IMG/VR virus record: IMGVR_UViG_3300005573_000054
Span: 32,001-96,000 of that record
Length of the DNA: 64,000 bases
DNA from: a virus
Strand: one strand, 5' to 3'
Shown: one piece after another, positions 1 through 64,000 of the stretch
How positions within the stretch are numbered: position 1 is the first letter of the stretch
How the letters are laid out: every line of letters starts with the position of its first letter
Translations under genes and position numbers: made by a program
Notes under the pieces: model-generated
Databases searched by the model: none
Seen by the model: only the letters and a program-made list of their open reading frames with translations
What the model was told of the DNA's origin: nothing

Positions 1-1
1 A

Positions 2-1237
2 CAGATCATTCGAAATCCTATTACTCTTTCACTTCTAGATTTTATGTATGATAAGAATGGTCAATTGATGGAAGATAAGTTTCTAATAGATGACTCAAAT
101 GATTACCTTGAAGTCATGAAAAAGCTCAATGATATGGAAGAGTATCTCAAAGAAAATTTTAACAAGAGAGATATTATACTTTCTGGAGCTCGTGGTGATT
201 TTTCTCAAGTTAGACAGATAAGTATGGCAAGAGGATTTGTGACCGATTTTAGGGGTCGAGTTGTTCAGACTCCTGTGAAAAGTTCGTATCTAAGAGGACT
301 CAAACCAGAGGAAACGTTTATATCTGCGAAGGGTACAAGAAAGGCTCTTATCGATACAATATCTTCGATAAGCAAGTCGGGATATATGTTTAGAAAACTT
401 GCTTTTACAGCATGTAATGCCTTATTGAATCTTAACATAGACGATTGTTCCTATAAGAAAGAACCGTCTTTTATAAAACTTGAAAATGTCGATGAAAAAC
501 TTGCAAGGGCACTTCTAAAACGATATTACACAGACGAAGACCCTAAGAAAAACAACGTCGTTCTTAAACAAGTAGTCAACCCCCAAGAAATCGTTGGTAA
601 AGACATCTGGTTAAGAAGTCCTCTTACCTGTAAGAGTATACAAAAAGGTATCTGTAGAACATGTTACCCTTTTAATCCATCCTCAAAATTTATTGGAATA
701 ATAGCCGCTCAAAGTATTTCAGAGAGAACAACTCAGCTAACTCTAAGAACTTTTCACACGGGAGGTGTAGCCAAGGATTTAAAAGGTACAGGTAAGTCAG
801 AAGACGTAACAAATACTCTTAGAGATGTTATTAAGTACTTCGATTCATCAAAAGTTTATAGAAGTGTAGATTCAGTCTTTAGTGATATGTTGACCATCTG
901 GAGACATTATTCGGAATTATCAAACATCCAACTAATTCATTTCGAAATCGTTACAATGGAAAGGTTATATGTGAGACTGAAAGATAGTAGTAATGGTCAG
1001 GTTACAGAAGTTTCGTGGAAACATTATCTTTCCTTGGAAAACAAGCCGGAAATTTCTTCGTTAGTCCTTTACTCAGTCAAGCAGATACCTACAAAGAAGA
1101 GTAAGACTCTTGGACTGTTGTTTGAGAATCCAGTCTTGGCCCTGAAAAACATTATTGTTGAACAGTTTCTAGAGAATAAGCTTAAACAGAACAAGTTGAC
1201 ACCACTTGATGGAATTTACTTGTTTTTGAGTCTTTAA
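2..1237 (+). CDS. Multisubunit RNA polymerase beta' subunit, C-terminal part (5'-truncated by the window)
   Basis: SGARG, bridge-helix-like GTRKALIDT..SGY, RSPLTC/GICRTCY Zn site, trigger loop GIIAAQSISERTTQLTLRTFHTGG; frame is open back to position 2. Confidence 0.92.
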   Translation, partial: QIIRNPITLSLLDFMYDKNGQLMEDKFLIDDSNDYLEVMKKLNDMEEYLKENFNKRDIILSGARGDFSQVRQISMARGFVTDFRGRVVQTPVKSSYLRGLKPEETFISAKGTRKALIDTISSISKSGYMFRKLAFTACNALLNLNIDDCSYKKEPSFIKLENVDEKLARALLKRYYTDEDPKKNNVVLKQVVNPQEIVGKDIWLRSPLTCKSIQKGICRTCYPFNPSSKFIGIIAAQSISERTTQLTLRTFHTGGVAKDLKGTGKSEDVTNTLRDVIKYFDSSKVYRSVDSVFSDMLTIWRHYSELSNIQLIHFEIVTMERLYVRLKDSSNGQVTEVSWKHYLSLENKPEISSLVLYSVKQIPTKKSKTLGLLFENPVLALKNIIVEQFLENKLKQNKLTPLDGIYLFLSL

Positions 1238-1256
1238 TCTCAAAAAGGAGGTTGTT

Positions 1257-2567
1257 ATGTTTACAGTGCTTCCTGAGCGTCCTATTAATACACCACAGTT
1301 CCTAAAGTATAAACCTGACAGATTGAAGGAGAAGATTATAAAAGCTTGTACATCTGTAGCTAGTTATTTAGGACTTGATTTTTCTTATAATGAGATAATG
1401 AAGCAAAATGACGTGATAAAAAATACTTACATCTCTGATTTCATTGTCTTATCGTTTAAAACTAAACAACAAGATGTAAACTTTACAGTAGAGTATGAAT
1501 TTCCTATACTAAAGAAGCTCAACAATGGAGCGTTCTTTATAAAAGGTTATGAATACTTTATTGTAAAATGTATTAGAGAAACTCTTTGGGATGATAAAAC
1601 AGTCTGTGTCCGAACAAGAATGATCGATCTTGATATCGATCTTTATGTGGATCGTAATCTTAATTTTGGGACAAGGTATAAGGGTGATTCACTTATAGAG
1701 TATCTTACTTATCTCTGTTCCAAGAGACCAGAGCTGTTCGAAAAACACAAGGATAAGCTTAAAGAAATGGGTATTAGAGAGCTTTATGATAAGAAGCAAA
1801 TTATAAAAATGGAGAAATCAGAGAATCTAAATTTTAATAATTCCGTTCTTGTTTGTAGTTTGAGCCTGTGTGATTATGTAAAAGAGTATTGTGAAGATAT
1901 AGTAGATCTTCTTATAAAAACTACGTCCGTGGCCTGTTCGAGCATCAAAATAACTAACTTAAAGCCATCGAAAGAGCTTGAGTCGTTAGAATATGACACT
2001 GAGTCTGGTGTAACCCTTAGACATAAAAAGATCGTCAATGAAGAAGAAATACTATATAACGCGGCAGTAAAGGATATCATCAAAGATATCCTTACGAAAC
2101 ACAGGAAGTTCACGAAAACTAAAAAAGAAGTAAGGTCGAGAGTAGAACTCGATCCATCCGTTTACATGTACAATTATATTCAGCTTGAACAATTTCTTTC
2201 TCCGACAGCTTTCACTGCAAATAAAAACAAAGTTACAATATTAACTTCGAATGGAGCCCAACATTCGTCTTCTGTTCACACAGGTGGAACTCAAACAAGC
2301 TACACAGCAAAAGAGCTTGATGAATTTTACAGGGATATTCATTCGTCACAGATTTTTTATCTAGATCCAATCACTACTCCAGATAAAGATAAGACTGGTA
2401 TCAACTTGTGGCCTTCCGTTGATATACAACTTGATTCGTACGGAAGGTTTAAAGGAGTACTCAATGAGGAATACAAACATCTTTCAAGAGTTTTTGAAAG
2501 TGGTTTCGAGAATTTACTAAGAATCATTAGACAACGAGAAAAAGGAGGTACAATAAATGGGGATTAA
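1257..2567 (+). CDS. RNA polymerase beta subunit, N-terminal half (split beta)
   Basis: GAFFIKGYEYFIV (cf. GTFIINGTERVIV) and RDIHSSQIFYLDPITTPDKDKTG (cf. [23 protein letters not shown]); AAAAAGGAGG RBS. Confidence 0.8.
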   Translation: MFTVLPERPINTPQFLKYKPDRLKEKIIKACTSVASYLGLDFSYNEIMKQNDVIKNTYISDFIVLSFKTKQQDVNFTVEYEFPILKKLNNGAFFIKGYEYFIVKCIRETLWDDKTVCVRTRMIDLDIDLYVDRNLNFGTRYKGDSLIEYLTYLCSKRPELFEKHKDKLKEMGIRELYDKKQIIKMEKSENLNFNNSVLVCSLSLCDYVKEYCEDIVDLLIKTTSVACSSIKITNLKPSKELESLEYDTESGVTLRHKKIVNEEEILYNAAVKDIIKDILTKHRKFTKTKKEVRSRVELDPSVYMYNYIQLEQFLSPTAFTANKNKVTILTSNGAQHSSSVHTGGTQTSYTAKELDEFYRDIHSSQIFYLDPITTPDKDKTGINLWPSVDIQLDSYGRFKGVLNEEYKHLSRVFESGFENLLRIIRQREKGGTINGD

Positions 2568-4491
2568 TCCATTAACTTTACATCTATCTTTAACACCGTT
2601 CGCCAACTTTAATGATGGGAATAGGCTACAGATGTCAGCCTCTCAGTTAAGACAACAACTTTCCCTTAACAAACCCGAAATCCCTTGGGTTGTTACGGGA
2701 TACGAGAAAGCTATTCTTGATTCGTATAGACTCATGAAAAGTGGAACAGTTAAGTTTATACATGATTCATTCATAATCTTAGAAACAGACACAGGGGAAT
2801 GGGAGTTTATCAAGCTATCGCCTCATGAAGAGGCTTTCTGTGAGGTGGGTCAACATGTAGAAGAAGACGATATTATAGTTGTTCCTCGAGGATTTACCGC
2901 CTGGGGAGACGTTGAAAAAGTAGTTGCTTTTGGTATCAACGTGTATACAAGTATTATGAGTCATCCACTTGCTTACGAGGATGGATATGTCATTTCATCT
3001 CATGTTACCCCAAGATTTTCAAGTTTTAAAGTCAGAGAAGAAATAATAATCCTAAAAGACAATGAGTTTATAGTCCCTTCTCATAAAAACGGTTTTTGGC
3101 TTCCACAGCCTGATAGCGTTTTTCCTAAATTTTCTAAAGTTTTGGAGATTATAGATTTATCGCTTAGAAAGAGAAAAGTAGTGTTCGAGACTGATATCCA
3201 GATCATCTATAGTGATATAATCCCTAATAAGAAGATCAACCCTGATCTTCCTGGTCCATTTAGAGGTTTTCTTGCAAGGAAGCTTAAAGAAAAAGAAGAT
3301 ATCGTTGAGTTTTTGAGGAATAAAGGAGTTGATGAGAAAACCCTGTTTGATGTGTCGTGTGTTCTGGGATTACAGGGTGATTTGGCAGATAAACAGAAGG
3401 ATTGGTCGGCAGTAATCAAGATAGTTTGCAAAGAAAAACATGATAACATCTCCATCGGGGATAAGATTACGAATAGACATGCAGGAAAAGGTGTGGTTTC
3501 TCTGATATGCGAAGAGGATACGATGCCCATCTGTTATCCCGATTTTCAGAGGACTGAGGTCATCTTAAATCCTATGAGCATTATCAGTAGAATGAACGTT
3601 GGAACATTTTATGAACTTATTACGTCACGAATAATATATTATTTCAACAAAAAGATCTCGAAATTAGTAAAGAGTGGAAACATAGAACAACTCTTTCAAG
3701 AATTAATTACATTCTACAGTACAATTGATTACTCCGACTCTAAATTTATTTCAAAATATATTATGAACGTAATTGAAGACCTTAGAGAATCAGCTCAAAA
3801 GAGACCGTCTGAAACTGAAGAATTTCTAAAAAGAACTTGGTGGCCATTCGTTGCCCCACCTTATGAGTGCCCTCCACTAGAGATAATTGAAAACTTGGCT
3901 TTCAAGTACATTCCAAATTGTTATTTTGTCGAAGAGTTTATCGAGACACCTAACAAGAGTGATTTTAACGTGTATTCACTTTCTGCTTCTAAGCGAGAAG
4001 TAGAAGTAAATATCGAGTATATCAAAGATATATTTTCTCTGAGCGAGGAGAATATACTTGAGAAGTATCATGTGAGGAAAACGCATCCTTTTATCGAGAT
4101 CTGTAGGAATCCCAAGACAGGAACGTTTCATTTCTTAAATAGTGGCTGGCTTTATTATATGAAACTTGTCCATCTTGCCGAGTATAAGATCTCCGCTAGA
4201 TCCGTGGGGAAACTATCAAGTAAGTACTTGCAACCCAAGAGGGAGTTCAAAGACACTGGTCAGCGCGTCGGAGAGATGGAAACTCTCTGCTTGATCTCTT
4301 ATGATTCTTTGCCGTTGTTGTATGATATCCTTACGAAGCAGAGTGATGATTTCGTCGGAAAGATGGGATTGATCTTTAACACGCTTTTTGACTCGAATAC
4401 AAAGCATCTTAAGGGAACTACAGCTACTCTTGAGTTGATCCAGTCGTATTTAAATGTGTTTGACCCGTCTCTTAAATCTATTTTGCCATAG
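2557..4491 (+). CDS. RNA polymerase beta subunit, C-terminal half
   Basis: PFANFNDGNRLQMSASQLRQ, YEDG, GDKITNRHAGKGVVS, LNPMSIISRMNVG, YMKLVH..KISARS, GQRVGEME. Confidence 0.95.
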   Translation: MGINPLTLHLSLTPFANFNDGNRLQMSASQLRQQLSLNKPEIPWVVTGYEKAILDSYRLMKSGTVKFIHDSFIILETDTGEWEFIKLSPHEEAFCEVGQHVEEDDIIVVPRGFTAWGDVEKVVAFGINVYTSIMSHPLAYEDGYVISSHVTPRFSSFKVREEIIILKDNEFIVPSHKNGFWLPQPDSVFPKFSKVLEIIDLSLRKRKVVFETDIQIIYSDIIPNKKINPDLPGPFRGFLARKLKEKEDIVEFLRNKGVDEKTLFDVSCVLGLQGDLADKQKDWSAVIKIVCKEKHDNISIGDKITNRHAGKGVVSLICEEDTMPICYPDFQRTEVILNPMSIISRMNVGTFYELITSRIIYYFNKKISKLVKSGNIEQLFQELITFYSTIDYSDSKFISKYIMNVIEDLRESAQKRPSETEEFLKRTWWPFVAPPYECPPLEIIENLAFKYIPNCYFVEEFIETPNKSDFNVYSLSASKREVEVNIEYIKDIFSLSEENILEKYHVRKTHPFIEICRNPKTGTFHFLNSGWLYYMKLVHLAEYKISARSVGKLSSKYLQPKREFKDTGQRVGEMETLCLISYDSLPLLYDILTKQSDDFVGKMGLIFNTLFDSNTKHLKGTTATLELIQSYLNVFDPSLKSILP

Positions 4492-4500
4492 GAGGATGAA

Positions 4501-5166
4501 ATGGATAAGAAAAGTCGTATCGAGAAGCTGTTCTGTGATATTTTTGATGTTATCTTTGAAGGTTCGGGAGAAAACTGGAGAGATGATCAGCACCTAGTTG
4601 AGACTCCAAGTAGGTTGTCTAAGATGTTTCTAGATGAGATCTTCATGAGGGTTTCGGGAACTGTAAATGAAACTCGGAATTCGAAGACGTTGTTCGATAA
4701 CAGAAGTAAGAATACAGTTGTTGAAGTGAAGAATCTTGTTGTGAAGGCATTCTGTGCTCATCATCTTGCTCCTTTTGTTGGTCATGCACGTGTCAGGTAC
4801 CTCCCTAAAAACTGGATTTTAGGGCTTTCCAAATTTCAAAGACTTCTCTCTGATCAGTGTGGAAGACCTTCCGTTCAAGAAGAGCTTACGTATAACTTTG
4901 CGAGGTCGCTTATAGAGTTGCTTGATCCTATCTTTCTTAATGTTAAGATGGCTTGTGTACATACGTGCATGGTCTCAAGGGGAGTGAAGCTTGACCAAGC
5001 TGTTACTGTTACAGAGTTTGATTACAATGAGAGTAGAGGGCTTCGATTCCTGCTAAACGAGGCCGATATTACTGAAGTTTACCCTCGTTTAGGTGAGACG
5101 ATGGAGAAAGAGATCTATGAGATTATGGAAAATCTCAAAACTGATTCAAGTAGGAGAACAAGTTAG
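4501..5166 (+). CDS. folE: GTP cyclohydrolase I (first step of 7-deazaguanine or folate synthesis)
   Basis: ETPSRL, FCAHHLAPF, GLSKF.R, VQEELT, HTCMVSRGV motifs. Confidence 0.92.
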   Translation: MDKKSRIEKLFCDIFDVIFEGSGENWRDDQHLVETPSRLSKMFLDEIFMRVSGTVNETRNSKTLFDNRSKNTVVEVKNLVVKAFCAHHLAPFVGHARVRYLPKNWILGLSKFQRLLSDQCGRPSVQEELTYNFARSLIELLDPIFLNVKMACVHTCMVSRGVKLDQAVTVTEFDYNESRGLRFLLNEADITEVYPRLGETMEKEIYEIMENLKTDSSRRTS

Positions 5167-5656
5167 TGGTGATGTAGTTTTCCCTAGCTTCTGGACAGAT
5201 TTTCGGAAGAGATTTCAACATCTTTCCATAAGTGAACCTTCTTTAGGATTCGAGTTCCTCCCATCTAGTCTGGTGAGCACTGTTGAGTGTGAGCCAGTGC
5301 TTGAGGCGAGGAATGGTATGGAACTCGTGAAAGTGAAGGGGAGTACCGAGAAAGAAGTATTCGTGTTTGCGTGGGGGTTCATCTTTGTGACGACGTTGAA
5401 GGGAGGAGGTATCTACAGGAGCATCCCTGTAGATCTGTTGAAGCTGATTGTCGATGCGAGAAGGGGTAGTGTGTCTGTGACCTCCGCTGTTCAGAAGTGT
5501 TTGGCTTATCTGAGGGAAGACGTAGTGGAGACGCCTTGGAAGGTCGATCACGTTCTAACGAGAGAGGGAGAGCTTGTGAGACCCGTCTTTCTCGAGAGAC
5601 GTGACCTCTGTGATGAATTCTACTACTCTCTTGTAGTCTGGAGCATTGTAGTGTGA
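5117..5656 (+). CDS. Hypothetical protein
   Basis: ~180-aa ORF overlapping the end of folE; start chosen at ATG 5117; no motif recognised. Confidence 0.6.
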   Translation: MRLWKISKLIQVGEQVSGDVVFPSFWTDFRKRFQHLSISEPSLGFEFLPSSLVSTVECEPVLEARNGMELVKVKGSTEKEVFVFAWGFIFVTTLKGGGIYRSIPVDLLKLIVDARRGSVSVTSAVQKCLAYLREDVVETPWKVDHVLTREGELVRPVFLERRDLCDEFYYSLVVWSIVV

Positions 5657-5676
5657 ACTGTGAGAAGTGACGTCTG

Positions 5677-5688
5677 GATATATATAAT
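5677..5688 (+). promoter_or_regulatory. Putative promoter element GATATATATAAT
   Basis: The identical 12-mer occurs at 60590-60601; both copies lie just 5' of a GC-rich structured element and contain TATAAT. Confidence 0.5.
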
Positions 5689-5698
5689 GATAGAAGTC

Positions 5699-5753
5699 CG
5701 GCTGGCCGGAGGAGGTAAAGGGGGCGCCTCCTCCGTGCCGATAACAAGCCCCC
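5699..5753 (+). promoter_or_regulatory. Putative H-type pseudoknot 5' leader
   Basis: Stem 5707-5716/5726-5735; 9-nt loop AAAGGGGGC whose GGGGGC complements GCCCCC 5748-5753; RBS follows. Confidence 0.55.
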
Positions 5754-5770
5754 ACAAGTGAGGAGAGGCC

Positions 5771-6070
5771 ATGGAAGGAAAAAAGAGGAGAATTGAACTC
5801 CGGGGGTTAAAGGCCACACTTTTAAGAAGCATTATTGACACCACTGGAGTCAAATTGACTCCAGTGGAAGAAACAGCATCCGACTGGCCCGTATTATCAG
5901 TTACCGGTGGTTACGTCGAGCTGCGTCCGGGAGCTGTCTTAAACTTAAAGAAACCAGCAGTAAGGATGAATTTATTCTACATACAGGGTCTGGGACCAGT
6001 AGATCTTGTCCCGGATACGCACGATCCCCTTAGGGCTAAAATCATCAGGCGTTGGAAATTTAGATTCTAA
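5771..6070 (+). CDS. Hypothetical protein (99 aa)
   Basis: GAGGAG RBS, flanked by a structured leader and a terminator. Confidence 0.7.
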   Translation: MEGKKRRIELRGLKATLLRSIIDTTGVKLTPVEETASDWPVLSVTGGYVELRPGAVLNLKKPAVRMNLFYIQGLGPVDLVPDTHDPLRAKIIRRWKFRF

Positions 6071-6091
6071 TTTCCGCGTCTGACCTCGCAC

Positions 6092-6127
6092 GCCCCTCCC
6101 GAGCCGGACGGGAGGGGCACTTTTTTT
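6092..6127 (+). terminator. Intrinsic terminator
   Basis: 10-bp GC stem GCCCCTCCCG/CGGGAGGGGC followed by T7. Confidence 0.85.
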
Positions 6128-6131
6128 AAAA

Positions 6132-6181
6132 ACCCTATAGAGTAGCGGGGGGATGCTCTATAGGGTAATGATAAACCCCTT
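6132..6181 (+). promoter_or_regulatory. Hairpin/pseudoknot leader of the MoxR operon
   Basis: 13-bp stem 6132-6144/6154-6166; 9-nt loop GCGGGGGGA complementary to CCCCTT 6176-6181. Confidence 0.5.
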
Positions 6182-6200
6182 AAACCAAAAGGAGGTTGTC

Positions 6201-7202
6201 ATGCTTATAGTAAAAGACTTGTTTCAAGTCCTCCAAGAAGTTCTCCAAGATGTAGACAAGCTTCTCATAAGTGGATCTCCAGGAATCGGCAAGTCAGAAA
6301 TTATCTATCAAGTGTGTAACAAGTTGAATCTCAAGGTATACGAAACAAGACTATATGAACAAGGGGAGTCGGCAGCAGGGCTCCCGAGAAGTCAAGACGG
6401 TATAACAAGATTTGACAAGCCATTCTGGCTAGATGAGCTGATCAAGGGTGGATATCAAGTTCTGTTTCTAGATGACTTCCATCTAGTCCCATCACAAGTA
6501 CAGCGTTTTCTTTACAAGCTCCTCACACACAAGGAACTTCACGATTACAAGGTACCCCAAGATCTCAAAGTGATTCTAGCAGGAAACTTCAAGATTGATT
6601 CTGCAGACTCAAGTGAAGTCCAGTCACCGATTATGTCAAGACTCCATCTAGCTATCGAATACGAGCCCGATCCAGAGGTATTCCTCAAGTTTGCAAGATC
6701 TCAACAAGACAGATTTGATTCAAGAGTCATTGCGTTTATTCAAGCAAATCCAGATTTGCTTTATACCAAGGAGCCTCCAACAAGTGAAATGTTCCCGTGT
6801 CCGAGGACATGGGAATACGCTTCAAGACTGCTGTCCAAGACTAATGATCCAAGGTTCCTTCTAGGTGTTGTAGGCACAAGAGCAGGATCAATCTTTCAAG
6901 AATTCTGGAATTTACTGAATCAAGATTTTAACACGATAGTCAAGACAGTGTCATATAAGTCAAGTATTAAAGATCAAGTTATAGCAAGCTTAATTTCTGC
7001 TCAAGAGTATTGTAAAGAACAAGATGTGTCAAGAAAGTCCAACATCTTCAAGTACGTTGAACAGTTCAAGGACGAGATCAAGTTCTTATTCGCAAGAAGG
7101 TGTTTTGAGGTCAAGGAGATGGAGTTCATACAAGAACTTAAAGTCAAGAGTCCAGATATATACAAGACTATCATAGAACTAGGTAAGGAGCTTACAAGAT
7201 GA
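6201..7202 (+). CDS. MoxR-like (AAA_5-type) AAA+ ATPase
   Basis: Walker A GSPGIGKS, Walker B LFLDD, ILAGN, SR arginine finger, CPRTWE; RBS AAAAGGAGG before ATG 6201. Confidence 0.9.
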   Translation: MLIVKDLFQVLQEVLQDVDKLLISGSPGIGKSEIIYQVCNKLNLKVYETRLYEQGESAAGLPRSQDGITRFDKPFWLDELIKGGYQVLFLDDFHLVPSQVQRFLYKLLTHKELHDYKVPQDLKVILAGNFKIDSADSSEVQSPIMSRLHLAIEYEPDPEVFLKFARSQQDRFDSRVIAFIQANPDLLYTKEPPTSEMFPCPRTWEYASRLLSKTNDPRFLLGVVGTRAGSIFQEFWNLLNQDFNTIVKTVSYKSSIKDQVIASLISAQEYCKEQDVSRKSNIFKYVEQFKDEIKFLFARRCFEVKEMEFIQELKVKSPDIYKTIIELGKELTR

Positions 7203-8479
7203 ATACAAGTACGCTTAGTGAAGACAAGTTGATAAGTGTACTCAAGGTACAGGCATTCAAGTACACTTCAATGAATAGAATTCTAGAATATGAAATCAAG
7301 TTGGAAGATCTGAAACAAGTGGCCCCGCAAATTGCGGGGTATATTGACGACAAGCACAAGATTGTTATTGACAAGAGTTTAACAAGGGATGAACAAGTAG
7401 CAGTATTAATACACGAGGCATTACACGATGTTCTAGATCACATCAAGAGAGGTATGCGTCTAGAAGTATTCAACCAGCAACGAGATCAAGCTTTATGGAA
7501 TCTAGCGACAGACTACGTGATTAACAAGATAATATTAAGTTTAAACCTCAAGAAACATCCAGAAATACTTAAGAATGTGATACAAGTAGTTGACAAGTTT
7601 AGACCTGATCCAGAAAGCGATACAAGCGCAGAAGCCTTGTATAGGCTTCTCAAGAACAAGACCGAAGTCCAAGTGGAGAAACTAGAAGTTCAAATTCCAG
7701 GACAGAATCAAGGTCAAGGAGAACCAGATTCAATCGAGATTGTCAAGACAAGCGTAATTAACAAGGAAACAGGAGAAGTATTACAAGAGTCAGTACAAGT
7801 CCTCATCAGCAAGGAAGAAGCACAAGAGAGAAGCGAAAATCAACAAGAGGGAAAACAAGTGGATATCTTCAAGCTTCAAGAAAGTTTGAAACAAGCGGGG
7901 AACTCGTCTTCCCAGATGCTTCAAGAAATCACAGCAGCAAAATCAAGACTTAGTCTCAAGAATGAGTTGTCAAGTTATTTCGACAACCTCAAAACTCAAG
8001 GTCTTGATATAAGTTTCTTCGCAAGATCACCAAGAAGTACCGTTATCTCCTCAAGTTGTGGGTATAATGTTCCAGCATACGTCAATCCAAGGACGAAGAT
8101 TCTAGTTGCAATTGATTCAAGTGGATCAATAAGCAACAAGGAGTACTCGGAGTTTCTAGGGGTTTTAAGGAGAAACCTCAAGTACATTTATGGAAAACTA
8201 GTGTTATTCGACACAGAAGCTCAAGTTTATGATTTAGATTCAAGAGCAGTAGAAACACTAGAAAGAAAAGGGACTTTCAAGAGGGTTTTCTGTGGAGGCA
8301 CAAGTTTACGAGAGACCTTTAAGATTATTGAACAAGAGAAATTCAAACTAGCAATTATCATGACGGATCTAGAAGTTACTATTCCAGAGAAACCTAAGAA
8401 GCTTTCCAAGGTGTTGTGGATCGTCCCGTCGATTGACGGGACAAAGTTGCCAAGTTATGGAAAGGTTATTCAAGTGTAA
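7199..8479 (+). CDS. HExxH metallopeptidase-like plus vWA domain protein (DUF2201-like), MoxR partner
   Basis: HEALH, WNLATDYVIN, MIDAS DSSGS, GGTS, MTD; ATGA overlap with the ATPase gene. Confidence 0.9.
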   Translation: MNTSTLSEDKLISVLKVQAFKYTSMNRILEYEIKLEDLKQVAPQIAGYIDDKHKIVIDKSLTRDEQVAVLIHEALHDVLDHIKRGMRLEVFNQQRDQALWNLATDYVINKIILSLNLKKHPEILKNVIQVVDKFRPDPESDTSAEALYRLLKNKTEVQVEKLEVQIPGQNQGQGEPDSIEIVKTSVINKETGEVLQESVQVLISKEEAQERSENQQEGKQVDIFKLQESLKQAGNSSSQMLQEITAAKSRLSLKNELSSYFDNLKTQGLDISFFARSPRSTVISSSCGYNVPAYVNPRTKILVAIDSSGSISNKEYSEFLGVLRRNLKYIYGKLVLFDTEAQVYDLDSRAVETLERKGTFKRVFCGGTSLRETFKIIEQEKFKLAIIMTDLEVTIPEKPKKLSKVLWIVPSIDGTKLPSYGKVIQV

Positions 8480-8506
8480 TAAGAAAATAAAGAAAGGAGG
8501 TAGGAA

Positions 8507-9748
8507 ATGAAAACGCCTACCTTCGAACAAGTAGTTGCTCAAGTACATGAAGGCAAGTTCTTTGAAGACAAGGAAATTCTTATGTTGAGAGACCAGTATG
8601 AAACAAGTATAGCTCACGAACAAGCTAGACAAGGTTGGACAACGAACGACAAGGAAATTCTCATGTTACAAGACAGAGTGGGGCGATCAGTCGCCCATAT
8701 TCAAGCAGAACGAGGTTGGACAACTGAAGACAAGGAAATTCTCGCGTTACAAGATGTAACAGGGCGAACAGTCGCCCACGAACAAGCTAGACAAGGTTGG
8801 ACAACCGAAGACAAGGAAATACTCGAGTTTGAAGATAATGGGAGACGAACAGTCGCCCATACTCAAGCAGAACGAGGTTGGATCACAGAAGACAAGAAGA
8901 TTCTCAAGCTTTACGACAGAAGTGGTACAAGTGTGGCTCACACTCAAGCTAGACAAGGATGGATTACTGAAGACAAGGAGATACTCGAGTTGAAAAACAC
9001 AAGCGGGTGGACAGTTGTCCACGAACAAGCAGAACAAGGGTGGACAACGGAAGACAAGGAGATGCTCAAGCTGAAGGATTACTATGGGCGATCAGTCGCC
9101 CATATTCAAGCTAAACGAGGGTGGACAACCGAAGACAAGGAAATACTCAAGTTGAAAGATAAGTATGGTACAAGTGTGGCTCATATTCAAGCAGAACGAG
9201 GCTGGATTATAGAAGACAAGGAAATACTCAAGTTAGAGAACAATCATGGTACAAGTGTGGCTCATATTCAAGCAGAACGAGGTTGGATAACAGAAGATCC
9301 AGAAATTCTCAAGCTTCACGATAAGAGTGGTACAAGTGTAGCTCATATTCAAGCAAAACAAGGATGGACTACTGAAGACAAGGAAATACTCAAGTTGAAA
9401 GATACAAGTGGGTGGAGTGTTGCCCACCAACAAGCAGATCAAGGATGGTCAACAGAAGACAAGGAAATCCTCAAGTTGGACAACGACCATGGTACAAGTG
9501 TAGCTCATATTCAAGCAGAACGAGGTTGGGTGTTTGAAGATCCAGAGATTCTAGTTTTGATCATTCGAGGCGGCTTGACGGTCGCCGAAGTTCAAGCACG
9601 TTATTCAGGTTGGACTCCAGGGGAAGAAGTCAAGGAAAAGTTCATACAAGAACTTCGGAAAAACTTTCCAGAAGAGAGAGTACAAGAAATACTTTACAAT
9701 GTTGATAATCTAGCGAAAGAATACTTCAAGAAAATCCTATCGAAATAG
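8507..9748 (+). CDS. 27-aa ankyrin-like repeat protein 1 (12 internal repeats)
   Basis: Repeat xDxxGx[TS]VAHxQAxxGWTTEDKEILKL with N-cap TFEQVVAQV.EGKFFED and a helical C-cap. Confidence 0.9.
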   Translation: MKTPTFEQVVAQVHEGKFFEDKEILMLRDQYETSIAHEQARQGWTTNDKEILMLQDRVGRSVAHIQAERGWTTEDKEILALQDVTGRTVAHEQARQGWTTEDKEILEFEDNGRRTVAHTQAERGWITEDKKILKLYDRSGTSVAHTQARQGWITEDKEILELKNTSGWTVVHEQAEQGWTTEDKEMLKLKDYYGRSVAHIQAKRGWTTEDKEILKLKDKYGTSVAHIQAERGWIIEDKEILKLENNHGTSVAHIQAERGWITEDPEILKLHDKSGTSVAHIQAKQGWTTEDKEILKLKDTSGWSVAHQQADQGWSTEDKEILKLDNDHGTSVAHIQAERGWVFEDPEILVLIIRGGLTVAEVQARYSGWTPGEEVKEKFIQELRKNFPEERVQEILYNVDNLAKEYFKKILSK

Positions 9749-9757
9749 GAGGTGAGA

Positions 9758-10273
9758 ATGAAAGTGTATACTTTCGAACAAGTAGTCGCTCAAGTGAATG
9801 AAGGCAAGTTCTTTGAAGATAAGGAAATCCTCAAGCTTTGCGACAAGAACGGGTGGACAGTCGCCCATGAACAAGCTTCTCAAGGCTGGACAACGGAAGA
9901 CAAGGAGATACTCAAGCTTTGTGATAAGAATGGTACAAGTGTGGCACATTTACAAGCGCTTCACAAGTGGACAACGAACGACAAGGAAATACTCAAGCTT
10001 TGTGACGAGTTCAAGGTGAGTGTTGCTCACGAACAAGCGTTTCGAGGATGGGTAACAGAAGATCCAGAAATTCTAGCTTTAGCTACCACAAGTAACTTCC
10101 TAGTAGCGAAAATTCAAGCATACTATTCGGGTTGGACTCCAGAAGGAGAAACTAGAGAAAAGTTTGTACAAGAACTTCAAAAGAATTTCCCAGTGGAGAA
10201 AGTACAAGAAATACTTTACGATATTGATGGTCTAGCAAAAGAGTATTTCAAGAAAATCTTATTCGGGAGGTAG
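9758..10273 (+). CDS. Repeat protein 2 (3 repeats)
   Basis: Same caps and repeat; RBS AGGAGGTG before ATG 9758. Confidence 0.9.
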   Translation: MKVYTFEQVVAQVNEGKFFEDKEILKLCDKNGWTVAHEQASQGWTTEDKEILKLCDKNGTSVAHLQALHKWTTNDKEILKLCDEFKVSVAHEQAFRGWVTEDPEILALATTSNFLVAKIQAYYSGWTPEGETREKFVQELQKNFPVEKVQEILYDIDGLAKEYFKKILFGR

Positions 10274-10276
10274 GAG

Positions 10277-11593
10277 ATGGAGATGTGTACTTTTAAGCAA
10301 GCAATTACTCAAGTAAATGAGGGTAAGTTCTTTGAAGACCCAGAAATCCTCAAGTTATATAATGTCTTCGGGCGGACAATCGCCCATGAACAAGCTTCTC
10401 AAGGCTGGATAACGGAAGACAAGGAGATACTCAAGTTAAAGGATGATCATGGTACAAGTGTAGCTCACGTTCAAGCAGAACATGGATGGACAACGGAAGA
10501 CAAGGAGATACTCAAGCTTCAAAATAACAGTGGGCTGACTGTTGCCCACAAACAAGCAGAACAAGGATGGACAACTGAAGATCCAGAGATTCTTAAGTTG
10601 TCCGACTGGTCAAGCTGGAGTGTTGCTCACACTCAAGCTAGACAAGGATGGACCACTGAAGACAAGGAGATACTCAAGTTACATAATATGTATGGGTGGG
10701 CGGTTGCCCACGAACAAGCTAAACAAGGTTGGATAACAGAAGACAAGGAAATTCTCAAGCTTCGCGACAAGAGTGGCACAAGCGTAGCTCATACACAAGC
10801 ATCTCGAGGATGGACTACAGAAGACAAGGAAATACTCATGTTACAAGACAGAATGGGGCGAACAGTCGCCCACGTTCAAGCAGATCAAGGTTGGACTACG
10901 GAAGACAAGGAAATTCTCAAGCTTCGCGACAAGAGTGGCACAAGCGTAGCTCATGTACAAGCATCTCGAGGATGGACAACGGAAGACAAGGAAATTCTCA
11001 TGTTGAAAGATAAGCATAATACAAGTGTAGCACATCTACAAGCAGAACGAGGATGGTCAACTGAAGACAAGGAGATACTCAAGTTAGAAGACGATCATGG
11101 TACAAGTGTTGCGTATAAACAAGCTAGACAAGGATGGATCACGAATGACGAGGAAATTCTCAAGCTTTGCGATGGGGGTGGCTGGTCCATCGCCCATAGA
11201 CAAGCTTCTCAAGGCTGGATAACTAATAACAAGGAGATACTCAAGTTGAAAGATAGATATGGTACAAGTGTAGCGCATTTACAAGCAGAACGAGGTTGGA
11301 CAACAGATGACAAGGAAATACTCAAGCTTCAAAATAACAGTGGGCTGACTGTTGCCCACAAACAAGCAGAACAAGGATGGACAACTGAAGATCCAGAGAT
11401 TCTTCTCCTCACGGAAAAACTAGGAGTCACTGTAGCCGAAGTTCAAGCAAGCTATTCAGGTTGGATATTAAGCGAAGACATTCAAGAAAAACTACGCCAA
11501 GAACCTTATAAGCTTAGTAAAGAGAAGCTTAACAAGTTAATATCATCAGTTAACGAAGCTTCAAGGCGATTCTTCAAGAATGCTCTAAAATAA
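10277..11593 (+). CDS. Repeat protein 3 (13 repeats)
   Basis: Same family; C-cap class SEDIQEKLRQEPY. Confidence 0.9.
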   Translation: MEMCTFKQAITQVNEGKFFEDPEILKLYNVFGRTIAHEQASQGWITEDKEILKLKDDHGTSVAHVQAEHGWTTEDKEILKLQNNSGLTVAHKQAEQGWTTEDPEILKLSDWSSWSVAHTQARQGWTTEDKEILKLHNMYGWAVAHEQAKQGWITEDKEILKLRDKSGTSVAHTQASRGWTTEDKEILMLQDRMGRTVAHVQADQGWTTEDKEILKLRDKSGTSVAHVQASRGWTTEDKEILMLKDKHNTSVAHLQAERGWSTEDKEILKLEDDHGTSVAYKQARQGWITNDEEILKLCDGGGWSIAHRQASQGWITNNKEILKLKDRYGTSVAHLQAERGWTTDDKEILKLQNNSGLTVAHKQAEQGWTTEDPEILLLTEKLGVTVAEVQASYSGWILSEDIQEKLRQEPYKLSKEKLNKLISSVNEASRRFFKNALK

Positions 11594-11607
11594 AAGGAGG
11601 TGGGAAA

Positions 11608-12366
11608 ATGGGAGTATGTGTCACTTTCGAACAAGTAGTCGCTCAAGTGAATGAAGGCAAGTTCTTCGAAGACCCAGAAATCCTCAAGCTTTATAACGAG
11701 AACGGGTGGAGTGTTGCCCATGAACAAGCGGATCAAGGATGGATAACGGAAGACAAGGAAATACTCAAATTAAAAAACAAGTATAACATAAGTGTAGCTT
11801 ATGTTCAAGCGTTCCGAGGATGGACAACAGAGGATCCAGAAATACTCAAGATTCAGGACAAGAACGGGTGGACTATCGCCCACGAACAAGCGGTTCGAGG
11901 ATGGACAACTGAAGACAAGGAAATACTTATGTTAAAAGATAAGTTTGGAACAAGTGTTGCCCATGAACAAGCGAAACAAGATTGGGTAACTGAAGACAAG
12001 GAAATACTTATGTTAAAAGACCAACACGGAACAAGTGTTGCTTATATTCAAGCTAGACGAGGATGGACAACTGAAGACAAGGAAATACTTAAACTAGAAG
12101 ACGATCAAGGTGTAACTGTAGCTCATGTTCAAGCAGAGCAAGGTTGGACGACAGAAGATCCAGAGATTCTAGTCTTGGCCACTTATGATGGCGTAACAGT
12201 GGCCGAAGTTCAAGCAGAACATTCAGGATGGGAGCTAGAAGGAGAGACCAGGGAAAGGTTTATTCAAGAGCTTCAAAAGAACTTTTCAAAGAGAAAAGCG
12301 CAAGAAGTACTTCACAATGTTGACAAGATGAGGAAAAAGTACTTCAAGGAAGCTCTGTTGGAATAA
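11608..12366 (+). CDS. Repeat protein 4 (6 repeats)
   Basis: Same family; RBS AAGGAGGTG. Confidence 0.9.
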   Translation: MGVCVTFEQVVAQVNEGKFFEDPEILKLYNENGWSVAHEQADQGWITEDKEILKLKNKYNISVAYVQAFRGWTTEDPEILKIQDKNGWTIAHEQAVRGWTTEDKEILMLKDKFGTSVAHEQAKQDWVTEDKEILMLKDQHGTSVAYIQARRGWTTEDKEILKLEDDQGVTVAHVQAEQGWTTEDPEILVLATYDGVTVAEVQAEHSGWELEGETRERFIQELQKNFSKRKAQEVLHNVDKMRKKYFKEALLE

Positions 12367-12370
12367 TAAG

Positions 12371-12460
12371 ATGAGACGAGACAATGTTCCAATATACAAT
12401 CAAGTAGTCACTCAAGTAAACAAGAAACACACAAGAGAAGATTTAATCTCAAGCCCTTAA
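12371..12460 (+). pseudogene. N-cap remnant of a repeat-protein gene
   Basis: MRRDNVPIYNQVVTQVNK resembles the N-cap MNRNDTLMYKQVIAQVNK of the 16674 paralog, then stops. Confidence 0.55.
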
Positions 12461-12484
12461 TTTTTCTGTTAAGAGGTAGAGAAC

Positions 12485-12919
12485 ATGAAAGCGTGTCTTT
12501 TTGAACAAGTAGTTGCTCAAGTAAATGAAGGTAAGTTTTTTGAAGACAAAGAGATACTCAAGCTTCACGACGAGGACGGACGAACAGTTGCCCACGTTCA
12601 AGCAGAACAAGGTTGGATTACAGAAGACAAGGAAATACTCAAGTTGAAAGATATAAGCGGGTGGACAGTTGCCCACCAACAAGTGGTTCGAAGATGGATA
12701 ACAGAAGACCCAGAGATTCTAGTTTTGGCTACCATAAGAAACATCCTAGTGGCAGAAGTTCAAGCATGTTATTCAGGTTGGACCCCAGAAGAGGAAACCA
12801 GGGAAAAGTTCGTGCAAGAACTTCGGAAGAATTTTCCAGAGGAGAAAGCACAAGAGATACTTCACAATGTTGATAGTCTAGCAAAAGAGTATTTCAAGAA
12901 AATCTTATTCGGGAGGTAG
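12485..12919 (+). CDS. Repeat protein 5 (2 repeats)
   Basis: Same family. Confidence 0.88.
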   Translation: MKACLFEQVVAQVNEGKFFEDKEILKLHDEDGRTVAHVQAEQGWITEDKEILKLKDISGWTVAHQQVVRRWITEDPEILVLATIRNILVAEVQACYSGWTPEEETREKFVQELRKNFPEEKAQEILHNVDSLAKEYFKKILFGR

Positions 12920-12922
12920 GAG

Positions 12923-13678
12923 ATGGAGATGTGTACTTTTAAGCAAGCAATTACTCAAGTAAATGAGGGTAAGTTCTTTGAAGATAAAGAGATACTCAAG
13001 CTTTGCAACGGGAACGGGTGGAGTGTTGCCCATGAACAAGCATTTCGAGGATGGACAACAGAAGACAAGGAAATCCTCATGTTGTATGATGATACTGGGT
13101 GGACTGTCGCCCATGAACAAGCTTCTCAAGGTTGGACAACAGAGGATCCAGAAATTCTCAAGTTTTGCGATGATGTTGGACAGACTGTCGCCCACGTTCA
13201 AGCATCTCGAGGATGGACAACCGAAGACAAGGAAATACTCAAGCTTCAAAATGACAGTGGGTGGACAGTCGCCCATGAACAAGCAAGCAGAAGATGGACA
13301 ACGAACGACGAGGAAATCCTCAAGTTAAAAGACAACCACGAGTGGACTGTTGCCCATATTCAAGCTAGACGAGGATGGATAACTGAAAACAAGGAAATAC
13401 TCAAGTTGAAAGACGATCGTGGTACAAGTGTAGCTTATGTTCAAGCATCTCAAGGATGGATAACAGAAGATCCAGAAATTCTAGTCTTGGCCACTCACGA
13501 TGACATAACAGTAGCCGAGGTTCAAGCTAAATACTCAGGATGGGAACCAGAAGGGGAAGTCAAGGAAAAGTTTGTGCAAGAACTCCAGAAAAACTTTTCA
13601 AAGAAGAAGATACAAGAAATACTTCAGGATATCAACGAGTTGAGGAAAAAGTATTTCGAGAGAATCTTATTAGTGTAA
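12923..13678 (+). CDS. Repeat protein 6 (6 repeats)
   Basis: Same family. Confidence 0.9.
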   Translation: MEMCTFKQAITQVNEGKFFEDKEILKLCNGNGWSVAHEQAFRGWTTEDKEILMLYDDTGWTVAHEQASQGWTTEDPEILKFCDDVGQTVAHVQASRGWTTEDKEILKLQNDSGWTVAHEQASRRWTTNDEEILKLKDNHEWTVAHIQARRGWITENKEILKLKDDRGTSVAYVQASQGWITEDPEILVLATHDDITVAEVQAKYSGWEPEGEVKEKFVQELQKNFSKKKIQEILQDINELRKKYFERILLV

Positions 13679-13817
13679 CGAGATAAATCAAGATAAACAA
13701 ACAAGAAATATCAAAGAAAGAACCATTATAATTGTTTAATAAGTTTTTTCGTGTTGAAGTTACAAGAAAATTTTTCCAAAAATATCTCAAAAAATCTTAT
13801 AGACGGGAGGTGAGGAA

Positions 13818-14810
13818 ATGGAAGCGTATACTTTTGAACAAGCAATCACTCAAGTGAATGAAGGTAAGTTTTTCGAAGACAAGGAGATACTTAAACTTCA
13901 CGATGAGAATGGGTGGACTGTTGCCCATGAACAAGCTAAACGAGGGTGGACAACTGAAGATAAGGAGATCCTCAAGCTTCACGATAAATCATGGCGAAGT
14001 GTAGCCCATGAACAAGCGAAACGAGGATGGACAACAAATAACAAGGAGATACTCATGTTACGTGACACTTTCAGATGGTCTGTTGCTCATATTCAAGCAG
14101 AACATGGGTGGACAACTGAAAATAGAGAGATTCTCAAGTTGTTCGACTGGTCCAACTGGACTGTCGCCCATGAACAAGCAAGACGAGGGTGGACAACTGA
14201 AGACAAGGAAATTCTTAGACTTTATAGCGACTATGGATATACTGTAGCTTATATCCAAGCAAAACATGGATGGATAACAAATGACAAAGAAATACTCAAA
14301 TCGAAAGATAAGTATGATACAAGTGTAGCGCATCTACAAGCAAAACATGGCTGGACCACCGAAGATAAGGAGATACTCAAGCTTTATGATAAGAATAAGT
14401 GGTCTGTTGCTCATGAACAGGCAAGACAAGGATGGACTACTGAAGATAAGGAAATCCTCAAGTTAGAAGACAATTGTGGTACAAGTGTCGCTCATATTCA
14501 GGCAGAACAAGGATGGACAACTAAAGATAAGGAGATACTCAAGTTGCATGATGTCTGTGGGTGGACAGTCGCCCATGAACAAGCTAAACGTGGTTGGATA
14601 ACTGAAGATCCAGAGATTCTTCTTTTCGCAGAAAGACTGGGAGTCACTGTTGCAGAAATTCAGGTAGAATATTCAGGCTGGACACTAAGCGAAGACATCC
14701 AAGAAAAACTACGGCAAGAACCTTACAGACTCAGTGAAGAGGAGTTTAACAAGTTAATGTCGTCAATCAACGAAGCTTCAAGACGGTTCTTCAAGAATAC
14801 TCTAAGATAG
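13818..14810 (+). CDS. Repeat protein 7 (9 repeats)
   Basis: Same family; RBS GGGAGGTG. Confidence 0.9.
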   Translation: MEAYTFEQAITQVNEGKFFEDKEILKLHDENGWTVAHEQAKRGWTTEDKEILKLHDKSWRSVAHEQAKRGWTTNNKEILMLRDTFRWSVAHIQAEHGWTTENREILKLFDWSNWTVAHEQARRGWTTEDKEILRLYSDYGYTVAYIQAKHGWITNDKEILKSKDKYDTSVAHLQAKHGWTTEDKEILKLYDKNKWSVAHEQARQGWTTEDKEILKLEDNCGTSVAHIQAEQGWTTKDKEILKLHDVCGWTVAHEQAKRGWITEDPEILLFAERLGVTVAEIQVEYSGWTLSEDIQEKLRQEPYRLSEEEFNKLMSSINEASRRFFKNTLR

Positions 14811-14824
14811 AAGGAGGCGGGAAA

Positions 14825-15817
14825 ATGGAAGCGTATACTTTCGAACAAGCAATCACTCAAGTGAATGAAGGCAAGTTCTTCGAAGATAAGGAGATACTCA
14901 AACTTCACAATAAGAATGGGTGGACTGTAGCCCATGAACAAGCGGAGCATGGTTGGACAACTGAAGACAAGGAGATACTTAGACTTTGCGACAAGAATGG
15001 GTGGACTGTGGCCCATGAGCAAGCTAGACGAGGGTGGACTACTGAAGACAAAGAGATACTCAAGTTGAGAGATCAGTACGGAGTAAGTGTCGCTCATATT
15101 CAAGCAGAACGAGGATGGACAACCGAAGACAAGGAGATACTCATGTTACGTAATATTTATGGGTGGACTGTTGCCCATGAGCAAGCTAGACAAGGGTGGA
15201 CAACTGAAGACCCAGAGATTCTTTTTCTCGTAGATAGACTAGAAATCACTGTAGCTGAAATACAAGCAAAACATGGATGGATGACAAATGATAAAGAAAT
15301 ACTCAAATTGAAAGATATGTACGGCACAAGTGTAGCACATTTTCAAGCAGAACATGGTTGGACTACAGAAGACAAGGAGATACTCAAGCTTTGTGATAAG
15401 AATAACTGGTTTGTTGCTCACGAACAAGCGAAACGAGGATGGACGACTGAAGACAAAGAGATACTCAAGTTAGATGACGATCAAGGTGTAAGTGTCGCTC
15501 ATATTCAAGCAGAACGAGGATGGACAACTGAAGACAAAGAGATACTCATGTTGCGTAATATCTATGGGTGGACTGTTGCCCATGAACAAGCTAGACAAGG
15601 GTGGACAACTGAAGATCCAGAGATTCTAGTCTTAGCCACTCGTGATAACTTAATGGTAGCCGAAGTTCAAGCAAGCTATTCAGGCTGGACACTAAGCGAA
15701 GACATTCAAGAAAAACTGCGACAAGAACCTTATAGACTTAGTGAAGAGGAGCTTAACAAGTTAATGTCGTCAATCAACGAAGCTTTAAGACGGTTCTTTA
15801 AGAATGTTCTAAGATAA
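14825..15817 (+). CDS. Repeat protein 8 (9 repeats, one being an internal terminal-type VAEIQA unit)
   Basis: Same family. Confidence 0.9.
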   Translation: MEAYTFEQAITQVNEGKFFEDKEILKLHNKNGWTVAHEQAEHGWTTEDKEILRLCDKNGWTVAHEQARRGWTTEDKEILKLRDQYGVSVAHIQAERGWTTEDKEILMLRNIYGWTVAHEQARQGWTTEDPEILFLVDRLEITVAEIQAKHGWMTNDKEILKLKDMYGTSVAHFQAEHGWTTEDKEILKLCDKNNWFVAHEQAKRGWTTEDKEILKLDDDQGVSVAHIQAERGWTTEDKEILMLRNIYGWTVAHEQARQGWTTEDPEILVLATRDNLMVAEVQASYSGWTLSEDIQEKLRQEPYRLSEEELNKLMSSINEALRRFFKNVLR

Positions 15818-15831
15818 AAGGAGGTGAGAAA

Positions 15832-16677
15832 ATGGAAACATATACTTTTGAACAAGCGATTGCCCAAGTGGATAAAGGTAAGTTTTTCGAAGACAAGGAG
15901 ATACTTAAACTTCACGACGAAAACGGGTGGACTGTTGCCCATAAACAAGCTAAGTATGGTTGGACAACTGAAAACAAGGAGATACTCAAGTTAAAGGATA
16001 ACCGTGGTATAAGTGTAGCCCATGAACAAGCTAAACGAGGGCGGACAACAGAAGACCCAGAGATTCTTAAGTTGTCCGACTGGTCCAGATGGACTGTTGC
16101 TCATATTCAAACAGAACATGGGTGGACAACTGAAGACAAGGAAATACTCAAGTTAAACGACAAATGGGAACGGGCTGTGGCCTACATTCAAGCTAGATAT
16201 GGATGGACTACAGAAGACAAGGAAATACTCAAGTTAAGAGACAACCATGGGCGGTCTGTTGCCCACGAACAAGCGGAGCTAGGATGGACAACGGAAGACA
16301 AGGAAATTCTCAAACTTTGTAACAAGAGCGGTACAAGCGTAGCACATTTACAAGCGGAACAAGGATGGACTACAGAAGACCCAGAAATCCTCAAGCTTTG
16401 CAATAAGTACGGTGTAAGTGTAGCTCATGAACAAGCTAAACGTGGTTGGATAACTGAAGATCCAGAGATCCTAGTTTTAGCCGCCACAGGAAACTTCCTA
16501 GTAGCAGAAGTTCAAGCAGAGTATTCAGGTTGGAAACCAGCGGAGGAAGTCGAGGAAAAGTTCGTGCGAGAACTTCAGAAGAATTTTCCAGAGGAGAAAG
16601 TACAAGAAATACTTCATAATATTGATGATCTAGCAAAAAATATTTCGAGAAAATCTTGTTTGGGAGGTAGGAGATGA
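15832..16677 (+). CDS. Repeat protein 9 (7 repeats; -1 frameshift in the last codons)
   Basis: Same family; the A-run at ~16635-16640 is one base short relative to paralog ends LAK.YF.KILFGR*. Confidence 0.88.
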   Translation: METYTFEQAIAQVDKGKFFEDKEILKLHDENGWTVAHKQAKYGWTTENKEILKLKDNRGISVAHEQAKRGRTTEDPEILKLSDWSRWTVAHIQTEHGWTTEDKEILKLNDKWERAVAYIQARYGWTTEDKEILKLRDNHGRSVAHEQAELGWTTEDKEILKLCNKSGTSVAHLQAEQGWTTEDPEILKLCNKYGVSVAHEQAKRGWITEDPEILVLAATGNFLVAEVQAEYSGWKPAEEVEEKFVRELQKNFPEEKVQEILHNIDDLAKNISRKSCLGGRR

Positions 16678-17834
16678 ATCGAAACGACACTCTAATGTAT
16701 AAACAAGTAATTGCTCAAGTAAATAAGGGTAAGCTCTTCGAAGACAAGGAGATACTCAAGCTTTGTGATAAGTACGGTACAAGTGTAGCTCACGTTCAGA
16801 CAGAACGAGGGTGGACAACCGAAGATAAGGAAATTCTTACACTTCATAAAAAGTCTGGATGGACTGTTGCCCATCAACAGGCAGAACGTGGATGGACAAC
16901 AAATAACAAGGAGATACTCAAGCTTTGCAACAAAAGCGGTATAAGTGTAGCTCACGTTCAAGCTAAACATGGGTGGACAACTGAAGACAAGGAAATACTC
17001 AAGCTTCATGATGACTTTGGGCGGACTGTAGCTCATGAACAAGCTAAACAAGGATGGACCACTGAAGACAAAGAAATACTCGAACTTTGTGATGTCACTG
17101 GATGGACTGTAGCTCATGAACAAGCTAAACAAGGATGGACTACTGAAGACAAAGAAATACTCGAACTTTGTGATGATTCTGTATGGACTGTAGCTCATGA
17201 ACAAGCTAAACAAGGATGGACTACTGAAGACAAGGAAATACTCGAACTTTGTAATGACGATGGATGGTTTGTTGCCCATGAACAAGCTAAACATGGGTGG
17301 ACAACTGAAGACAAGGAAATACTCAAGCTTCATGATGACTCTGGATGGACTGTAGCTCATGAACAAGCTAAACAAGGATGGACTACTGAAGACAAGGAGA
17401 TACTTAAACTATGTAACAACCCTGGATGGACTGTAGCTCATGAACAAGCTAAACAAGGATGGACTACTGAAGACAAGGAGATACTCAAGTTAAGAAACCA
17501 GTATGATCGGACTGTTGCTCATGAACAAGCTTCTCACGGATGGACGATAGAAAACAAGAAAATACTTAAGTTGAAAGATAAACATGGTACAAGTGTAGCA
17601 CATTTACAGGCAGAGCAAGGATGGACAACAGAAGATCCAGAAATCCTTTTACTCACAGATAAATCAGGGACTACCGTCGCAGAAATTCAAGCAAGGCGTT
17701 CAGGTTGGTTACCAAGTGAAGACACTCAAGAAAAGATACGGCAAGAGCTCTGTAAATCTGCGGTAAGGAGGTTCAACAGTTTAATAACAGCTGCTTCGAA
17801 AAAGTTTTTCCAACAGACTCTGAAAGGAGAGTAA
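16674..17834 (+). CDS. Repeat protein 10 (11 repeats)
   Basis: Same family; central units homogenised to WTVAHEQAKQGW. Confidence 0.9.
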   Translation: MNRNDTLMYKQVIAQVNKGKLFEDKEILKLCDKYGTSVAHVQTERGWTTEDKEILTLHKKSGWTVAHQQAERGWTTNNKEILKLCNKSGISVAHVQAKHGWTTEDKEILKLHDDFGRTVAHEQAKQGWTTEDKEILELCDVTGWTVAHEQAKQGWTTEDKEILELCDDSVWTVAHEQAKQGWTTEDKEILELCNDDGWFVAHEQAKHGWTTEDKEILKLHDDSGWTVAHEQAKQGWTTEDKEILKLCNNPGWTVAHEQAKQGWTTEDKEILKLRNQYDRTVAHEQASHGWTIENKKILKLKDKHGTSVAHLQAEQGWTTEDPEILLLTDKSGTTVAEIQARRSGWLPSEDTQEKIRQELCKSAVRRFNSLITAASKKFFQQTLKGE

Positions 17835-17867
17835 TATAGAAACCACAACCTAAATGAGGTAAAGAAA

Positions 17868-18461
17868 ATGAAAGTATTTACTTTTAAGCAAGCGGTTGCC
17901 CAAGTAACTAAAGGTAAGTTCTTTGAAGATAAAAAAATCCTCAAGCTTCACGACAAGAACGGGTGGACTGTTGCCCATGAACAAGCGAAGCGAGGATGGA
18001 CCACCGAAGACAAGGAAATACTCAAGCTTTGTGATAAGTACGGAGTGAGTGTAGCCTATGAACAAGCGAGACATGGCTGGACCACTGAAGACAAGGAAAT
18101 TCTCAAGCTTTGCAACAAAAGCGGTACAAGTGTAGCTCATATACAAGCGAGATATGGCTGGACTACTGAAGATAAGGAGATACTCAAGCTTCGTAATAAG
18201 TACGGTACAAGTGTAGCACACGAACAAGCGTACCGAGGATGGGTAACAGAAGACCCTGAGATTCTAGTTTTAACTACCATAAGTAACTTCCTAGTAGCAA
18301 AAGTTCAAGCATGTTATTCAGGTTGGACTCCTGAAGGGGAAACCAGAGAAAAGTTCGTACAAGAACTCCAAAAGAATTTCCCAGTGGAGAAAGTACAAGA
18401 AATACTTTACGATATTGATGATCTAGCAAAAAAGTATTTCAAGAAAATTTTGTTAGAATAG
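17868..18461 (+). CDS. Repeat protein 11 (4 repeats)
   Basis: Same family; C-cap nearly identical to that of protein 2. Confidence 0.9.
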   Translation: MKVFTFKQAVAQVTKGKFFEDKKILKLHDKNGWTVAHEQAKRGWTTEDKEILKLCDKYGVSVAYEQARHGWTTEDKEILKLCNKSGTSVAHIQARYGWTTEDKEILKLRNKYGTSVAHEQAYRGWVTEDPEILVLTTISNFLVAKVQACYSGWTPEGETREKFVQELQKNFPVEKVQEILYDIDDLAKKYFKKILLE

Positions 18462-18472
18462 GAGGTGAGAAA

Positions 18473-19384
18473 GTGGAGTCGTATACTTTTGAACAAGCGT
18501 TTATTCAAGTACTTAGTGGCAAATTTTTCCAGGACAAAGAAATACTTAAATTATATAACGAAGATGGACGGACTATTGCTCATGAACAAGTAAGACAAGG
18601 ATGGAGAACAGAAGATAAAGAGATACTCAATTTATATGACAAAGATAGATGGACTGTTGCCCATCAACAGGCAGAACGTGGATGGACAACAAATAACAAG
18701 GAGATACTCAAGCTTTGTGATAAGTACGGTACAAGTGTAGCTCACGTTCAAGCAGAACACAGATGGACTACTGAAGACAAGGAAATACTCAGGCTTTGCA
18801 ACGACTCTGGACGAACAGTCGCTCATATTCAAGCATCTCATGGATGGACTACAGAAGACCTAGAAATCCTCAAGCTTTGTGGTAATCTTGAATGGACTGT
18901 CGCTCATGAACAAGCAAAACAAGGATGGACAACAGAAGATCCAGAAATCCTCAAGCTTTGCGACAAGAACGGGTGGACTGTGGCTCATGAACAAGCACGC
19001 CAAGGATGGACTACTGAAGACAAGGAGATACTCAAACTTCGCGACAAGACCGGGTGGACTGTTGCTCACGAACAAGCAGATCGAGGTTGGACAACAGATG
19101 ACAAGGAGATACTCAAGTTATGTAATATCTTTGGTCGGTTTATCGCTCATGTACAAGCGCTTCGAGGATGGACCACAGAGGATCCAGAGATTCTAGTCTT
19201 GGCCGCTTTTAACAACTTAACAGTAGCAGAAGTTCAAGCAGAACATTCAGGATGGGAACCGGAAGGAGAAGTCAAGGAAAAGTTCGTACAAGAACTTCAG
19301 GAGAACTTTCCTAAGGAAATAGTACAAGAAATACTCTGTAACATTGATAAGTTGAGGAAAAAGTATTTCAAGAGAATCTTATAA
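18473..19384 (+). CDS. Repeat protein 12 (8 repeats), GTG start
   Basis: Same family; RBS AGGAGGTG. Confidence 0.9.
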   Translation: MESYTFEQAFIQVLSGKFFQDKEILKLYNEDGRTIAHEQVRQGWRTEDKEILNLYDKDRWTVAHQQAERGWTTNNKEILKLCDKYGTSVAHVQAEHRWTTEDKEILRLCNDSGRTVAHIQASHGWTTEDLEILKLCGNLEWTVAHEQAKQGWTTEDPEILKLCDKNGWTVAHEQARQGWTTEDKEILKLRDKTGWTVAHEQADRGWTTDDKEILKLCNIFGRFIAHVQALRGWTTEDPEILVLAAFNNLTVAEVQAEHSGWEPEGEVKEKFVQELQENFPKEIVQEILCNIDKLRKKYFKRIL

Positions 19385-19399
19385 ACGGGAGGTGAGAAA

Positions 19400-19588
19400 A
19401 TGGAAACATATATTTTTAAGGAAGTAATCATTCAGGCAAAACGCTCAGGATGGATGTTGAATGAAGATATTCAAGAAAAACTACAACAAGAACCTTGTAA
19501 ATTTAACGAAGAAAGATATAATAAATTAGTATTATCAACTAATAAAGCTTCAAGACAATTCTTCCAAAATATCCTAAAAAAAGAGTAA
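19400..19588 (+). CDS. Repeat protein 13: N-cap fused directly to C-cap (zero repeats)
   Basis: METYIFKEVIIQ joined to AKRSGWMLNEDIQEKLQQEP...; intact RBS GGGAGGTG. Confidence 0.75.
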   Translation: METYIFKEVIIQAKRSGWMLNEDIQEKLQQEPCKFNEERYNKLVLSTNKASRQFFQNILKKE

Positions 19589-19593
19589 CAAAA

Positions 19594-20472
19594 ATGAATA
19601 TAAGAAACTATAATCTAAGCGACGAAGAAATTCTAGAATTACCTATTGAGAAACAACGTCTAGTTGCGTATGCCCAAGTTCAACGTGGGTGGACCACAGA
19701 AAACAAAACAATCCTCCAACTCTCTTTATACTGGGGACGAACAATAGCTCATGAACAAGCCAGACAAGGATGGACAACAGAAGATAAAGAAATACTTACA
19801 ACAGTAGATATTTTTGGAGAATATGTAGCTCATATTCAAGCGCAGAATGGCTGGGTTACGGAAGATCCAGAGATTCTTAAACTTGCTAACAAAGAAAAAC
19901 AAACAGTTGCTCATATTCAAGCAGAACAAGGATGGACAACAAATAACAAGGAAATTCTCAAACTTTGTAACTCTAGAAAATGGACTGTTGCCCATATTCA
20001 AGCTAGACGAGGATGGACAACTGAAGACATAGAAATCCTCAAGTTAACTAACAAGCTTGGTCAGTCCGTCGCTTTTTTCCAGGCAATGAATGGATGGACT
20101 ACAGAGAATCTAGAAATACTCAAACTTCACGATAAAAATGGGTGGACTGTTGCCCATGAACAAGCTAGACGTGGATGGACTACAGAAAATTTCAAGATTC
20201 TTAAACTAGCTGACAAAAATGGATGGACTGTTGCTCATGAACAAGCTAAGCGTGGATGGATTACAAGAGATTTAAGAGTTCTTACTATCAAAGATATGAG
20301 AAACAATACAGTAGCTGAAATACAAGCAAAACACTCTGGATGGACTCCTGATGATGAACTCGAGAAGAAGTTACTTCAAAAGCTTCGAAAACGTTCTGTA
20401 GAAGAAGCATCAAGAGTGTTGAAATCAATAAACGATTTATCTCTAGAGTTTTTTAGAAACGCCTTTAGATAG
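19594..20472 (+). CDS. Repeat protein 14 (divergent caps)
   Basis: Same 27-aa repeat. Confidence 0.88.
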   Translation: MNIRNYNLSDEEILELPIEKQRLVAYAQVQRGWTTENKTILQLSLYWGRTIAHEQARQGWTTEDKEILTTVDIFGEYVAHIQAQNGWVTEDPEILKLANKEKQTVAHIQAEQGWTTNNKEILKLCNSRKWTVAHIQARRGWTTEDIEILKLTNKLGQSVAFFQAMNGWTTENLEILKLHDKNGWTVAHEQARRGWTTENFKILKLADKNGWTVAHEQAKRGWITRDLRVLTIKDMRNNTVAEIQAKHSGWTPDDELEKKLLQKLRKRSVEEASRVLKSINDLSLEFFRNAFR

Positions 20473-20486
20473 TAAGGAGGTATAAA

Positions 20487-21335
20487 ATGGATGAAGATCG
20501 GTCTCAAATTCAAATTATGGAAAAGAAGTATCCTAAAAAGAAACTTCTAGAAATTGTTGATGAGACTCTGAAGAAAACTCTTGCACATGAGTTAGCCATC
20601 CAAGGAATGATTACAACTTCAAGAAAGATTTTACTTACCGCTGATAGAAATGGGAGAACTGTTGCCCATTATCAAGCTCTCTCTGGATATGTAGTTACAG
20701 AATCAGATATTTTAAAACTTGCTGATCTATGTGGAACGACGGTTGCACATCTACAGGCAAGTAAGGGATGGACTACAAAATCAAAAAAGATCTTAAAACT
20801 AGCTGATATAGATGGATGGTCAGTAGCTCATGAAATAGCTAGCAAAGGACACTTTTTTCCAGAAACTCAAAAGGAAGTTTTAAAAATCAGCGATATAAGC
20901 GGGTGGACTGTTGCCCATGAACAGGCAAGTAGAGGATGGATAACAAACGACAAGGAAATCCTCAGTCTTTCTACTCTTAGGGGATGGACTGTTGCTCATG
21001 AACAAGCAAAACATAAATGGACCACAGAAGATCCAGAGATACTAATGTTGAGAGATAAAGAGAAGTGGTCTGTGGCACATGAGCAAGCGTATCAAGGATG
21101 GACTACAAATGATATTAATATCCTTAAAATACGTGATGCTCTTGGAGTGTGTGTGTCTATGGTTCAGATCGAAGTTTCTGGGTGGATTTATCCTTCCAGT
21201 TTGGAAGAAAAGTTTTCCCGAGATTGTTTGTCTCTTATGAAGAAGATTTACACCAAAAAGGGTATTAATATGTTCCCGGAGGAGGAAAAAGATGGAAAGG
21301 AAGTTAAAACCAAGACAAGTAGTTTGCTCTTGTAA
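20487..21335 (+). CDS. Repeat protein 15 (most divergent in the array)
   Basis: GWTVAHEQA-type repeats, different termini. Confidence 0.85.
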   Translation: MDEDRSQIQIMEKKYPKKKLLEIVDETLKKTLAHELAIQGMITTSRKILLTADRNGRTVAHYQALSGYVVTESDILKLADLCGTTVAHLQASKGWTTKSKKILKLADIDGWSVAHEIASKGHFFPETQKEVLKISDISGWTVAHEQASRGWITNDKEILSLSTLRGWTVAHEQAKHKWTTEDPEILMLRDKEKWSVAHEQAYQGWTTNDINILKIRDALGVCVSMVQIEVSGWIYPSSLEEKFSRDCLSLMKKIYTKKGINMFPEEEKDGKEVKTKTSSLLL

Positions 21336-21609
21336 AAACTGTGGAGTAACATTTTCTTATGAAACAATATCAGGAACTCGTAGAAAATACTGTTCAGAAA
21401 AATGTAGAAAAGAGTCATTTGAAAGACGTCTTCAAAATAGAGTTTCCAGACCAAGAAAAAAGTCACTCGAGAACAAAAAAATATTTATCTGTCCTAAGTG
21501 TAGAAAGAAACATAATGATGGATACAAAGATTATAAAAACTCTTTAGAAAAACCTAAGTGGAAGTACTGTTATGAATGTAAAAGATTAGTCTCACAGTAT
21601 AACTTATGA
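21292..21609 (+). CDS. Small basic zinc-finger protein
   Basis: CKNC..YCSEKC, CPKC and CYEC motifs; GGAGG RBS. Confidence 0.75.
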   Translation: MERKLKPRQVVCSCKNCGVTFSYETISGTRRKYCSEKCRKESFERRLQNRVSRPRKKSLENKKIFICPKCRKKHNDGYKDYKNSLEKPKWKYCYECKRLVSQYNL

Positions 21610-21634
21610 AATAACTTTAAGAAAGGAGGTTAAG

Positions 21635-21952
21635 ATGTTCGAAAGCTTTGTAGAAGAGTTTGTTAAGAAACTCTGTGAAGTCATTCCTGGTCTTGCGTAT
21701 ACTTATGAAACATCAACCACGACTTACACTCTTAAACATAGTTCACGATCTCTTAAAGACGTCGATCCTGTATATAGCTTCATGCTAAGTTTTGTTTTAA
21801 AGAGATGTTTTCCTGAGGAATCTCATGTAAAAGTAGACGTGGATCACGAAATATACATCATAAATGAAGAAGTAAGAGAAATACTCAGTCTATGTGAAAA
21901 GTTACAAGTACAAGAAACCAAAAAAGAACAAACAAAGAGTAAGGAGACGTAA
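21635..21952 (+). CDS. Hypothetical protein
   Basis: AAAGGAGG RBS, 105 aa. Confidence 0.75.
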   Translation: MFESFVEEFVKKLCEVIPGLAYTYETSTTTYTLKHSSRSLKDVDPVYSFMLSFVLKRCFPEESHVKVDVDHEIYIINEEVREILSLCEKLQVQETKKEQTKSKET

Positions 21953-21974
21953 AACACTCGGGCGTGCCTCCACT

Positions 21975-22055
21975 CGTTGCACCTCCTTTCATGACTACTA
22001 ACATCTTCTTCTGAGTGGTAGATTGACCAAGATGTCACTACCACTCGATTTTCAT
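21975..22055 (+). ncRNA. Putative sRNA/terminator unit, copy 1 (anti-SD plus CAAGAU-loop hairpin)
   Basis: CGTTGCACCTCCTTT, then hairpin 22013-22046 and a T-rich tail; diverged duplicate at 22121. Confidence 0.5.
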
Positions 22056-22120
22056 ATCTCGAATAAAAATGAGCTGCCATAGGTTCCCCCACGACTTATG
22101 GTACCTGTCACACTTTTTTC

Positions 22121-22202
22121 CGTTGTACCTCCTTTGATGGTCTTAACGACTTCTCCAGAGTGGTGGATTGACCAAGATGTCACCACCACTCGTTTTTTTC
22201 AT
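22121..22202 (+). ncRNA. Putative sRNA/terminator unit, copy 2
   Basis: CGTTGTACCTCCTTT; hairpin 22158-22191 with a compensatory A-T to G-C change versus copy 1; T7 tail. Confidence 0.5.
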
Positions 22203-22235
22203 TTAAGGAAAACTTAAACGGTAAGGAGGACTTAA

Positions 22236-22604
22236 ATGGACAAATATAGAATATGGGACAAACATGAAAAGAGATGGCTTGTAAGAAATGCTACAATCTG
22301 GGACCTAGTTACTTTATTCCAAAATAACCCAGTGTTTACAGAACCTACTGAGTCGCTTAAGAAACGTCTAGTCTTTCAGAGGTCCACGAGAATCACAGAC
22401 TTGAAAAGAAGAGAAATCTTCGAAGGTGACATAATCAAAGATATGAGAGGTCAGAGGTGTGTGATCGTCTATGAATCAAGTATTGATCAAGCAGGTTTTG
22501 TAGCAGAGGAGATCTCGAAAAACACCGAGAAAACCAAACAGTGGTACTGGATGGGTCTGGTTATCGGAAACGTCTTTGAGAACGAGGAACTGCTCAAGCC
22601 GTGA
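22236..22604 (+). CDS. YopX-family phage protein
   Basis: YRIWDK, Q.ST..TD...EIFEGDII, VIGNVFENEELL. Confidence 0.85.
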   Translation: MDKYRIWDKHEKRWLVRNATIWDLVTLFQNNPVFTEPTESLKKRLVFQRSTRITDLKRREIFEGDIIKDMRGQRCVIVYESSIDQAGFVAEEISKNTEKTKQWYWMGLVIGNVFENEELLKP

Positions 22605-22622
22605 TGTGTATCATCTCCAGCA

Positions 22623-23172
22623 AGTGACTCACCACATAAAAAACGATACCGCAAAACTCCGCAGACGGTCTAGCGAGTTCTGAGATCACGTGGGCTATAT
22701 ATTTACATAGCGACGACAAAAAATGAATTTTTCACCCAAGACTTAAAACTCAACATTTAAAAACGACACCACTTCAGAAAGAGATTCTCGAGTAACTCGA
22801 GTTGCACTCCAGACACTTAAAACAAGTCAACCTCAAGACAACTCAAACCGTATACCAAAACACCAGTGACTCACCACATAAAAAACGATACCGCAAAACT
22901 CCGCAGACGGTCTAGCGAGTTCTGAGATCACGTGGGCTATATATTTACATAGCGACGACAAAAAATGAATTTTTTTACCTAAGCATCAACGTAGTTGTCC
23001 TGATATTCTGAGATTACAAGGGTAATATTCTCTCAAAGATGAGTCGAGAAGCAACAGAGGAACAAGAAGATCCAGTGATTCACCACATAAAAAACGATAC
23101 CGCAAAACTCCGCAGACGGTCTAGCGAGTTCTGAGATCACGTGGGCTATGTATTTACATAGCGACGACAAAA
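22623..23172. repeat. Three ~100-110-bp direct repeats separated by unique spacers
   Basis: Copies start at 22623, 22865 and 23074; partial copies at ~25273 and ~26103. Confidence 0.95.
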
Positions 23173-23307
23173 GAAGTTACAAATTTCCCATATAGGTCTA
23201 ACACAGACTCGATAGAACCCCAAGTCTACCATCACTGTATTTAATATACTATCCATATATTTATTTAGAAGAGTGATATATATCCGCGGGGAGAAAGCCC
23301 TCCTTTA

Positions 23308-23334
23308 AGCTACAACTCTTCCAGAGTTGTAGCT
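23308..23334. other. Perfect 12-bp hairpin preceded by CCTCCTTT
   Basis: AGCTACAACTCT-TCC-AGAGTTGTAGCT. Confidence 0.8.
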
Positions 23335-23410
23335 AATGTTATATAAATTATTATATAATCGTTATATAAGTTATCGTCATATAGACTACTATCCTGTAAT
23401 CTAGGAGATT

Positions 23411-23722
23411 GCTATCCCACAATATAAGAGATTGCTATATCCCAATATAAGCTATCGTTATACACTTCGATATAAGAAATCGCTATCCCACAATATAAGA
23501 GATTGCTATATCCCAATATAAGCTATCGTTATACACTTCGATATAAGAAATCGCTATCCCGCAATATAAGAGAGTGCTATATCCCAATATAAGCTATCGT
23601 TATACACTTCGATATAAGAAATCGCTATCCCGCAATATAAGAGAGTGCTATATCCCAATATAAGCTATCGTTATATACCTCGATATAAGAAATCGCTATC
23701 CCACAATATGAGAGACTGCTAT
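23411..23722. repeat. 71-bp tandem repeat, about 4.4 copies
   Basis: GCTATCCC.CAATATAAGAGA.TGCTATATCCC... units start at 23411, 23482, 23553, 23624 and 23695. Confidence 0.95.
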
Positions 23723-23744
23723 TATACGCTATTACTTATACGCA

Positions 23745-24550
23745 CTACTGCTATACAAGCTGCTGTTATAGAGACTACTGCTATATAAGCTGCTGCTATA
23801 TAATATAAGCCGCTGCTATATAATCGTCTATATAATGCGAGCTACTATTGTATAGACTGCTGCTATATAGACTGCTGCTTGTGTAATCCCTAAATATTAT
23901 CTAAAGATAATTTGGAGATGTGACATTAAGATTGCGAGAAGAAACCCTCTATTAGACAGCAGCTATATAAGCTGCTGCTGTATAAGTTGCTGTCATGACA
24001 TTATATCTTCATACTATTCCAAAAATATTCGAGAGTATTTGGAATTGACGACTATTATAGATTGCAGGGAAATCCCTTATTATGTAGTAGTTTGCATAAA
24101 CTGCTATTGTATGATCGTTTATATAATCGTCTATATAATGCGAGCTATCACTATATAAGCTGCTGCTATATATGCTACTGCGATTATATGCTATCGCCTA
24201 TATAAGCTGCTGCTATATATGCTACTGCTATATAATCGTCTATATAATGCGAGCCATCACTATATAAGCTACTGCTATATATGCTATCGCTTATATAAGC
24301 TGCTGCTATATATGCTATCGCCTATATAAGCTGCTGCTATAGAGACTACTGCTATATATGCTACTGCTTATATATGCTACTGCTATATAAGCTGCTGCTA
24401 TATATGCTACTGCTATATAATCGTCTATATAATGCGAGCTACTGCTATAGAGACTACTGTTATATAAGCTGCTGCTATATAAGCTGCTACTATATATGCT
24501 ACTGCTTATATAAGCTGCTGCTATACAGTATAAACTGCTGTTATATAGTT
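23745..24550. repeat. Mosaic short-repeat tract (GCTGCTGCTATATA / GCTACTGCTATA / TATAATCGTCTATATAATGCGAGC modules)
   Basis: Many interleaved 12-25-bp modules, followed by an AT-rich stretch at ~24580-24650. Confidence 0.9.
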
Positions 24551-24734
24551 ATCACATTATCGCTTTTCTATCTATCATTCCAAATATTATATTAATATTA
24601 GTATATAATTAATAACATGATAAAGAGCGATAATATTAATAACAAATAACAGTAGTTCACCCTACTATCTTTATTGCGGGTTCCCTGTAGGTTGTGCTGT
24701 AGGTTTACAGTTTCTCTTAGCGGACAATAATCTT

Positions 24735-25007
24735 TTAAAAGAGGGTAGAGCTCACCGTTACATCTTCTCCGTCGTCTATACCGGTCTCTAGAACATGCCC
24801 TCTCGGGGAGTGAATCCTCGTCGACTCTGAAGCAGGCCCGAGTGTGGTGACGATCAGGTCTTTCCTTATCATCTCTAAATATATCACTTTATATACGGAG
24901 TAGGGAAATGATGTTAGCAAAGATGTAAGCAGCACCAGTAGAGATGTAAGTGTACCATTCACCTTCCTCGATCTTGCTCTTTTTGACTTCGATTTCACTC
25001 TCTCCAA
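24735..25007 (-). CDS. Possible small minus-strand protein (basic N-terminus plus hydrophobic segment)
   Basis: Minus-strand AAAAAAGGAG upstream but poorly spaced; TTG or GTG start. Confidence 0.25.
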   Translation of the reverse strand: MERVKSKSKRARSRKVNGTLTSLLVLLTSLLTSFPYSVYKVIYLEMIRKDLIVTTLGPASESTRIHSPRGHVLETGIDDGEDVTVSSTLF

Positions 25008-25419
25008 TTCTCCTTTTTTAGGACTGTTCTAGCGGACACGTTTACAGCGCGACGTGAGGCGTCGTCAGACGCATGTAGACGTATGATCTTCAATTTTTAT
25101 TCTCTGATAGGGGTTGGATTGAGGACTTTTTAAGTTTTCGAGTGACTCAAGTTATATATCAACAGTGTCGAGAGAGACGATATTATCAAGTGACTCAAGT
25201 AAGTGTACTAGACGTTTAAGACAACTCGAGTTACGTGTGAGAGTACAAGGGAAAAGTTTGAGATTCACGATTTAAAAACGATACCGCAGAATTTCTGAGA
25301 CGGTCTCGCTGGTTCTAGGACTACAAGGGTAATTATTCTTCTATTAGAGTGGATCAAGAGTACAAGTTTCTTCATAAGTGGTTTATCTAAAAAAATTCCA
25401 AAACGAAGGAGGATTGGCT

Positions 25420-25938
25420 ATGAAAAGGGTTATCGTAGGTTTGGTAGTGGCTATGGTGTTAGGGGTTGCTTCTTTTAGTTGTGCTATCGAACCCGTATTT
25501 TTTGCAGGAACAGGGATACATCTTGGAGAGGCAACGAAGGAGCAGGTTCTTAAACAGGTCAGGAAAGAATCACCGAGAAGTAGAATACAATGTAAACGGG
25601 TAGATTCTTCTGATGTTGAGATTTGTAGTGTGAACGATTTTATTTGGAGGAAGTCTCGTCTTGAGGTGAAGTTTAAGTCAGGTCGTCTTGCTCATACTCA
25701 GTCTTTTATTGCTGATTTACCGAGAAAAGATGTCGATAAGATTTTCGATATTTTGAAAAACGTCTTTAAAGACCCTGATGAAGTTACTACAGAAAAGAGA
25801 CCTATGTTGAATGTTATCACGTGTAGGTGGTATCTGGAGAAGTATGATACGTTGATACAGTTTTTGACAACTGAACCTCATTCAGGGACAATAGCTATAT
25901 CTTATACGTATTTGCCTTTAAGTGAAGATCAAGAGTAG
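25420..25938 (+). CDS. Exported protein with signal peptide, paralog A
   Basis: MKRVIVGLVVAMVLGVASFSCA; AAGGAGG RBS before ATG 25420. Confidence 0.85.
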   Translation: MKRVIVGLVVAMVLGVASFSCAIEPVFFAGTGIHLGEATKEQVLKQVRKESPRSRIQCKRVDSSDVEICSVNDFIWRKSRLEVKFKSGRLAHTQSFIADLPRKDVDKIFDILKNVFKDPDEVTTEKRPMLNVITCRWYLEKYDTLIQFLTTEPHSGTIAISYTYLPLSEDQE

Positions 25939-25963
25939 TTGAGATGTGACTAACTAAATTCCT

Positions 25964-26000
25964 ATTTTTGAAGGAATAGATCATCTATTCCTTCAAAAAT
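25964..26000. other. Perfect palindrome with 18-bp arms (bidirectional terminator or operator)
   Basis: ATTTTTGAAGGAATAGAT-C-ATCTATTCCTTCAAAAAT. Confidence 0.85.
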
Positions 26001-26232
26001 GTAACCGTAAGATTTCTGAGGCCGAGAGAGTTTATAATGTGATTCGAGTGACTCAAGTTGTGTATCAAGGATACAAGAAAAAAATCAGAGACTCACTGTC
26101 CTAAAAACGATACCGCAAAACTCCGCAGACGGTCTAGCGAGTTCTGAGACTACAAGGGCAATAACTTTATATTCGCTGATTAAAACTGGAAACTTTACAC
26201 AGATTCCAACTTAAACTAAAGGAGGATTGATT

Positions 26233-26757
26233 ATGAAGAAGATTATTATGAGTTTGATAGTGGTTATAGTATTAGGGGTTGCTTCTTTTAGTTGTGCTAT
26301 CGAACCCCTATTTTTGATGGAATCAGGAACTCACTTTGGAGAAGCTACAAAAGAGCAGGTTTTAAAACAACTTAAGAAACATTCTCCGAGATGTAGAATT
26401 GAATGTCCTAAACGGGTGGGTTCTTCCAGTATGGAAGTTTGTAACGCAAGTGGTTTTCCCTGGAAAGGATCAGAGTTTGAGGTGAAGTTTAAGTCGGGGC
26501 GTCTCGCATATACTCAGAACCTTGTTACTCAAGTTGCAGAAAAAGACATTGAGTTAATCATTGCTGTTATTTCTAAACAACTGGGAGATCCTGTGCAAAT
26601 CACTAAGGATAGAAAGCCTATGTTAGACGTTATTACTTATGTGTGGTTTTCTGAAGAAGATGGTATAGTAGTTCAGCTTTTGAGAACAAGTCCTCACACA
26701 GAGACAGTGGCTGTAGTCTATACATACTTACCTCTAATGAGTGAAGAGGACAGATAA
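26233..26757 (+). CDS. Exported protein with signal peptide, paralog B
   Basis: Shares VLGVASFSCAIEP, GEATKEQVLKQ, EVKFKSGRLA and YTYLPL with paralog A. Confidence 0.85.
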   Translation: MKKIIMSLIVVIVLGVASFSCAIEPLFLMESGTHFGEATKEQVLKQLKKHSPRCRIECPKRVGSSSMEVCNASGFPWKGSEFEVKFKSGRLAYTQNLVTQVAEKDIELIIAVISKQLGDPVQITKDRKPMLDVITYVWFSEEDGIVVQLLRTSPHTETVAVVYTYLPLMSEEDR

Positions 26758-26780
26758 AACTAAAAAACAGAGGCCATTTG

Positions 26781-27665
26781 ATGAACGTTGAAGTAAAGTT
26801 TAGAAGGGAAAATCCAGTTTTTCGAGCTAGTTACAAGAGTAATAATCAAGGAAAGAAACGCTTGACTATACAAGAGATTCTATCAAGGATCCAAAAACAG
26901 GAATTCTTTGAAGACGAAGAGTATCTGAAGGTAAGATTCAAAGGAAAAGGTGGATGGACTGTCGCTCATGAACAAGCTAGACGGCATTGGAAACCTGAAA
27001 ATTCTCTTCCAAAACACATTCTTGAAATGAGAACACAGTCTGGATGGACAGTGGCTCATCAGATGGCTCGAGCAGGACTTTTTACAAACGACAAGGAAGT
27101 TCTTCTACTTCGTGATAAAAGCAATAATACAGTTGCTCATGTACAAGCTGGTCGTGGGTGGATTACAGAAGATCCAGAGATTCTCAGACTTGCTGATAAG
27201 AGTGGATGGACTGTTGCCCATGAGCAAGTAGAACAAGGATGGATAACAGAAAACAAGGAGGTACTCAAGTTACGTGATAAGTATGGATGGACCGTCGCCC
27301 ATAGACAAGCAAGGTATGGGTGGACGACAAATGACAAAGAGATACTCAGATTATATAACGAGGATGGATGGACTGTCGCTCATGAACAAGTTAGACGGGG
27401 ATGGATAACTGAAGACAAGGAGGTGCTCATGTTGCGTGATATCTATGGTTGGACTGTAGCTCATGAACAAGCAAAATTTGGATGGGTAACTGGAGATAAA
27501 GAAATTCTTAGACTGTCTGATAATACCGGATGGACTGTTGCTCACGTCCAGGCGGAGTCTGGGTGGATGACAGATGACTCTGAGATACTAAATCTTTCCG
27601 ACAAGGACGGAACTACTGTCTCTGAAGTTATAGATAGATTTGTCGCAAAGACGCTATCGTTTTGA
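26781..27665 (+). CDS. Repeat protein 16 (orphan copy outside the array)
   Basis: GWTVAHEQ..GWITEDKE repeats, FFED N-cap. Confidence 0.88.
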   Translation: MNVEVKFRRENPVFRASYKSNNQGKKRLTIQEILSRIQKQEFFEDEEYLKVRFKGKGGWTVAHEQARRHWKPENSLPKHILEMRTQSGWTVAHQMARAGLFTNDKEVLLLRDKSNNTVAHVQAGRGWITEDPEILRLADKSGWTVAHEQVEQGWITENKEVLKLRDKYGWTVAHRQARYGWTTNDKEILRLYNEDGWTVAHEQVRRGWITEDKEVLMLRDIYGWTVAHEQAKFGWVTGDKEILRLSDNTGWTVAHVQAESGWMTDDSEILNLSDKDGTTVSEVIDRFVAKTLSF

Positions 27666-27694
27666 GAGATTGATCAAAGGGAGATAAGACTTCA

Positions 27695-28123
27695 ATGAAA
27701 TACTATGGTACAAGATTTATCTTCAAGTTTATCCCTGTTCCTGTGTTTATAACTAACAAGTTAAGACACAAGCAATTTCAAGGTGAAAGTTGGGTGTTTT
27801 TTGTCCTTATTAGGCCTTCAGTGCTTGAACAACATAGAGAACCTCTTATCACACATGAGCTTACTCATTGTAAATAAGCCTGGAAGTATGGAATCATTCC
27901 TTTTAAACTATTATACTGGTATTCGTCGAAATGGAGACTTAAATTTGAAATTGAAGGGTATACTACTCAATTAGTTGCTCTTTCTTTAGATGTCAGTCTA
28001 AGAAAACTAGCAATACAAGAAATGGTAAAAAGTATGTATGAGAAGTATGATCTTGGAATGTCTTATGAGGAAATTTACGATAAGTTTACTCAATACTTAA
28101 GAGAAAGAAACATTGAATTTTGA
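27695..28123 (+). pseudogene. HExxH metallopeptidase-like gene with an in-frame TAA at 27875-27877
   Basis: HELTHCK*AWKYGIIPFKLLYWYSSKWRLKFEIEGY... stays in frame to TGA 28123 and supplies the expected downstream Glu motif. Confidence 0.75.
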
Positions 28124-28167
28124 TTTACATGTGACTTTATAATTACACACATAGAGGAGGTTTACTC

Positions 28168-28452
28168 ATGAAGCTTAGTAGATTGGAACTTTTTTTCTTG
28201 AAGTCTTTTTCAAAAAACGTTAATATTTTTATTCCAAAAAACAACTCAATGGAGTGGAAAGTGATTTCTTTCGAACCAACTATTATAGGAAAAGATCCTG
28301 AGAATGAAGAGGCTTTTAGGAAGTCTCGGAGCTTGATTAACGATATGATTAGAACATATCTTGAGACGAATTCTGAGTACTCGACTCAAGAACTAAGAAA
28401 CTTTCTTTCAGAAGAGATAAAGAAGTTGGAGAAAGGAGAACAAACCCGATGA
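28168..28452 (+). CDS. Hypothetical protein
   Basis: GAGGAGG RBS; ATGA overlap with the next gene. Confidence 0.75.
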   Translation: MKLSRLELFFLKSFSKNVNIFIPKNNSMEWKVISFEPTIIGKDPENEEAFRKSRSLINDMIRTYLETNSEYSTQELRNFLSEEIKKLEKGEQTR

Positions 28453-29246
28453 AATCAGAGTACATATTCAATTCACAAGAGTGGAGTTTATTTCACGGTC
28501 TTCTATCTTCTTTCAAGGACGATTTCACGGATATCATTATCCAGAAGAACAAGATTTCTCTCTACAATGATACAAATACAGGACTATATATCGTATATCC
28601 TGTTATCCCAAGTTTCGACGAAAATTTTAATTTAACTCTTAATAGTATAAGACAACTTGTTCCCATTTTTGATATTTTTAAAGGAAGTGATGAAATACGA
28701 TTAGTAGTGGATCCATCTCTTAAACAATATGTTGTTTCTGATGATATGACAAAAATTTCAATAAGATACACAGATACTATTTACAATATCAAAGCAGATA
28801 ATAGCTTCTTTTCTCATATAGAAGAGTTCAAGGATCTAAGTTTTTCCCTTCCTTCAAAGTTGTTTGGAAGAGTTATAACAATAAGCGAGAATTTCAAGAC
28901 TCCTGAAATTATTATGAAACAAGATGTTTCGTCGTTGAAGTTTAGAATCGAGTCAAATGCTAAGTATAGACACGGAGAGATCACTCTTAGAAATAGCATT
29001 ACGAAAAGGGTTCTTGATGAGATATTTGGGTCTTCTAATAAAGATGAGACAGTATTTTCTGTTATTCCGTTTATAACGATTTACTCAATAAATCCAGAGC
29101 AGGATCTCATGATAGATATTATTAAGAAACGAGACGGGACAGATGACAATGGAAAGATGCTTTTAAAACTTTCTACAGAGTCTCTGGAAAGAAAATTTTC
29201 TGTGTTTGTGTTTCAGACTTTGAGAGGGATGTTCGAAACGTTCTAA
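28449..29246 (+). CDS. Possible DNA sliding clamp (PCNA/gp45-like)
   Basis: 265 aa, acidic, two helix-pair/beta-strand halves, PolB in the same genome; fold inference only. Confidence 0.4.
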   Translation: MKSEYIFNSQEWSLFHGLLSSFKDDFTDIIIQKNKISLYNDTNTGLYIVYPVIPSFDENFNLTLNSIRQLVPIFDIFKGSDEIRLVVDPSLKQYVVSDDMTKISIRYTDTIYNIKADNSFFSHIEEFKDLSFSLPSKLFGRVITISENFKTPEIIMKQDVSSLKFRIESNAKYRHGEITLRNSITKRVLDEIFGSSNKDETVFSVIPFITIYSINPEQDLMIDIIKKRDGTDDNGKMLLKLSTESLERKFSVFVFQTLRGMFETF

Positions 29247-29456
29247 ATGAAGTTGCTTATTACTTTTCTAGTTTTTCTTTTTAATATACTATCAAAGGGA
29301 ATCGTTGTCGGTTTATTACTGAAACGACTCTTGTTGACATACCTGAATGTTGATTTCCAAATTTTTGATGGTATTATTCTTGTTTTGATTTGTAATCTTC
29401 TTTTCTCTCCAGGACCTATTAACGTAGAAGACGAAAACGACGAAGGAAAGTGTTGA
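29247..29456 (+). CDS. Small membrane protein
   Basis: Two hydrophobic segments and an acidic tail; abuts the upstream stop. Confidence 0.6.
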   Translation: MKLLITFLVFLFNILSKGIVVGLLLKRLLLTYLNVDFQIFDGIILVLICNLLFSPGPINVEDENDEGKC

Positions 29457-29468
29457 GAAGGAGGTTCT

Positions 29469-30158
29469 ATGCAATCGACTCATAAGGGAATCTTTATTGA
29501 TTCTTACCCGATTAGTTTCGATACAGAAGAGTCTCAACATACTACAATGACATTTTTTACAACAAGATGCGAGCTGGATTGTTACGGATGTCATAACAAG
29601 ACTTCTTGGGAAAGAGACCCTAAAATTTTACAAAAAATACTAACTCCAAAAAAAGTCTTAGAAAAAGTAATTTTTTCGAGAGAAGTCCTGGGTGTTGACA
29701 TGATTTCTCTTTCTGGGGGAGAATGTACGTTGGAGCAAGAAGATATTGTTCTCTATAACAAGATGTTTTACGACGAGGGTCTTAAAGTAAGGATAGAGAC
29801 AAACGGTCAACACCCTATATCGTTGTTCTATATTCTTGAAAACTCTCCAGTGTATAAAGTTGTTATGGATGTCAAGATTTCTCCTTCGATGGACCCTGTG
29901 AAAGTTCTTAATATTCTCAAGGGAAGGAAGATACGTTTCGAGGAAAACGAGGAGAATATACGGAAAGGTTTAAAGCTTAAAGAGATCTATTTTAAACATC
30001 TTGAAAGATCTTATCTCTTTTGTCTAAAGTATTTTTGTCCTGTTTCTTTTAGAACTGTAAAATATCCACTTCTAGAAGAAAATGAAATAAGCGAAATTGA
30101 AGAGTGGTGTAAGCAAAGAAAAGCTCCGTGGAAGTTAAATAACTTTATAGAAGTTTGA
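29469..30158 (+). CDS. nrdG: Radical SAM activase of anaerobic ribonucleotide reductase
   Basis: CELDCYGCHN (CxxxCxxC), SGGECTL, ETNG, MDVK, FRT; near nrdD. Confidence 0.75.
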   Translation: MQSTHKGIFIDSYPISFDTEESQHTTMTFFTTRCELDCYGCHNKTSWERDPKILQKILTPKKVLEKVIFSREVLGVDMISLSGGECTLEQEDIVLYNKMFYDEGLKVRIETNGQHPISLFYILENSPVYKVVMDVKISPSMDPVKVLNILKGRKIRFEENEENIRKGLKLKEIYFKHLERSYLFCLKYFCPVSFRTVKYPLLEENEISEIEEWCKQRKAPWKLNNFIEV

Positions 30159-30249
30159 ATTAATTCAAAGTTTTAGGTTAATTGTTTAATACTTTTTGTT
30201 AAGAGTCTGGAATTTTCATCTTTAGACAGAAAAAATAAGGAGGATAGGG

Positions 30250-31689
30250 ATGAGTAGTTTTCTGACTGTTTTTGAGTTTAGGAATAATTCTGAGGCTGAT
30301 CCTGTGACACGAAAGACGATATCAGACAAGTTTATCGAGTTCTTCGAGAAGATCGATTTCCGAGGAAGGGATCTTTTCAAATTCGTCTTTATCGACTCTT
30401 ACTCGGAAATCCACAAGGAATACAAAGATAAAGAAGAGCTTAAGAATCTTTGCAAAGATTTCTTCTCATCTCCTTCTTTTCTTGATGGTAAACCACCCTT
30501 TTTTATGGGGATCATAGGTAGCTCCATTTCTGCCTATGATTTCTATTCCAAAAATACTTCTACAGGAGTTATTAGAGCGGGGTTCGGACAGTGTATTATC
30601 TACGACGGTCTTAACGATCTTTACAAGACTGACAAGAAGACTCGACTTTTTACTGATGTGAATTTCAGAATGGAGAGTGTTTCGGGTAACTTCTGTTTTT
30701 CTGCGTACAACAGAAGAGAGGAGATGTTAATCTACGGGACAAATTATATGGAGCTCTACTCTAGACAAGATGATCATTGTATGTTTGTAACAAACGTCTA
30801 TCAGGAAGATTTTTCAAAGGTTGATATTTACACCATAAACAGAATTACTTCGACAGGGCAATCCTTTAAGGTATCTGGTCAACAACTACTTTTTGCGGAT
30901 AGAGTTATGTGTGTCTTAAGCGGGGGTCTGGACTCTACGATAGCTTTAACTTTATGTAAAAGACTTGGTTATAACGTTCACGCTGTTCATTTTAGCTATG
31001 GACAGCATTCTCAAGAAGTTGAAGTTGAATGTAGTAAAAAATTATGTCAACACTTTAATGTTCCATTGATTGTCTGTGATGTGGATAGTGTCTTTAAGAA
31101 ATTTGGATCCTCCGTTATTACTGACCTCGATTTTGTTGTTGATAGAGCTACAGATCTTGATACAATGGTTAGCTATGTTCCAGCAAGAAACACTATATTT
31201 GCTTCAATAGCTTGTGGGTTGTCTGAGAAAGCGGGGTGTTCTAAAATAGTATATGGTGCAACAATGGATGACTCGTTTACAGATTCAAGTCAAGGATTCT
31301 TCCTAAACTTAAATAAACTCTTTAAGTATTCTTCGGATGCCTTTAAAACTATTACTGTTTTAACTCCTTTTATTAACCTAACAAAGAAAGAGATTCTTCA
31401 TATTGGATACTCAATAGGTGCTCCGATTGATCTTTCGATCTCATGTTACAACCCACAGAAAATCGACGGTGTCTGGTATCAATGTGGAAACTGTGCGAGT
31501 GATGCCTTAAGAGAGTACTCACATAAACTTCTCGGTATTGTAGATCCAGTACCTTACCTAACGAAGCCGTTTTCTGAATACTATAAGTCTGTTAAAGAGG
31601 TTTATCCGGATTGGGAATCTTTAAGAAATTCTCCCCTTTCTTTGATAAATAGACAAAGCATTCCCTTCTATAAGTACCTCTCTTTATAA
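30250..31689 (+). CDS. queC: 7-cyano-7-deazaguanine synthase with an N-terminal glutamine-amidotransferase-like domain (Gat-QueC type)
   Basis: LSGGLDST, FSYGQ, YVPARN, TPFINLTK, SCY, CGNC; ~215-aa N-terminal extension with GNFCFSAYN..TNYMELY. Confidence 0.88.
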   Translation: MSSFLTVFEFRNNSEADPVTRKTISDKFIEFFEKIDFRGRDLFKFVFIDSYSEIHKEYKDKEELKNLCKDFFSSPSFLDGKPPFFMGIIGSSISAYDFYSKNTSTGVIRAGFGQCIIYDGLNDLYKTDKKTRLFTDVNFRMESVSGNFCFSAYNRREEMLIYGTNYMELYSRQDDHCMFVTNVYQEDFSKVDIYTINRITSTGQSFKVSGQQLLFADRVMCVLSGGLDSTIALTLCKRLGYNVHAVHFSYGQHSQEVEVECSKKLCQHFNVPLIVCDVDSVFKKFGSSVITDLDFVVDRATDLDTMVSYVPARNTIFASIACGLSEKAGCSKIVYGATMDDSFTDSSQGFFLNLNKLFKYSSDAFKTITVLTPFINLTKKEILHIGYSIGAPIDLSISCYNPQKIDGVWYQCGNCASDALREYSHKLLGIVDPVPYLTKPFSEYYKSVKEVYPDWESLRNSPLSLINRQSIPFYKYLSL

Positions 31690-31713
31690 CTAACTGTGGA
31701 GGTTTTTTCTCAA

Positions 31714-33258
31714 ATGGCGGATAGTTTTGATAGGTTCAAGAGACTGATTGACGAGTTCATAAAAAACGCGGATATAGCGAAGCAAAATGCTAACTTTGTT
31801 AGGAGTATTCCAGTATTAGAACATATTTTGGTTAGTGAAATTTGTAAAGAATATCTTTTTTCAGAAATATGTTCCACTATTCCTCTGAGTGATCTTCACA
31901 GAGAAGGATGGGTCTACGTTCATCAGACACATAAACTTAGTCCGTATTGTCTTGGGTTGAGTTCAAGAGATATAGCTGAGTGGGGTCTTTTCTCTCTCGC
32001 AACAAATGAGAGAAGAAGTAAACCTCCAAAAAGACTTGATACTCTTTTTCAACAATGTGCAAACTTGATATGTCTCGTTTCTCAGGAGTGTTCAGGTGCT
32101 GTGTCTCTAAATGATATCTCCACAGTAGCTGCGGGATATCTATACGTAATTGAAGAAATCGAAAAAACAGATAAGTTATCAGACTATGAACTTAAGAATA
32201 TATGGCAGACATTTCTTTATAATATTAATCTTCCGTTTAGAACGGGTAATAGTCCCTTCACAAATATTACATTAGAATTCGGACAATGTGACCCAAGGTT
32301 AGCAAACTTTCCAATAGTACATGCGGGAAAGTTATATCAACAAACATACTCTCAAATACCATCAGAGTATTTCGATAGAATAAACATGTCTTTTATATCC
32401 TCAATGATAGAGGGTGATGCGGAGGGAAACCCGTTTACATTTCCACTCATCACAGTAAATGTTTATAACGATTTTAAATGGGATAATCCCTCTTGGTTGT
32501 ATCTTGTTGAGAACTCTGATAAGTTTGGGGGATTTTACGTTCAAAACTACAGGAAGATAGGGTTCGAAAAAGATACCATTTGGAAGAAATTTAATCCTTA
32601 TTTGAAACCTTTCGAAGTAGGAATGATTTACAGTAATTGTTGTAGAATGACTTTTGATCTAAACCTTGTCGAGGTTATAACGGGAAGTAATCCGTTCCAT
32701 AGTGGTTCTGGAGTGGGTGGTATCGGAGTTTATGCCATTAACATTAATAGACTTCTCTGGCTCTATAAGAAAGATTTCGAGAGACTTAAAGAATCTCTCG
32801 ATTATCTTATAGAAGTCGGGCAGAGTTTTTTAAACGCAAAAAGGAATTGGATACAGAAACATTATACAGATCTTTATCCCTATGTGGCCGCCTATCAAAA
32901 AACCACTAAAACGTTGTATAACATCTTTTCAATTGTAGGTGGTCATGAAGGTCTAATCAATGCAGGGTTTGAAGAAGGCATCTTTGACATCGAAGCAATA
33001 AAATACTCTCACAAAATACTCCAATTCGTTTTGGAGAAACTTGATAGTATAATGAAAAGGGATCAGGTATTGGTTTCTTTAGAGTTTGCGCCGAGTGAGT
33101 CTGCATCTCCTTATCTTGCGAAGAAAGACCTACAATTTAAAGACAAATTACTTGAGTTTATCAACAAAAAAGATGTTCGTGGAATTGGTGACGTGACGAA
33201 CATTCCGTTTTTTAGACAGTCTATTTTACAGATACTTAAAGAAAGGGGGATAATCTAG
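31714..33258 (+). CDS. nrdD: Anaerobic (class III) ribonucleotide reductase, N-terminal part
   Basis: LHREGWVYVH, PYCLG, SGAVS, PFTNITL, PFTFP, SNCCR, GSGVG, PSES; GGAGG RBS before ATG 31714. Confidence 0.92.
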   Translation: MADSFDRFKRLIDEFIKNADIAKQNANFVRSIPVLEHILVSEICKEYLFSEICSTIPLSDLHREGWVYVHQTHKLSPYCLGLSSRDIAEWGLFSLATNERRSKPPKRLDTLFQQCANLICLVSQECSGAVSLNDISTVAAGYLYVIEEIEKTDKLSDYELKNIWQTFLYNINLPFRTGNSPFTNITLEFGQCDPRLANFPIVHAGKLYQQTYSQIPSEYFDRINMSFISSMIEGDAEGNPFTFPLITVNVYNDFKWDNPSWLYLVENSDKFGGFYVQNYRKIGFEKDTIWKKFNPYLKPFEVGMIYSNCCRMTFDLNLVEVITGSNPFHSGSGVGGIGVYAININRLLWLYKKDFERLKESLDYLIEVGQSFLNAKRNWIQKHYTDLYPYVAAYQKTTKTLYNIFSIVGGHEGLINAGFEEGIFDIEAIKYSHKILQFVLEKLDSIMKRDQVLVSLEFAPSESASPYLAKKDLQFKDKLLEFINKKDVRGIGDVTNIPFFRQSILQILKERGII

Positions 33259-33261
33259 AGG

Positions 33262-33765
33262 ATGAAGTCTTATTCAGAAATGTATGTGTCAGGAAATTCT
33301 GAAACGGGAAACGTCTTTTTAACGTCGGGATTCCTTCCACCTTTTCAAGAAGAAGATTTATTAAAACAGATAGATGTTTCTTGTCATTTTCAGAGTTACG
33401 CTACAGGAGGGTCAATCCTTCATCTTTTCCTGGGGGAAGAGATAAGTGTTGAGAAAAAAGTCGACATTATCAAAAAACTTACAAGTACACCGCTACAGTA
33501 TTTCACACTGACTTCAACCTTGATGAAATGTAATAATTGTAAAGAGAAGATTGTAGGGAAACATAATGTATGTCCTAAATGTAAGTCAAAAGATGTGACT
33601 TTATGGAGTAGGCCAATTGGGTATTTTAGACCGGTTTTAAGAGATAATATTACTGGTGATTTTACGAGTGCAAAGTATCAATACTGGACTAAACCTAGAG
33701 TAGTAGAGTTCTCTCAAAGACGTCTAGTTGTTGAAGATGACTACGAGACATTTTTAGATATGTAG
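33262..33765 (+). CDS. nrdD: Anaerobic ribonucleotide reductase, C-terminal part (Zn ribbon and glycyl-radical loop)
   Basis: ATGGSILH, CNNC..CPKC, SRPIGYFRPV. Confidence 0.9.
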   Translation: MKSYSEMYVSGNSETGNVFLTSGFLPPFQEEDLLKQIDVSCHFQSYATGGSILHLFLGEEISVEKKVDIIKKLTSTPLQYFTLTSTLMKCNNCKEKIVGKHNVCPKCKSKDVTLWSRPIGYFRPVLRDNITGDFTSAKYQYWTKPRVVEFSQRRLVVEDDYETFLDM

Positions 33766-33773
33766 GGAAATTT

Positions 33774-36700
33774 ATGTTTGACGTGAGTGTTAGTCTTATC
33801 TATAAAACGAAGCAGGGAGAAGAACGAAACTTAATCCCGTATTGCTCAAAACTAGAGTTTGATATGGGGTGTCGTATCTCAAACCTGTTAAGGTGGGGTA
33901 TTGTCAGGTATCACACCAATTTTGACGTTCTTAGAACTCTGGATAGATCTTCAACGGAGCTTTTGGAGATTTATCCTCTTGACACCCCGTTTTCACTAAT
34001 CATCAAGACAAAGACAAACATTGTGGAAATTCCACTGTTATGTACTAATATCGATGTGATTCGAGACAACACTCAGAGGGACGGGTTATATCTTCATGAG
34101 AAACTTAATCAACCTCTAGAGTGGATTTTCGTACCAGCATACGAGATCTTCCTTAATAGGGATTCTCAACTTAAGGAATTGAATTTCTTTGAAAATTATA
34201 TTACTCCAGAGAAAGTTATACAGAAGTTTATAGACGATGATCCATCGTTTAGTATTTCACAGACAGAGGTTCAGAAAAGAGATTTTACGTATAAGATAGT
34301 AACAGGTCAGAGTTCTCCCGGAACAAAGCTTCCTGGAGCTCTCAAAAGTTCTTTTACGAAACAGGCTTTAAAGGGACAAGTTCAACGGAGGTTGGGGATA
34401 ATTAGCTCACTTCTCGCGACTTGTAACTCAATACTTGATACTATTACGAATATTATCAATACGTCTTTCTCTTTTTTCAATGGTTTCATAAAAGATGTTT
34501 GTAATAAAATATCAAATCTTATTAGAGGTGTCGCTCAGAAAGTTAGAGGTTTACTTTTTGACATACTAAAATCACTTCCTAATGCCGGAACACTTCTAGG
34601 ACCTATCTTAACGGTACTTGAAGTGTTCCAACAACTTTTTCAAGGAATCATTGGTCTTGTTTCGAAGATCATGCAACCAGTGAGAAGTTTAATCTCAGGT
34701 ATTTTTAGAACTATATCTACTCTTGTGGGATGTGCTGAACAAGTCGTGTCATCGGTTTTAGCAATTCCATCTGCTCTTTTTATGGGAGTGGAATCTGTGT
34801 TTGAAACAGTATTAGGAATTCCAAATACTTTTATCACAGCATACGATAGTAATTACAAGTGGTGGTCGGGAAAAACTAATCAATTAACAAATCTTATTGA
34901 CGATCTTTCGATTATTCTTCCTCAATATAACTGGTATCTCCCTCCATCACTTACCAAAAACTACAAATTGAAATTAAACAACATTTGGCCTCAGACATAC
35001 ACCTCAACACAGATATCATATATACCAACATACACCCCTAAACCATATATTTTCTCAGAGAACGTTTCGGGAAACCTGCAACAGGTGGAAGAAAAGAATA
35101 TTCCACAGGAAATAGTAAATAAACCTATTCCTATAGAGAATACTACAGAGTGGTCAGAGGCGTTTGGATCTGTAACTTCGGGTCAACCTTATATGCCCTT
35201 TGTAGGAATAGAAGAGATTTCTTCGCTAAAAAATATCATCCTAACGGGTCTTCCTTCGTATCCAGAGGATATCTCTAAGGGTGTTTCTAACGAGTTAAAC
35301 AAGACGTCGGAGACAATTCAGGCAAATAATAACATTCCAACCGAACTTAAAAAGGAATTTCAAAAAGTTACTGAGAAGTGTAATAATATAACTGAAAAGC
35401 TAGTAGATAATTCAGTACCATTTGAAGTTTTAGTCGCATCACCTATAATGGGGCCTTCTGGTTTCTTGAGTAGTGAGGTCTCTGGGGTGACGGTTAGCTT
35501 TGAAAAAAACGAGCAACCAATACCAGTGTATAAACAGACGAAACAGGTAGTTGATCAGATCATCAATATAGTAGAATCGGATCCGAGTTTTCCAGAAGAG
35601 ACGAAGAAAAGTCTTGAAGATCTTTCGTTCAATCTAGATTTGTTAATAAATTCAAAACAGAGTATTCAGTCTGGGTTCTCCATAGAAGATCCAACGTATA
35701 ATACAGCTAAAATTACTGAGAAAATTTTCTCTCAGGAAAAGTTTAAGAGTTTATCTCAAGAGTCAAGTGATCTAATCTCAGAGATGAAAAACGAGCTTGT
35801 TCAGTTTGTTGAAAACGATCTTAAAAACGAGATCAATTCACAGATACAAGATCCAGCTTTGAAAAATGAACTCCTTGATATGGCTGATGAAATCATCTCA
35901 GAGTTGAATGACAATTTTTCTGGTCTACCTCCTGAATTAACTACTATTCTCGAAGATGGTCAGTCTTCTGAGTGGTATAACAAAACAGTCGATCTTGCTA
36001 AAAGCTACTTCGTCGATCTTAATAAGTTTATCGACACGTTTACTCAAGCAATCCTTGAGACTCACGCTTTGTTAAATGACTGTGAGCAACAGACTGTTGT
36101 AGATTTAGGGATGTTTACCTCAGTAAAAGCAGACCCATTCCAAGTCTCTCTTATTATCGAGCACGATGATTATGAGACCATAGGGATAAAAGAGGCAACA
36201 GCAAAAGAATTTCCTCAATCTAAAATTCCAAGAGAAACCAAGTATTCTACTATCGCTGGTACAACTCTTGGGACTCTCTCGAGGTCGTTATATGATCTTT
36301 GTCCATGTCCTTTAGTCAATGCTTCTTCAATAGTCTATGTTGTTGATAAGTCAGAACACAAAGTGCACTATAGATACAGAGTCTATCCTGGAGGAGATAA
36401 AAGGATTGACTGGTATCTTGATTTCAGTAAAACCTCACATGATTTAACCAAAGGTCATCTTGGAGTAAAGAGTGCGGTTATTCAGACAGTAAAAAAACCT
36501 ACGAGTCTTATCACAGATTTAACGAAAAGTCCTAGTAAATTCTTTGAAACTTATACAAAGATTCGTTTAAGAACAGATACAGTTGTTGAAGGGAATCAGA
36601 TTTACACAGGATTAGATGTTCCTATGAGTGATTTTTCTAAGTCGATTTTTACAGCAGAGACACTTTATGTTGAACCAAAAGGAGGTCCTATATCAGATAG

Positions 36701-37118
36701 CGTATACAATATAAGATGTGATACACCTCTAGAGTTTTCAAGAGCAGTACTCCAGTCAATTGGAGATTTGTCAAATAGACTGTTTTTCGACTCAGAGGAG
36801 AAACAGGATTATATAATGTTTACAGAAGATGTAGATCTCTGGCCACTTGTTTGGCCGGGTGATATCATTGAAATCCTTCTTTACCCACCCGTAATAACTG
36901 ATTTCCTTTCTGGACCATGGTTAGTGAGAAGCAAGACTTTGACTCTTGATAGACAGGGAGGAAACGTTCAAAGAGTGGGTGTTACATTTCGTTTGAATCG
37001 TATTGCTCCACGAGACCCTAAGAAGGCCTCATCAATACCACAAGCTACAGATATTGTGAAAAAGATGTATGGACTTCCTTGGGAAAAGAAGAATAGACTG
37101 ATGGTAAATATAAAATAA
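33774..37118 (+). CDS. Large probable virion protein (baseplate-hub-like ends with long helical insertions)
   Basis: C-terminal PGDIIEI..LSGPWLVRS pattern; amphipathic segment at aa ~205-350. Confidence 0.4.
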   Translation: MFDVSVSLIYKTKQGEERNLIPYCSKLEFDMGCRISNLLRWGIVRYHTNFDVLRTLDRSSTELLEIYPLDTPFSLIIKTKTNIVEIPLLCTNIDVIRDNTQRDGLYLHEKLNQPLEWIFVPAYEIFLNRDSQLKELNFFENYITPEKVIQKFIDDDPSFSISQTEVQKRDFTYKIVTGQSSPGTKLPGALKSSFTKQALKGQVQRRLGIISSLLATCNSILDTITNIINTSFSFFNGFIKDVCNKISNLIRGVAQKVRGLLFDILKSLPNAGTLLGPILTVLEVFQQLFQGIIGLVSKIMQPVRSLISGIFRTISTLVGCAEQVVSSVLAIPSALFMGVESVFETVLGIPNTFITAYDSNYKWWSGKTNQLTNLIDDLSIILPQYNWYLPPSLTKNYKLKLNNIWPQTYTSTQISYIPTYTPKPYIFSENVSGNLQQVEEKNIPQEIVNKPIPIENTTEWSEAFGSVTSGQPYMPFVGIEEISSLKNIILTGLPSYPEDISKGVSNELNKTSETIQANNNIPTELKKEFQKVTEKCNNITEKLVDNSVPFEVLVASPIMGPSGFLSSEVSGVTVSFEKNEQPIPVYKQTKQVVDQIINIVESDPSFPEETKKSLEDLSFNLDLLINSKQSIQSGFSIEDPTYNTAKITEKIFSQEKFKSLSQESSDLISEMKNELVQFVENDLKNEINSQIQDPALKNELLDMADEIISELNDNFSGLPPELTTILEDGQSSEWYNKTVDLAKSYFVDLNKFIDTFTQAILETHALLNDCEQQTVVDLGMFTSVKADPFQVSLIIEHDDYETIGIKEATAKEFPQSKIPRETKYSTIAGTTLGTLSRSLYDLCPCPLVNASSIVYVVDKSEHKVHYRYRVYPGGDKRIDWYLDFSKTSHDLTKGHLGVKSAVIQTVKKPTSLITDLTKSPSKFFETYTKIRLRTDTVVEGNQIYTGLDVPMSDFSKSIFTAETLYVEPKGGPISDSVYNIRCDTPLEFSRAVLQSIGDLSNRLFFDSEEKQDYIMFTEDVDLWPLVWPGDIIEILLYPPVITDFLSGPWLVRSKTLTLDRQGGNVQRVGVTFRLNRIAPRDPKKASSIPQATDIVKKMYGLPWEKKNRLMVNIK

Positions 37119-37135
37119 ATGAAAGGAGGTTTACG

Positions 37136-37447
37136 ATGGATGGAGATAAGCTTCTTTCCACAGTAGACGATGTTGTCCTGTCTGTTGATGAACTCATAAA
37201 GAAATACAATGAGTTGAAAGGAGTTGTGCGTGTGATACAGTCCGCTATCACAGGGAAAGTAATTGAGTGTCAACAGAAAGGTCAGGAAGGAGAGGCAAAA
37301 CGATGGAATGAGTATGTAGAACTAATTCATAAAGTTATCGGTCCTCAATGTCTAGATCATAATAGTAATATAAGCACAACAGAGAAAAAATCAAAGAAAG
37401 GAAGAAAAAGATGGGTACAAATGCCACTATTCCAAGAGACGATATAG
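37136..37447 (+). CDS. Hypothetical protein
   Basis: AAAGGAGG RBS, 103 aa. Confidence 0.75.
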   Translation: MDGDKLLSTVDDVVLSVDELIKKYNELKGVVRVIQSAITGKVIECQQKGQEGEAKRWNEYVELIHKVIGPQCLDHNSNISTTEKKSKKGRKRWVQMPLFQETI

Positions 37448-37836
37448 TTTATGGATTCGGACAACATCTAGTATTTGATGGATATAAAGGTTCATTTGCT
37501 ACTCTCGATAATATGGATGAAATTTTCAAATTTCTTGATACTCTTCCAGGCATCATTGGTATGACAAAGATAACTTGTCCTTATGTAATAAGATATAATG
37601 CTCCCATAAAAGAAGACTCGGGAATTACAGGGTTTGTGATTATCGCAGAAAGTCATATCAGTGTTCATACATTTCCATTCAAGAGATACGTGAGTATCGA
37701 TGTTTTCTCATGTAAAGAGTTTAATGTTGACCTCGCAGTAGAGTATATTTTGAGGACTTTTCAAGTAGAACAATATGAGAGTAAAGTCACAAAAAGGGGA
37801 CTAAAGTTTCCAAGAGGTCCTGTGTCCCTTATTTAA
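37411..37836 (+). CDS. speD: S-adenosylmethionine decarboxylase proenzyme (pyruvoyl family)
   Basis: GQHLVFD, GITGFVIIAE-SHISVHTFP self-cleavage motif, IDVFSC. Confidence 0.9.
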   Translation: MGTNATIPRDDIVYGFGQHLVFDGYKGSFATLDNMDEIFKFLDTLPGIIGMTKITCPYVIRYNAPIKEDSGITGFVIIAESHISVHTFPFKRYVSIDVFSCKEFNVDLAVEYILRTFQVEQYESKVTKRGLKFPRGPVSLI

Positions 37837-37875
37837 TTTTTCATCTTGACATTTTTACATTTTTAGGAGTATCCG

Positions 37876-40800
37876 ATGAATGGACTTTTAGATTTGAAAA
37901 CACAAGATATGTATCTTTTTTATGAATGGCTTTCCAATTCAAGAAAAGATTTACCTGATCACTTTTATAAGATTAAGTCAAGAGTCTTTCTTAGCTGGTT
38001 TGCGTTTTTAGTCAACTCGAATCAAATCGGGTTTATCAACGATCTATTTAACCATTGGGATTTGTTGTCAGTTTCTTCGAGAGTAATTCTTGAGTGTTTT
38101 AAGGATCTTGTCTCGAGAGGGATAGTTACTCTTAAACCAAAGAATCAGATTGATAACTTTCTTGTGTGTTTATCGTATTCGTCAGATAAAAGAGTTCAAG
38201 ATGTAATGGATATAATAAAAGAGTTAGATCTTGATAACCAAGAAAAAGATAGAGTCTTAAGAGTGATAAAGGGGTTAAATCCTATTGAACTTCAAATACT
38301 TAAAGAAACAAATTATATTAACACTTTAAAAAGTGAGTTGATCCCTTCGGTAACAAAAGAAAAACAAGGAAACTCTTTTGTAAAGAGTTTCTTAGAGCGT
38401 CTGAATGAAACTAGACTCTACATAGAGTCTGCAAAGACAAAAAGGTCTCAATGTCAAAAAATATGTACGTTAAGACCATCAAGACAGGTAAATTTTGATA
38501 TGGGAGGAGACGAAGAGAAGATCAGAAAAGGTCAAATCGATCTTCTATTTATTGGAGAAGCTCCTGGCGAAGAAGAAGTGAAACAATCTAAACCTTTTGT
38601 AGGTCCTTCGGGAAGATTGCTTAGAGAGTATATCAACACGAAACTAGAGGGATTTTCATGGGTAATTTCAAATTCGTGTCTATGTAGACCTCCAGAAAAT
38701 AGAACACCAACGAGAGTTGAAATTGAGTGTTGTAATGAACTTCTTTTTAATCTGATCGATGTTGTTCGACCTCGAATAGTTGTAGCAGTAGGAGGCACTG
38801 CCTATATAGCACTTCGCAAATTTTTCCACAATCAATTCCCAAAAGATTTGGGAATAACCAAACTACATGGATCTTTTGAGGATTTTGCGACACCTTCAGG
38901 AATAATAAGCAAGTTATTTGTGATTGTACATCCCAGTTTCGTAATTAGAAACAAACCAAAAAATATACACTACTTCGACGAAGGATTTGAAAGACTTAGA
39001 AACCATCTTAACTCATCGAGTAGTCTTCCAACGACTACTTCTCCACAGAGTACTATAAAAGTGTTATATGATGATTCACAATCTTCGTTTCTATTTAAAT
39101 ACCCCGAGAAGTATTATGACGTTGATAAATACTCTATTGTCGACATTCAAACCTTCGAGAAGAAGATCTTGTTCTTGTGGAAAAATATCGAGACGGGAAC
39201 AACTGAGTTTAAAACTATTCCATACCAAAATTACTACTACAGTATAAGTAACACTGCTAAGCCAGTAGTTCATTCAAGTGAAGTGGATAGGAATCATATC
39301 TCTAATGTATGTCTGCTACCGTCAGGAAAGTGGGTTCAAAGTGGTTTGGGAAAGTTTTCGAGACAAGAGACTACAGAGTATGAGAGTGATGTACATGTTA
39401 CTAGTAAGTGTCTCGTGGATTGGAAGTTAGAAATAGAGAGACAGGGAAAAATCCCGAGGTCGAGCCCATTTTCATACTGTATTGTTGATATAGAGGTTTA
39501 TGTTAAAGATGGGAAGTTCCCTAAACCCGAGGAGGCCTTTTACCCTGTTGTTTTATGTTCTATATATTCCAGTTTAGATGGGTCGATGACGGTGTTTTGT
39601 TGGGATGAGTTTAATAGGGAGCTTCCGGAGCAAGATGAAGTTATAATTGAGTTGCAAGGTAAAACTAGTGAGGTACAATATAGTATAAGAAGAGTTGGCT
39701 CGGAAGAAGAGCTTATCAGAGAATCAGTAAAACAAATACTTAAACATGATGTGGTAGCAGCGTGGAATAGTATATTTGACCTTGGGTATCTTTATACGAG
39801 GTCAAATAATCTTAACTTATCTCCAGAAAAACTCTTTACTAAGATCGAAGGTCTCTCTCCTAAAGTGGATTTACCTAAGTATATCTTTGACGTTCCGGGT
39901 CTAGTCTGTATGGATTTGTTGACCTGTTATAAGTTTATAACTCCACATGAGAGGGAAAGTTTTGCGTTGGGATATATTGCGGAAACTGAGCTTGGTGTCT
40001 CGAAACTTGAGAGAGGTTCAAGGTTTAATTTTGTATGGGAGTCAGATATAAGATATAGTATTAAATACAATGTGATGGATGTTGTCTTATGTGAAAAGAT
40101 AAATCAAAAGTTAAACATACTAGAGTTCTTTAACGAGCTTAGATTTTTCTATTGTGTTAATTGGAATAGTGTACAGTCATCAAATAAAGCTCTTGATGGA
40201 TTGATATACTATTTTTGTAAGAAGAATGGTTTTTACGTTAGAAGTAAACCCAAGAAAGATAGGAGAAGAGATCTTATAGGTGGTTTCGTTCATGAACCTG
40301 TACCAGGTCTTCATGTAGTAACTCAATTCGACTTTTCAAGTCTATATCCAAACATCATCATTACAGGAAATATCGATGGAAGTTTATTATCGATGAAGTT
40401 GAAAGATCATGACGATGTACTTAGGTATATAAAATACGTTTCCAGTGATGGTAAGGAAGATTCTGAAGTGAATGTTGTGTTCTTTGATGTTGACAGTCAG
40501 ACTTCATCTGAAAGAAAGTGTTTAACGTCACAAGTAGAGAGTTATCGACAGGAGATGAATGGAACGTTTCTGTTCAATGGAACGTTTTTTGATGGAAGAA
40601 AGAAGTCTGTGTTTAGTATGATTCTTGAAGAGCTTCTTAGCCGAAGGAAACAAGAGAAAAAGCTATTGAAAGAAACTAAAGATAAGCAACATGATCTAAA
40701 ACAAAGAGTGTATAAGGTTGCGGCAAATGCACTGTACGGTTATCTTGGATTCGAGGGGTCGAGATTTATCGATCCTAACTTGGTTGAAGCTGTGACTTTG

Positions 40801-41811
40801 ACGGGTCAGATGTTAAATAAATGCGTTTCATGGTTCACTGAAGAGTATCTTGGCTCATATTTTACGCGATCGTCTCTTAATGAGTTTAGTGTTAGTGAAG
40901 ATATTACTAAAAGTGTAGTTACGTACGTAGTTGAGAACTTCTATGAACCGACGAAACATATACCTAATCGTTCGTATATAGTTTATGGAGATACTGACTC
41001 GATATTTATAAAGTCTCCAAAAGTACTCTTAAACGTCTCCGAAGAGACTCTCGAAGATATAACAAGGCAACTTAGAGATAAGTTCTTCGAGTTCACCTCC
41101 TTAGTTGGAAAGATTTTTATCAAAAATCAAAATCCAAGGTTAGTTCTCGAGTTTGAGTATCTTGGTAAGATGTTTCTTATTAATGCAAAAAAGAGGTATG
41201 TTGTTTATAGTACTTATCCCGAAGTGAAGCTCGATATTAAAGGATTTGATTTAAAGAGAAGTGATTATCCATTTTTCTTTAAGGAAAGTTATAAGAAAGT
41301 TCTGGAAATGCTTCTTATCGAAGGAAAATCTATTAAGGAAATACAAGAGTTTATACTTGTTAAAGATGAGGAGTCTCGAAGTCTTCTCAAAAAGTTCGAT
41401 CCGAGCGTCGGGAAACCAGTTACATGGGTCAGGGAATCATATAGATCTATAACTCCAGGTGTGAGAGGTATGATATTGTTTAATAACCTTTTCCAGAGGG
41501 TTTTTCAGGAAGGTTCAAAAGGAGTATTATTTCCTATACGATTACTTCCTCATTATGTTCCTCAGGAAAAACTTCAGTCATATATCAATGAATTATCTTC
41601 ATTGACTTCAGCAACATTAAATATACAGAAAGAGGTAAATGAGGCTAGGTGGTTGACTGTCCCTTGGGATATTGATAAAGAACTACTTGATCAGATACTT
41701 TCGAAGTTGAATGAGTGGTTTTCTATATCTGTGAGTGAATGGGTACAAACAATGTGGATAGATAAGATGAAAGATATAGGATTGTTGGGTAGAAAGGTAG
41801 TTCAGATTTAA
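37876..41811 (+). CDS. Family B DNA polymerase fused to an N-terminal family-4 uracil-DNA glycosylase domain
   Basis: UDG: GEAPG..E....PFVGPSG, CRPPENRTP, HPS. Exonuclease: DIE, NSIFD. Polymerase: DFSSLYP, KVAANALYG, YGDTDS, KKRY. Confidence 0.93.
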   Translation: MNGLLDLKTQDMYLFYEWLSNSRKDLPDHFYKIKSRVFLSWFAFLVNSNQIGFINDLFNHWDLLSVSSRVILECFKDLVSRGIVTLKPKNQIDNFLVCLSYSSDKRVQDVMDIIKELDLDNQEKDRVLRVIKGLNPIELQILKETNYINTLKSELIPSVTKEKQGNSFVKSFLERLNETRLYIESAKTKRSQCQKICTLRPSRQVNFDMGGDEEKIRKGQIDLLFIGEAPGEEEVKQSKPFVGPSGRLLREYINTKLEGFSWVISNSCLCRPPENRTPTRVEIECCNELLFNLIDVVRPRIVVAVGGTAYIALRKFFHNQFPKDLGITKLHGSFEDFATPSGIISKLFVIVHPSFVIRNKPKNIHYFDEGFERLRNHLNSSSSLPTTTSPQSTIKVLYDDSQSSFLFKYPEKYYDVDKYSIVDIQTFEKKILFLWKNIETGTTEFKTIPYQNYYYSISNTAKPVVHSSEVDRNHISNVCLLPSGKWVQSGLGKFSRQETTEYESDVHVTSKCLVDWKLEIERQGKIPRSSPFSYCIVDIEVYVKDGKFPKPEEAFYPVVLCSIYSSLDGSMTVFCWDEFNRELPEQDEVIIELQGKTSEVQYSIRRVGSEEELIRESVKQILKHDVVAAWNSIFDLGYLYTRSNNLNLSPEKLFTKIEGLSPKVDLPKYIFDVPGLVCMDLLTCYKFITPHERESFALGYIAETELGVSKLERGSRFNFVWESDIRYSIKYNVMDVVLCEKINQKLNILEFFNELRFFYCVNWNSVQSSNKALDGLIYYFCKKNGFYVRSKPKKDRRRDLIGGFVHEPVPGLHVVTQFDFSSLYPNIIITGNIDGSLLSMKLKDHDDVLRYIKYVSSDGKEDSEVNVVFFDVDSQTSSERKCLTSQVESYRQEMNGTFLFNGTFFDGRKKSVFSMILEELLSRRKQEKKLLKETKDKQHDLKQRVYKVAANALYGYLGFEGSRFIDPNLVEAVTLTGQMLNKCVSWFTEEYLGSYFTRSSLNEFSVSEDITKSVVTYVVENFYEPTKHIPNRSYIVYGDTDSIFIKSPKVLLNVSEETLEDITRQLRDKFFEFTSLVGKIFIKNQNPRLVLEFEYLGKMFLINAKKRYVVYSTYPEVKLDIKGFDLKRSDYPFFFKESYKKVLEMLLIEGKSIKEIQEFILVKDEESRSLLKKFDPSVGKPVTWVRESYRSITPGVRGMILFNNLFQRVFQEGSKGVLFPIRLLPHYVPQEKLQSYINELSSLTSATLNIQKEVNEARWLTVPWDIDKELLDQILSKLNEWFSISVSEWVQTMWIDKMKDIGLLGRKVVQI

Positions 41812-42359
41812 TGAAGACGTTTAGGCAGAAGGGGATTAATTTCGAAATAGAAATAGCGAAAACTCTTTCCAGGTGGATTGGTGATTCTAAACGGAAATAT
41901 TGTCTCTGGAGAAGTTTAGGATCAGGAAGTCTTGCTACAAGAGCTCAAAATTTTGAGTTTGTTGAACAGAGTGGAGATATCTGTGCTTTAAGTGAAAAAG
42001 GGAGGGAGTTTACTTCAAGGATCTATGTGGAGTGTAAAAGGTGGAAGACCCTCGATAGTCCTTTCGAAATTATCGATAAGAATAAGTCGCTTAAATTTAT
42101 AGATGTGATACAGGGTGCTATCGAGAATATCGGAGATCAGAGGAAAATTCCCTGGGTTATTATTAAGAGAGATTATTCCTCTTCTACCCTTCTTTTTACT
42201 CTTTGTCGTTACATAAACAGATTTTATTTATCCGCTTCTTTGAAAATCCAAATATCTCAATATGAGATCTGTGTAGTATCACTAGAGGAATTAATAAACA
42301 AGATTACATGGGAATCATACAAGAAATTTCTAGATGAAATGTTTCAAGACTGTATGTAG
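41811..42359 (+). CDS. Holliday junction resolvase (PD-(D/E)xK)
   Basis: KG..FE..IAK.LS.W, GDI, VECK. Confidence 0.8.
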   Translation: MKTFRQKGINFEIEIAKTLSRWIGDSKRKYCLWRSLGSGSLATRAQNFEFVEQSGDICALSEKGREFTSRIYVECKRWKTLDSPFEIIDKNKSLKFIDVIQGAIENIGDQRKIPWVIIKRDYSSSTLLFTLCRYINRFYLSASLKIQISQYEICVVSLEELINKITWESYKKFLDEMFQDCM

Positions 42360-42394
42360 ACATTAGACAAAAATTACCTAAAAGGAGATAGAAC

Positions 42395-43843
42395 ATGGAT
42401 CGATTGCTAAGTTCATCAGGAGAATCTTTTTGCCTTTTTATCCCTGGATTCGTGGGGAACATAACAAAGTGGCTGGAAGAAGCACAAAGAGATCATGGAG
42501 AAGCTTTGAAACGGGCTTTTAAAGAGTATACACCAATATTGATCGTTAGTTACGGTAACCTAATACCTCTTAATAATAAAACGATAAAGAAGCAAGATGA
42601 AAAGACTCGGTATAAAAACATCTTGTCTTACGCTTTTGAGAAGTGGAAGGATGAAACGGAATCCTTGGAAGGGATTTGTCAAATAATGTTAGATTCGGGA
42701 GGATTTCAGATCGTTGTTGGACGTATTTCGAAGGATGAAGTTCCGTTGCTCATGGAGACGTATTATAGTTTCGTGAAGACTCTAAATGAGACAGAGTCAC
42801 ATAAACTTCATAGCTTCTTCTTCCTTGATGTTCAGTTGTATAATTCGTTTGGAGTATGTATGGAACGTGAAATGGTTAAGTTTAATCTTGAGTCTGTTGA
42901 AAGGTTATTCTCTCTTGGCTTGAATAAAGATGAAGATCTTTGGAAGAAATTAATTTTTATTGTTCATCCAACGTCAACTGTAAAGTTTAAGATCTGGGAG
43001 AGAGTCGTGGATAAACTCTTTGAAAAATGTCAAACTCTTGAGGCTCTTCCCAGAAGGTATGCCGTAGGTGGTATCGCTGTTAATCCCTCAAGACAAAAAG
43101 AGTCAGTTGTGTTGTTTTGGGTGTATGGGTTGATTTATCTTTTGTGGTCGTTTCTTAAACGTGGAGTTCCTCTGGAATTCTTTTCAGGAGTTCATTTTCA
43201 TGTGTTGGGGCTTCTTAGTCTTCATTTTATAGTGGGTGTTAATATGGTTGCATATTATTTGCAACGTAAATATGGAGTGGTTCTTAATTTTAGTTTTGAT
43301 GGGACTGCCGCTGTGAGTAAAGTCTTTAGAGCGAGACGTATGGGTTTCGTTGATCCTAAGACGTTGTGTTATAAAGAGATTTCGCTTAAGTCAAAAGATT
43401 TAGGAAACCCGGTTCAAGTGGGAAGTAGTTTGACGTCTGAAACTTATTTTTATAAGATAATAAATGAGTTGTGGGAAAGCGTTGGATATGTGCCTTCGAA
43501 AGAGTATACCACAGTTTATAATAACAAGACAGAGACGTTTCACAAAGAAGTGATACCTTGGGTGTTTTTCCTTGATCCATACTTTCATCAAACATATTTT
43601 AAGAGATTCTTTGATGTGGCTAGAGAGGTAGTCGATCGTTATATTGAATCGGGTAACACCTCTAGAATTTGGGAAATCGTTAATTCAGTCTGTAGTGAGA
43701 GTTCACTCGATCATAAAAAACTCATATTTAGGCAGTTGAGTACTGTCTTCAAGATTATTGATGAAGTTATTGAAAATCCTAAAAACTACGATTTTGAGAC
43801 AAACATGTTGATGAAGTTTTATGGTATTTCAGAGGCAGAATGA
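42395..43843 (+). CDS. TGT-fold guanine transglycosylase, probably DNA-acting (DpdA-like)
   Basis: MLDSGGFQ, FLD, AVGG, FHVLG, SFDGT motifs; folE and queC are in the same genome. Confidence 0.75.
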   Translation: MDRLLSSSGESFCLFIPGFVGNITKWLEEAQRDHGEALKRAFKEYTPILIVSYGNLIPLNNKTIKKQDEKTRYKNILSYAFEKWKDETESLEGICQIMLDSGGFQIVVGRISKDEVPLLMETYYSFVKTLNETESHKLHSFFFLDVQLYNSFGVCMEREMVKFNLESVERLFSLGLNKDEDLWKKLIFIVHPTSTVKFKIWERVVDKLFEKCQTLEALPRRYAVGGIAVNPSRQKESVVLFWVYGLIYLLWSFLKRGVPLEFFSGVHFHVLGLLSLHFIVGVNMVAYYLQRKYGVVLNFSFDGTAAVSKVFRARRMGFVDPKTLCYKEISLKSKDLGNPVQVGSSLTSETYFYKIINELWESVGYVPSKEYTTVYNNKTETFHKEVIPWVFFLDPYFHQTYFKRFFDVAREVVDRYIESGNTSRIWEIVNSVCSESSLDHKKLIFRQLSTVFKIIDEVIENPKNYDFETNMLMKFYGISEAE

Positions 43844-43858
43844 AAAAAGGAGGTTTTC

Positions 43859-45535
43859 ATGCTTACCTGTAAGGAGATACTCAAAGTACTTCTTTCCGAT
43901 CTTCCTCAAGATGAGAATCCCGATAAACGAGTGTATTATATTTATCTACAGAAACTTTTAGCGAAGTTACTTCTGGTTGATGGAAGTCGATATATCAACA
44001 AGAACTCTTCCAATACAAATAAAGATCTCCAATCAAGTACAGAAAAACAAATATTTTCAGAAGTCTTTGCAGAACTTCAAGAATCCGATCAACATTATTT
44101 AAATAAATTAAAGCAAGTTTGTATAGAACATCTTGAGAGACCAGAACTATCGGGTCGAGAGATCTACGAAGTGAAAGTTGCATTATACGAAGATGTTGAG
44201 AGCTACTCCGAGTTGGTAGATGACCATGTTCCTATCTCTCAGATCGAGCTCTATATAGACACGTTACATAAGTATTTTGCTGTACTGGATATCAAGGGGT
44301 CTCTTAATAATTTATTTAAAGATTTAACAAGCTTCCTCTATGAGAAGACTCTACTCGAGCAAAGCGTAGAAATATCTAAATTCCTTCAAAATTTAGGTAA
44401 CGTTTTTCTCAAGAGTACAGAGAGGCTAACCAGTGAGTCTTATCTTGGTCTGAAGAATCAAGAAGTGTGTGAGTTATCGTTTACATCTGACGAAATTAGG
44501 AAATCTCTTATTGCTCTTTCTGATCTAGTCTCTAGAAAACAAAAGAAAGTATCGTCAGGATATTCGTCTCTTGATAATGTTCTTCAGGGTGGTTTCGAGA
44601 GTAGTAGAGTGTATGTCTTTTGCGGTAAACCAGGTCATGGAAAATCGTCACTCCTTCTTAATCTTGCGCTGAATGCTTCAAGATTCTTATCAAAAGATCA
44701 ATTCGTCGTGTATATTACTTTGGAGAATGATGTCCTTGAGACTACCGAAAGACTTCTTAAGATTCATTTATACGATGATCGTTCAAGAAAGGATGTTAAA
44801 CTAACTATGAATCAATTCTCTCAAGGAATAGGCAGTTTAACTTCTACTCAAGTAGAGTCGATCGTTCTAAAGTATCTATCCGACCTCAATATAATAATTA
44901 AATATTTCCCTCCAAAAACTGGGGTAATGAATATTTTCTCTTGGTTAAATACTGTGGATGTTCTGAAGAAGGTCTCATTTATTGTTATTGATTATTTATC
45001 ACTGATGAAGTCGACAAGAAGTTTCCAGGAGATGAGGTTCGAACTCGGTCAACTTGTTCTCGATTTGAAAGAAGTTTCAAGAAAGTTTAATGTTCCTGTA
45101 GTGACTGCCGCTCAAGTTAACACTCAAGGGTACGAAGGAATTCCTGATATGAGAAACGTTGATGAATCACGTCAGATCGTACAACACTCTGATTTCATCG
45201 CACTCCTTTACGATCCAAACGTGGATTCGTTAGCAACTACAGGTTCTTTAAGTACTCTGATGCCTTTTAAACACTCGGTTATTGGTATTAACGTTGATAA
45301 GAATAGAACGGGACCAAGAGGAAGACTGATGTTCTACTTTCTTTATGAGTGGTTTAAGTTTGTAGAATTTAATGATGTTGAGATTACAGTGTCGGACTCT
45401 GATGTCTCTTCTCGAGAAACTTCTTTTGATGAGATTCTTGAGGAGTTGACATCCCGTCAACTTTCTAAACAAGTAAATTTTGATGATAAGAAAGAAGACA
45501 ACTACCTACTTGATGATACTTCAAGTTTTCTCTAA
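43859..45535 (+). CDS. DnaB-like (SF4) replicative helicase
   Basis: GKPGHGKS, YITLE, IVIDY, VTAAQVN, ES..I, KNRTG. Confidence 0.93.
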   Translation: MLTCKEILKVLLSDLPQDENPDKRVYYIYLQKLLAKLLLVDGSRYINKNSSNTNKDLQSSTEKQIFSEVFAELQESDQHYLNKLKQVCIEHLERPELSGREIYEVKVALYEDVESYSELVDDHVPISQIELYIDTLHKYFAVLDIKGSLNNLFKDLTSFLYEKTLLEQSVEISKFLQNLGNVFLKSTERLTSESYLGLKNQEVCELSFTSDEIRKSLIALSDLVSRKQKKVSSGYSSLDNVLQGGFESSRVYVFCGKPGHGKSSLLLNLALNASRFLSKDQFVVYITLENDVLETTERLLKIHLYDDRSRKDVKLTMNQFSQGIGSLTSTQVESIVLKYLSDLNIIIKYFPPKTGVMNIFSWLNTVDVLKKVSFIVIDYLSLMKSTRSFQEMRFELGQLVLDLKEVSRKFNVPVVTAAQVNTQGYEGIPDMRNVDESRQIVQHSDFIALLYDPNVDSLATTGSLSTLMPFKHSVIGINVDKNRTGPRGRLMFYFLYEWFKFVEFNDVEITVSDSDVSSRETSFDEILEELTSRQLSKQVNFDDKKEDNYLLDDTSSFL

Positions 45536-45608
45536 ATCATGGAAAAACATCCTGATACTATCAGAGAATAAACACGATCTTTGAATTCTATGTAAGGAGG
45601 AACGTTGT

Positions 45609-47573
45609 ATGGCTGAAGAATATCAAGTACCCGTAATAGGTGATTCAATAGTGAATAAGCCTCTGAGTTCTCCAAGAATTCAGACTTATTCAGCTATTGA
45701 TAAGGCTTTTGAGAAACTGCAGAGTTTGATGGCTGAGGAGAACAAGTCTGCTATTTCTGAAGAGGCAGTAACTCCTTGGACAGGAACAGGGCCTCTAGAA
45801 AATGCAGAAGAGATGTTTCAAACTGATTTAGACTCTGATAATGAAGAGGGTGAAGACGAAGAGCATGTTGAGCAAGTTCAAGGTCTTCTAGAGGCAAAAC
45901 GTGGAAGGAAGAAGGGTCGTAGAAGTAGGAAGAAGAAGCTCTTTGAGGAAGACGACTATGACTATCTTCTAGAAGCAGATGACGAAGATATCGAAGACGT
46001 CGAAGACACTGACGAAGAGGCTGAAGAAGAACCTGAAGAGGAATCCGAGGAAGATTGGTATGATCTTCTAGAGGCAAAACGCGGAAGGAAGAAGGGTCGT
46101 AGGAGTAGGAAGAAGAAGCTCTTTGAGGAAGATGATTACGATATCGATGATCTTCTAGAAGCAGATATGGAAGACGTTGAAGACGATGAGGAGCTTGAGG
46201 AAGATTGGTATGATCTTCTAGAGGCAAGGCGTAGAAGGAAGAAAGGTCGTAGGAAGAAGAAGCTCTTTGAGGAAGACGACTATGATTACCTCCTGGAAGC
46301 GGACGATGAAGACATTGAAGACGATGAGGACGAGGAAGAGCCTGAAGAGGAATCCGAGGGAGATTGGTATGATCTTCTAGAGGCAAAACGTGGAAGGAAG
46401 AAAGGTCGCAAGAGCAGGAAGAAGAAGCTCTTTGAGGAAGACGACTATGATTACCTCCTGGAAGCGGACGATGAAGACATCGAAGATGATGAGGAAGAGC
46501 CCGAAGAGGAACCTGAAGAGGAATCCGAGGAAGATTGGTATGATCTTCTAGAGGCAAAACGTGGAAGGAAGAAGGGTCGTAGGAAGAAGAGACTCTTCGA
46601 GGAAGACGACTATGACTATCTTCTAGAGGCCGATGATGAAGACATCGAAGATGATGAGGATGAGGAAGAGCCTGAAGAGGAATCCGAGGAAGACTGGTAT
46701 GATCTTCTAGAAGCAAGGCGTGGAAGAAAGAAGGGCCGTAAGAGCAGGAAGAAGAAGCTCTTTGAGGAAGACGACTATGATTACCTCCTGGAAGCGGACG
46801 ATGAAGACATCGAAGATGATGAGGAAGAGCCCGAAGAGGAATCCGAGGAGGATTGGTATGATCTTCTAGAGGCAAGACGTGGAAGAAAGAAGGGTCGTAA
46901 GAGCAGGAAGAAGAGACTCTTCGAGGAAGATGACTATGATGTTGATGATCTTCTAGAGAGTGAAGTTGATGACCTTTTAGAGGAAGACTTTTTAAAAAAA
47001 AGTTTAGATGATTCAGGAGAATATTCTCTCGAGTCTATTGAACTTTTAGCAGAAGCTATAAAGAAGAAGTCGAAGTCTTCAAGAGGGAAAAGGAAAAAAA
47101 GAGCGTTGAAAAAGCTGATGGAAGCTCTGTGGATCCTTGAAGGAGACACCGAAGAAATTGACGATGAAGATCTAAAAGTTGATGAAGAAGGCATGGATCT
47201 TGACGAATGTGAGTTGTCTGGTAAAAACAAATACGAACTTCTTGACGAAGAGGACTTTGACGAGGGAGATTTAGAAGATTACGACTACGAAGATCTTCTC
47301 GAAGAGATTGAACTGGAAGAAGCTAAAAGAAAGAAGTCTTCGAAAAGTAAAAAGAAAGCGAAGGCTAAGAAAGTATTAGAAGAGCTTGAGACTCTACTAG
47401 AAGAAGATAAGGAAGAAGATGAAGAAAAAGACGAAGATCTCAATGAAGACCTCGATCTCGGTAATACAGACCTCGAGGAACCTGAGGAGAGAGTGATGAA
47501 GCATAACGAGAAGAAGGCTTCATTGTTCGAAGAATCTCTAGTAGAGTCTATACTCAAGGACCTGGATATCTAA
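45609..47573 (+). CDS. Alternating acidic/basic repeat protein, probable prohead core or internal head protein
   Basis: Seven tandem units WYDLLE-AKRGRKKGR..KKKLFE-EDDYDYLLE-ADDED...; recurrent LxE motifs. Confidence 0.55.
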   Translation: MAEEYQVPVIGDSIVNKPLSSPRIQTYSAIDKAFEKLQSLMAEENKSAISEEAVTPWTGTGPLENAEEMFQTDLDSDNEEGEDEEHVEQVQGLLEAKRGRKKGRRSRKKKLFEEDDYDYLLEADDEDIEDVEDTDEEAEEEPEEESEEDWYDLLEAKRGRKKGRRSRKKKLFEEDDYDIDDLLEADMEDVEDDEELEEDWYDLLEARRRRKKGRRKKKLFEEDDYDYLLEADDEDIEDDEDEEEPEEESEGDWYDLLEAKRGRKKGRKSRKKKLFEEDDYDYLLEADDEDIEDDEEEPEEEPEEESEEDWYDLLEAKRGRKKGRRKKRLFEEDDYDYLLEADDEDIEDDEDEEEPEEESEEDWYDLLEARRGRKKGRKSRKKKLFEEDDYDYLLEADDEDIEDDEEEPEEESEEDWYDLLEARRGRKKGRKSRKKRLFEEDDYDVDDLLESEVDDLLEEDFLKKSLDDSGEYSLESIELLAEAIKKKSKSSRGKRKKRALKKLMEALWILEGDTEEIDDEDLKVDEEGMDLDECELSGKNKYELLDEEDFDEGDLEDYDYEDLLEEIELEEAKRKKSSKSKKKAKAKKVLEELETLLEEDKEEDEEKDEDLNEDLDLGNTDLEEPEERVMKHNEKKASLFEESLVESILKDLDI

Positions 47574-47601
47574 AGGTCCTTTACAATTAAATAAGTATCA
47601 T

Positions 47602-47633
47602 TGAAGAAGCCACTTTCAAAGGTGGCTTCTTCA
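47602..47633 (+). terminator. Terminator-like hairpin
   Basis: TGAAGAAGCCACTT-TCAA-AGGTGGCTTCTTCA downstream of the stop at 47573. Confidence 0.6.
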
Positions 47634-47672
47634 TCACTCTTTCCAATTTTCATTAAACATGGGAGGAATAAG

Positions 47673-48107
47673 ATGGCACTTTACAGTATTATAAAAATAA
47701 CAGGGCCTGGTACAGGGACACTGTGGGAAGGCTATTTTAGATATTTCCCGTTTATCGTAAGGTGTATGACTAAACAAGATCATGATATGATGATAGGAAG
47801 ACTTTCAGCAAAATTTCTTCGTTACGAAATCATTTCAGAACAGCAACCTAAAGAAGAAAAGATAGAAGTTGAAGAAAATCTTGAGGAGAACGTTGTCAAC
47901 GTGTCAATCCACGATAGTGCTCTTCCTATCCAAGATTCTACATCGGGAAAGAGACGGGGAAGAAGAAGAGTAGAAGTCACCACTCCCTCCAACGAAATCA
48001 AGATGGAGGAAGGGTCTGATAAAACTTTAACTCAGACGGAGAATAATAGTGAGTATCAAGATCTTGTTGGACCTTCAACTGATATCAAGACTGATACAAA
48101 CGCCTAA
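47673..48107 (+). CDS. Hypothetical protein
   Basis: GGGAGG RBS before ATG 47673. Confidence 0.75.
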   Translation: MALYSIIKITGPGTGTLWEGYFRYFPFIVRCMTKQDHDMMIGRLSAKFLRYEIISEQQPKEEKIEVEENLEENVVNVSIHDSALPIQDSTSGKRRGRRRVEVTTPSNEIKMEEGSDKTLTQTENNSEYQDLVGPSTDIKTDTNA

Positions 48108-48657
48108 AGATATTGGCTCCATTATCATCGATGAACACTCTGGTTTTATACAAAGGGAGTTACAGAGTATAAAGGAGGAGTACATCGATAAGTATAGTGT
48201 GTGGAATATACTTGTAAAAGAGACTCCCATCCAACAGATTGTCTTATCGTATGCACCATTTAAAACACTAAAGAGTAAAGCTCTTAAAAAGGAGTGTGTA
48301 ATTTTATACCCCTCTCCTTCTGGAGGTCATTACTCTATTCCATTTTTTACCCAGAATGATATAACCTTTTTAAGCCAAATCAATAATCAACTTCATCAAA
48401 ACATTCCAATACAGATCACCGATACTTCTCTCTTAACCAATGAAAACTACTCGATTGTTACAAGACTTTTTATAGGAGCACTTTTAATAAGAAACGCTAC
48501 AGATTCAACTTTAGGTAGCGTTATTCCTGCTTTGATAGACTTTGTTGCCGATGCTAGAGTTAATCCCAGTGATAACTCGGAAATACTTGCTCGAGTTGTT
48601 CTCTTGACGAAGCTTGAGAAAGAAGTGATAGATAAAACGTCGAAAATCGTAAATTAA
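48049..48657 (+). CDS. Hypothetical protein
   Basis: 202-aa ORF within the structural cluster. Confidence 0.7.
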   Translation: MSIKILLDLQLISRLIQTPKDIGSIIIDEHSGFIQRELQSIKEEYIDKYSVWNILVKETPIQQIVLSYAPFKTLKSKALKKECVILYPSPSGGHYSIPFFTQNDITFLSQINNQLHQNIPIQITDTSLLTNENYSIVTRLFIGALLIRNATDSTLGSVIPALIDFVADARVNPSDNSEILARVVLLTKLEKEVIDKTSKIVN

Positions 48658-48671
48658 AAGGGGTATTGGCG

Positions 48672-51266
48672 ATGGCTGAGCCGTACGTTATAACTTATTC
48701 CAGAGAAAAACTTAGGTCCAAATTTCTCGAGACAATCAATGAGATTTTTAAGGCCAAAAATCTTACCCTTGACCTTGAGAACTCGTCGTTTGGTATCTTC
48801 CTTGTTAACTTAAATACCGCAATACTCTCTGATTTATTTAATTTCTCCAATTTCCTTTATGGAGAGACAAGTTTAGTTACAGCTTCGTTACCAGAGAGTG
48901 TAAACAACTGGGCAACATATATCGATTATGAAGCCAGTTTTGCAACTTCGGCTCAGCTTATCGCCTCAATATTGTTTCCTTATGACAATGCATTCACTTG
49001 TGAGATGAGACCTTACGAGTTTTACATGAAGTCCTCTGAAGGTATCATGTTTACTATAGATAAACCAGTAAGGATAGTTAACTCCTCTGGAGACGTTCAA
49101 GTACAGTTGATAGATGAAGAAACAAATACGTATGTCTCACTTCCTTGGCAGCTAATAATAGACGAATCGGGAAAAAAATACATCCTTATTGAAAGACCCG
49201 CTTTTAATAAGTATTTAAAAGAATTTACGTTTAGAATTCCTCCGTTGAGACAGTACCAGTTTCATGATGTTAATGTGGGAATCTCAGAGGGGGAGCGAGT
49301 CGTTGATACAAAACTATATGTTGATAACGAAGAATGGACTCGAGGTGTTCTCGTTCTTTCAGGACCTTATGATAAAGTCTATGAAGTAGTCATTCTTGGT
49401 AACAATGTATCATTTAGACTCGGTAACGATATCTTTGGAAAACAACCTAATGGTGATAATATCAGAATCATTCTAACTTTATGTAACGGAGAACAAGGAA
49501 ATATTCAGGCTGGTTCACTTGATTCCGCAGATACTTTGTATAACTTGTCCGGAACTGGTATTGTCGATTGTAAAGTTACGAATAGAGATAAGGCGGTGGG
49601 AGGAAAGAGTTCCGAAAGTATGACTTTGATAAAAAGGAATGCTCCTGTATCTCTTAGACAGCGTTATAGACTTGTTACTCTCCAAGATTTTATAGATGAT
49701 GTCAAAAAAGTGGAGTTTGTCCACGATGCCTTTGTGTTTCTGAAAAGATCTGATACAAGAACTAACGATGTCGATGTTTTCCTTGTCGTTGATGACTTTA
49801 GACCAGATAAAAAATACGTTTTTTGTCCTAGTTCTACAATAACAGTTAAATATAACTATCCGTTTACAGATGTACTCTTTCCTTTTTACACTGAGCTTCA
49901 GAGCGTAGATCCATATGACGGTCAAACAAAGTTTTATACTCCTGTTTTCACTATAATAGACTACGATACTGATACTTGGTATTCATATATTATTCCTGAT
50001 AGTATCGATTACACACAAGTTTCTTGTTTTTATGATTACCTTCAAGAAGGAGTTCCTTCTTCTGTGATTCCGGTGGGAACAAGTTGTGAGTGTAAACGTA
50101 TCTCAATACAAATTTCCAGAACAGAGAAGAAAATCACTTTTAAAGTATTGACAAGTGTTTCATCCACTTCTAATATAAAGCAAAAAATTGTCATTAGAAG
50201 GAAGGGTGGATCTCAGGAAGTAGCGAGTGAAGTTGATCTTCAAGCTGGATTTTCTGATTTTGTAACCCATGAGTATATATACTCAGATGCTAGCGATCTA
50301 ATGAAAATAATCTCATTACATGTTCATAATTTGTATATCAACGGTAACTCTCAGGTTCTTGTCTCGGGTTACAGTATTGGTATCGATTTCTTCACAAAGT
50401 TTGTTGACTATGGTCCCGTCTATAGAGTTAATAACTCTAGTACTGAAGCTTATGTAGCAGATATTCCTGTTTTCCAAAAAGACTACTGTGATGAATTAAC
50501 GGTTGATATTAAAGAGTCAATCTATGAGTGGACGAATGCTCTTTATAATACAGTGTTTCTTGATGAGAAAAAGAGGTTACTTAATGTAAGACCTCATCTA
50601 AGGTTTATAAGAACATCTATGTCTCCAAGTAAACTTAGAAATTTTCATCTTGGGTTTGGTGATGAAGTCGTTTTAAAGGTTGTGAACTCAAAAACTTCAA
50701 CCGATAGCCTGGCAATGGATATTGGCTCGAGTGTTGTGTTGAGTGATCCCATACCAGAGAGCGATCCTTGGTTTGATAAAGCGGGAAGTATAGTAACTTT
50801 AGTGGGTGTAGATCAATTAGGTAATAGAATCTATACGTTTAAGAAGCCAGGACAGGGTACACTCGTTAAAAATCTCGATGACGGAAAGTTATATTATGTT
50901 GTGGATACAAGGTGGAATGAAGTTGTTGTCACTAACCCTCTTGAAGTAGAAGTTGAGATATATGTCTCTGATCCTTCCGTAATGAATCTACTTGAGAAAT
51001 ATAAAGAGAAAATCTGTGAATTTATCAACAATAAAATGTGTGAAGAAGAGATTAGATTCAGTCACCTTGTAAAGTATCTCCAAGAAATTCAAGGTACTGT
51101 TTTTGTACGTGTGATTAAGCCTAAATACGATCTCTTTTGGAAGTATAGTAAAGGTGGAAAGACTGATGTCGGGTCTAAATTGGAAATTCTTATGTATTCT
51201 CCTGAAAAAGTGTTTACCACGAAAGACTTTGTTACTGTTCACCTTAAGGTTGCGTACGGTGTTTGA
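48672..51266 (+). CDS. Baseplate wedge protein (T4 gp6-like)
   Basis: PESV...A..IDY, LGNDIFGKQP, GEQGN, GG.SSES...IKRNAP..RLVTLQDF. Confidence 0.8.
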   Translation: MAEPYVITYSREKLRSKFLETINEIFKAKNLTLDLENSSFGIFLVNLNTAILSDLFNFSNFLYGETSLVTASLPESVNNWATYIDYEASFATSAQLIASILFPYDNAFTCEMRPYEFYMKSSEGIMFTIDKPVRIVNSSGDVQVQLIDEETNTYVSLPWQLIIDESGKKYILIERPAFNKYLKEFTFRIPPLRQYQFHDVNVGISEGERVVDTKLYVDNEEWTRGVLVLSGPYDKVYEVVILGNNVSFRLGNDIFGKQPNGDNIRIILTLCNGEQGNIQAGSLDSADTLYNLSGTGIVDCKVTNRDKAVGGKSSESMTLIKRNAPVSLRQRYRLVTLQDFIDDVKKVEFVHDAFVFLKRSDTRTNDVDVFLVVDDFRPDKKYVFCPSSTITVKYNYPFTDVLFPFYTELQSVDPYDGQTKFYTPVFTIIDYDTDTWYSYIIPDSIDYTQVSCFYDYLQEGVPSSVIPVGTSCECKRISIQISRTEKKITFKVLTSVSSTSNIKQKIVIRRKGGSQEVASEVDLQAGFSDFVTHEYIYSDASDLMKIISLHVHNLYINGNSQVLVSGYSIGIDFFTKFVDYGPVYRVNNSSTEAYVADIPVFQKDYCDELTVDIKESIYEWTNALYNTVFLDEKKRLLNVRPHLRFIRTSMSPSKLRNFHLGFGDEVVLKVVNSKTSTDSLAMDIGSSVVLSDPIPESDPWFDKAGSIVTLVGVDQLGNRIYTFKKPGQGTLVKNLDDGKLYYVVDTRWNEVVVTNPLEVEVEIYVSDPSVMNLLEKYKEKICEFINNKMCEEEIRFSHLVKYLQEIQGTVFVRVIKPKYDLFWKYSKGGKTDVGSKLEILMYSPEKVFTTKDFVTVHLKVAYGV

Positions 51267-51276
51267 GGAGAAGTAG

Positions 51277-52023
51277 ATGTCTTTTACGCAAAGGACTGTA
51301 GATATAGATGATGTTTTTTATATATATAGTGTCTCGTTTAAGTATAATGTTATGAAGAGAGGTCTAATTTCTATTGATGGGAGTTTTATATCCTCTCTTG
51401 AGCCTCTTGTTAAGTCTTTAAATGACTCAAATCTTTCGACATATAATTCATATCTTGACGTTATGTTTCTTGATATTTACAATTGGATGCAAAAAGATTC
51501 TATACTTACTATTGTAGCTAATGATGATTCTAATATTCCGGTGTTGAATATACTTTCTACTCAACAGAGAGAAACTCTTTCGGAGTTAACAAAAGAAATT
51601 ATTTTATGTAACGTTACTGCTGTAAGAACTACAATTCAGTACTTTCAATTGATACTTCCGGTAGAGAAACTTTCACCTCCTCTTGTTGTTTCTCTTCTTA
51701 GAAGCTTCGGTCTTTACGATGAATTTATGGGATTTCCTTTACCTGTGTTAAGAAAGTTATTAAGGGTTCTAGTGAGATTATACAAGACGAAAGGAACAAA
51801 GTTTAGTGCTGAGACTCTTTTGAAAACTCTTTCTTTTGCAGAAGGTTCGATAACAGAGTTATATTCAAGAAATAGAGACCATAGTAACATCTATATCTTC
51901 CCGATCGAGTTCGTTGGTTGGAGGAGAAGATCAGACCGCGAGGTTGATGAGTTGGTATTTTCTGAAGATGAAGTTGTTGATCAACGTTGGTTTTTATCGA
52001 AAGAAGAATATAGGACGATGTAA
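51277..52023 (+). CDS. Baseplate wedge protein (gp7-like core)
   Basis: LL..FG...LYKTKGT.FS motif, directly after the gp6-like gene. Confidence 0.6.
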   Translation: MSFTQRTVDIDDVFYIYSVSFKYNVMKRGLISIDGSFISSLEPLVKSLNDSNLSTYNSYLDVMFLDIYNWMQKDSILTIVANDDSNIPVLNILSTQQRETLSELTKEIILCNVTAVRTTIQYFQLILPVEKLSPPLVVSLLRSFGLYDEFMGFPLPVLRKLLRVLVRLYKTKGTKFSAETLLKTLSFAEGSITELYSRNRDHSNIYIFPIEFVGWRRRSDREVDELVFSEDEVVDQRWFLSKEEYRTM

Positions 52024-52038
52024 CACGGAGCTAAGTAA

Positions 52039-54534
52039 ATGACTGATACTATAATTTCCAACTCACTAGGTATGTCTCCTTTTTATGTTGGGGCTCTTCA
52101 TCAGAAGTTACATCTTATAGAGAAAGAGATTACAAAGTGGTTTAGTAGGGCAAAACGTGAGTATTTCTTAAAAAAAGAATATGAGACCTCGGGAGATGTA
52201 GCGAAACTCGAAGAATATCTCAAAACGAGAGTTATCAAGCTTGAGTCGCTCCCGGAACCTATAAACTTTTGGGAGGCTTGGATATTATGTAGGTATCTCT
52301 TTATGAAGATGAAAGGTGTTACTGATTCTCAATACGCTTCTGATAAAGACTTCTTTAATGTTCCATCAAGTCTTGAAGAGAATCAACTTCTTGATTTGCT
52401 TGATTTTTTCTATTCAAGAGTAGATGAGTTTCAAACAGAGCTTGGTAGATTGGAACTGAAAGGAGAATTTGGGGATTATATTCAAGTTAATGATAATGAG
52501 TTAACTGATTCTCCTATCCATGATTTTCCTTGTGAAAGATTAAGATTTGAGAGTAGGACAGACCCAGATACTCTGTCAAGTCTGGGACTTATTGAGAATA
52601 CTAGAAAGACAATCGTATATGAGTTAGGAAAAGATCTTATTGTAATAAATAGATACACGGCAAAACTTGAGCCTGTACTTATTGTCGATTATTATCGTGA
52701 TTATGGGAGTTTCAATCAACGTTATACTTATCCTTTACAGAGTTCAGAATTTGTGGTGTTTGCTAGAGTAGAGAATGATATTGATCTGGGAAAAAAGGTG
52801 TATATTACCGTCTTTAATTGTGATTATAATGCCTATAAGTTAATTAAGCTGGATATTTTCTCAGGACAGTGGTCTGTTGTAAACCCGTCTAGTATAGATT
52901 CAAATACTGCAATGTTCCTTAAGGGTTACTCTCTTGAACGTTGTTATGGGTCTCGACATAATTATATCGTGTTATTTTTGATAAAACATTTCGGTGAAGA
53001 TAAGGGATCTCCTTATGTTGCAATTTCAAGTTCTGAAAGAGGAGAACAACTGTACTTCACGTCTATTAAAATTCCTGATGATTTTGAATTTCTTAAGCCA
53101 TACGATAGAGCGAGTTTGATTCAAGTTGCGTGTCTTTCAAAGAAAGTAGTGTTTTTTAATCCCCTTAACAAAAAATTATTCATCGTAGACATTAAAGATC
53201 ACTCGTATGTAACTAAAGATCTTTCTGAAGAACTACCTTACCCAAGAAGTCTTTTGTTACCTGATTCGGAGTCAAGCTTCCATATTATCTCAGCGAAAGT
53301 AGGCGATTGGTATTTTGCTACTCATATGTATACGATTTACCAAGGAACCTACGTTGAGAGTGACGAATCAAAAACAAGATTTATCAGTATATTTTCTAAT
53401 CCTGTTTTACCACAACCTCCTGATTTTCCTACGGATGAAGATGCTTCGAAAACTCTTATTCATTTGTGGAATCAAGTTGATATTCCAGGTCTTCTACCAG
53501 AGGAAGAAGAATTTTTCATTAAACTGTTTCCTAACGTGGCAGATCTTATTCCATGTTTAGATGTATTTTCCATGCCTCTTTCTGTGTATCTTGATCTATT
53601 TCAGTCGGGAAGTTCTTACCAAGAAAGCTTTACTCCAGAAACACTTCCACCTTTTATAATACCCGAGGAAGATAATATTTATACAGAGAAACCGTACACC
53701 TACATTCCCAAATGGAAAGTATATCCCGAATTACTTGCTTGGCAACGTCTCGAAACCTCACTATATCCATATGTGTTGAAACAGGTTAAACTTTCTGGTA
53801 ATTCGGTCGAGGTCTTTCATGTGAAACAAGATCAAGCAAGACAGGTGATACAAAAATTATCTAAATTTGATGCAAATACCTCACTTGTTTTTGCTTCTAG
53901 ACCTGTAGAGCAGATTGCTGTTTTAAGTTCTGTGAATAGAACGTCATGGTATTTATACAATACAACAAGTGATCTCTATATAGGAGAAATTCATAAAGAG
54001 ACAACTATTCTGGAACCACTTATTAAACATAGACCTGATACAGGCGTAGAAACATGGGTTTCTATAGAAGATAAAAAGTGTCATGATTATCACAGTACAT
54101 TTTTCTGTGAGTATAACAATCCGAATTGTGATGAAGTGACAGTTCTAGATGAAAACTTTAATATCTCAACTTCAATAAGTGGTTTGGAGTCGTTTCTCAG
54201 TGAATCTTTTCCAGTTAACATAAGTCTTATCAATCAGACTCAAAACTTTACCGGGATAATTAGAGAAGTCTTGTATTACGTAGGTTTATTTTTGGGTGAA
54301 GAAGTCGATATAGGTATACTTTTTGATAGTGAACTCGTAGCGTTATATATAAAACTACTTGAATTTTTTATTACGATATACTCTCGTCCTACAGGATTCC
54401 AAGTTCAGGTAGTTATAGATCAACCGGCATGTAATAAAATACCTATGGAAGATGCGTTTGTTGTTCAACCTCTTCACAAAGAATATAGTAGAATTCCAAT
54501 CTACGATAGCGTAACTATATCTACGTCTCTGTAA
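52039..54534 (+). CDS. Probable baseplate-associated structural protein
   Basis: 831 aa, beta-rich centre; context only. Confidence 0.45.
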   Translation: MTDTIISNSLGMSPFYVGALHQKLHLIEKEITKWFSRAKREYFLKKEYETSGDVAKLEEYLKTRVIKLESLPEPINFWEAWILCRYLFMKMKGVTDSQYASDKDFFNVPSSLEENQLLDLLDFFYSRVDEFQTELGRLELKGEFGDYIQVNDNELTDSPIHDFPCERLRFESRTDPDTLSSLGLIENTRKTIVYELGKDLIVINRYTAKLEPVLIVDYYRDYGSFNQRYTYPLQSSEFVVFARVENDIDLGKKVYITVFNCDYNAYKLIKLDIFSGQWSVVNPSSIDSNTAMFLKGYSLERCYGSRHNYIVLFLIKHFGEDKGSPYVAISSSERGEQLYFTSIKIPDDFEFLKPYDRASLIQVACLSKKVVFFNPLNKKLFIVDIKDHSYVTKDLSEELPYPRSLLLPDSESSFHIISAKVGDWYFATHMYTIYQGTYVESDESKTRFISIFSNPVLPQPPDFPTDEDASKTLIHLWNQVDIPGLLPEEEEFFIKLFPNVADLIPCLDVFSMPLSVYLDLFQSGSSYQESFTPETLPPFIIPEEDNIYTEKPYTYIPKWKVYPELLAWQRLETSLYPYVLKQVKLSGNSVEVFHVKQDQARQVIQKLSKFDANTSLVFASRPVEQIAVLSSVNRTSWYLYNTTSDLYIGEIHKETTILEPLIKHRPDTGVETWVSIEDKKCHDYHSTFFCEYNNPNCDEVTVLDENFNISTSISGLESFLSESFPVNISLINQTQNFTGIIREVLYYVGLFLGEEVDIGILFDSELVALYIKLLEFFITIYSRPTGFQVQVVIDQPACNKIPMEDAFVVQPLHKEYSRIPIYDSVTISTSL

Positions 54535-54575
54535 GAACGATTGGAACAAAATTCGAGGAAGGAGAGATTCTACTT

Positions 54576-55151
54576 ATGTCAATGGTTAAAGGTCGTGTTG
54601 AAATCAGGAAGATCGTTTTTCCTTCTAACAGAGAAGAGCTTATATTAAGTACTAATAATCTCGTTGTCTATACAGGAAGAGAGTTTGTTTTGCCATCTCT
54701 ACTAAAATACGATAATCCGAACATTACTCCAAAAGCTTCTTGGGGTTTATATTTCTGGTCTGTTGGTAACGGAGGTTTATTAAATCCTCTTGATCCTTTG
54801 ACGAGAATTCCTCCCAATCCTTCGGATGTTGGACTTAATAATGAGTTATCTGGTCTTGATATCAACGATCCTAACACTACTCCAGATGGAAGAAAAAGAA
54901 GGTTTTCTAACGTTACTTTTGTACAGGACACGATAAACGATAATAAATATCTTATAACTTCTCTTTCTATGTATATTGGTAGTAGTGAGCTTGTTGGCTC
55001 TTCTATTTCAGAAGCAGGTCTATGGATTTCTAACGATTCTAATGCGAAATTTCCTGGTCTTCAACATGTTCTTTTTTCGAAAGTGACGTTTAATCCCGTA
55101 CAGAAAGCTTCATCGTTCTCTTTAGTAATTACCTGGTATCTTTACACGTAG
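54576..55151 (+). CDS. Baseplate/tail-fibre attachment protein
   Basis: NLVVYTGRE, VGNGG, ISEAGL, LFSKVTF..VQK....LVITW. Confidence 0.6.
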   Translation: MSMVKGRVEIRKIVFPSNREELILSTNNLVVYTGREFVLPSLLKYDNPNITPKASWGLYFWSVGNGGLLNPLDPLTRIPPNPSDVGLNNELSGLDINDPNTTPDGRKRRFSNVTFVQDTINDNKYLITSLSMYIGSSELVGSSISEAGLWISNDSNAKFPGLQHVLFSKVTFNPVQKASSFSLVITWYLYT

Positions 55152-55161
55152 GAGACATAGT

Positions 55162-55833
55162 ATGCTTAACACGTTAATAATAACACCACAGGGATATAAC
55201 GCTATAGACTACGCAATACAAAATCATCAGGTAATGCTGATAAACTCTGTAAAGTTTTCTGACGCTTATCAACCAGAGTACGATCAGAACAATCCTTTCA
55301 ACACGCTTTACGGAACTAATATAAACGGTTATATACTACTTGATTATAGGATGATCTATCAGGAACAACAGTGTATAACGATGTTACTTTATGCGGATAA
55401 GTTACAGTATCCTACTGATGATTATATGCCTCGAAGTTTTGGGATATTTAAAGATAATGGGACTCTTATTGCGTATAGTAATATTAAACCATCTGGTGAT
55501 GAAGTAGGGAGTCTTGTAAAGGCAGGACTTGTTTTGTGGGGAAAGAGTTTTCCTCCAGGAGAGTTGAATCCACCCGCAGAGTATATACAGGTTGTGACGG
55601 AGTATGAGGGCATCTTTGATGTTGATCAGTATGTAAAAAGCTTATTTACAAATCATGAGTCGAGAAGTATTGTAACTGAGAATAATGTGTCTTCTTGGGC
55701 GTACTATAAGTTAGATAATAATCTGAGAATTTACCCTGTGTACAACGAAGTTAGGTGTAAATTCTTAAACAATTACTATAGAGTTAAGTTTAATGAAAAT
55801 GAAAAAAAATTGTATGGCGAATTAATACAGTGA
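55162..55833 (+). CDS. Probable tail collar/fibre-attachment protein
   Basis: IITPQG..AI N-terminus, FGIF..NGTLIAYS; context. Confidence 0.45.
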   Translation: MLNTLIITPQGYNAIDYAIQNHQVMLINSVKFSDAYQPEYDQNNPFNTLYGTNINGYILLDYRMIYQEQQCITMLLYADKLQYPTDDYMPRSFGIFKDNGTLIAYSNIKPSGDEVGSLVKAGLVLWGKSFPPGELNPPAEYIQVVTEYEGIFDVDQYVKSLFTNHESRSIVTENNVSSWAYYKLDNNLRIYPVYNEVRCKFLNNYYRVKFNENEKKLYGELIQ

Positions 55834-55843
55834 GGAAGGTATT

Positions 55844-56467
55844 ATGTCATTAGTTGTTCTTAATGATGGGTATAAGGATTTAATTCTCAACTGTTTACAG
55901 ACAAATAATCCTCTCCCTGCTTTTTCCATAGAGTTCTACTCAGGAAATAATAAATACTTTACAACACAGAACTATCTAGCTCTTAACCACACTCAGAATT
56001 TAAAAACGATATCCCTTATTGCAATCTGTGATAAGGATCATACTATTGCTCCCTGCACTCATGTTTTGTGGAAAGATGATCAAGGTAATATCGTTTATCG
56101 TGTAGAATATGATATCTCTCTTCCAGTAGGAGTTGAACATATATGTCATATAGTCCTCGGGATTATTAATAACTCTCAAGAAGACGTAGGGTATTACTCT
56201 GTTCCAACCGAATTACTAGTTAGATATCTGGAACCTGATTATATTAGAATGGCTATGTATCAACTTAGAAAGGGTCTTCCTGCTTCTGATACTAACAGTA
56301 TACCCAATGGTTACTTTTACACTAAAGTCTATGATGTTATGTATAAGGAAAGTCCTAGTAATCCTATTTATATAGAAAGTAATATCGAGGTAAATCTTTC
56401 TGCTACTTTGGGAAATCATGGACGTTTGAAAGTTATAAACCAGGCTCTTTATATTGAGACAGATTAA
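55844..56467 (+). CDS. Hypothetical structural protein
   Basis: RBS and context. Confidence 0.5.
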   Translation: MSLVVLNDGYKDLILNCLQTNNPLPAFSIEFYSGNNKYFTTQNYLALNHTQNLKTISLIAICDKDHTIAPCTHVLWKDDQGNIVYRVEYDISLPVGVEHICHIVLGIINNSQEDVGYYSVPTELLVRYLEPDYIRMAMYQLRKGLPASDTNSIPNGYFYTKVYDVMYKESPSNPIYIESNIEVNLSATLGNHGRLKVINQALYIETD

Positions 56468-56485
56468 AATACGGGAAGAAAAAAT

Positions 56486-57079
56486 ATGTTTGTAGAACTT
56501 ACTGTTTACGCAAAAGATCAGATTCAACAGGCTATGGCGGGTAACTCTCTTTTAACAGTCTTTCCATTCCTCTTTAAATATGCTCTTATTACCCCTCAGA
56601 GTATCAACGTCATTCCTTACCTTAATAATCCCGTAAATATTTCGTGTAGTACTATTATTTCCGGGAACCCTGTAACGTGGTTCCAGTATGATCTGGTTGT
56701 TACACCACATAATGTTCTTCCCACTCAGTTTAGAGTTACAACAACAGAGAACTGTCCACAAAACATAAAAACTTTCTTTATCTGTAGTAACTCTGGTCTT
56801 CTATCAGCAGTAGGGACTATAGAGATTTCTACGAAAAGACTTAGTTTCGATATGTTTATAAAGCATCTTATTGGAGGAGAGAAAACATCTTTAGCTACTG
56901 TAGTAAATTATGATGATCCTCCAGACTTTACACCATACGCAGCTGAGGAGACCTATAAACCCTACGCATCTACGGATAGATTATTTGTTGAAATGAATGT
57001 GATAGAGTTACCTCTTACTTCATTTCCACCGAATCCACCTAAACCTATTTCTCCTATTTGCGATTTTACAAACTTGTGA
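56486..57079 (+). CDS. Hypothetical structural protein
   Basis: Context; Pro-rich C-terminus. Confidence 0.5.
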   Translation: MFVELTVYAKDQIQQAMAGNSLLTVFPFLFKYALITPQSINVIPYLNNPVNISCSTIISGNPVTWFQYDLVVTPHNVLPTQFRVTTTENCPQNIKTFFICSNSGLLSAVGTIEISTKRLSFDMFIKHLIGGEKTSLATVVNYDDPPDFTPYAAEETYKPYASTDRLFVEMNVIELPLTSFPPNPPKPISPICDFTNL

Positions 57080-57122
57080 TCAAATGAATGATACTTATAA
57101 ACTTTAAAGGAGGATTTATAGA

Positions 57123-59804
57123 ATGATAGCAGTTTCACCAGGTGTCTATACAAGTATTACTCCTTTGAGTAGCTACGTTCAAGAAATACCTTCTAGTACT
57201 GGGTTCATCTGCTTTTTCTCAAATAAAGGTCCAGATAACCAACTGAAGGTAGCGACAAGTGTAAATTCTTTTCTCAAACTGTACGGAGATCCCGATTACT
57301 TGAAATATGGTGCTGTGTATGGTGGTGGTCAGCACGTGGCCTTTTCTTTCATTCAGACTTCTCCTAAGTGTTACGTAATGAGAGTGTTACCGTATGATGC
57401 CACTTATGCAAATAGGATGTTCTTCTTTGGAGCAGAAAAACCGTTTAGGTTACAGTCTAAGGTAGGAAGTGTAACTCTTTCTTTCAGTGCAACAACAGGA
57501 GTAATGAGTTTTTCAAGTAGTGGTATACAAATACTGGGTGATGGATATCTTACTGCAGAGTTTCCGACATCAGATGAAAATGTGTGGTTGATTGTTCGTC
57601 AAGATGGAGGTATGTCTGTAAGAATTAGTGGTGCAAGATCAATGAATGAAGCGACACTTCATCTGATGTCTGGTTCCGATGTAACTGGTTCGATAAGAAT
57701 CGATGCAAAAGGAAACATTTATGTTAACGGACATGGCTCTGCTACAATAGACTGTACAGATCCGTCAACAGGTTCAGTGTTTATGTTTGCCGATGATATC
57801 GACATGTTTGTCTATGATAAACCCATAAACAATGTTACTTCAAAGGATTCTGTGGATCTTGAAGTGATAAAGAATAATCTGAAATCTACATTTAGACCTC
57901 TTTACTCACTTTCTGGATATGGAGTAATCATTGGGTCTCAGATTGATGCAACAACTTATAACGTCTTGAAAAGAAGACTCCTTCCAAAAGAAAGATCTCT
58001 AGTTAAACAACTTCTTGTAGTACCTGATCTAACGGGAAATACTTATTATACTGTAAAAATTGATCCTAATACTATGAACTTCCAGATTGATCAACTTGAT
58101 ACAGCTAAGTGGGATGTTGAAGACTCGAGACCTTACCAAGTTGTTATAGGTCAAGATATTTATGAGCTTAAGTATGATGAAGCAAATACAAGACTGGTGT
58201 GGAAACAAGTTTCAGGGCAAGTTGATGATCTATGGAACAGTTTTATGTTCGATATGTCTCCTATGTTGATGGTGTTTGGGAAGTATAGGGGTCAATATTA
58301 TAATGGTTACAGAATTAGCTTCTTGAGTGTTCTAAATAGGGAAAATACGTTTTCGTTTAATGTTTACGAATATAAGAAGGTTTCAAAAACCGAGGCCTTG
58401 GCGGGAAGCTACTATATTAGCTTTGATCCTGATGCTGTTGATCAGTCTGGACAGACTATATTTATCAAAGATGTGATTGATAGATATAGTGAAGACGTGG
58501 AAGTGAAAGTCTATTCTTATGAAAAGTACGATGAGTTAATCGAGTTCTTGAATAATTATGGTTATTTGATTCAAGCTAAAGTTGTATCAGATGTGACTAC
58601 TCTTCTAACTCCTGGGTGGTATTATATAAAGAAAGATGCAACTGTTGGAACTAATACTTTTTCAATAGATTTTTCTGACTATCTTGGACGATTAGTGTTT
58701 ATAAGGTCAGATGGTCACTTGTTTAATAATAATAACCTTGTGTTTTCTACGAATATTGGAGCAATATTAACCAACGAAGATATCATTTTTAAAGACGAAG
58801 AAACAAACACTTGTCAATATTTAACTCCAGATGAGATTATACTTCCTTTTAAGTTTATACAAAATACGTTAGTTGAACACTCTATATCTGATTATCTTTA
58901 TGGTGAGGGAGTAAATCTTGGTGCAGGTACTGATGGACAGTTGTTTTTACCAAATGGAAAAATTAATGATAGTATCGCTAAGTCTCTTCTTGTCAACGCG
59001 TATACAGGACAGATAGATCCAAATGTTACCGATACAGAGTTTGTGTGGTATGATATAGTCTTAGATGGAGGATATCCGACTGACGTAAAGAGTGCGATTG
59101 TGACGCTTGTTCATGAAATAAGAAGGGATTGCATAGCTTTGCTTGATAATGGTGATAATAAAGATCCACAGGAAGCTCTTGATACTCGTATGAAACGTCA
59201 TACGTGGAACTCTGAATACGTAGCAGTCTATGAACCCTATATTCAGATCTATGATCAGTTCTCAGGACGTGATATCTGGGTATCACCTGTGTATGCAGTG
59301 GCAAGGCTTCTTGCTTTAAATGATAGGGTTAATGAAGTTTGGTACGCTGTAGCAGGTTACAGAAGAGGTATGACTCCTGTAATCAAGGGTATTAGATATA
59401 GCCCAAGGTTGAGTGAAAGAGATGACTTCTACCTGAACCAGATTAACCCCTTTGTGAACTTTAGAGAAGGAACAGTCTTGTGGGGTCAGTTAACTTCAAG
59501 AAGGATGACAGACGCTCTACAGAACTTGAACGTTATGAGATTAATACTTTACTGTAAGAGAGCGTTAGAACAGTACTGCAAGTACTTCATCTTTGAGTTC
59601 AATGACTCTATAACTTGGGAAAATATTAAGAAGGGAGTTACGGGATTCTTGGCTGATGTTCAGAGAAGAAGAGGTCTGTATAGCTTCAGTGTTAATGTCT
59701 GGGCTGATGAATACGCTATTCTAAGGAAGTCGGCGTATCTTGATGTAGTGTTGTTCCCGACAAGGGCTCTTGAGAAGATTTACTTGAACTTCTACGTAAA
59801 GTAA
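57123..59804 (+). CDS. Contractile tail sheath protein
   Basis: VSPGVY, KGP, WYAVAG..RG, QINP, WGQLT, LNVMRL, FEFND. Confidence 0.92.
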   Translation: MIAVSPGVYTSITPLSSYVQEIPSSTGFICFFSNKGPDNQLKVATSVNSFLKLYGDPDYLKYGAVYGGGQHVAFSFIQTSPKCYVMRVLPYDATYANRMFFFGAEKPFRLQSKVGSVTLSFSATTGVMSFSSSGIQILGDGYLTAEFPTSDENVWLIVRQDGGMSVRISGARSMNEATLHLMSGSDVTGSIRIDAKGNIYVNGHGSATIDCTDPSTGSVFMFADDIDMFVYDKPINNVTSKDSVDLEVIKNNLKSTFRPLYSLSGYGVIIGSQIDATTYNVLKRRLLPKERSLVKQLLVVPDLTGNTYYTVKIDPNTMNFQIDQLDTAKWDVEDSRPYQVVIGQDIYELKYDEANTRLVWKQVSGQVDDLWNSFMFDMSPMLMVFGKYRGQYYNGYRISFLSVLNRENTFSFNVYEYKKVSKTEALAGSYYISFDPDAVDQSGQTIFIKDVIDRYSEDVEVKVYSYEKYDELIEFLNNYGYLIQAKVVSDVTTLLTPGWYYIKKDATVGTNTFSIDFSDYLGRLVFIRSDGHLFNNNNLVFSTNIGAILTNEDIIFKDEETNTCQYLTPDEIILPFKFIQNTLVEHSISDYLYGEGVNLGAGTDGQLFLPNGKINDSIAKSLLVNAYTGQIDPNVTDTEFVWYDIVLDGGYPTDVKSAIVTLVHEIRRDCIALLDNGDNKDPQEALDTRMKRHTWNSEYVAVYEPYIQIYDQFSGRDIWVSPVYAVARLLALNDRVNEVWYAVAGYRRGMTPVIKGIRYSPRLSERDDFYLNQINPFVNFREGTVLWGQLTSRRMTDALQNLNVMRLILYCKRALEQYCKYFIFEFNDSITWENIKKGVTGFLADVQRRRGLYSFSVNVWADEYAILRKSAYLDVVLFPTRALEKIYLNFYVK

Positions 59805-59825
59805 ATAGATAGGAGGTTATGATAA

Positions 59826-60530
59826 ATGCCTTGGAATGATAATGTTTTTACGAGAGTTTTTGGTGGTACAAAAGAGACGTATGTAGGTGACCCGTTTGTA
59901 CGAGGTTATGGATACTGGTGGATAGATCTACCAGAGAGTCTTAAAGACGTGAGTGCGGCTGATAGTGCGAAACTCGCGGCGCTTGCTCGTGGAGTAACAG
60001 GACTTGCTTCAATCACTCTTGATGTGGAAGATATAGAGGGTCTCGGTGGAGTAAGGTTTGCTATTCCTACAAAGTTGACTATGCCAAGTAGAGTGTCGGT
60101 AACGTATATGGAAGTTCAACAGAACTTTATCTTCAACTTGCATAACAGATGGATCAATATGATTAGAGACCTTAGGTATGGTACAACTGCTCTTATGGGT
60201 CTTGATGGATATACTAAGTCGAAGTACTCGGGAATAGGGTACACCTGGTTGACTCTTCCCGACGGTGAGACGATAGTAGAAGCATACGTCTTGACAGGTC
60301 TTGTACCCACGACTCTTCCTGTATCAGACATGGGATTTGAGCTTGGTACTGTAGGTAAGGTCGATCTGACGATCGAGTACGCATTCGACCATATTTACTT
60401 CTACAGGATTCCCGATGAGAGCGCTTCTGCTACAAGTACTGGAATCTCTAGCGCGTTTGAGAGTAAGTTAAAGGGTCTAATTGGAGAAGTCAAGAAGTAT
60501 TATCAACAGTTTAACAACTCACTGGCTTAA
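59826..60530 (+). CDS. Tail tube protein
   Basis: Directly after the sheath gene; V.Y.E...W, L.PDG......Y...G..P, IEYAFD pattern. Confidence 0.7.
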   Translation: MPWNDNVFTRVFGGTKETYVGDPFVRGYGYWWIDLPESLKDVSAADSAKLAALARGVTGLASITLDVEDIEGLGGVRFAIPTKLTMPSRVSVTYMEVQQNFIFNLHNRWINMIRDLRYGTTALMGLDGYTKSKYSGIGYTWLTLPDGETIVEAYVLTGLVPTTLPVSDMGFELGTVGKVDLTIEYAFDHIYFYRIPDESASATSTGISSAFESKLKGLIGEVKKYYQQFNNSLA

Positions 60531-60544
60531 TAGATAACATATTC

Positions 60545-60569
60545 GACCCTCTACCTTGAGTAGAGGGTC
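60545..60569 (+). terminator. Hairpin after the tail tube gene
   Basis: GACCCTCTAC-CTTGA-GTAGAGGGTC, weak T tail. Confidence 0.6.
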
Positions 60570-60589
60570 CATCTTTCCACGTAAAAGTC

Positions 60590-60601
60590 GATATATATAA
60601 T
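60590..60601 (+). promoter_or_regulatory. Putative promoter element GATATATATAAT
   Basis: Identical to 5677-5688. Confidence 0.5.
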
Positions 60602-60604
60602 TAT

Positions 60605-60795
60605 GAGGGTAGACGCCTCGTAGCCCTGTTCCCGAGGGCGTCTATTCCTCTGAAAACGTTGAGGTTCGGGAGTTCAGGGGGCGGTTTTGTGCATCCCACC
60701 GCCATACCGAAAAGGATGCACTGGAGGGCACGCTCTTTGAAAGCCCTGGAGCTCCCGCATGTGCCCTCCACCCTCCTAATTCCCCTCCTTTTTTT
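60605..60795 (+). ncRNA. Unknown multi-pseudoknot structured RNA (~190 nt)
   Basis: GC-rich island with five helices, two of them crossing; promoter-like motif upstream and T7 downstream. Confidence 0.7.
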
Positions 60796-60915
60796 GTGTA
60801 GCAATATTTTTTTCTTGCTTTGAAACAAATCGAACCAGCGAGAACGAGTGAGAAAGTCTGAGATACACGAGGGTTATTTTTTCTAACGTCTCTTCTGTAC
60901 AAATAGGATTTAACT

Positions 60916-62391
60916 TTGCATCAAAGGGAGAAACAAGTGCAAGAAACTCAACAGGATCAAGCCTCACAGAAAGCAGTATCCCTTCTTCCCTTTCAGGAAC
61001 AAGTCGTAAAAAAATTCTTCACAACTTCCAATGGTAAACTCTTGGTTGGCCTTCCAGTGGGAACTGGAAAAACGATTATCACACTTAAGATAATTGAGCA
61101 CCTTTTCAGAGAAAACCCAGACGCAAGAGTACTAATTATTACTCCGGCGGGTCTACGACTTAACTTCGTGGAGAGTAGGTCTAAAGTCCCAGATGTTCCT
61201 CCAATCGTGATGTGTACCTCTTTTTCTCAACTTAAGAGTGTTATCAATGCTGGAAGTATACCAGTGATCAGTTATAACTTTATCGTTAAGTTAGTGAATA
61301 GTTCTGAATTCGTGGCTCTCGAGTGGGACCTTGTGATCTTCGATGAGCTTCATTTTACGAAGAACTACCAAACTCTTACGTCAAGAGCATGTGTTCTGTT
61401 GGCTTCGAGATCTAAAATGAGGTTAGGTCTCACTGCGAGTTATATAGCCAATAAGTTGGAAGAGTTTGCTACGATGTTGTATATTATAACTTTAGATGAG
61501 TTTGCGAAGACGTTGACAAGTATTGAAAAGATTAGAATCTATTCTTTTTTTATTAAGAAGTACACTTTTATAGTAAAAGAGGAAGAAGTTAATATTCATA
61601 TAAGAAGGCCTTCGCTTCAGTTTACGAGAGTTCCTTGTGTTCTTTCAGAGCAGGAGAATATCGCTTATAAATACGTAGAAGGAAAACTTAATCCTATGAC
61701 TTTACTTAAGATGAAACTTCTACAATTTACTGATTTCAAAAGAGTCCTTAACTGGGTTATAGCCGCTCAACAAGTACTTCTCTTTCCCGCGTATATTATT
61801 AAATCGGAACCTGATTCTCCAAATAAACCAACAGGTATTTTTCCTGAAGTTGGAATAAAGGTAATAGAGTGTGCTCGTCATATTCTTGAAAACGAAGCGG
61901 CTAAACATATGGTCTTTACTCCGTACGTGACATTCGGAGTAAACGTTATTGAGAACTTTTTTTCTCATCATGGAATTCGTTGTCTTAAATATGTAGGTGG
62001 AACGTCTCTTGAAGAACGACAAGAAATAATATCTAAGTTTACAGACCCAGATAGTGGTTATAATGCTATTATTTTATCACTGGCTGGAAAAGAAGGTATA
62101 AATCTTCCAAACACAGATTTTATTCATTGTTTAGGATACCACTGGAACCCTGAAGTGATGGCTCAGGTGTTCGGAAGAGCAAGGAGGATGACTTCTACGA
62201 AACCAGTTGTTGAAGTAAGGCTGTATGAGGCTATAAAACCTCATTCTAAGTTGAAAGCGCTTTTTATGGGGTTTTTTAGTAAGATGAAGTTTTTAGCGTC
62301 TATTATTACTATCGATGGAATGATGTTACAGGCATTGAAGAGGAAGTCGATACTTAAGGCTGTTGTAGTAGAAACGATTCATAAATCATGA
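60916..62391 (+). CDS. SNF2-like SF2 helicase (start uncertain)
   Basis: PVGTGKT, DELH, LTAS, GKEGINL, HWNP, QVFGRARR. Confidence 0.88.
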   Translation: MHQREKQVQETQQDQASQKAVSLLPFQEQVVKKFFTTSNGKLLVGLPVGTGKTIITLKIIEHLFRENPDARVLIITPAGLRLNFVESRSKVPDVPPIVMCTSFSQLKSVINAGSIPVISYNFIVKLVNSSEFVALEWDLVIFDELHFTKNYQTLTSRACVLLASRSKMRLGLTASYIANKLEEFATMLYIITLDEFAKTLTSIEKIRIYSFFIKKYTFIVKEEEVNIHIRRPSLQFTRVPCVLSEQENIAYKYVEGKLNPMTLLKMKLLQFTDFKRVLNWVIAAQQVLLFPAYIIKSEPDSPNKPTGIFPEVGIKVIECARHILENEAAKHMVFTPYVTFGVNVIENFFSHHGIRCLKYVGGTSLEERQEIISKFTDPDSGYNAIILSLAGKEGINLPNTDFIHCLGYHWNPEVMAQVFGRARRMTSTKPVVEVRLYEAIKPHSKLKALFMGFFSKMKFLASIITIDGMMLQALKRKSILKAVVVETIHKS

Positions 62392-62455
62392 TTTTTTCTT
62401 AGTCTAGAACAAACGAAGATTAAAGATCAAGTATATCTATGGAGGTATCCAAAGT

Positions 62456-64000
62456 ATGATACGTCGTATTGACGAACATACGCTAGTTTTTGATTCTGAT
62501 ACTGTTGATTATATACATGCGTCTAAGACGCCAGTGGCTAATCAGCTTCTTGCTCTTGATAATAATGCTAAATTTCCACATGTGGCTTTATACGCAAGTT
62601 ATTCACCTGGACAGAATACAATACCAATTGTAGATACGGATGGAATTTTAAAAATACCGGGGGGAGTGTGGTTAGCTACAGCAAGTGGCAATGTTGGTGT
62701 TGGGACGACGAGTCCAGCTGGAAAGTTGCAGGTTTCGGGAGGTAATGCAATATTTGATGGCAACGTCGGCATCGGAATAACTAGTCCTTCCGAAAAACTT
62801 CATGTTGTGGGCAATATAGGGATATCAGCAGGTGCGAATGCGTTTATTGGGACAAAAGATAATTACGCTTTGAGTCTGAGAACTAACAACGCTGATAGAA
62901 TTTTTATAACAAGTGGTGGCGATGTTGGTGTTGGGACATCAGCTCCGGGATATAAACTGGACGTGAATGGCGTTATTAGAGCAACAAGTTATATTAAAGC
63001 TGAGAGTTATTTACAAAGCTATTCAACAACTCCATATGTAGATTTTTATCAGAGTGGTGTACAAGAATGGAAGATTGGACAACTTACAGCCGGTAGCGGC
63101 ACGTTTACTATTCAAGCAACCGGAACTACTGATCCTGACAAAGTCACAATTTTAACATCTGGCGACGTCGGCATTGGGACAACAACACCTCAGGCAAAGC
63201 TGGATGTAAATGGGAAGATACGTGCATCACAAGCTACTCAAGCTGGAGAAGTTGTAACAGCAGATAGAACCATTAACACGGGTATTGGTCTTCAGGGTGG
63301 AGGAAATCTTACAGCGGATAGAACAATATCTTTAACGAACACAGGAGTTGTTGCGGGAACGTATGGAGATGCAACACATGTGGGACAATTTACCGTGGAC
63401 GCACAAGGAAGAATAACTAGCGCAACTAACGTCCAGATAACTGGTGTGTCGCCTGTAGGGTCAACTTTAACTAGTGGACGTATATGGGTGGGAAATTCGA
63501 GTAATCAAGCTGCTGAAGTGTCTGTGACTGGTCACGCTACTTTATCCAATACTGGAGTACTCACGATATCAGATGGAGCAATTACAGATTCGAAAGTAGC
63601 TAACAACGCAGGTATAGCGTGGACTAAAATATCTAAGAGTGGGTCTAATTTAGCAGATTTACAGACGAGAAGCGCGAGTGATTTAAATAGTGGAAATCTA
63701 GATATAGCGCGGATGCCCTTGGGGGGAAACTGGGTATTAACTAGCAGTTTAGGTATAACTGGAGCTAATGTTGGTATCGGGACAACAACACCTCAGGCAA
63801 AGCTGGATGTAAATGGGAAGATACGTGCATCACAAGCTACTCAAGCTGGAGAAGTTGTAACAGCAGATAGAACCATTAACACGGGTATTGGTCTTCAGGG
63901 TGGAGGAAATCTTACAGCGGATAGAACAATATCTTTAGCGAACACAGGAGTTGTTGCGGGAACGTATGGAGATGCAACACATGTGGGACAATTTACCGTG
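62456..64000 (+). CDS. Tail fibre protein, 3'-truncated by the window (absent from the ORF track)
   Basis: GGAGG RBS, MIRRIDEHTLVFDSDTVD..., repeated G[ND]VG[IV]GTT.P..KL.V.G motifs and GL.GGG.L..DRT / V.AGTYG..TVDAQGRIT modules. Confidence 0.88.
   Translation, partial: MIRRIDEHTLVFDSDTVDYIHASKTPVANQLLALDNNAKFPHVALYASYSPGQNTIPIVDTDGILKIPGGVWLATASGNVGVGTTSPAGKLQVSGGNAIFDGNVGIGITSPSEKLHVVGNIGISAGANAFIGTKDNYALSLRTNNADRIFITSGGDVGVGTSAPGYKLDVNGVIRATSYIKAESYLQSYSTTPYVDFYQSGVQEWKIGQLTAGSGTFTIQATGTTDPDKVTILTSGDVGIGTTTPQAKLDVNGKIRASQATQAGEVVTADRTINTGIGLQGGGNLTADRTISLTNTGVVAGTYGDATHVGQFTVDAQGRITSATNVQITGVSPVGSTLTSGRIWVGNSSNQAAEVSVTGHATLSNTGVLTISDGAITDSKVANNAGIAWTKISKSGSNLADLQTRSASDLNSGNLDIARMPLGGNWVLTSSLGITGANVGIGTTTPQAKLDVNGKIRASQATQAGEVVTADRTINTGIGLQGGGNLTADRTISLANTGVVAGTYGDATHVGQFTV
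63176..64000 (+). repeat. Internal duplication of at least 222 bp in the tail fibre gene
   Basis: 63176-63397 versus 63779-64000; offset 603 bp (201 codons); one mismatch seen (63335 A / 63938 G). Confidence 0.92.

What the first reader, a model, noticed from the sequence alone, without database searches (positions are those of the whole stretch)
6201..19560. Strand-specific CAAG motif saturating the coding DNA of the accessory block
Seen, by manual count: about 28 CAAG and 1 CTTG in 7201-7800, versus about 8 CAAG and 4 CTTG in 1-600. The MoxR gene shows a similar ~1 per 20 bp. The motif falls in all three codon phases (CAA-G, xCA-AG, xxC-AAG) and in two non-repetitive genes, so neither codon bias nor repeat expansion explains it. 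It begins at the MoxR start and fades after ~19.6 kb; CTAG, CCAG and CGAG variants also look common. Inference: a second code overlaid on these genes. It could be sites for an RNA-binding protein or sequence-specific RNase acting on this mRNA, a polar DNA signal (ejection, translocation, recombination), or a base-modification target.
Basis: partly seen in the sequence, partly recalled or inferred. Interest (0 to 1): 0.85.

Follow-up and report, generated by a model that had tools for sequence, protein, structure and literature searches.

The report
Operon-wide one-strand WCAAG code in phage
Two operons of an uncultured hydrothermal-vent jumbo phage are packed on the coding strand with the short word (A/T)CAAG, about once every 20 bases, so strongly selected that it dictates codon choice and even the amino-acid sequence; what reads this second code is unknown.

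Summary
Window 6201-19560 holds 478 CAAG against 10 CTTG, and the manual counts are exact.

- **Distribution:** The rest of the 159-kb phage record has about 5 CAAG per kb. A second rich unit sits at the contig end.
- **Non-repetitive genes:** In MoxR, vWA and a second AAA ATPase operon, 75% of all synonymously possible CAAG sites are used. Control genes use 19%.
- **Shuffle controls:** CAAG still exceeds amino-acid- and codon-preserving shuffles (z=15).
- **Codon and protein effects:** Codon choice depends on context, and the protein itself is shaped (Gln followed by G/A/V/D/E in 17 of 21 cases).
- **Conservation:** Against an 84%-identical relative, third codon positions inside the motif are 93% conserved, against 67% outside. 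The conserved core is WCAAG.
- **Spacing and variants:** Sites are evenly spaced, with few closer than 10 nt. CNAG variants are enriched and their reverse complements are depleted.
- **Boundaries:** The feature starts at the start codon after a terminator, skips leaders and ribosome-binding regions, and decays 5' to 3'.
- **Lineage:** Orthologues at about 50% identity lack it.

The mechanism is unresolved. My best guess (0.35) is a set of footprint-spaced binding sites on the mRNA. Strand-specific DNA modification or a polar DNA signal is nearly as likely. I found no published counterpart.

The parts
5676..5688 (+). Promoter-like element GGATATATATAAT. It is one of only five GATATATATAAT-type elements in the 159-kb record, and another lies 75 nt upstream of the second CAAG-rich operon.
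5771..6070 (+). A 99-aa ORF between that element and the terminator. It is conserved in L003 and L172 and has no CAAG, so the code does not start here.
6092..6127 (+). Strong intrinsic terminator (10-bp stem, 9 GC pairs, T7 run) that marks the 5' border of the CAAG-rich unit.
6133..6165 (+). Conserved inverted repeat (CCCTATAGAG...CTCTATAGGG) in the CAAG-free leader, followed by the ribosome-binding site AGGAGG at 6190-6195.
6201..7202 (+). MoxR-type AAA+ ATPase gene. It has 52 CAAG and 0 CTTG, and 81% of the synonymously possible CAAG sites are realised.
7199..8479 (+). DUF2201 metallopeptidase/vWA-like gene. It has 55 CAAG and 2 CTTG, with 73% of possible sites realised.
8507..19384 (+). Twelve tandem paralogous genes of 27-aa (DUF4116/ankyrin-like) repeats. 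They carry 26-46 CAAG per kb, and the realised fraction falls from 0.78 to 0.54-0.64.
19594..21335 (+). The last two, more diverged paralogues, where the code fades (realised fraction 0.43 then 0.30).
26778..27665 (+). A 295-aa ORF outside the array with intermediate CAAG use (0.49). Its only family hits are weak and below cut-off (DUF7417, DUF6301). I did not test this.

Best explanation
WCAAG (degenerate form W-C-N-A-G, with A far more frequent than T, and T more than G or C) is a sense-strand recognition element. Each operon carries hundreds of copies.

I propose that it is read on the transcript, or on the equivalent displaced non-template strand, by a sequence-specific single-strand-binding factor with a footprint of about 10-20 nt. 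Under this view the whole coding part of a few co-regulated operons becomes decorated. These operons are MoxR-vWA-repeat proteins and a Ycf46-like AAA ATPase operon, and more weakly a second MoxR-vWA pair. The likely effect is to set these long messages apart from all other phage and host RNA, for example by protecting them from 5'-to-3' decay or termination, or by timing their use.

Shown here:
- the motif and its strand;
- near-saturation of possible sites;
- purifying selection at synonymous sites;
- reshaping of the protein sequence;
- even spacing with a gap of at least 10 nt;
- restriction to translated parts of particular transcription units;
- a shared rare promoter-like element upstream of both units.

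Inferred, not shown:
- that it is a protein;
- what it does.
For: 1. **Specific tetranucleotide selection.** CAAG is the most realised of all 256 4-mers, at 165 of 221 possible sites against 106 of 562 in control genes. It stands at z=15.4 over synonymous shuffles.
2. **Context-dependent codon choice.**
   - C-ending codons occur before AAG in 64 of 84 cases, against 56 of 263 before other A-starting codons.
   - CAA is used before G in 56 of 58 cases, against 8 of 17 otherwise.
   - NCA is used before Ser/Arg in 46 of 58 cases, against 83 of 228.
3. **Selection at synonymous sites.** Compared with the relative L003, third-position identity is 0.88-0.97 at motif positions -1 to +3. At the flanking positions it is mostly 0.47-0.72, with single values up to 0.83.
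4. **Protein reshaped.** There are 63 possible sites in MoxR, against 30-46 in the 14 orthologues of 38-52% identity; the 87% relative P0002 has 64.
5. **Footprint-like spacing.** The coefficient of variation of gaps is 0.55. Only 7.5% of gaps are under 10 nt, against 29% expected (p=5e-8). Nineteen of the 31 unused possible sites lie less than 10 nt from a used one.
6. **Tied to transcription units.** The feature starts after terminator 6092-6118 at the start codon. There are 0 CAAG in 192 nt of leader and ribosome-binding spacers, where 7.7 are expected (p=5e-4). No further + strand terminator occurs until 23308. The realised fraction falls 0.81 to 0.30 from 5' to 3'.
7. **Shared promoter-like element.** Both rich units sit downstream of a GATATATATAAT element found only five times in 159 kb.
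8. **Lineage-specific trait.** The realised fraction is 0.81 in L003, but 0.08-0.26 in orthologues of 42-49% identity. It is 0.15 in the Deferribacter pDF308 homologues of the repeat proteins.
Against: - No reader was identified.
- Predicted mRNA folding energy does not differ from shuffles.
- CAAG is not predicted to be more accessible than average (0.26 against 0.22).
- An RNA reader gives no obvious reason for the depletion of the reverse complements CTTG and CTCG (z about -2.7).
- In relative L005 the enriched word is the palindrome CTAG. It is equally dense in intergenic DNA, which looks more like a DNA-level feature.
- The absence from leaders could simply reflect other constraints on those regions.
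- No RNA data could be obtained.
Confidence: 0.35

Rival explanations
1. The signal is read on DNA. WCAAG/CTTGW would be the target of a strand-specific base modification or nicking enzyme. One example is insertion of a 7-deazaguanine at the motif's G. Alternatively, it is an oriented protein-binding signal that makes these operons a polar tract for a DNA translocase, a replication fork or a nuclease.
For: - Reverse complements are avoided, so orientation purity is selected: CTTG 6 against 13.5 and CTCG 3 against 10. Overall there are 478 CAAG against 10 CTTG.
- The degenerate form CNAG resembles short asymmetric methyltransferase-type sites.
- The phage carries GTP cyclohydrolase I, a QueE-like gene and a glutamine-amidotransferase-fused QueC. 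This set goes with 7-deazaguanine DNA in other phages (PMC7544227, PMC10484667).
- Relative L005 is enriched in palindromic CTAG, including in intergenic DNA.
- An iteron-like repeat array that may be an origin lies just downstream, at 23340-24550.
Against: - The motif is absent from leaders and ribosome-binding regions, and its borders are those of transcription units.
- No TGT/DpdA-like, N6/N4-methyltransferase or N6_Mtase match was found in the 159 kb. About half of the genome is missing, however.
- Known DpdA motifs are GA and GGC, and they are not locally enriched (PMC7544227, PMC10484667).
- A DNA signal gives no clear reason for confinement to two or three operons.
Confidence: 0.3
2. 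The motifs are cleavage or binding sites for a sequence-specific endoribonuclease. Either these messages can then be destroyed rapidly as a temporal shut-off, or they soak up a host toxin RNase as a decoy. A mirror version is also possible. In it, any RNA complementary to the operon carries CUUG every 20 nt or so while the sense RNA carries almost none, so a CUUG-specific nuclease would clear antisense or guide RNAs.
For: - The motif is strand-specific and confined to transcription units.
- Sites cover every window of about 20 nt.
- CTTG is specifically depleted in the sense strand, with 4% of possible sites used against 16% in controls. CTTC, GTTG and ATTG are not depleted.
- Phage RNA decoys of toxin RNases are a known principle (ToxI mimicry in phage TE, from my own knowledge).
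Against: - One or a few sites would be enough for shut-off, so saturation and per-site conservation are not expected.
- Cleaving the message would defeat expression of conserved proteins.
- No nuclease candidate was identified.
Confidence: 0.12
3. The pattern is a transcription-coupled mutational signature without function. A strand-biased mutator acting on the exposed non-template strand would leave CAAG as a refractory end-state.
For: The pattern is strand-specific, limited to transcription units and decays with distance from the 5' end. These are hallmarks of transcription-associated mutagenesis.
Against: - It does not predict the deficit of gaps under 10 nt or the even spacing.
- It does not predict the five-base conserved core with unconstrained flanks.
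- It does not predict coordinated choices in two adjacent codons.
- Proteins stay conserved while being steered towards motif-compatible dipeptides.
- No reverse transcriptase was found. I did not search for deaminases.
Confidence: 0.06
4. The pattern comes from ordinary translational optimisation (codon or codon-pair bias of highly expressed genes), or is a by-product of the repeat family or of base composition.
For: - Lys AAG, Gln CAA and NCA codons are all preferred in the block.
- MoxR genes of many phages show a slightly higher CAAG use than their neighbours (0.25 against 0.21).
Against: - The motif is equally frequent in all three phases.
- It exceeds shuffles that keep the genes' own codon usage (z=15.4).
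- Two-thirds of the excess over the genome background lies in non-repetitive genes as well.
- Structural genes are at baseline (sheath 0.28).
- Homologous repeat proteins in pDF308 use only 15% of sites.
- Other CAAN and NAAG words are depleted, not enriched.
Confidence: 0.04

Closest known systems
Protein-sponge RNAs and clustered short RNA-binding sites (CsrB/RsmZ with about 20 GGA motifs; Nova YCAY clusters). This comparison rests on my own knowledge.
   Same: Many copies of a 3-5-nt single-strand motif are spaced roughly 10-20 nt apart. More copies mean more binding, and spacing is limited by the footprint.
   Different: Those RNAs are non-coding or intronic and carry tens of sites, often in hairpin loops. 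Here about 480 sites are written through protein-coding sequence in all three phases, with no predicted structural context. No binding protein is known.
Polar, skewed oligomers in DNA: Chi, KOPS/SRS and uptake sequences (from my own knowledge).
   Same: They are strand-specific words maintained by selection inside coding DNA, and orientation matters.
   Different: Those words are 5-12 nt long and genome-wide, about one per 1-5 kb, and oriented with replication. This one has a 4-5-nt core, occurs once per 20 nt, is confined to two or three operons and follows transcription-unit borders.
One-orientation Type III restriction sites in phage T7 (EcoP15I sites; from my own knowledge).
   Same: A short asymmetric site is found almost exclusively in one orientation.
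   Different: In T7 the sites are not enriched and the bias is genome-wide. Here the site is enriched 7-fold locally, while both orientations are equally common elsewhere in the genome. The genome would therefore not escape such an enzyme.
Motif-specific 7-deazaguanine insertion by phage DpdA (GA and GGC in CAjan; GA in iggy; PMC7544227, PMC10484667).
   Same: The phage has the precursor pathway. The motif ends in G, often followed by A.
   Different: The known motifs are 2-3 nt, are used genome-wide and show no local enrichment. No DpdA was found in the available half of the genome.
Exonic splicing enhancers in eukaryotes (from my own knowledge).
   Same: A second code for RNA-binding proteins constrains synonymous sites and amino-acid choice within exons.
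   Different: That is a eukaryotic splicing context with a diverse set of hexamers and far lower density. It is an analogy only.

Membership tests
Codon or codon-pair usage bias | The excess disappears when synonymous codons are shuffled within the gene, and it is tied to one reading phase. | tested here: not met
   165 observed against 89.3 in shuffles, z=15.4. Phases are 17/15/20 and 19/14/22.
By-product of tandem repeat expansion | The enrichment is confined to repeated sequence. | tested here: not met
   The highest densities are in non-repetitive MoxR, vWA, the AAA ATPase and the 122-aa ORF (0.67-0.81 of possible sites). Homologous repeat proteins in pDF308 use 0.15.
Chi/KOPS-type polar oligomer | A genome-wide skew oriented with replication or with the chromosome arm. 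| tested here: not met
   Outside the two units CAAG and CTTG are near parity (24.9 against 18.7 per 4.2 kb).
Chi/KOPS-type polar oligomer | Orientation purity, with the inverse word avoided. | tested here: met
   478 against 10. CTTG is used at 4% of possible sites against 16% in controls, and stands at z=-2.7 against shuffles.
Clustered single-strand RNA-binding sites (sponge or coat) | Multiple copies with footprint-limited spacing on one transcript. | tested here: met
   The coefficient of variation of gaps is 0.55. Gaps under 10 nt are 7.5% against 29% expected. The motif is restricted to transcription units.
Clustered single-strand RNA-binding sites (sponge or coat) | A cognate binding protein and demonstrated binding. 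| not testable with these tools
   No candidate was identified, and no RNA or binding data were available.
Clustered single-strand RNA-binding sites (sponge or coat) | Motifs are presented in unpaired RNA. | tested here: inconclusive
   The predicted probability of being unpaired is 0.26 for CAAG against 0.22 overall.
DNA modification target (DpdA 7-deazaguanine or methyltransferase) | A modifying enzyme is encoded. | tested here: inconclusive
   The precursor genes FolE, QueE-like and Gat-QueC are present. There is no TGT, N6_N4_Mtase or N6_Mtase hit in 159 kb, but the record is estimated to be 50% complete.
DNA modification target (DpdA 7-deazaguanine or methyltransferase) | A modified base at the motif in virion DNA. 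| not testable with these tools
   This needs native-DNA sequencing or mass spectrometry.
Diversity-generating retroelement or targeted hypermutation | A reverse transcriptase and a template/variable repeat pair. | tested here: not met
   There is no RVT_1 match, and motif positions are conserved, not variable.

The most novel reading that the evidence does not exclude
The word is a strand-marking device. Every stretch of about 20 nt of these operons carries WCAAG on the sense strand and almost never its complement. As a result, any complementary nucleic acid (antisense RNA, a CRISPR or Argonaute guide, or the template DNA strand) necessarily carries CUUGW/CTTGW. A dedicated phage factor that recognises one of the two words could then coat and protect the sense molecule, or destroy or block whatever pairs with it. 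This would be a gene-scale 'self' label written through protein-coding sequence, a kind of regulation or immune evasion not described so far.
Probability: 0.1. Interest if true: 0.95.

Novelty: categorically new. Interest (0 to 1): 0.82.

Why it matters
If this holds, a tetra- or pentanucleotide code can be overlaid on kilobases of ordinary protein-coding sequence. It can be strong enough to fix about 80% of all synonymous opportunities and to change which amino acids follow each other. It would then mark particular phage operons for an unknown reader.

Three consequences follow:
- It would reveal a new trans-acting system (RNA coat, strand-specific DNA modification or polar signal) in vent jumbo phages.
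- It would be a natural example of extreme multi-layer coding.
- It would caution against treating synonymous sites as neutral.

The system can be tested. The repeat-protein family has homologues on the megaplasmid of cultured Deferribacter desulfuricans. The motif can also be removed by synonymous recoding.

Tried and rejected
- **Selection for unstructured mRNA.** Mean folding energy of 120-nt windows equals that of synonymous shuffles (MoxR -22.0 against -21.5; the ATPase -25.7 against -24.7). Rejected.
- **Motifs sitting in accessible RNA.** No clear difference.
- **General avoidance of T|A junctions or general dinucleotide bias.** C-ending codons are chosen only before AAG, not before other A-starting codons. 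GAA and AAA show no matching effect before G. Rejected.
- **A general property of MoxR genes.** In 107 other phage loci the realised fraction averages 0.25 against 0.21 in their flanks, with a maximum of 0.53. Rejected.
- **Import from a CAAG-rich donor.** MoxR-vWA is syntenic in relatives that lack the motif. Orthologues of the second ATPase grade from 0.17 through 0.38 to 0.67. The trait evolved in place.
- **Other relatives carrying another saturating word.** Scans of two related records of about 150 kb (G001, G002) found none. The strong CTGG peak in L039 is a collagen-like repeat.
- **Periodic phasing of sites.** An apparent period of 6.7-6.8 nt is not significant after correcting for the periods tried (p=0.05).
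- **A shared structured RNA.** No Rfam family matches in the window or in 4400-6300, and there are no tRNAs.
- **Literature.** Four full-text searches found no description of such a feature.
- **Earlier scan notes.** Notes on other genomes held nothing comparable.
Full report
**What the window is.** The window is bases 32001-96000 of a 159,483-base IMG/VR virus record, judged about 50% complete. It is a contractile-tailed jumbo-type phage with the following features:
- a tail sheath gene, and a family-B DNA polymerase fused to a uracil-DNA-glycosylase domain;
- pieces of multisubunit RNA polymerase;
- an anaerobic ribonucleotide reductase;
- the 7-deazaguanine precursor genes FolE, QueE-like and amidotransferase-fused QueC.

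Nearly all genes are on the + strand (144 of 147 ORFs). Relatives and homologues come from hydrothermal samples. The 27-aa repeat proteins have at least 39 matching places on megaplasmid pDF308 of the thermophile Deferribacter desulfuricans, which hints at the host group.

**The observation.**
Over 6201-19560 there are 478 CAAG and 10 CTTG.
- In 2-kb windows across the genome the background is roughly 10 CAAG and 9 CTTG. The block holds 52-92 CAAG and 0-4 CTTG.
- A second rich stretch begins at genome 157568 and runs to the contig end. It encodes a Ycf46/SpoVK-like AAA ATPase, a 122-aa protein and the start of a third gene.
- The contig ends there only because a co-occurring phage shares an identical 130-nt stretch.

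**It is not codon bias, repeats or composition.**
- In the non-repetitive MoxR and vWA genes CAAG is 7.6-fold over the rest of the genome and is the top 4-mer.
- Shuffling synonymous codons within the genes, so that amino-acid sequence and codon usage are kept, gives the following:

| Gene | Observed CAAG | Shuffle mean | z |
|---|---|---|---|
| MoxR | 52 | 30.1 | 7.8 |
| vWA | 55 | 30.7 | 8.8 |

- Pooled over four non-repetitive genes the count is 165 against 89.3, z=15.4.
- The three codon phases are equally used.
- I counted every place where the protein sequence would allow CAAG. The block genes use 165 of 221 (75%) and six large control genes use 106 of 562 (19%). CAAG ranks first of all 256 words.
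- Across 147 ORFs the realised fraction is bimodal. Background genes lie at 0.05-0.30 and the two units at 0.54-0.81.
- Codon choice is conditional on the neighbouring codon:
  - a C-ending codon is chosen before AAG in 64 of 84 cases, but before other A-starting codons in 56 of 263;
  - Gln is CAA before G in 56 of 58 cases, against 8 of 17 otherwise;
  - Ser/Thr/Pro/Ala take NCA before Ser/Arg in 46 of 58 cases, against 83 of 228;
  - Glu and Lys show no analogous effect before G.
- Words sharing three letters with the motif (CAAA, CAAT, AAAG, TAAG, GAAG) are at or below background. The selected unit is therefore the tetranucleotide itself.

**The protein has been bent to fit.**
- In MoxR, 17 of 21 Gln residues are followed by G/A/V/D/E, where 6 are expected.
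- All 27 Lys residues follow a residue that has a C-ending codon.
- Motif-compatible dipeptides number 63, against 30-46 in the 14 orthologues of 38-52% identity; the 87% relative P0002 has 64.

**Selection.**
- Contigs L003 and L004 (87% amino-acid, 84-86% nucleotide identity) keep the feature, with 91 CAAG in 1.8 kb and a realised fraction of 0.81 and 0.78.
- Of 91 aligned sites, 79 are conserved.
- Third codon positions inside CAAG are 92.9% identical (n=127), against 67.3% outside (n=449), p=5e-10.
- By position, protection covers -1 to +3 and stops abruptly. With T or A at -1 in 84% of sites, the core is WCAAG.
- CTAG is also enriched (z=5.1) and conserved (11 of 12). CGAG and CCAG are mildly enriched. 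The reverse complements CTTG and CTCG are depleted beyond codon usage (z=-2.7 and -2.8).

**Architecture.**
- Sites are more evenly spaced than chance. The coefficient of variation of gaps is 0.55. Only 7.5% of gaps are under 10 nt, against 29% expected. Nineteen of the 31 unused opportunities lie within 10 nt of a used site.
- Unit 1 begins at the MoxR start codon. This lies about 75 nt after the T-run of a strong terminator (6092-6118) and after a conserved hairpin leader.
- The upstream 99-aa ORF and all leaders and ribosome-binding spacers (192 nt) contain no CAAG, where 7.7 are expected.
- No + strand terminator follows until 23308.
- The realised fraction declines along the operon from 0.81 to 0.30.
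- Both units lie just downstream of a GATATATATAAT element that occurs only five times in the record.
- A second, distantly paralogous MoxR-vWA pair (27% and 25% identity) is intermediate, at 0.50 and 0.27.

**Distribution among relatives.**

| Locus | Gene, identity to G000 | Realised fraction |
|---|---|---|
| L003 | MoxR, 87% | 0.81 |
| L088 | MoxR, 49% | 0.26 |
| L005 | MoxR, 47% | 0.20 |
| L007 | MoxR, 42% | 0.08 |
| G000 | second ATPase | 0.67 |
| L169 | second ATPase, 77% | 0.38 |
| L170 | second ATPase, 75% | 0.17 |
| pDF308 | repeat-protein homologues | 0.15 |

- L007 and L005 have MoxR-vWA in the same neighbourhood, so the genes are old and the code is new.
- L005 is instead enriched in CTAG (90 in 6.7 kb, including intergenic DNA; z about 3-5 over shuffles). 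Five of its CTAG sites align with CAAG sites of the window.
- Two related records of about 150 kb show no saturating word.

**Mechanism.**
- Tests for weaker mRNA structure or higher accessibility were negative.
- No reverse transcriptase, adenine/cytosine methyltransferase or TGT-type enzyme was found in the available half of the genome.
- Transcription-unit borders, exclusion from initiation regions, sense-strand specificity, footprint-like spacing and the 5'-to-3' gradient together make me favour recognition on the transcript by a factor that decorates the coding part of these messages (0.35).
- The avoidance of the inverse word, the degenerate CNAG form, the palindromic CTAG variant in a relative and the phage's deazaguanine pathway keep a DNA-level reading nearly as likely (0.30).
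- Nuclease-target or decoy versions (0.12), a pure mutational signature (0.06) and translational optimisation (0.04) fit less well.

**Novelty.**
- Four literature searches and the scan's own notes gave no counterpart.
- Another first-stage note on this same stretch reached the same observation.
- Known overlapping codes differ in scale, density or distribution.

Noticed in passing
window 23340-24550: A noncoding array of dozens of 15-23-nt units (GCTATATAAGCTGCT-like, with 71-nt super-repeats at 97% identity) lies just downstream of the CAAG operon. It looks like iterons or an origin, or a dense array of binding sites.
   Followed up: partly
window 22649-23115, minus strand: Three identical hairpins (CTGCGGAGTTTTGCGG followed by a T-rich tail) are spaced about 210-240 nt apart in a region without long ORFs.
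   Followed up: no
genome 37679, 92592, 98484, 157402, 157494 (window 5679 and 60592 for the first two): The rare promoter-like element GATATATATAAT occurs five times. Two copies precede the CAAG-rich units. One precedes the GC-rich structured-RNA candidate at window 60596-60795 that another reader flagged.
   Followed up: partly
genome 14279-16588 (outside the window; locus L171 2279-4585): A second MoxR-like ATPase plus DUF2201 vWA pair is only 25-27% identical to the first. Its CAAG use is intermediate (0.50 and 0.27).
   Followed up: partly
L005 (ENA ERZ27262656 k141_24322), whole 6.7-kb contig: A related phage (MoxR 47% identical) carries 90 CTAG in 6.7 kb, in genes (phases 0 and 1) and in intergenic DNA alike. 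This is an unusual enrichment of a word that is normally rare.
   Followed up: partly
L173 (Deferribacter desulfuricans pDF308, 130771-135776 and elsewhere): The 27-aa repeat protein family has at least 39 matching places on this 308-kb megaplasmid of a cultured vent thermophile, without CAAG saturation. This is a clue to the host and a possible experimental handle.
   Followed up: partly
end of genome record (159354-159483), L168 and L169 ends: Three contigs from two different phages end within the same identical 130-nt stretch. This is an assembly break at a recently exchanged segment, not a genome terminus.
   Followed up: yes
window 21292-21609: A 105-aa, very basic protein with two CxxC...CxxC zinc-ribbon-like motifs sits at the 3' end of the operon. 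It has no family match and is a possible nucleic-acid binder.
   Followed up: no
window 6492-6506: Six of the seven differences from the near-identical contig L172, over 7.8 kb, cluster in 15 nt of MoxR. This looks like a small recombination patch.
   Followed up: no
L169 4080-4270: A noncoding region in a related phage is dense in ACTAGT/TCTAG words next to TATATA runs. It resembles the promoter-like elements of the window's phage.
   Followed up: no

What the first reader, a model, noticed from the sequence alone, without database searches (positions are those of the whole stretch)
6201..9748. MoxR ATPase and metallopeptidase-vWA pair heads the repeat-protein operon
Seen: ATPase, HExxH-vWA and the repeat genes are co-oriented with 4-nt overlap or short gaps, with no obvious terminator between them, and share the CAAG overlay. 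Known: MoxR/vWA pairs act as chaperone or remodelling machines in which the vWA protein is the substrate adaptor. Inference: the variable repeat proteins could be interchangeable specificity modules delivering targets to an unfoldase/protease, a programmable protein-inactivation system.
Basis: inference. Interest (0 to 1): 0.78.

Follow-up and report, generated by a model that had tools for sequence, protein, structure and literature searches.

The report
Second MoxR-vWA pair heading repeat-gene array
An uncultured jumbo phage carries a second, diverged copy of a common phage ATPase plus peptidase-vWA chaperone pair at the head of a long gene unit of ankyrin-like repeat proteins; the layout is real, but a working partnership between pair and repeats is unproven.

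Summary
Gene 6201-7202 encodes a MoxR-like AAA+ ATPase. Gene 7199-8479 encodes a zincin (HExxH) plus vWA protein of family DUF2201. They overlap by ATGA. They follow a strong terminator and precede 14 tightly packed genes of a 27-residue ankyrin-like repeat, with no + strand terminator between. All share an extreme, strand-specific CAAG enrichment (43-52 per kb, in all three codon frames). Individual CAAG sites are conserved in relatives.

The pair itself is a known kind. It matches phage N4 core genes gp24/gp25 and was described for jumbo phages by Iyer et al. 2021. This genome holds two such pairs. The one in the finding belongs to a separate "type 2" clade whose Walker B motif reads DD instead of DE.

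Linkage to repeat proteins is partial. Three of seven type-2 lineages have an alpha-helical repeat gene within 1.5 kb, from two unrelated repeat families. Four lineages have none. The 27-residue repeat family occurs in 15 other contexts without the pair.

Most likely this is a chaperone and maturation module co-expressed with a lineage-specific binder array. The proposed programmable unfoldase/protease is not excluded but has no direct support. The scan's other notes already flag the CAAG overlay and the repeat array on this same DNA.

The parts
6092..6128 (+). Strong intrinsic terminator that closes the upstream 99-aa gene and marks the 5' boundary of the unit
   Evidence: 10-bp stem with 9 GC pairs followed by a T run. 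No CAAG occurs between 5756 and 6224.
6132..6200 (+). Leader with the inverted repeat CCCTATAGAG...CTCTATAGGG, followed by the Shine-Dalgarno sequence AAGGAGG (6191-6197)
   Evidence: Read directly from the sequence.
6201..7202 (+). Type-2 MoxR-like AAA+ ATPase, 333 aa. Walker A GSPGIGKS, Walker B LFLDDF, sensor 1 AGN, Arg in IMSRL.
   Evidence: Pfam AAA and AAA_5. PHROG 1297 at E 1.9e-43. 29.7% identity to N4 gp24 at E 6e-23. Profile best match among solved structures is the Midasin AAA ring, E 4e-8. Alignments.
7199..8479 (+). Zincin (HExxHxxxxH) plus vWA/MIDAS protein, 426 aa, family DUF2201_N + DUF2201. Overlaps the ATPase stop by ATGA.
   Evidence: (PHROG 1314 at E 2.4e-38). The tree places it in a clade apart from N4 gp25 and from the genome's other copy.
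8507..21335 (+). Fourteen tandem genes of a 27-residue ankyrin-like repeat. They share an N-cap and have two C-cap types.
   Evidence: The model of the 144-aa member has pLDDT 95.7. Top fold matches are DARPins and ankyrin domains, but only at TM 0.36-0.50.
19400..19588 (+). Cap-only mini-gene of 62 aa (N-cap start, terminal repeat and type-B C-cap, no internal repeats) inside the 209-nt 'gap'
   Evidence: Translation. Matches C-cap type B.
6225..21100 (+). Strand-specific CAAG overlay. It starts 24 nt after the ATPase start codon and falls from about 50 to about 13 per kb along the unit. It is also present in the intergenic spacers.
   Evidence: Site positions are 82-87% conserved in relatives of 85% nucleotide identity, against 54% for all 4-mers.
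26778..27665 (+). Outlying fifteenth repeat-family gene (295 aa) without the shared caps. CAAG at 19 per kb.

Best explanation
Genes 6201-8479 encode a diverged second copy ('type 2') of the widespread phage pair of a MoxR-like AAA+ ATPase and a zincin-vWA co-chaperone. This is the kind represented by N4 gp24/gp25, Pfam DUF2201 and PHROGs 1297/1314.

By analogy with RavA-ViaA, CbbQ-CbbO, NorQ-NorD and Midasin, I infer the following mechanism. The ATPase forms a ring. The MIDAS site of the vWA protein grips an acidic residue of a client protein. The N-terminal HExxH domain clips the client or the adaptor itself.

In this phage lineage the pair forms the first two genes of one expression unit. 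The unit starts after terminator 6092-6128 and runs on through a fast-evolving array of ankyrin-like binder genes. All of it lies under the same CAAG nucleotide constraint.

I read the relation to the repeats as co-expression of two modules of the same infection stage. Any functional coupling is lineage-specific at most. The pair does not need the repeats, and the repeat family does not need the pair.

Shown: the domain content, the motifs, the gene layout, the shared overlay, and the distribution in relatives. Inferred: ring formation, client binding, peptidase activity and co-transcription.
For: Domains and motifs.

The pair is adjacent in N4 and close in PBS1-like phages and PA5oct. It counts among the 14 N4-like core genes and is a middle gene there (PMC4193335). 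It was described for jumbo phages as a MoxR plus peptidase-vWA chaperone pair (PMC7824862).

A second full-length pair lies at genome positions 14279-16588, with 27% and 25% identity to this one. The tree puts the two vWA proteins in different deep clades.

One expression unit is indicated by the upstream terminator, the absence of an internal + strand terminator, an SD before every gene, and the ATGA overlap. CAAG is continuous through genes and spacers, at 21 per kb in 526 nt of spacer.

Relative L014 (83% identity) has the same ATPase-vWA-array order with different repeat numbers.

Independence of the two modules: the pair occurs without repeats in L027, L028-30, L031 and L033-35. The repeat family occurs without the pair in 11 viral contigs, two clusters on the Deferribacter megaplasmid, a defence island and another jumbo contig.
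Against: Three of seven type-2 lineages carry a helical-repeat gene within 1.5 kb of the vWA gene. The sister lineage L011 carries a non-homologous 26-residue 'WWDP' repeat protein in exactly the slot that the array occupies here. This looks like a conserved slot rather than chance.

The shared C-caps are specific to this lineage and could be docking modules.

Co-transcription is inferred, not measured.

The Walker B motif reads DD instead of DE across the clade, so the ATPase may not behave like a standard MoxR.
Confidence: 0.5

Rival explanations
1. The repeat proteins are interchangeable specificity adaptors. They dock through their conserved caps on the vWA or ATPase protein and deliver host targets for ATP-driven unfolding and zincin cleavage, giving a programmable protein-inactivation system.
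For: The genes form one unit with a shared overlay. Caps are conserved while the repeats vary. Helical-repeat genes recur next to type-2 vWA genes in 3 of 7 lineages, from two unrelated repeat families in the same slot. There is a known analogue in poxvirus ANK-PRANC adaptors for cullin ligases (my own knowledge).
Against: Four of seven type-2 lineages lack the repeats, and the wider family lacks them too. The repeat family is found 15 times elsewhere without the pair. MoxR-type ATPases are remodelling chaperones, not known to feed a protease (established knowledge of RavA, CbbQ and NorQ). No chambered protease is present. The catalytic Glu of Walker B is Asp here.
Confidence: 0.17
2. The repeat proteins are clients rather than adaptors. 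The pair folds, assembles or proteolytically matures the repeat proteins (for example by trimming a cap), or loads them into a larger structure such as the virion.
For: Iyer et al. propose virion assembly with peptidolytic processing for this pair type (PMC7824862). The gene order puts the chaperone first and the clients after it. The caps are lineage-specific.
Against: The same repeat family folds confidently as a plain solenoid (pLDDT 95.7) and exists in many genomes without the pair. The pair of this genome that lies near the terminase-like gene is the other one.
Confidence: 0.1
3. The adjacency has no functional meaning. An expanding gene family inserted into a permissive site downstream of a core gene pair, and the CAAG overlay merely marks a regional expression or replication regime.
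For: In L028 the vWA gene is followed by two small genes and QueD. Here FolE lies upstream and QueE/QueC downstream of the array, so the array looks like an insertion into a conserved block. A second CAAG-dense unit at the contig end carries unrelated genes, including a Cdc48-like AAA ATPase.
Against: Helical repeat genes recur beside type-2 vWA genes in lineages with only 28-38% vWA identity and in different relative positions.
Confidence: 0.2

Closest known systems
Phage N4 gp24 (AAA+ ATPase) and gp25 (vWFA), core middle genes of N4-like phages; PHROGs 1297/1314; Pfam DUF2201_N + DUF2201
   Same: The two-gene architecture, the domain order and the HExxH and MIDAS motifs are the same. The ATPase shares 29.7% identity at E 6e-23.
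   Different: The vWA protein here falls in a separate deep clade. Walker B reads DD here and DE in N4, PA5oct and PBS1-like phages. This genome has two pairs. N4 has no repeat array downstream and no CAAG overlay (3-4 per kb).
MoxR plus metallopeptidase-vWA chaperone/co-chaperone pair of group 2.2 jumbo phages (Iyer et al. 2021, PMC7824862); the MoxR-vWA pair of Acidianus two-tailed virus
   Same: The predicted pair type is the same, in a jumbo phage. Hits include Rak2-like, PBECO4-like and GAP32-like phages.
   Different: Those authors propose virion assembly. The copy studied here sits among RNA polymerase, nucleotide and 7-deazaguanine genes and heads a binder array. The genome's other copy is the one near the terminase-like gene.
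Cellular MoxR-vWA systems: RavA-ViaA, CbbQ-CbbO, NorQ-NorD, CobS-CobT, Midasin
   Same: An AAA_5-type ATPase is paired with a MIDAS-bearing adaptor. The profile's best match among solved structures is the Midasin ring.
   Different: The vWA protein has an N-terminal zincin domain. The ATPase is below the cut-off for the specific MoxR models. Walker B reads DD. The client is unknown.
Poxvirus ANK-repeat/PRANC (F-box-like) host-range proteins; DARPins
   Same: Tandem families of variable ankyrin-like binders carry a conserved terminal module. DARPins are the top fold matches.
   Different: The repeat is 27 residues, not 33. There is no Pfam Ank match, and TM-scores are only 0.36-0.50. No ligase link is known, and the cap has no relative outside the array.

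Membership tests
MoxR-type AAA+ ATPase (AAA_5 clade) | Walker A motif GxxGxGK[ST] | tested here: met
   GSPGIGKS, invariant in the alignments.
MoxR-type AAA+ ATPase (AAA_5 clade) | Walker B motif hhhhDE followed by N | tested here: not met
   The motif is LFLDDFH. DD is conserved in six type-2 lineages, whereas N4 gp24, PA5oct, Internexus, L019 and L024 have DExN.
MoxR-type AAA+ ATPase (AAA_5 clade) | Sensor 1 Asn and the conserved Arg of the xxxDRF/SRL motif | tested here: met
   N129 (AGN) and R147 (IMSRL) are invariant across 10 sequences.
MoxR-type AAA+ ATPase (AAA_5 clade) | Score above the curated family cut-off | tested here: inconclusive
   AAA_5 scores 23.8 bits against a cut-off of 22, and bpMoxR 16.2 against 27. 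No NCBIfam model comes near its cut-off. The profile matches the Midasin AAA ring at E 4e-8, with ClpA next.
MoxR-type AAA+ ATPase (AAA_5 clade) | Helix-2 insert and pre-sensor-1 beta-hairpin | not tested
MoxR-type AAA+ ATPase (AAA_5 clade) | Adjacent vWA/MIDAS partner gene | tested here: met
   The genes overlap by 4 nt.
DUF2201 zincin-vWA protein (N4 gp25 kind) | N-terminal DUF2201_N domain with HExxH | tested here: met
   43.8 bits against a cut-off of 23.2. H72, E73, H76 and H81 are invariant. There is a weak profile hit to the minimal zincin MJ1213, E 0.05.
DUF2201 zincin-vWA protein (N4 gp25 kind) | C-terminal vWA-like domain with the MIDAS residues DxSxS..T..D | tested here: met
   50.3 bits against a cut-off of 26.4. 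D306, S308, S310, T368 and D390 are invariant.
Ankyrin repeat (downstream genes) | 33-residue repeat matching the Pfam Ank models | tested here: not met
   The period is 27 residues. There is no Ank hit at E 0.01; only compositional hits with no matched stretch appear.
Ankyrin repeat (downstream genes) | Ankyrin solenoid fold | tested here: inconclusive
   All top Foldseek matches are DARPins or ankyrin domains with probability about 1, but E is 0.007 or worse and TM is 0.36-0.50.
ATP-dependent protease (Clp/Lon/FtsH type unfoldase-protease) | Unfoldase ring coupled to a chambered protease domain or subunit | tested here: not met
   No such protease domain is found in genes 6201-21335. The only peptidase motif is the zincin domain on the vWA protein.

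The most novel reading that the evidence does not exclude
The type-2 MoxR-like/zincin-vWA pair is an ATP-driven engine with a conserved 'binder slot' next to it. Different phage lineages fill this slot with unrelated alpha-helical repeat families: 26-residue WWDP repeats in L011 and L012, and here a 14-gene diversifying array of 27-residue ankyrin-like repeats with lineage-specific docking caps. The engine would remodel or cleave whatever host proteins the binders capture. This would be a phage analogue of adaptor-programmed degradation.
Probability: 0.17. Interest if true: 0.85.

Novelty: new variant of a known kind. Interest (0 to 1): 0.5.

Why it matters
The gp24/gp25-type pair is a core gene set of N4-like phages and is common in jumbo phages, yet its function is unknown. 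This genome offers three handles on that question: two diverged copies in one genome, a recurrent neighbour in the form of helical binder genes, and a shared, positionally conserved nucleotide overlay. If the binders prove to be adaptors, this would be the first adaptor-programmed remodelling or proteolysis machine in a phage, together with a natural DARPin-like library. If they do not, the locus still defines a distinct clade with a DD Walker B motif and a clean co-expression unit for study.

Tried and rejected
- Complex prediction of the vWA protein (alignment A2) with the 144-aa repeat protein (A3) gave 'no answer' with score 0.00. I do not use it as evidence either way.
- Megablast of the locus against GenBank phages found no match.
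- A single-protein scan of viral contigs for the vWA protein found none.
- Neither single protein has a significant relative among solved structures.
- NCBIfam gave nothing near any cut-off.
- Rfam and tRNA scans of the window found nothing.
- I tested whether the two genes upstream of the repeat genes in jumbo contig L007 (268 and 427 aa) were a hidden ATPase-vWA pair. They are not.
- I tested whether the WWDP repeats and the 27-residue repeats are homologous. hhalign gave probability 0.05% and BLAST gave nothing.
- The WWDP model has low confidence (pLDDT 59.5), so I use only its helical pattern.
- A scan of viral contigs for WWDP proteins found none.
- A search of GenBank phages for the repeat protein gave only weak hits in an unannotated stretch of Stx2c phages.
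- The caps have no relative outside the array in this contig.
- A literature search for a CAAG motif in phages found nothing.
- I considered and rejected a codon-usage origin for CAAG. All three frames are used, and synonymous permutation gives about 30 sites against 52-55 observed.
- I also rejected CAAG being simply carried by the repeat sequence. Repeat homologues elsewhere have only 4-8 per kb.
- The first maximum-likelihood tree run did not finish. The tree I used is FastTree, with weaker support values.
Full report
Setting. The window is positions 32001-96000 of a 159,483-bp linear IMG/VR phage record that CheckV estimates to be about 50% complete. It encodes split multisubunit RNA polymerase subunits, GTP cyclohydrolase I, QueE, QueC and NrdD, so it is a jumbo-phage fragment. 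Of 145 long non-overlapping ORFs, 143 are on the + strand. Co-orientation therefore says nothing about operon structure.

Check of the observation. The ATPase ORF opens at 6153, but AAGGAGG lies 7 nt before the ATG at 6201 and orthologues start at that Met. The ATPase stop and the vWA start overlap as ATGA. The vWA gene ends at 8479 and the first repeat gene starts at 8507. Fourteen repeat genes follow up to 21335, each with its own GGAGG-type ribosome-binding site, separated by -4 to 33 nt except for three longer spacers. One of those 'spacers' in fact holds a 62-aa cap-only mini-gene. A strong terminator sits at 6092-6128, directly upstream. No convincing + strand terminator lies between 6201 and 21335.

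The CAAG overlay is real and extreme. The ATPase has 52 sites and the vWA gene 55, which is 43-52 per kb against about 5 per kb elsewhere. CTTG is nearly absent. In these two non-repeat genes the sites fall about equally in all three codon frames. Resampling codons from background usage predicts 16-17 sites. Permuting the genes' own synonymous codons predicts about 30. Shuffling codon order predicts 12-16. The enrichment therefore acts on amino-acid choice, codon choice and codon context together. It starts 24 nt after the start codon, is absent from the 470 nt upstream, continues through the spacers at 21 per kb, and fades along the unit. In relatives with about 85% nucleotide identity, 82-87% of CAAG sites are conserved in place, against 54% of all 4-mers.

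What the two proteins are. The vWA protein matches DUF2201_N and DUF2201 above cut-off and PHROG 1314. The residues of HExxHxxxxH and of the MIDAS motif (DxSGS, GGT, TD) are invariant in an alignment that includes distant relatives. The ATPase matches PHROG 1297 at E 1.9e-43. It matches Pfam AAA and AAA_5 only marginally, and the specific MoxR model bpMoxR below its cut-off. A profile built from seven relatives finds the Midasin AAA ring as the best solved match at E 4e-8. Walker A, the sensor 1 Asn and the conserved Arg are all present. Walker B, however, reads LFLDDFH. This DD is conserved in six lineages of the clade, whereas N4 gp24, PA5oct, a PBS1-like phage and two further viral contigs have the canonical DExN. 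'MoxR-like' is therefore a fair label, but one defining motif is not met.

What is already known. tblastn finds the ATPase in 730 GenBank phage records and the vWA protein in 93, including N4-like, PBS1-like, PA5oct-like and Rak2/PBECO4-like phages. In N4 the homologues are the adjacent genes gp24 and gp25. They are two of the 14 core genes of N4-like phages and are middle genes (PMC4193335). Iyer et al. 2021 described exactly this MoxR plus metallopeptidase-vWA pair in group 2.2 jumbo phages and proposed a role in virion assembly (PMC7824862). The pair as such is not new, and none of those phages has a repeat array beside it.

Two pairs in one genome. A second full-length pair lies at genome positions 14279-16588, near a terminase-like gene. 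It shares 27% (ATPase) and 25% (vWA) identity with the pair in the finding. An exhaustive profile search found 9842 relatives of the vWA protein, but only 22 at E 1e-30 or better. In a FastTree of 71 sequences the finding's vWA protein sits in a 25-member clade apart from the clade that holds the other copy, N4 gp25 and PA5oct. Support is moderate and branches are long. I call this clade type 2.

Linkage in relatives. Seven type-2 lineages had readable neighbours:
- (1) Contig L014 (83% identity) repeats the order ATPase, vWA, array, but with different gene lengths of 174, 557, 204, 259, 307 and 242 aa. L010, L013 and L016 end too early to tell, yet they keep the CAAG density.
- (2) L011, the sister lineage (38% vWA identity), has ATPase and vWA followed at once by a 266-aa protein of 26-residue 'WWDP' repeats, and then by another repeat protein.
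- (3) L012/L018 (26-28% identity) carry a WWDP protein (44% identical to that of L011) 1.4 kb upstream of the vWA gene, with no ATPase adjacent.
- (4-7) L027, L028-30, L031 and L033-35 have the pair but no helical repeat gene nearby. L031 has a beta-solenoid repeat protein upstream and a reverse transcriptase downstream.

WWDP repeats and the 27-residue repeats show no detectable homology.

Looking from the repeat side gives a clearer negative. The 27-residue family occurs as tandem clusters on the Deferribacter desulfuricans megaplasmid, in a bacterial defence island beside a Thoeris TIR gene and a type ISP enzyme, in another jumbo-phage contig, and in 11 IMG/VR contigs. No vWA or ATPase homologue was found in up to 8-10 kb of flank in any of these. 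The shared C-caps are confined to this phage lineage.

The repeat proteins. The 144-aa member is modelled with pLDDT 95.7 as a solenoid of short helix, bridge, helix units with a two-helix C-cap. All top fold matches are DARPins or natural ankyrin domains, but at TM 0.36-0.50 and E above 0.001. This is an ankyrin-like fold with a shortened 27-residue repeat, not a demonstrated member of the family.

Interpretation. The safest reading is that 6201-8479 is a type-2 paralogue of a known phage chaperone and co-chaperone module. It is expressed as the head of one unit together with a lineage-specific, rapidly changing binder array. The synteny supports insertion of the array: FolE lies upstream here, QueD lies downstream of the pair in L028, and QueE/QueC lie after the array here. 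Nothing found here points to unfolding coupled to proteolysis.

The CAAG overlay links the pair and the array at the level of DNA or RNA. It also covers a second unit at the contig end, which begins after another terminator with a Cdc48-like AAA ATPase. It therefore marks a class of units rather than this system alone. Its mechanism is unknown.

Noticed in passing
window 6225-21100; genome 157568-159483 (L025:7569-9484): There is a second CAAG-dense unit (31-35 per kb) at the contig end. It starts about 20 nt inside a 475-aa Cdc48/VCP-like AAA ATPase gene, after a terminator and a GATATATATAAT-like promoter motif. Distances between CAAG sites below 11 nt are depleted, with peaks near 11-14 and 19-20 nt. 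Sites are conserved in position in relatives. The mechanism is unknown.
   Followed up: partly
window 19400-19588: A 62-aa gene consists only of the N-cap start, the terminal repeat and the type-B C-cap. It is a zero-repeat member of the array, consistent with repeat loss by recombination.
   Followed up: partly
window 22600-24500: A non-coding repeat field of about 1.9 kb lies about 1.3 kb after the array. It has three 110-nt copies, 71-nt tandem repeats, and some 25 copies of a 15-nt CTATATAAGCTGCTG-like iteron. It is a candidate replication origin or promoter array.
   Followed up: partly
window 4501-5166, 29469-31689; genome 27127-27603: 7-Deazaguanine pathway genes (FolE, QueD, QueE, and QueC with a 215-aa N-terminal extension) flank the locus. 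No DpdA/TGT gene is found in the half-genome held.
   Followed up: partly
window 31696-33765: The anaerobic ribonucleotide reductase NrdD is split into two adjacent ORFs of 520 and 167 aa that cover consecutive parts of the Pfam model.
   Followed up: no
L031:7050-10975: In a 168-kb relative, the type-2 vWA gene is flanked by a hexapeptide/beta-solenoid repeat protein upstream and a 326-aa reverse transcriptase (RVT_1) downstream. This may be a diversity-generating retroelement.
   Followed up: no
L008 and L009 (Deferribacter desulfuricans megaplasmid AP011530.1): Tandem clusters of about 8 and 7 genes of the same 27-residue repeat family lie among IS605/TnpB elements on a thermophile's megaplasmid. 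This is the nearest named source of the family.
   Followed up: partly
L006:9260-15693: A single gene of the repeat family sits between a ThsB-TIR (Thoeris) gene and a type ISP restriction enzyme in a bacterial defence island.
   Followed up: no

What the first reader, a model, noticed from the sequence alone, without database searches (positions are those of the whole stretch)
8507..21335. Phage-encoded natural DARPin-like repertoire: 15 tandem variable 27-aa repeat proteins (plus one orphan)
Seen: 13 kb of head-to-tail paralogs. The first 13 share an N-cap, 0-13 copies of a 27-aa (81-bp) unit and one of two or three C-cap classes; the last two have divergent caps. The framework (D..G.[TS]VAH.QA..GWTTEDKEILKL) is nearly invariant, while variation concentrates in xDxxGx, the residue after H, and the two residues before GW. 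Known: the ankyrin/DARPin consensus is xDxxGxTPLHLAAxxG, and DARPin libraries randomise those x positions on the binding face; true ankyrin repeats are 33 aa. Inference: a shortened ankyrin-like solenoid used as a diversified binder library, for example against host defence proteins or other variable host targets.
Basis: partly seen in the sequence, partly recalled or inferred. Interest (0 to 1): 0.92.

Follow-up and report, generated by a model that had tools for sequence, protein, structure and literature searches.

The report
Jumbo-phage array of mini-ankyrin genes
An uncultured giant bacteriophage carries 15 neighbouring genes plus one stray copy for proteins built from a shortened, 27-residue version of the ankyrin repeat; almost every repeat differs on the face that ankyrins use for binding, so this is probably a set of varied protein binders, a phage counterpart of the ankyrin gene families of poxviruses and giant viruses.

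Summary
Window 8507-21335 holds 15 head-to-tail + strand genes, and a sixteenth lies at 26778-27665. All are built from a strict 81-bp (27-aa) unit: 118 units in the array and 8 in the orphan. Four independent metagenome assemblies reproduce the array.

The fold reading is supported. An AlphaFold2 model has pLDDT 97.5, and every top match in PDB, BFVD and the ESM Atlas is an ankyrin or DARPin. A profile of the repeat also reaches proteins that Pfam calls ankyrin. The window's own proteins get no Pfam Ank hit, and their period is 27, not 33.

The variable sites are unit positions 9, 11, 12, 14, 22 and 23, plus 19. In the hhalign register the first six are the positions randomised in DARPins. 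On nearest-unit pairs pN/pS is 0.81 there and 0.05 in the framework. Of 98 internal units, 96 have a unique surface code.

A related phage keeps the flanking genes but has a different set of array genes. Gene relics, a zero-repeat gene, a fused gene and an allele with one extra repeat point to birth-and-death by unequal recombination.

The binder function, anti-defence or otherwise, is inferred and not shown. The host is unknown. Verdict: a new variant of a known kind.

The parts
8507..9748 (+). Gene 1, 413 aa: N-cap, 12 internal 27-aa units, a cap-like last unit and a class A C-tail
   Evidence: GGAGG ribosome-binding site upstream
9752..10273 (+). Gene 2, 173 aa (171 aa if it starts at the ATG two codons in): 3 internal units plus cap unit, class A tail
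10277..11593 (+). Gene 3, 438 aa: 13 internal units plus cap unit, class B tail; units 2 and 12 are near-identical
11608..12366 (+). Gene 4, 252 aa: 6 internal units plus cap unit, class A tail. This is the protein that was modelled. In assembly L011 an allele has one more repeat and different first units.
   Evidence: model and fold hits; allele
12371..12460 (+). Relic of an N-cap (reads MRRDNVPIYNQVVTQVNKK... and then stops), in the 118-bp gap between genes 4 and 5
12485..12919 (+). Gene 5, 144 aa: 2 internal units plus cap unit, class A tail
12923..13678 (+). Gene 6, 251 aa: 6 internal units plus cap unit, class A tail. Its junction and 5' end are identical to those of gene 3 over 62 nt.
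13679..13817 (+). 139-bp gap that holds a degraded C-tail remnant (reads ...RKFFQKYLKK... in one frame)
13818..14810 (+). Gene 7, 330 aa: 9 internal units plus cap unit, class B tail
14825..15817 (+). Gene 8, 330 aa: 9 units plus cap unit, class B tail. It contains an internal cap-like unit (about 15206-15286), the trace of a fusion of two genes, and a 405-bp internal duplication.
15832..16677 (+). Gene 9, 281 aa: 7 internal units plus cap unit, class A tail. The last 14 codons are frameshifted by a 1-nt deletion.
16674..17834 (+). Gene 10, 386 aa: 11 internal units plus cap unit, class C tail. Units 3-8 are recently amplified (81% matches at period 81).
17868..18461 (+). Gene 11, 197 aa: 4 internal units plus cap unit, class A tail
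18473..19384 (+). Gene 12, 303 aa: 8 internal units plus cap unit, class A tail
19400..19588 (+). Gene 13, 62 aa: N-cap joined directly to a class B-like tail, with no repeats (a deletion product)
19594..20472 (+). Gene 14, 292 aa: 8 internal units plus cap unit, divergent N-terminus
20487..21335 (+). Gene 15, 282 aa: about 7 looser units (one spacing is 56 aa), both ends divergent
26778..27665 (+). Orphan paralog, 295 aa: 8 units, its own N- and C-ends. An ortholog is present in metagenome locus L023.
6153..8479 (+). Upstream AAA+ ATPase gene (6153-7202) and DUF2201 metallopeptidase/VWA gene (7199-8479). The same synteny is seen in the related phage locus L015 and in L011. They are probably in one transcription unit with the array.
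   Evidence: terminator-like hairpin at 6092-6118 and no strong + strand terminator inside the array

Best explanation
The array is a multigene family of soluble cytoplasmic proteins. Each is a solenoid of ankyrin-type repeats shortened from 33 to 27 residues.

Each unit has a beta-hairpin (unit positions 9-15, xDxxGx[TS]), an inner helix (16-22, VAHxQAx), a GWTT loop, and an outer helix cut down to one or two turns (EDKEILKL). The six residues that are missing relative to canonical ankyrin come from the outer helix and the loop that follows it.

The framework is held by strong purifying selection. The hairpin tip and one stripe of the inner helix, which form the canonical ankyrin target-binding face, differ in nearly every unit.

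New genes and new repeat combinations arise by unequal recombination and gene conversion between 81-bp units and between gene junctions.

The most likely role (inferred, not shown) is a repertoire of protein binders made in the infected cell. These would sequester or inhibit varied host proteins such as defence or takeover targets, as the ankyrin host-range families of poxviruses and giant viruses are thought to do.
For: Shown here:
- The period is strictly 27 aa, and all 16 reading frames are intact. Each of the 15 array genes has a GGAGG-type ribosome-binding site.
- The AF2 model of gene 4 has pLDDT 97.5 and pTM 0.90. Its secondary structure repeats every 27 residues.
- The Foldseek PDB top 50 are all ankyrin or DARPin entries with probability 1.00. 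VIA-align gives Z 9.3-11.9, again all ankyrin. The BFVD top hits are giant-virus and poxvirus proteins, most of them named ankyrin. The ESM Atlas gives TM up to 0.73, all ankyrin. The language-model neighbours are Ank clusters, and the first is a Uroviricota cluster.
- hhalign against a typed ankyrin consensus aligns D10, G13, T15, H18, A21 and G24 with ankyrin positions D1, G4, T6, H9, A12 and G15, and puts the 6-residue gap in helix 2.
- The repeat profile finds 832 clusters among 1.84 billion representatives. Ten of 54 longer hits match a Pfam Ank model at E 0.001 or lower. Of the three scanned individually, P0077 (28-aa repeats), P0117 and P0120 each score above a Pfam gathering cut-off.
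- pN/pS on nearest-unit pairs is 0.05 in the framework, 0.28 at intermediate sites and 0.81 at the variable sites. Synonymous change is plentiful everywhere.
- 96 of 98 internal units have a unique 7-residue surface code, rich in R, E, K, Q, W, Y and H.
- Turnover: the related phage locus L015 keeps the AAA-VWA flank (VWA 86% identical, dS 0.69, omega 0.10) but has array genes of 174, 557, 85, 204, 259, 307 and 242 aa. There is an extra-repeat allele in L011. Relics, a frameshifted tail, a fused gene and a zero-repeat gene are also present.
- Relatives are multi-copy on other mobile elements: the Deferribacter megaplasmid pDF308 (39 places) and a second phiKZ-like jumbo-phage contig. Several metagenome loci also hold tandem arrays of them.

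Inferred from established knowledge: in ankyrin repeats the hairpin tips and the inner-helix surface form the concave binding face, and DARPin libraries randomise positions 2, 3, 5, 13, 14 and 33.
Against: No binding partner, expression data or host is known.

pN/pS at the variable sites is below 1. Neutral drift of an unconstrained surface is therefore not excluded.

Differences between repeats at these positions are typical of any ankyrin protein.

Model coordinates could not be inspected. That the variable sites form one surface rests on the secondary-structure register and on analogy with ankyrin, not on measured exposure.

The window's proteins get no hit to any Pfam Ank model, even at E up to 10.

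The VIA Z-scores of 9-12 lie below the tool's caution level of about 13 for helical repeats.

The AF2 alignment consisted largely of paralogs.
Confidence: 0.68

Rival explanations
1. Gene-dosage accordion. The paralogs all do one job, binding one target or one class of target. They were amplified for dosage, and the surface differences are near-neutral drift.
For: pN/pS at the variable sites is about 0.8 and not above 1. Gene 10 holds six recently amplified near-identical units. Genomic accordions of ankyrin genes are described in giant viruses (PMC5871332).
Against: Synonymous divergence between units is large (pS about 0.37 even between nearest neighbours), so the family is old and not a recent amplification. 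96 of 98 surface codes are unique. Exposed charged framework residues such as E1, D2, E4 and K3 stay conserved, so exposure alone does not explain where the variation lies.
Confidence: 0.15
2. Virion-internal or ejected proteins. Some jumbo phages carry tandem paralog families that are packed in the head and delivered with the DNA.
For: The phage is a distant phiKZ-like jumbo myovirus with split multisubunit RNA polymerase genes and a tail sheath. That group is known, from the literature, to package paralogous internal proteins.
Against: The array lies among RNA polymerase, nucleotide-metabolism and ATPase genes, not in the structural block. The array proteins match no PHROG virion family. This rival is compatible with a binder role after ejection, so it is not fully exclusive of the best explanation.
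Confidence: 0.08
3. Effectors aimed at a eukaryote that hosts the bacterium, like ANKp of sponge-symbiont phages or the ankyrin genes of Wolbachia phage WO.
For: Phage-encoded ankyrins with that role are published (bioRxiv 10.1101/608950).
Against: The N-termini read directly have no hydrophobic signal-peptide-like stretch. Relatives sit in a free-living hydrothermal-vent Deferribacter megaplasmid, in archaeal MAGs and in another jumbo phage.
Confidence: 0.05
4. The array is non-functional repeat DNA or an assembly artefact.
For: Metagenome assemblers can mis-join repeats. Locus L014 shows such a loop: gene 5 is followed by a copy of gene 3.
Against: Assemblies from four samples agree almost base for base over several kb. 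All 16 frames are open and the 15 array genes have strong ribosome-binding sites. Framework pN/pS is 0.05.
Confidence: 0.02

Closest known systems
Ankyrin repeat superfamily (Pfam clan with Ank, Ank_2, Ank_3, Ank_4, Ank_5) and consensus-designed DARPins
   Same: The motif D-x-x-G-x-[TS]-x-x-H-x-x-A-x-x-G is shared. So is the architecture of hairpin, inner helix and outer helix stacked into a solenoid (predicted). The variable positions align with those that DARPin libraries randomise. All structural neighbours are ankyrins or DARPins.
   Different: The period is 27 residues, not 33. The outer helix is cut to one or two turns and the GADVN-type loop is missing. P-L is replaced by V-A, and A-A by Q-A. 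A conserved GWTTED loop is present. No Pfam Ank model detects the window's proteins.
Ankyrin multigene families of poxviruses and giant viruses (for example 148 tandem copies in Bodo saltans virus, PMC5871332)
   Same: These are directional tandem arrays of ankyrin-type paralogs with variable repeat number in a large dsDNA virus. They show signs of recent duplication and gene disruption, and they are interpreted as arms-race binders. They are also the best BFVD structural hits.
   Different: Here the virus is a bacteriophage and the repeat is the 27-aa form. No F-box or PRANC domain was found; instead there are three short helical C-tails of the family's own. The array lies at least 40 kb from either end of the contig held, not at a visible terminus.
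Hypothetical proteins of Deferribacter desulfuricans SSM1 megaplasmid pDF308 (DEFDS_P111, P112, P147, P154, P155, P201)
   Same: They have the same 27-aa repeat and the same N-cap type (M.YE.A...V..GHFFEDKE.LKL) and are 46-53% identical. They are multi-copy on one mobile replicon, with 39 tblastn places.
   Different: Their C-terminal domain is different and longer, about 100 aa, and ends in N-I-C. The genes are scattered among IS200/IS605 elements rather than forming one tight operon-like array. The replicon is a plasmid, not a phage.
Paralog arrays of jumbo phages, and tandem ankyrin arrays of symbiotic bacteria noted earlier in this scan
   Same: Large head-to-tail families with a conserved scaffold and variable surface, taken to be host-interaction toolkits (AI notes, used as leads only).
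   Different: Those phage arrays have a different, unmatched fold. Those bacterial ankyrin arrays use canonical repeats and are mostly exported.

Membership tests
Ankyrin repeat (Pfam Ank clan) | Repeat length of about 33 residues | tested here: not met
   The period is strictly 27 aa (81 bp) in genes 1-12 and in most relatives.
Ankyrin repeat (Pfam Ank clan) | Match to a Pfam ankyrin HMM above its gathering score | tested here: not met
   hmmscan of six array proteins at E up to 1 lists no Ank family. Ank_2 and Ank_4 searched over the whole 159-kb record at E up to 10 find nothing, while the control genomes give hits.
Ankyrin repeat (Pfam Ank clan) | Core motif G-x-T-P-L-H-x-A-A-x-x-G preceded by a D/N-x-x hairpin | tested here: met
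   The units read xDxxGx[TS]VAHxQAxxG. hhalign puts them in register with a typed ankyrin consensus: probability 56%, pairwise E 1e-4, with a 6-residue gap in helix 2.
Ankyrin repeat (Pfam Ank clan) | Hairpin plus two antiparallel helices per repeat, stacked into an L-shaped solenoid | tested here: met
   This holds on a predicted model only. AF2 gives pLDDT 97.5 with a pattern of helix, bridge, loop, bridge, helix every 27 residues. All top hits in PDB, BFVD and the ESM Atlas are ankyrins.
Ankyrin repeat (Pfam Ank clan) | Sequence continuity with recognised members | tested here: met
   The profile of the 27-aa units hits P0077 at E 3e-47. The same 28-aa repeats of P0077 score 50 bits on Ank_2, where the cut-off is 27.3. 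Ten of 54 long hits match a Pfam Ank model at E 0.001 or lower.
Ankyrin repeat (Pfam Ank clan) | Target binding through the concave face | not testable with these tools
Poxvirus / giant-virus ANK host-range families | Tandem multi-copy ankyrin paralogs with variable repeat number | tested here: met
   There are 15 tandem genes with 0-14 units each. The gene set differs in the related phage locus L015.
Poxvirus / giant-virus ANK host-range families | C-terminal F-box-like (PRANC) adaptor | tested here: not met
   No Pfam hit on the C-tails. The tails are 40-45-aa two-helix segments of three classes.
Poxvirus / giant-virus ANK host-range families | Location at the genome termini | tested here: inconclusive
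   The array lies at 40.5-53.3 kb of a 159-kb linear record that CheckV rates about 50% complete.
Secreted symbiont/phage ankyrins (ANKp type) | N-terminal signal peptide | tested here: not met
   The N-termini read directly (MKTPTFEQVVAQVHEGKFFEDKE and the like) are polar helices with no hydrophobic core. No signal-peptide predictor was run.
Diversity-generating retroelement target | Nearby reverse transcriptase with a template/variable repeat pair | tested here: inconclusive
   No RVT_1 match at E up to 1 in the 159 kb held. About half of the genome is missing. The pattern of about 100 different units does not resemble a template/variable repeat pair.

The most novel reading that the evidence does not exclude
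The array is a phage counter-defence or host-takeover repertoire built on a natural minimal ankyrin scaffold of 27 residues. Each paralog would neutralise a different host protein, and new specificities would be made by shuffling 81-bp cassettes. That would make it a prokaryotic-virus counterpart of the poxvirus host-range ankyrins and a ready-made, shorter DARPin-like scaffold. The conserved outer face (GWTTEDKEILKL) and the C-tails might dock to a common partner.
Probability: 0.3. Interest if true: 0.8.

Novelty: new variant of a known kind. Interest (0 to 1): 0.58.

Why it matters
Ankyrin multigene families are a hallmark of poxviruses and giant viruses of eukaryotes. A comparable fast-turning-over array in a jumbo bacteriophage, with relatives on a megaplasmid and in a second jumbo phage, suggests that large mobile elements of prokaryotes use the same strategy.

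The repeat appears to be a regular ankyrin-type unit six residues shorter than the canonical one. No Pfam Ank model detects the window's own proteins. The profile search finds about 830 clusters at 50% identity that carry this repeat or close variants of it. It could deserve its own family model.

The repeat may also interest protein engineers as a compact binder scaffold with a highly conserved framework.

If targets can be found, the array gives a set of natural inhibitors of unknown host proteins.

Tried and rejected
- Megablast and tblastn against 50,697 GenBank phage records gave no match. The queries were the array as DNA, gene 11, and the relative P0008.
- The IMG/VR scans with gene 11 and with the unit profile found no other viral contig. 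The first attempt, with alignment A1, failed for lack of conserved columns.
- The GTDB genome scan found only one Spirochaetaceae MAG. It used exact peptide patterns, so it undercounts.
- A PDB sequence search with the family profile gave only chance-level hits.
- NCBIfam and PADLOC gave nothing for the array proteins.
- The Pfam hits listed for the array proteins (Ig_NUP210_16th, zf-C3HC, P3A and others) have no individually significant stretch. They are sums over repeats, and I reject them as spurious.
- 'DUF4116' appears in a UniRef name for one Deferribacter homolog. Pfam did not confirm it, either for that protein or for the window's proteins.
I therefore have no read-level polymorphism, expression data or sample description.
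- A functional link between the array and the upstream AAA+ / VWA-metallopeptidase pair was considered. The synteny is conserved in L015 and L011. However, the same pair occurs in N4-like phages whose matches show no such array, and the second jumbo phage has its relatives next to other genes. I treat the link as unproven.
- A DGR mechanism was considered. No reverse transcriptase was found.
- Locus L014 seemed to show a rearranged gene order. It is more simply an assembly loop through the identical 5' ends of genes 3 and 6.
- The long minus-strand ORFs inside the array (for example 16692-17375) are shadows of the repeat and have no support as genes.
- No literature was found on a 27-residue ankyrin variant.


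Full report
**Context.** The window is bases 32001-96000 of a 159,483-bp linear IMG/VR virus record that CheckV rates about 50% complete. PHROG matches show a jumbo contractile-tailed phage. There are two split multisubunit RNA polymerase beta-like genes, a family-B-type DNA polymerase of 1311 aa, a DnaB-like helicase, a tape-measure protein, a baseplate wedge protein, an 893-aa tail sheath and tail fibre proteins. The nearest cultured relatives by tail sheath are jumbo phages of Listeria, Yersinia and Staphylococcus, at 27-30% identity. 'Phage-encoded' is therefore correct. The host is unknown.

**The observation.**
- Fifteen co-directional genes fill 8507-21335, and a sixteenth lies at 26778-27665.
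- The VAHxQA anchor recurs at exactly 27 residues in genes 1-12, with only small irregularities in genes 14, 15 and the orphan.
- Tandem Repeats Finder and the repeat finder see the 81-bp period throughout.
- Extracted in register, there are 118 units in the array and 8 in the orphan.
- Genes 1-13 share an N-cap. The last unit of each gene is a distinct cap-like variant: EDPEIL, then a hydrophobic stretch, VAE in place of VAH, and SGW in place of GW. It is followed by one of three classes of two-helix tail, 40-45 residues long.
- Gene 13 is an N-cap fused directly to a tail, with no repeat.
- Every array gene has a GGAGG-type ribosome-binding site, and most gaps between genes are 3-15 nt.
- A strong terminator-like hairpin at 6092-6118 precedes an AAA+ ATPase gene and a DUF2201 metallopeptidase/VWA gene. 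These run into the array with no strong + strand terminator.
- Four other assemblies from ENA and JGI samples carry the same genes, almost all identical at the protein level. The array is therefore not an assembly artefact.

**Where the variation lies.**
- I count from the E of EDKEILKL.
- Amino-acid entropy is 2.2-3.3 bits at positions 9, 11, 12, 14, 19 and 22 and 1.7 bits at position 23. It is intermediate at 1, 3, 7, 10, 13, 15 and 26, and 0.5 bits or less at the other positions.
- Synonymous differences are common at the invariant positions, so the framework is conserved by selection and not by recent duplication.
- On 101 minimum-spanning-tree edges between nearest units (window plus L015), pN/pS is 0.05 for the framework, 0.28 for the intermediate sites and 0.81 for the seven variable sites.
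But omega does not exceed 1, so positive selection is not shown.
- Positions 14, 15 and 19 co-vary: W-T-E against T-S-I/L/V. This may reflect contact or shared ancestry.
- Of 98 internal units, 96 have a unique code at the seven sites. The sites are rich in R, E, K, Q, W, Y and H.

**Fold.**
- AlphaFold2 on gene 4, with a 40-sequence alignment of paralogs and metagenomic homologs, gave pLDDT 97.5 and pTM 0.90.
- Each unit has a short helix at positions 3-6, a bridge at 9, a loop at 10-14, a bridge at 15, a seven-residue helix at 16-22 and a loop at 23-27.
- Positions 9, 11, 12 and 14 therefore sit in the hairpin. Positions 19, 22 and 23 form an i, i+3, i+4 stripe on the inner helix.
- The Foldseek top 50 in PDB are all ankyrin or DARPin chains at probability 1.00. 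A second look with VIA-align gives Z 9.3-11.9, with a DARPin first. This is under the tool's caution level for helical repeats, but there is not a single non-ankyrin entry.
- BFVD returns giant-virus and poxvirus proteins, most of them named ankyrin. The ESM Atlas returns ankyrin clusters with TM up to 0.73. The language-model neighbours are ankyrin clusters, and the first is a cluster of tailed-phage proteins.

**Sequence relation to ankyrin.**
- Pfam's ankyrin models do not detect the window's proteins, either by hmmscan or over the whole genome at E up to 10. PDB sequences give nothing either.
- hhalign of a three-unit alignment against a typed ankyrin consensus gives the register D10=D1, G13=G4, T15=T6, H18=H9, A21=A12, G24=G15, with a six-residue gap in the second helix.
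- In this register the variable positions 9, 11, 12, 14, 22 and 23 are ankyrin positions 33, 2, 3, 5, 13 and 14, the set randomised in DARPins (established knowledge). Position 19 is ankyrin position 10.
- The unit profile searched against 1.84 billion representatives finds 832 clusters at E 0.001 or lower, and 78 at E 1e-30 or lower.
- Among the longer hits are proteins with 28- to 34-residue versions of the repeat. Ten of 54 match a Pfam Ank model at E 0.001 or lower. Three of them (P0077, P0117, P0120), scanned individually, score above a Pfam gathering cut-off, and in P0077 the match is on the same repeats.
- The family is therefore a short-period branch of the ankyrin superfamily. It fails two formal membership criteria, length and the Pfam HMM.

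**Relatives and turnover.**
- The closest relatives are metagenomic hypothetical proteins, six or more paralogs on the Deferribacter desulfuricans megaplasmid pDF308, and proteins of archaeal and bacterial MAGs.
- The genome paper for that megaplasmid does not mention them.
- No GenBank phage and no other IMG/VR contig has them.
- A metagenome scan returned 21 loci. Many hold tandem arrays with the same 27-aa period, some next to ParA, ThyX, ribonucleotide reductase or SbcD genes.
- One 199-kb contig (FLOH01000148.1) is a second phiKZ-like jumbo phage.
- Locus L015 is a fragment of a related phage. It has the same AAA and VWA genes (VWA 86% identical, dS 0.69, omega 0.10). It is followed by array genes of 174, 557, 85, 204, 259, 307 and 242 residues, with no one-to-one correspondence to the window's genes.
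- Within the window's own population, assembly L011 has a gene 4 allele with one extra repeat, novel first units, and a VR-to-DQ change at positions 22-23 of one unit. All neighbouring genes are identical.
- An N-cap relic at 12371-12460, a tail relic in 13679-13817, a frameshifted tail in gene 9, a cap-like unit inside gene 8 and the repeat-less gene 13 record deletions and fusions.
- Gene junctions (tail end, ribosome-binding site, N-cap) are shared between gene pairs.
- Together these show birth-and-death evolution by unequal recombination and gene conversion.

**Mechanism.**
- Shown: the sequence anatomy, the selection pattern and the turnover. The solenoid fold is predicted with high confidence, not determined.
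- Inferred: the variable face binds targets, different paralogs bind different targets, and the targets are host proteins.
- The proteins lack signal-peptide-like N-termini, so they should act in the infected cell's cytoplasm.
- I put about 0.68 on 'ankyrin-type binder repertoire acting on host or phage proteins'. Within that, I put roughly 0.3 on a counter-defence or host-range role.
- Rivals are a dosage accordion with one target, packaged internal proteins, effectors against a eukaryote, and an artefact. Each is weighed in the Rival explanations section.

**Novelty.**
- Tandem ankyrin families are well known in poxviruses and giant viruses (PMC5871332). Phage ankyrins are known (bioRxiv 10.1101/608950), and the Atlas holds phage ankyrin clusters.
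- Earlier notes of this scan also list tandem ankyrin arrays in bacteria and other paralog arrays in jumbo phages. The same stretch was read twice before.
- What is new here is the regular 27-residue form of the repeat, unrecognised by the curated models tried here, and a 16-gene array of it in a jumbo phage.
- I rate it a new variant of a known kind, of moderate-to-good interest.

Noticed in passing
window 45609-47573 (+): A 654-aa protein made of roughly 53-aa repeats. Long acidic blocks (DDEDIEDDEEE...) alternate with basic blocks (KRGRKKGRRSRKKK) and a conserved WYDLLEA motif. Its base composition (GC 0.425, AT skew 0.28) resembles that of the ankyrin array. It lies between the DnaB-like helicase gene and the baseplate genes.
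   Followed up: partly
window 12371-12460, 13679-13817 and 16630-16677: Decay products of the family: a truncated N-cap relic, a degraded C-tail relic, and a 1-nt deletion that frameshifts the last 14 codons of gene 9.
   Followed up: yes
window 6153-8479 (+); L015 3-1915: An AAA+ (MoxR/CobS-like) ATPase gene is translationally coupled to a DUF2201 metallopeptidase/VWA gene directly upstream of the array. The synteny is kept in a related phage. The same pair occurs in N4-like phages whose matches show no ankyrin genes. Whether it works together with the array is open.
   Followed up: partly
window 4501-5166 and 30250-31689 (+): GTP cyclohydrolase-like and QueC-like genes. They suggest 7-deazaguanine-type DNA modification, a known anti-restriction strategy of phages.
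   Followed up: no
window 44-1237 and 2557-4491 (+): Split multisubunit RNA polymerase beta-like genes, as in phiKZ-like jumbo phages. I did not check whether this phage also has a phage-nucleus shell protein.
   Followed up: no
window 21292-21609 (+): A 105-aa protein with four CxxC pairs (zinc-ribbon-like). Its start overlaps the end of gene 15 by 44 nt.
   Followed up: no
L018-L022, L024 (metagenome contigs): A second subfamily of the 27-aa repeat has its own N-cap (M.NFIEDKRIL...). It also forms tandem arrays, next to ParA, ThyX, ribonucleotide reductase and SbcD-like genes on unidentified mobile elements.
   Followed up: partly
L014 2678-3286: In this assembly gene 5 is followed by a copy identical to gene 3, not by gene 6. 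This is most simply an assembly loop through the 62 nt that genes 3 and 6 share.
   Followed up: yes

Follow-up and report, generated by a model that had tools for sequence, protein, structure and literature searches.

A previously undescribed folded RNA element, possibly a conditional terminator, between the tail tube and helicase genes of an uncultured jumbo phage

Between a tail tube gene and a helicase gene, the genome of an uncultured jumbo phage contains a genuine folded RNA element, previously undescribed and belonging to no known family. Comparison of two long sequence variants indicates that three hairpins of the element (P1, C and D) are securely kept by compensatory substitution. 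It also suggests that a 21-nt G-rich strand has two mutually exclusive pairing modes, apparently both conserved: one with the loops of these hairpins and one with a C-rich tail that runs into a stretch of seven U's. The function of the element is probably related to transcription. Tentatively, and as a possibility rather than a firm assignment, we read it as a plus-strand conditional terminator in the tube/helicase gap.

Setting and parts of the element

The window analysed here is a stretch of 64,000 nucleotides that corresponds to bases 32001–96000 of a 159,483-bp linear IMG/VR virus record with a CheckV completeness of ~50%. The source is an uncultured jumbo phage with a contractile tail and a genome GC content of 37.7%; its capsid is of the T4 type, and a gp23-type capsid gene is found in another part of the record. 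Its sheath protein is <31% identical to the sheaths of phiR1-37 and of Staphylococcus jumbo phages. IMG 3300009503, a sample with identical sequence, is among the listed hot-spring data sets. ARAGORN found no tRNA or tmRNA genes either in the window or in the 159-kb record. The element occupies the GC-rich gap between the tail tube gene and the helicase gene (Table 1); the latter starts 120–140 nt past the U-run, and all genes flanking the element share the plus orientation. The preliminary description had pointed to a GC-rich island at this place, and it proved to be the GC-richest 120-nt window of the 159-kb genome (0.62 versus 0.377). Klein, Misulovin and Eddy (2002, cited in PMC2704228) are said to have recognised GC-rich islands as RNA genes in AT-rich genomes of thermophiles. 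The likeness here is that the element is the GC-richest spot of a 37.7% GC genome, which is a shared principle of detection and not a shared family.

Helices A, B, C, D and P1 all lie where they had been drawn at the outset, their order A B C B′ C′ D A′ D′ is right, and A abuts B and C′ abuts D as described. The flanks were borne out as well, with GATATATATAAT, which contains TATAAT, at 60590–60601 and a T7 run at 60789–60795. Helices B (60680–60685/60698–60703, 6 bp), C (60689–60696/60714–60721, 8 bp) and D (60722–60731/60761–60770, 10 bp) are perfectly Watson–Crick paired, and helix A (60667–60679/60744–60757) has 13 bp with one U·G pair and one bulged G. B and C together make an H-type pseudoknot with S1 of 6 bp, L1 of sequence UUU, S2 of 8 bp, L2 of 1 nt and L3 of 10 nt. 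The loop of D holds the near-invariant GCUCUUUGAAA (60732–60742) and the 3′ strand of outer A (60749–60757), and a local extension of D by GCUCU/GGAGC is possible. The hairpin that directly follows the tube-like gene is upstream context and lies outside the element; its stem is conserved in all variants, with changes confined to the loop.

Table 1. The element and its surroundings in window coordinates (L026 is a metagenome contig with a second long form of the element)
Feature	Position	Strand	Details
Tail sheath gene, 893 aa	57123–59804	+	Upstream of the element
Virion protein in tube position, 234 aa	59826–60530	+	Upstream of the element
10-bp hairpin GACCCTCTAC/GTAGAGGGTC	60545–60569	+	Directly 3′ of the stop of the tube-like gene; followed by a weak U tract
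Sigma-70-type promoter-like site	60574–60601	+	TTTCCA, 16 nt, TATAAT; 10/12
Hairpin P1	60605–60650	+	16-bp stem, 12-nt loop 60621–60632; two C-G to U-A compensations versus L026
PK-L 5′ strand, CCCUG of the P1 loop	60624–60628	+	Pairs with CAGGG 60675–60679
Core segment, ~113 nt	60640–60752	+	Missing from short-form sister phages; edges GAGGGC and GGAGC
Variable single-stranded linker	60651–60664	+	8/14 positions differ between the two long variants
G-rich "switching" strand	60665–60685	+	5′ strand of outer A 60667–60675, PK-L 3′ strand 60675–60679, 5′ strand of B 60680–60685
Hairpin C	60689–60721	+	8 bp; 17-nt loop carrying the 3′ strand of B, 60698–60703
Hairpin D	60722–60770	+	10 bp; 4 compensatory changes in 10 bp
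C-rich tail, CCCUCC repeats	60771–60788	+	3′ strand of closing stem T
U7 run	60789–60795	+	Presumed intrinsic termination site; U6–U7 in all long and short variants
34-nt motif GAACCAGCGAGAACGAGTGAGAAAGTCTGAGATA	60832–60865	+	Between the element and the helicase start
SNF2/ResIII-type helicase	60916 or 60937 to 62391	+	Downstream of the element
Fibre-like gene		+	Downstream of the element, with the helicase

Judged by sequence, the promoter-like site would place a putative transcription start at ~60607–60609, at the foot of P1. The −10 box reads TATAAT in both long variants of the element, TACAAT in the short form L010 and TGTAAT in the short forms L011/L014. A second AGTAGATATATATAAT is found at G000:157488, after a terminator and before an mRNA. 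The 34-nt motif downstream of the element has a second copy (30/31) at G000:156001–156034, 13 nt before an ATG, and an inverted copy of 79% identity at window positions 25282–25315. Found ahead of two genes and a third time in inverted orientation, this 31–34-nt motif (GAACCAGCRAGAACGAGTGAGAAAGTCTGAGRTA) probably acts as a promoter or operator of the phage, and the copy at 60832–60865 may serve as the helicase gene's own. We considered whether the whole promoter and RNA cassette had been inserted into a repeated intergenic module and rejected this, as the second locus shares only the 31-nt motif and the rest is noise.

Folding energies set the element apart from shuffled sequence on both strands. 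The plus strand has a minimum free energy (MFE) of −81.2 kcal/mol (z = −3.7; 0/200 shuffles as good), the minus strand is at least as stable (−84.9 kcal/mol, z = −5.0), and energy z-scores do not tell one strand from the other. Several features favour an RNA from the plus strand. These are the G·U pairs, together with one-sided G·U to A-U changes in P1, in A and in an alternative hairpin described below, as well as the promoter-like site, the U-run and the uniform plus orientation of the neighbouring genes. Helices A and B are unused in the nested MFE structure. The nested single-sequence MFE was rejected as a model for L026 because it breaks D with its four compensated pairs.

We also looked at coding potential. 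A protein-coding gene was rejected, since 1-nt and 2-nt indels between variants shift every reading frame; these indels sit in P1, in the linker and in the 3′ region of A. The substitutions pair across stems and lack codon periodicity. Gene callers predict an 86-aa ORF on the minus strand, whose sole match among 5.8 billion proteins is the window's own cluster (99% identical) and which has no Pfam match. A frame of seven codons at 60603–60623 (AUG/GUG ... UCG UAG) lies in the 5′ strand of P1 and keeps its stop in all variants. Leader-peptide attenuation was rejected, as this frame is without a ribosome-binding site and its start is upstream of the predicted transcription start; the frame is probably a by-product of conservation of the P1 stem.

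Several other parts of the window are rich in repeats. More than 100 copies of an 81-nt (27-aa) repeat fill positions 8500–21350 and 26900–27450, where they span ~17 consecutive plus-strand ORFs of 140–440 aa with a motif close to ...GW.VAHEQA..GWT.EDKEILKL... Pfam gives only scattered matches of sub-threshold type for these ORFs, which look like a large tandem family of repeat proteins. A stretch of ~2.8 kb at 22600–25400 is nearly free of ORFs. It contains 110-nt repeats at 22623–23183 (found again at 26087), 71-nt tandem repeats at 23328–23753, dense arrays of 15–16-nt units such as CTATATAAGCTGCTG and CTATATATGCTACTG at 23750–24530, and a GC-rich stretch starting with GAGGGTAGAG at 24741–24860. 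An origin, an array of promoters or a regulatory region may lie here. Two more GC-rich islands flank a 99-aa ORF at 5685–6121; their hairpins use words of the GGAGG/CCTCC type (for example, GCCCCTCCCG...CGGGAGGGGC), and GC-rich hairpins of this kind seem to be the usual intergenic punctuation of this phage. Finally, seven tandem copies of a ~160–180-nt repeat (62–82% identical) at 45833–46987 presumably encode a repeat-domain protein.

Long and short forms of the element

In a search across 5.8 billion protein clusters, the tube protein matched only its own cluster and a single relative at 55% identity, and the contig that encodes this relative (L002) lacks the element. Contigs with an identical tube protein carry an identical element. 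A cluster-mate of the tube protein (P0003), with 93.6% amino acid identity, 89.6% nucleotide identity and 21.7% of third codon positions differing, was found on ten short contigs. A second long form of the element, ~83–85% identical to that of the window, is present in L012 and, as a complete copy, in L026, a metagenome contig found by pattern scan. The short forms (L010 and L011, the latter equal to L014) are without ~113 nt corresponding to window positions ~60640–60752. In them, ...GAGGGC/GGGGGC runs straight into C(T/C)C-(T/C)GCATGTACC, and the 5′ strand and loop of P1 are joined to ...(T/C)GCATGTACCCTC..., which corresponds to the 3′ strand of D. The short forms end in the C-rich repeat followed by a U6–U7 run, and only a hairpin and the U-run remain. 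Long and short forms both occur with the same tube protein in the same sample, which argues that the core is dispensable and polymorphic.

Wider searches returned little. Five sheath relatives (32–45% identity) have neither a GC island after the tube gene nor a match to the covariance model. No homologue was found by blastn against phage GenBank records or by IMG/VR scans anchored on the tube and helicase proteins, and exact-pattern scans came up empty both in 185,579 prokaryote genomes and in IMG/VR. The metagenome pattern scan gave L026 and seven chance matches to an unrelated repeat (L020–L025, L027). No variants were gained by searching with spurious ORF "proteins", and a search with the helicase protein yielded relatives at about 30% identity only. 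Within the phage record the element is single-copy, both by BLAST and by a covariance model of the core. As far as these sequence collections go, the element appears confined so far to one small, very thinly sampled phage lineage.

Some of the contigs recovered by pattern scan call for comment in their own right. A ~200-nt repeated element (CCGACATTCCGCACC AAAAGTCGATATTTTAAATTTCGAG ... GGTGCGGAAT), matched by chance with the pattern of the promoter region, occurs in L020–L022, L024, L025 and L027, from unrelated metagenomes (Ga02138xx). Its ends are inverted, and it resembles a small mobile element. L026, over positions 275–2632, consists of the long element, then ~400 nt with no match in the phage record, and then a segment 90% identical to G000:1113–3066, which is the gp23-type capsid gene on the opposite strand, in place of the helicase. 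Synteny between L026 and the window ends ~70 nt downstream of the element, inside the 34-nt motif. This arrangement reflects either a strain rearrangement or a chimeric assembly at the repeated motif.

Compensatory changes and competing pairings

Covariation was assessed in the two-sequence alignment of the window and L026, with the 3′ partners of each helix slid by 1–3 columns as a control; all comparative support comes from these two distinct long sequences only. In the model as first drawn, nine pairs had changed on both sides and were still paired (two in P1, one in B, two in C and four in D), against 0–3 in the slid controls. Helix A has no compensated pair. Its outer 8–9 bp are invariant and pair in L026 with one bulged A, and two of its inner four bp are lost there. 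A scan for stacks conserved in both sequences revealed a new 5-bp helix, PK-L, between 60624–60628 and 60675–60679. The changes A60676G and G60678A, which break inner A, are matched exactly by U60627C and C60625U, the sole substitutions in the P1 loop, so that CCCUG/CAGGG of the window becomes CUCCG/CGGAG in L026 and PK-L is 100% paired in both. Once PK-L is substituted for inner A, the count of compensated pairs rises to 11 and 95% of cells are paired; the cells left unpaired are mostly alignment gaps.

To what extent could such stacks arise by chance? Stacks with at least two compensations numbered four in the alignment, whereas shuffling of columns produced 0.31 on average (P(≥4) = 0.003). 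A single stack of this kind arises in 26% of shuffles, and stacks with one compensation number 3.4 per shuffle. B, which is 100% paired in both variants, as is C, rests on one compensated pair of low statistical weight by itself, and we regard PK-L and B as plausible but individually weak. Checked against these homologous sequences, the structure proposed in the preliminary description thus fared unevenly. P1, C and D were upheld, B weakly so, and no compensated pair speaks for A. Of the double pseudoknot, the B/C part stands, with both stems compensated; the crossing of D by A shows no covariation, and the bases assigned to inner A covary instead with the P1 loop.

The stems drift at about the neutral rate (21.7% at tube third codon positions), with 4/10 positions changed per strand in D. 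Other segments are nearly invariant, with 0/11 substitutions at 60665–60675, 1/12 at 60732–60743 and 0/9 at 60749–60757. The invariant bases are, on the present alignment, those with two proposed partners. The G-rich strand at 60665–60685 carries three substitutions in all, each with a compensating partner, and it doubles as the 5′ strand of a closing stem, T. When P1, C and D are forced, this strand pairs with the C-rich tail and closes the core in both variants, and in both it is the best partner of the tail. In the window, stem T consists of 60668–60674 × 60778–60784 and 60676–60681 × 60772–60777 and ends one base before U7. In L026 it is formed by GGAGGG × CCCUCC directly before U7, with 6 bp extendable to 9 bp. 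The tail of the window is 12 nt longer (UAAUUCCCCUCC), and the insert is complementary to an upstream GGGAGUU and gives seven further bp. Stem T still reaches the U-run, a case of an indel that covaries with structure. In L026, T is further strengthened by the substitutions at 60676 and 60678.

Stem T shares bases with PK-L, B and A, so the 21-nt strand has two exclusive pairing modes. In the first, it pairs with the loops of P1, C and D (PK-L, B and outer A); three pairs are compensated, and the modelled result is a compact pseudoknotted fold close to the one first drawn. In the second, it pairs with the C-rich tail; stem T displays one-sided changes and the matching 12-nt insertion in the two sequences, and the modelled result is a branched intrinsic terminator with the 3′ end of T abutting U7. 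A scan with a consensus terminator description (loop of 3–8 nt) found no canonical terminator, and the branched T ends 0–1 nt before U7. PK-L can also be extended to an 18-bp alternative hairpin (60624–60641 × 60656–60679) that excludes the 3′ strand of P1. P1 and this hairpin are nearly isoenergetic in both variants (−21.8/−20.5 and −18.4/−19.0 kcal/mol).

Known RNA classes and possible functions

Searches against Rfam 15, which includes HDV-like, twister, pistol, hatchet, hammerhead and glmS ribozymes, pRNA, tmRNA, RNase P, 6S, GOLLD/ROOL and riboswitches, found no family at the gathering score in the whole window and none at E ≤ 10 within 60400–61000, in keeping with the initial failure to match the structure to a known class. 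L026 produced only microRNA and CRISPR-repeat noise, at 15–21 bits versus cut-offs of 39–105 (88–105 for the microRNA hairpins). The idea of a new class of non-coding RNA therefore retains its footing in the lack of an Rfam match and in the compensated P1, C and D (with B weaker), though not in the structure as originally drawn. The roles proposed along with it (ribozyme, packaging RNA, ribosome binder, antitoxin mimic) gained no specific support, and the sister phages without the core argue against an essential role such as packaging.

Partial likenesses to known RNAs are nevertheless apparent. The B/C module falls within the definition of an H-type pseudoknot and resembles those of frameshifting sites, SAM-II and preQ1-II cores and the T4 gene 32 leader in its two stems and short U-rich L1. 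As in these, L3 ends in A's and both stems still pair through compensatory changes; unlike classical H-type pseudoknots, the module is embedded in a larger fold and lies outside any reading frame or ribosome-binding site. Transcriptional riboswitches and attenuators share with the element a promoter-proximal structured domain, a strand in common with a stem that ends at a U-run, and a same-strand gene downstream, and here too the pseudoknotted fold would form before the 3′ strand of the terminator is transcribed. In contrast to riboswitches, the element matches no known aptamer family, its stem T is a long-range pairing around two hairpins, the helicase gene that follows has a possible promoter of its own, and sister phages do without the core. 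The put RNA of HK022, two stem-loops of ~70 nt without pseudoknots (PMC9378689), and EAR are likewise structured, untranslated, and placed after a promoter and before terminators, and they act on the transcribing polymerase; neither has a sequence or Rfam match to the element. The phi29 pRNA is another structured phage RNA of ~170–190 nt with its own promoter and covarying loop–strand complementarity. However, pRNA is essential and belongs to phi29-like podoviruses, whereas the present element is found in a contractile-tailed phage, has a dispensable core and lacks an Rfam match.

Since no form has lost the long hairpin, the C-rich repeats or the U-run behind the late tail genes, the most likely basal role is transcription termination or insulation. 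In the conditional terminator that we tentatively favour, the core of the long form would be an accessory module inside the terminator between the late tail operon and the helicase. All loop partners of the G-rich strand would emerge from the polymerase before the C-rich tail. If the pseudoknotted fold were stabilised by temperature, a ligand or a protein, it would withhold the 5′ strand of T and leave the tail free, and RNA polymerase would read through towards the helicase. If it failed, stem T would form, transcription would stop at 60789–60795 and an RNA of ~190 nt would be released. Consistent with this are the compensated helices, the exclusive pairings of the G-rich strand and the −10 box, a perfect TATAAT in the long forms and degraded in the short ones. 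On the other side, GGAGGG/CCCUCC repeats give many alternative pairings by composition alone, a stem reaching around two hairpins is unusual for an intrinsic terminator, the 34-nt motif intervenes before the helicase gene, and the core is missing from sister phages. We are doubtful that the element goes as far as defining a novel type of RNA switch, borne by phages from hot environments, in which the G-rich strand would toggle between three tertiary partners and the branched terminator. Such a switch would respond to temperature, to a metabolite or to a protein of phage or host and gate read-through into replication genes, coming from the tail operon or from the element's own promoter. A catalytic or decoy RNA of a new kind, built on this compact fold, is less likely.

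Two rivals follow the conditional terminator closely in probability. In the first, although we hold it to be somewhat unlikely, the stretch from the foot of P1 to the U7 run might be a stand-alone gene for a trans-acting small RNA of ~190 nt. Its core or CCCUCC repeats would, for example, serve as a decoy to proteins of the host or of defence systems or pair with G-rich ribosome-binding sites, and the core would be an accessory trait gained or lost by strains. The structure is indeed bracketed by a promoter-like site and a U-run, and at another locus of this genome a box of the GATATATATAAT type also stands before an mRNA. The stable hairpin at the 5′ end, the compensatory changes and helices so rich in GC against an AT-rich background fit such a gene, the near-invariant unpaired stretches suggest recognition surfaces, and accessory functions typically come and go in this way among phages whose tube proteins are identical. 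But the −35 box is weak, some variants depart from the −10 box, the neighbourhood contains no target or partner gene, and conserved exclusive pairings of the G-rich strand are neither needed nor explained by a small RNA. The second rival, an ornate constitutive terminator or insulator, or a 3′-end stabiliser, of the highly expressed sheath/tube late operon, is rather improbable in our estimate; its hairpins would stop RNA polymerase and block 3′ exonucleases, and the long form would be a lineage-specific elaboration that does not switch. Such a terminator would fit an element that follows the late tail genes immediately, that has held on to its long hairpin, C-rich repeats and U6–U7 run in every variant, and whose closing stem ends at the U-run; other GC-rich GGGAGGGG/CCCCTCCC hairpins also stand between genes of this phage. 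There is further precedent in PMC10325885, according to which operon-end terminators can have unusually long stems that serve to resist antitermination; to these the element is akin in its place at the end of a late operon, its very long GC-rich stems and its U-run. The short form is essentially such a terminator, whereas the long form adds hairpins and loop–strand pairings that termination does not need: two internal hairpins with six compensatory changes, near-invariant loops, and compensated pairings of the P1 and C loops. The tube gene, moreover, has a hairpin of its own at 60545–60569.

Two further explanations carry much less weight. We think it very unlikely that the element acts at the level of DNA (as an origin, packaging or recombination site) or is an inert selfish or miniature repeat insertion with fortuitous palindromes. 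The core does behave as a ~113-nt indel between the similar words GAGGGC and GGAGC, the minus strand folds as well as the plus strand, and the synteny of L026 breaks shortly after the element. Yet miniature repeats of the MITE, REP or ERIC type would be a poor comparison for an element with one copy in the record (by BLAST and covariance model), no exact pattern in the prokaryote genomes or IMG/VR records scanned, and no terminal inverted repeats. Further, the 11 compensated pairs include some between a loop and a distant strand, which are impossible in double-stranded DNA, and G·U pairs and G·U to A-U changes are tolerated. The least probable explanation, which we would be surprised to see confirmed, is a self-cleaving ribozyme or other catalytic RNA built around a double pseudoknot (HDV-like/theta, twister, pistol, hatchet). 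Small ribozymes are known from phages, and the compact pseudoknotted fold and conserved junction sequences would agree with one. HDV-like ribozymes have the helix order P1 P2 P3 P3′ P1′ P4 P4′ P2′, a nested double pseudoknot, and the order of helices in the element is different; no Rfam ribozyme, HDV included, matches either variant even at E ≤ 10, and there is no adjacent tRNA or repeat unit that would need processing.

The narrow distribution of the element limits its general importance. Structured RNAs of phages are poorly catalogued, and the element adds to them a case whose helices have clear evolutionary backing, which matches nothing in the databases and for which nature provides a comparison of phages with and without the core. 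If it is only an ornate terminator, it shows how the terminators of such phages grow structured inserts. If the two folds are real, it would represent a compact and tractable switch between a pseudoknot and a terminator in a thermophile-associated jumbo phage, as well as a new RNA family for the databases.
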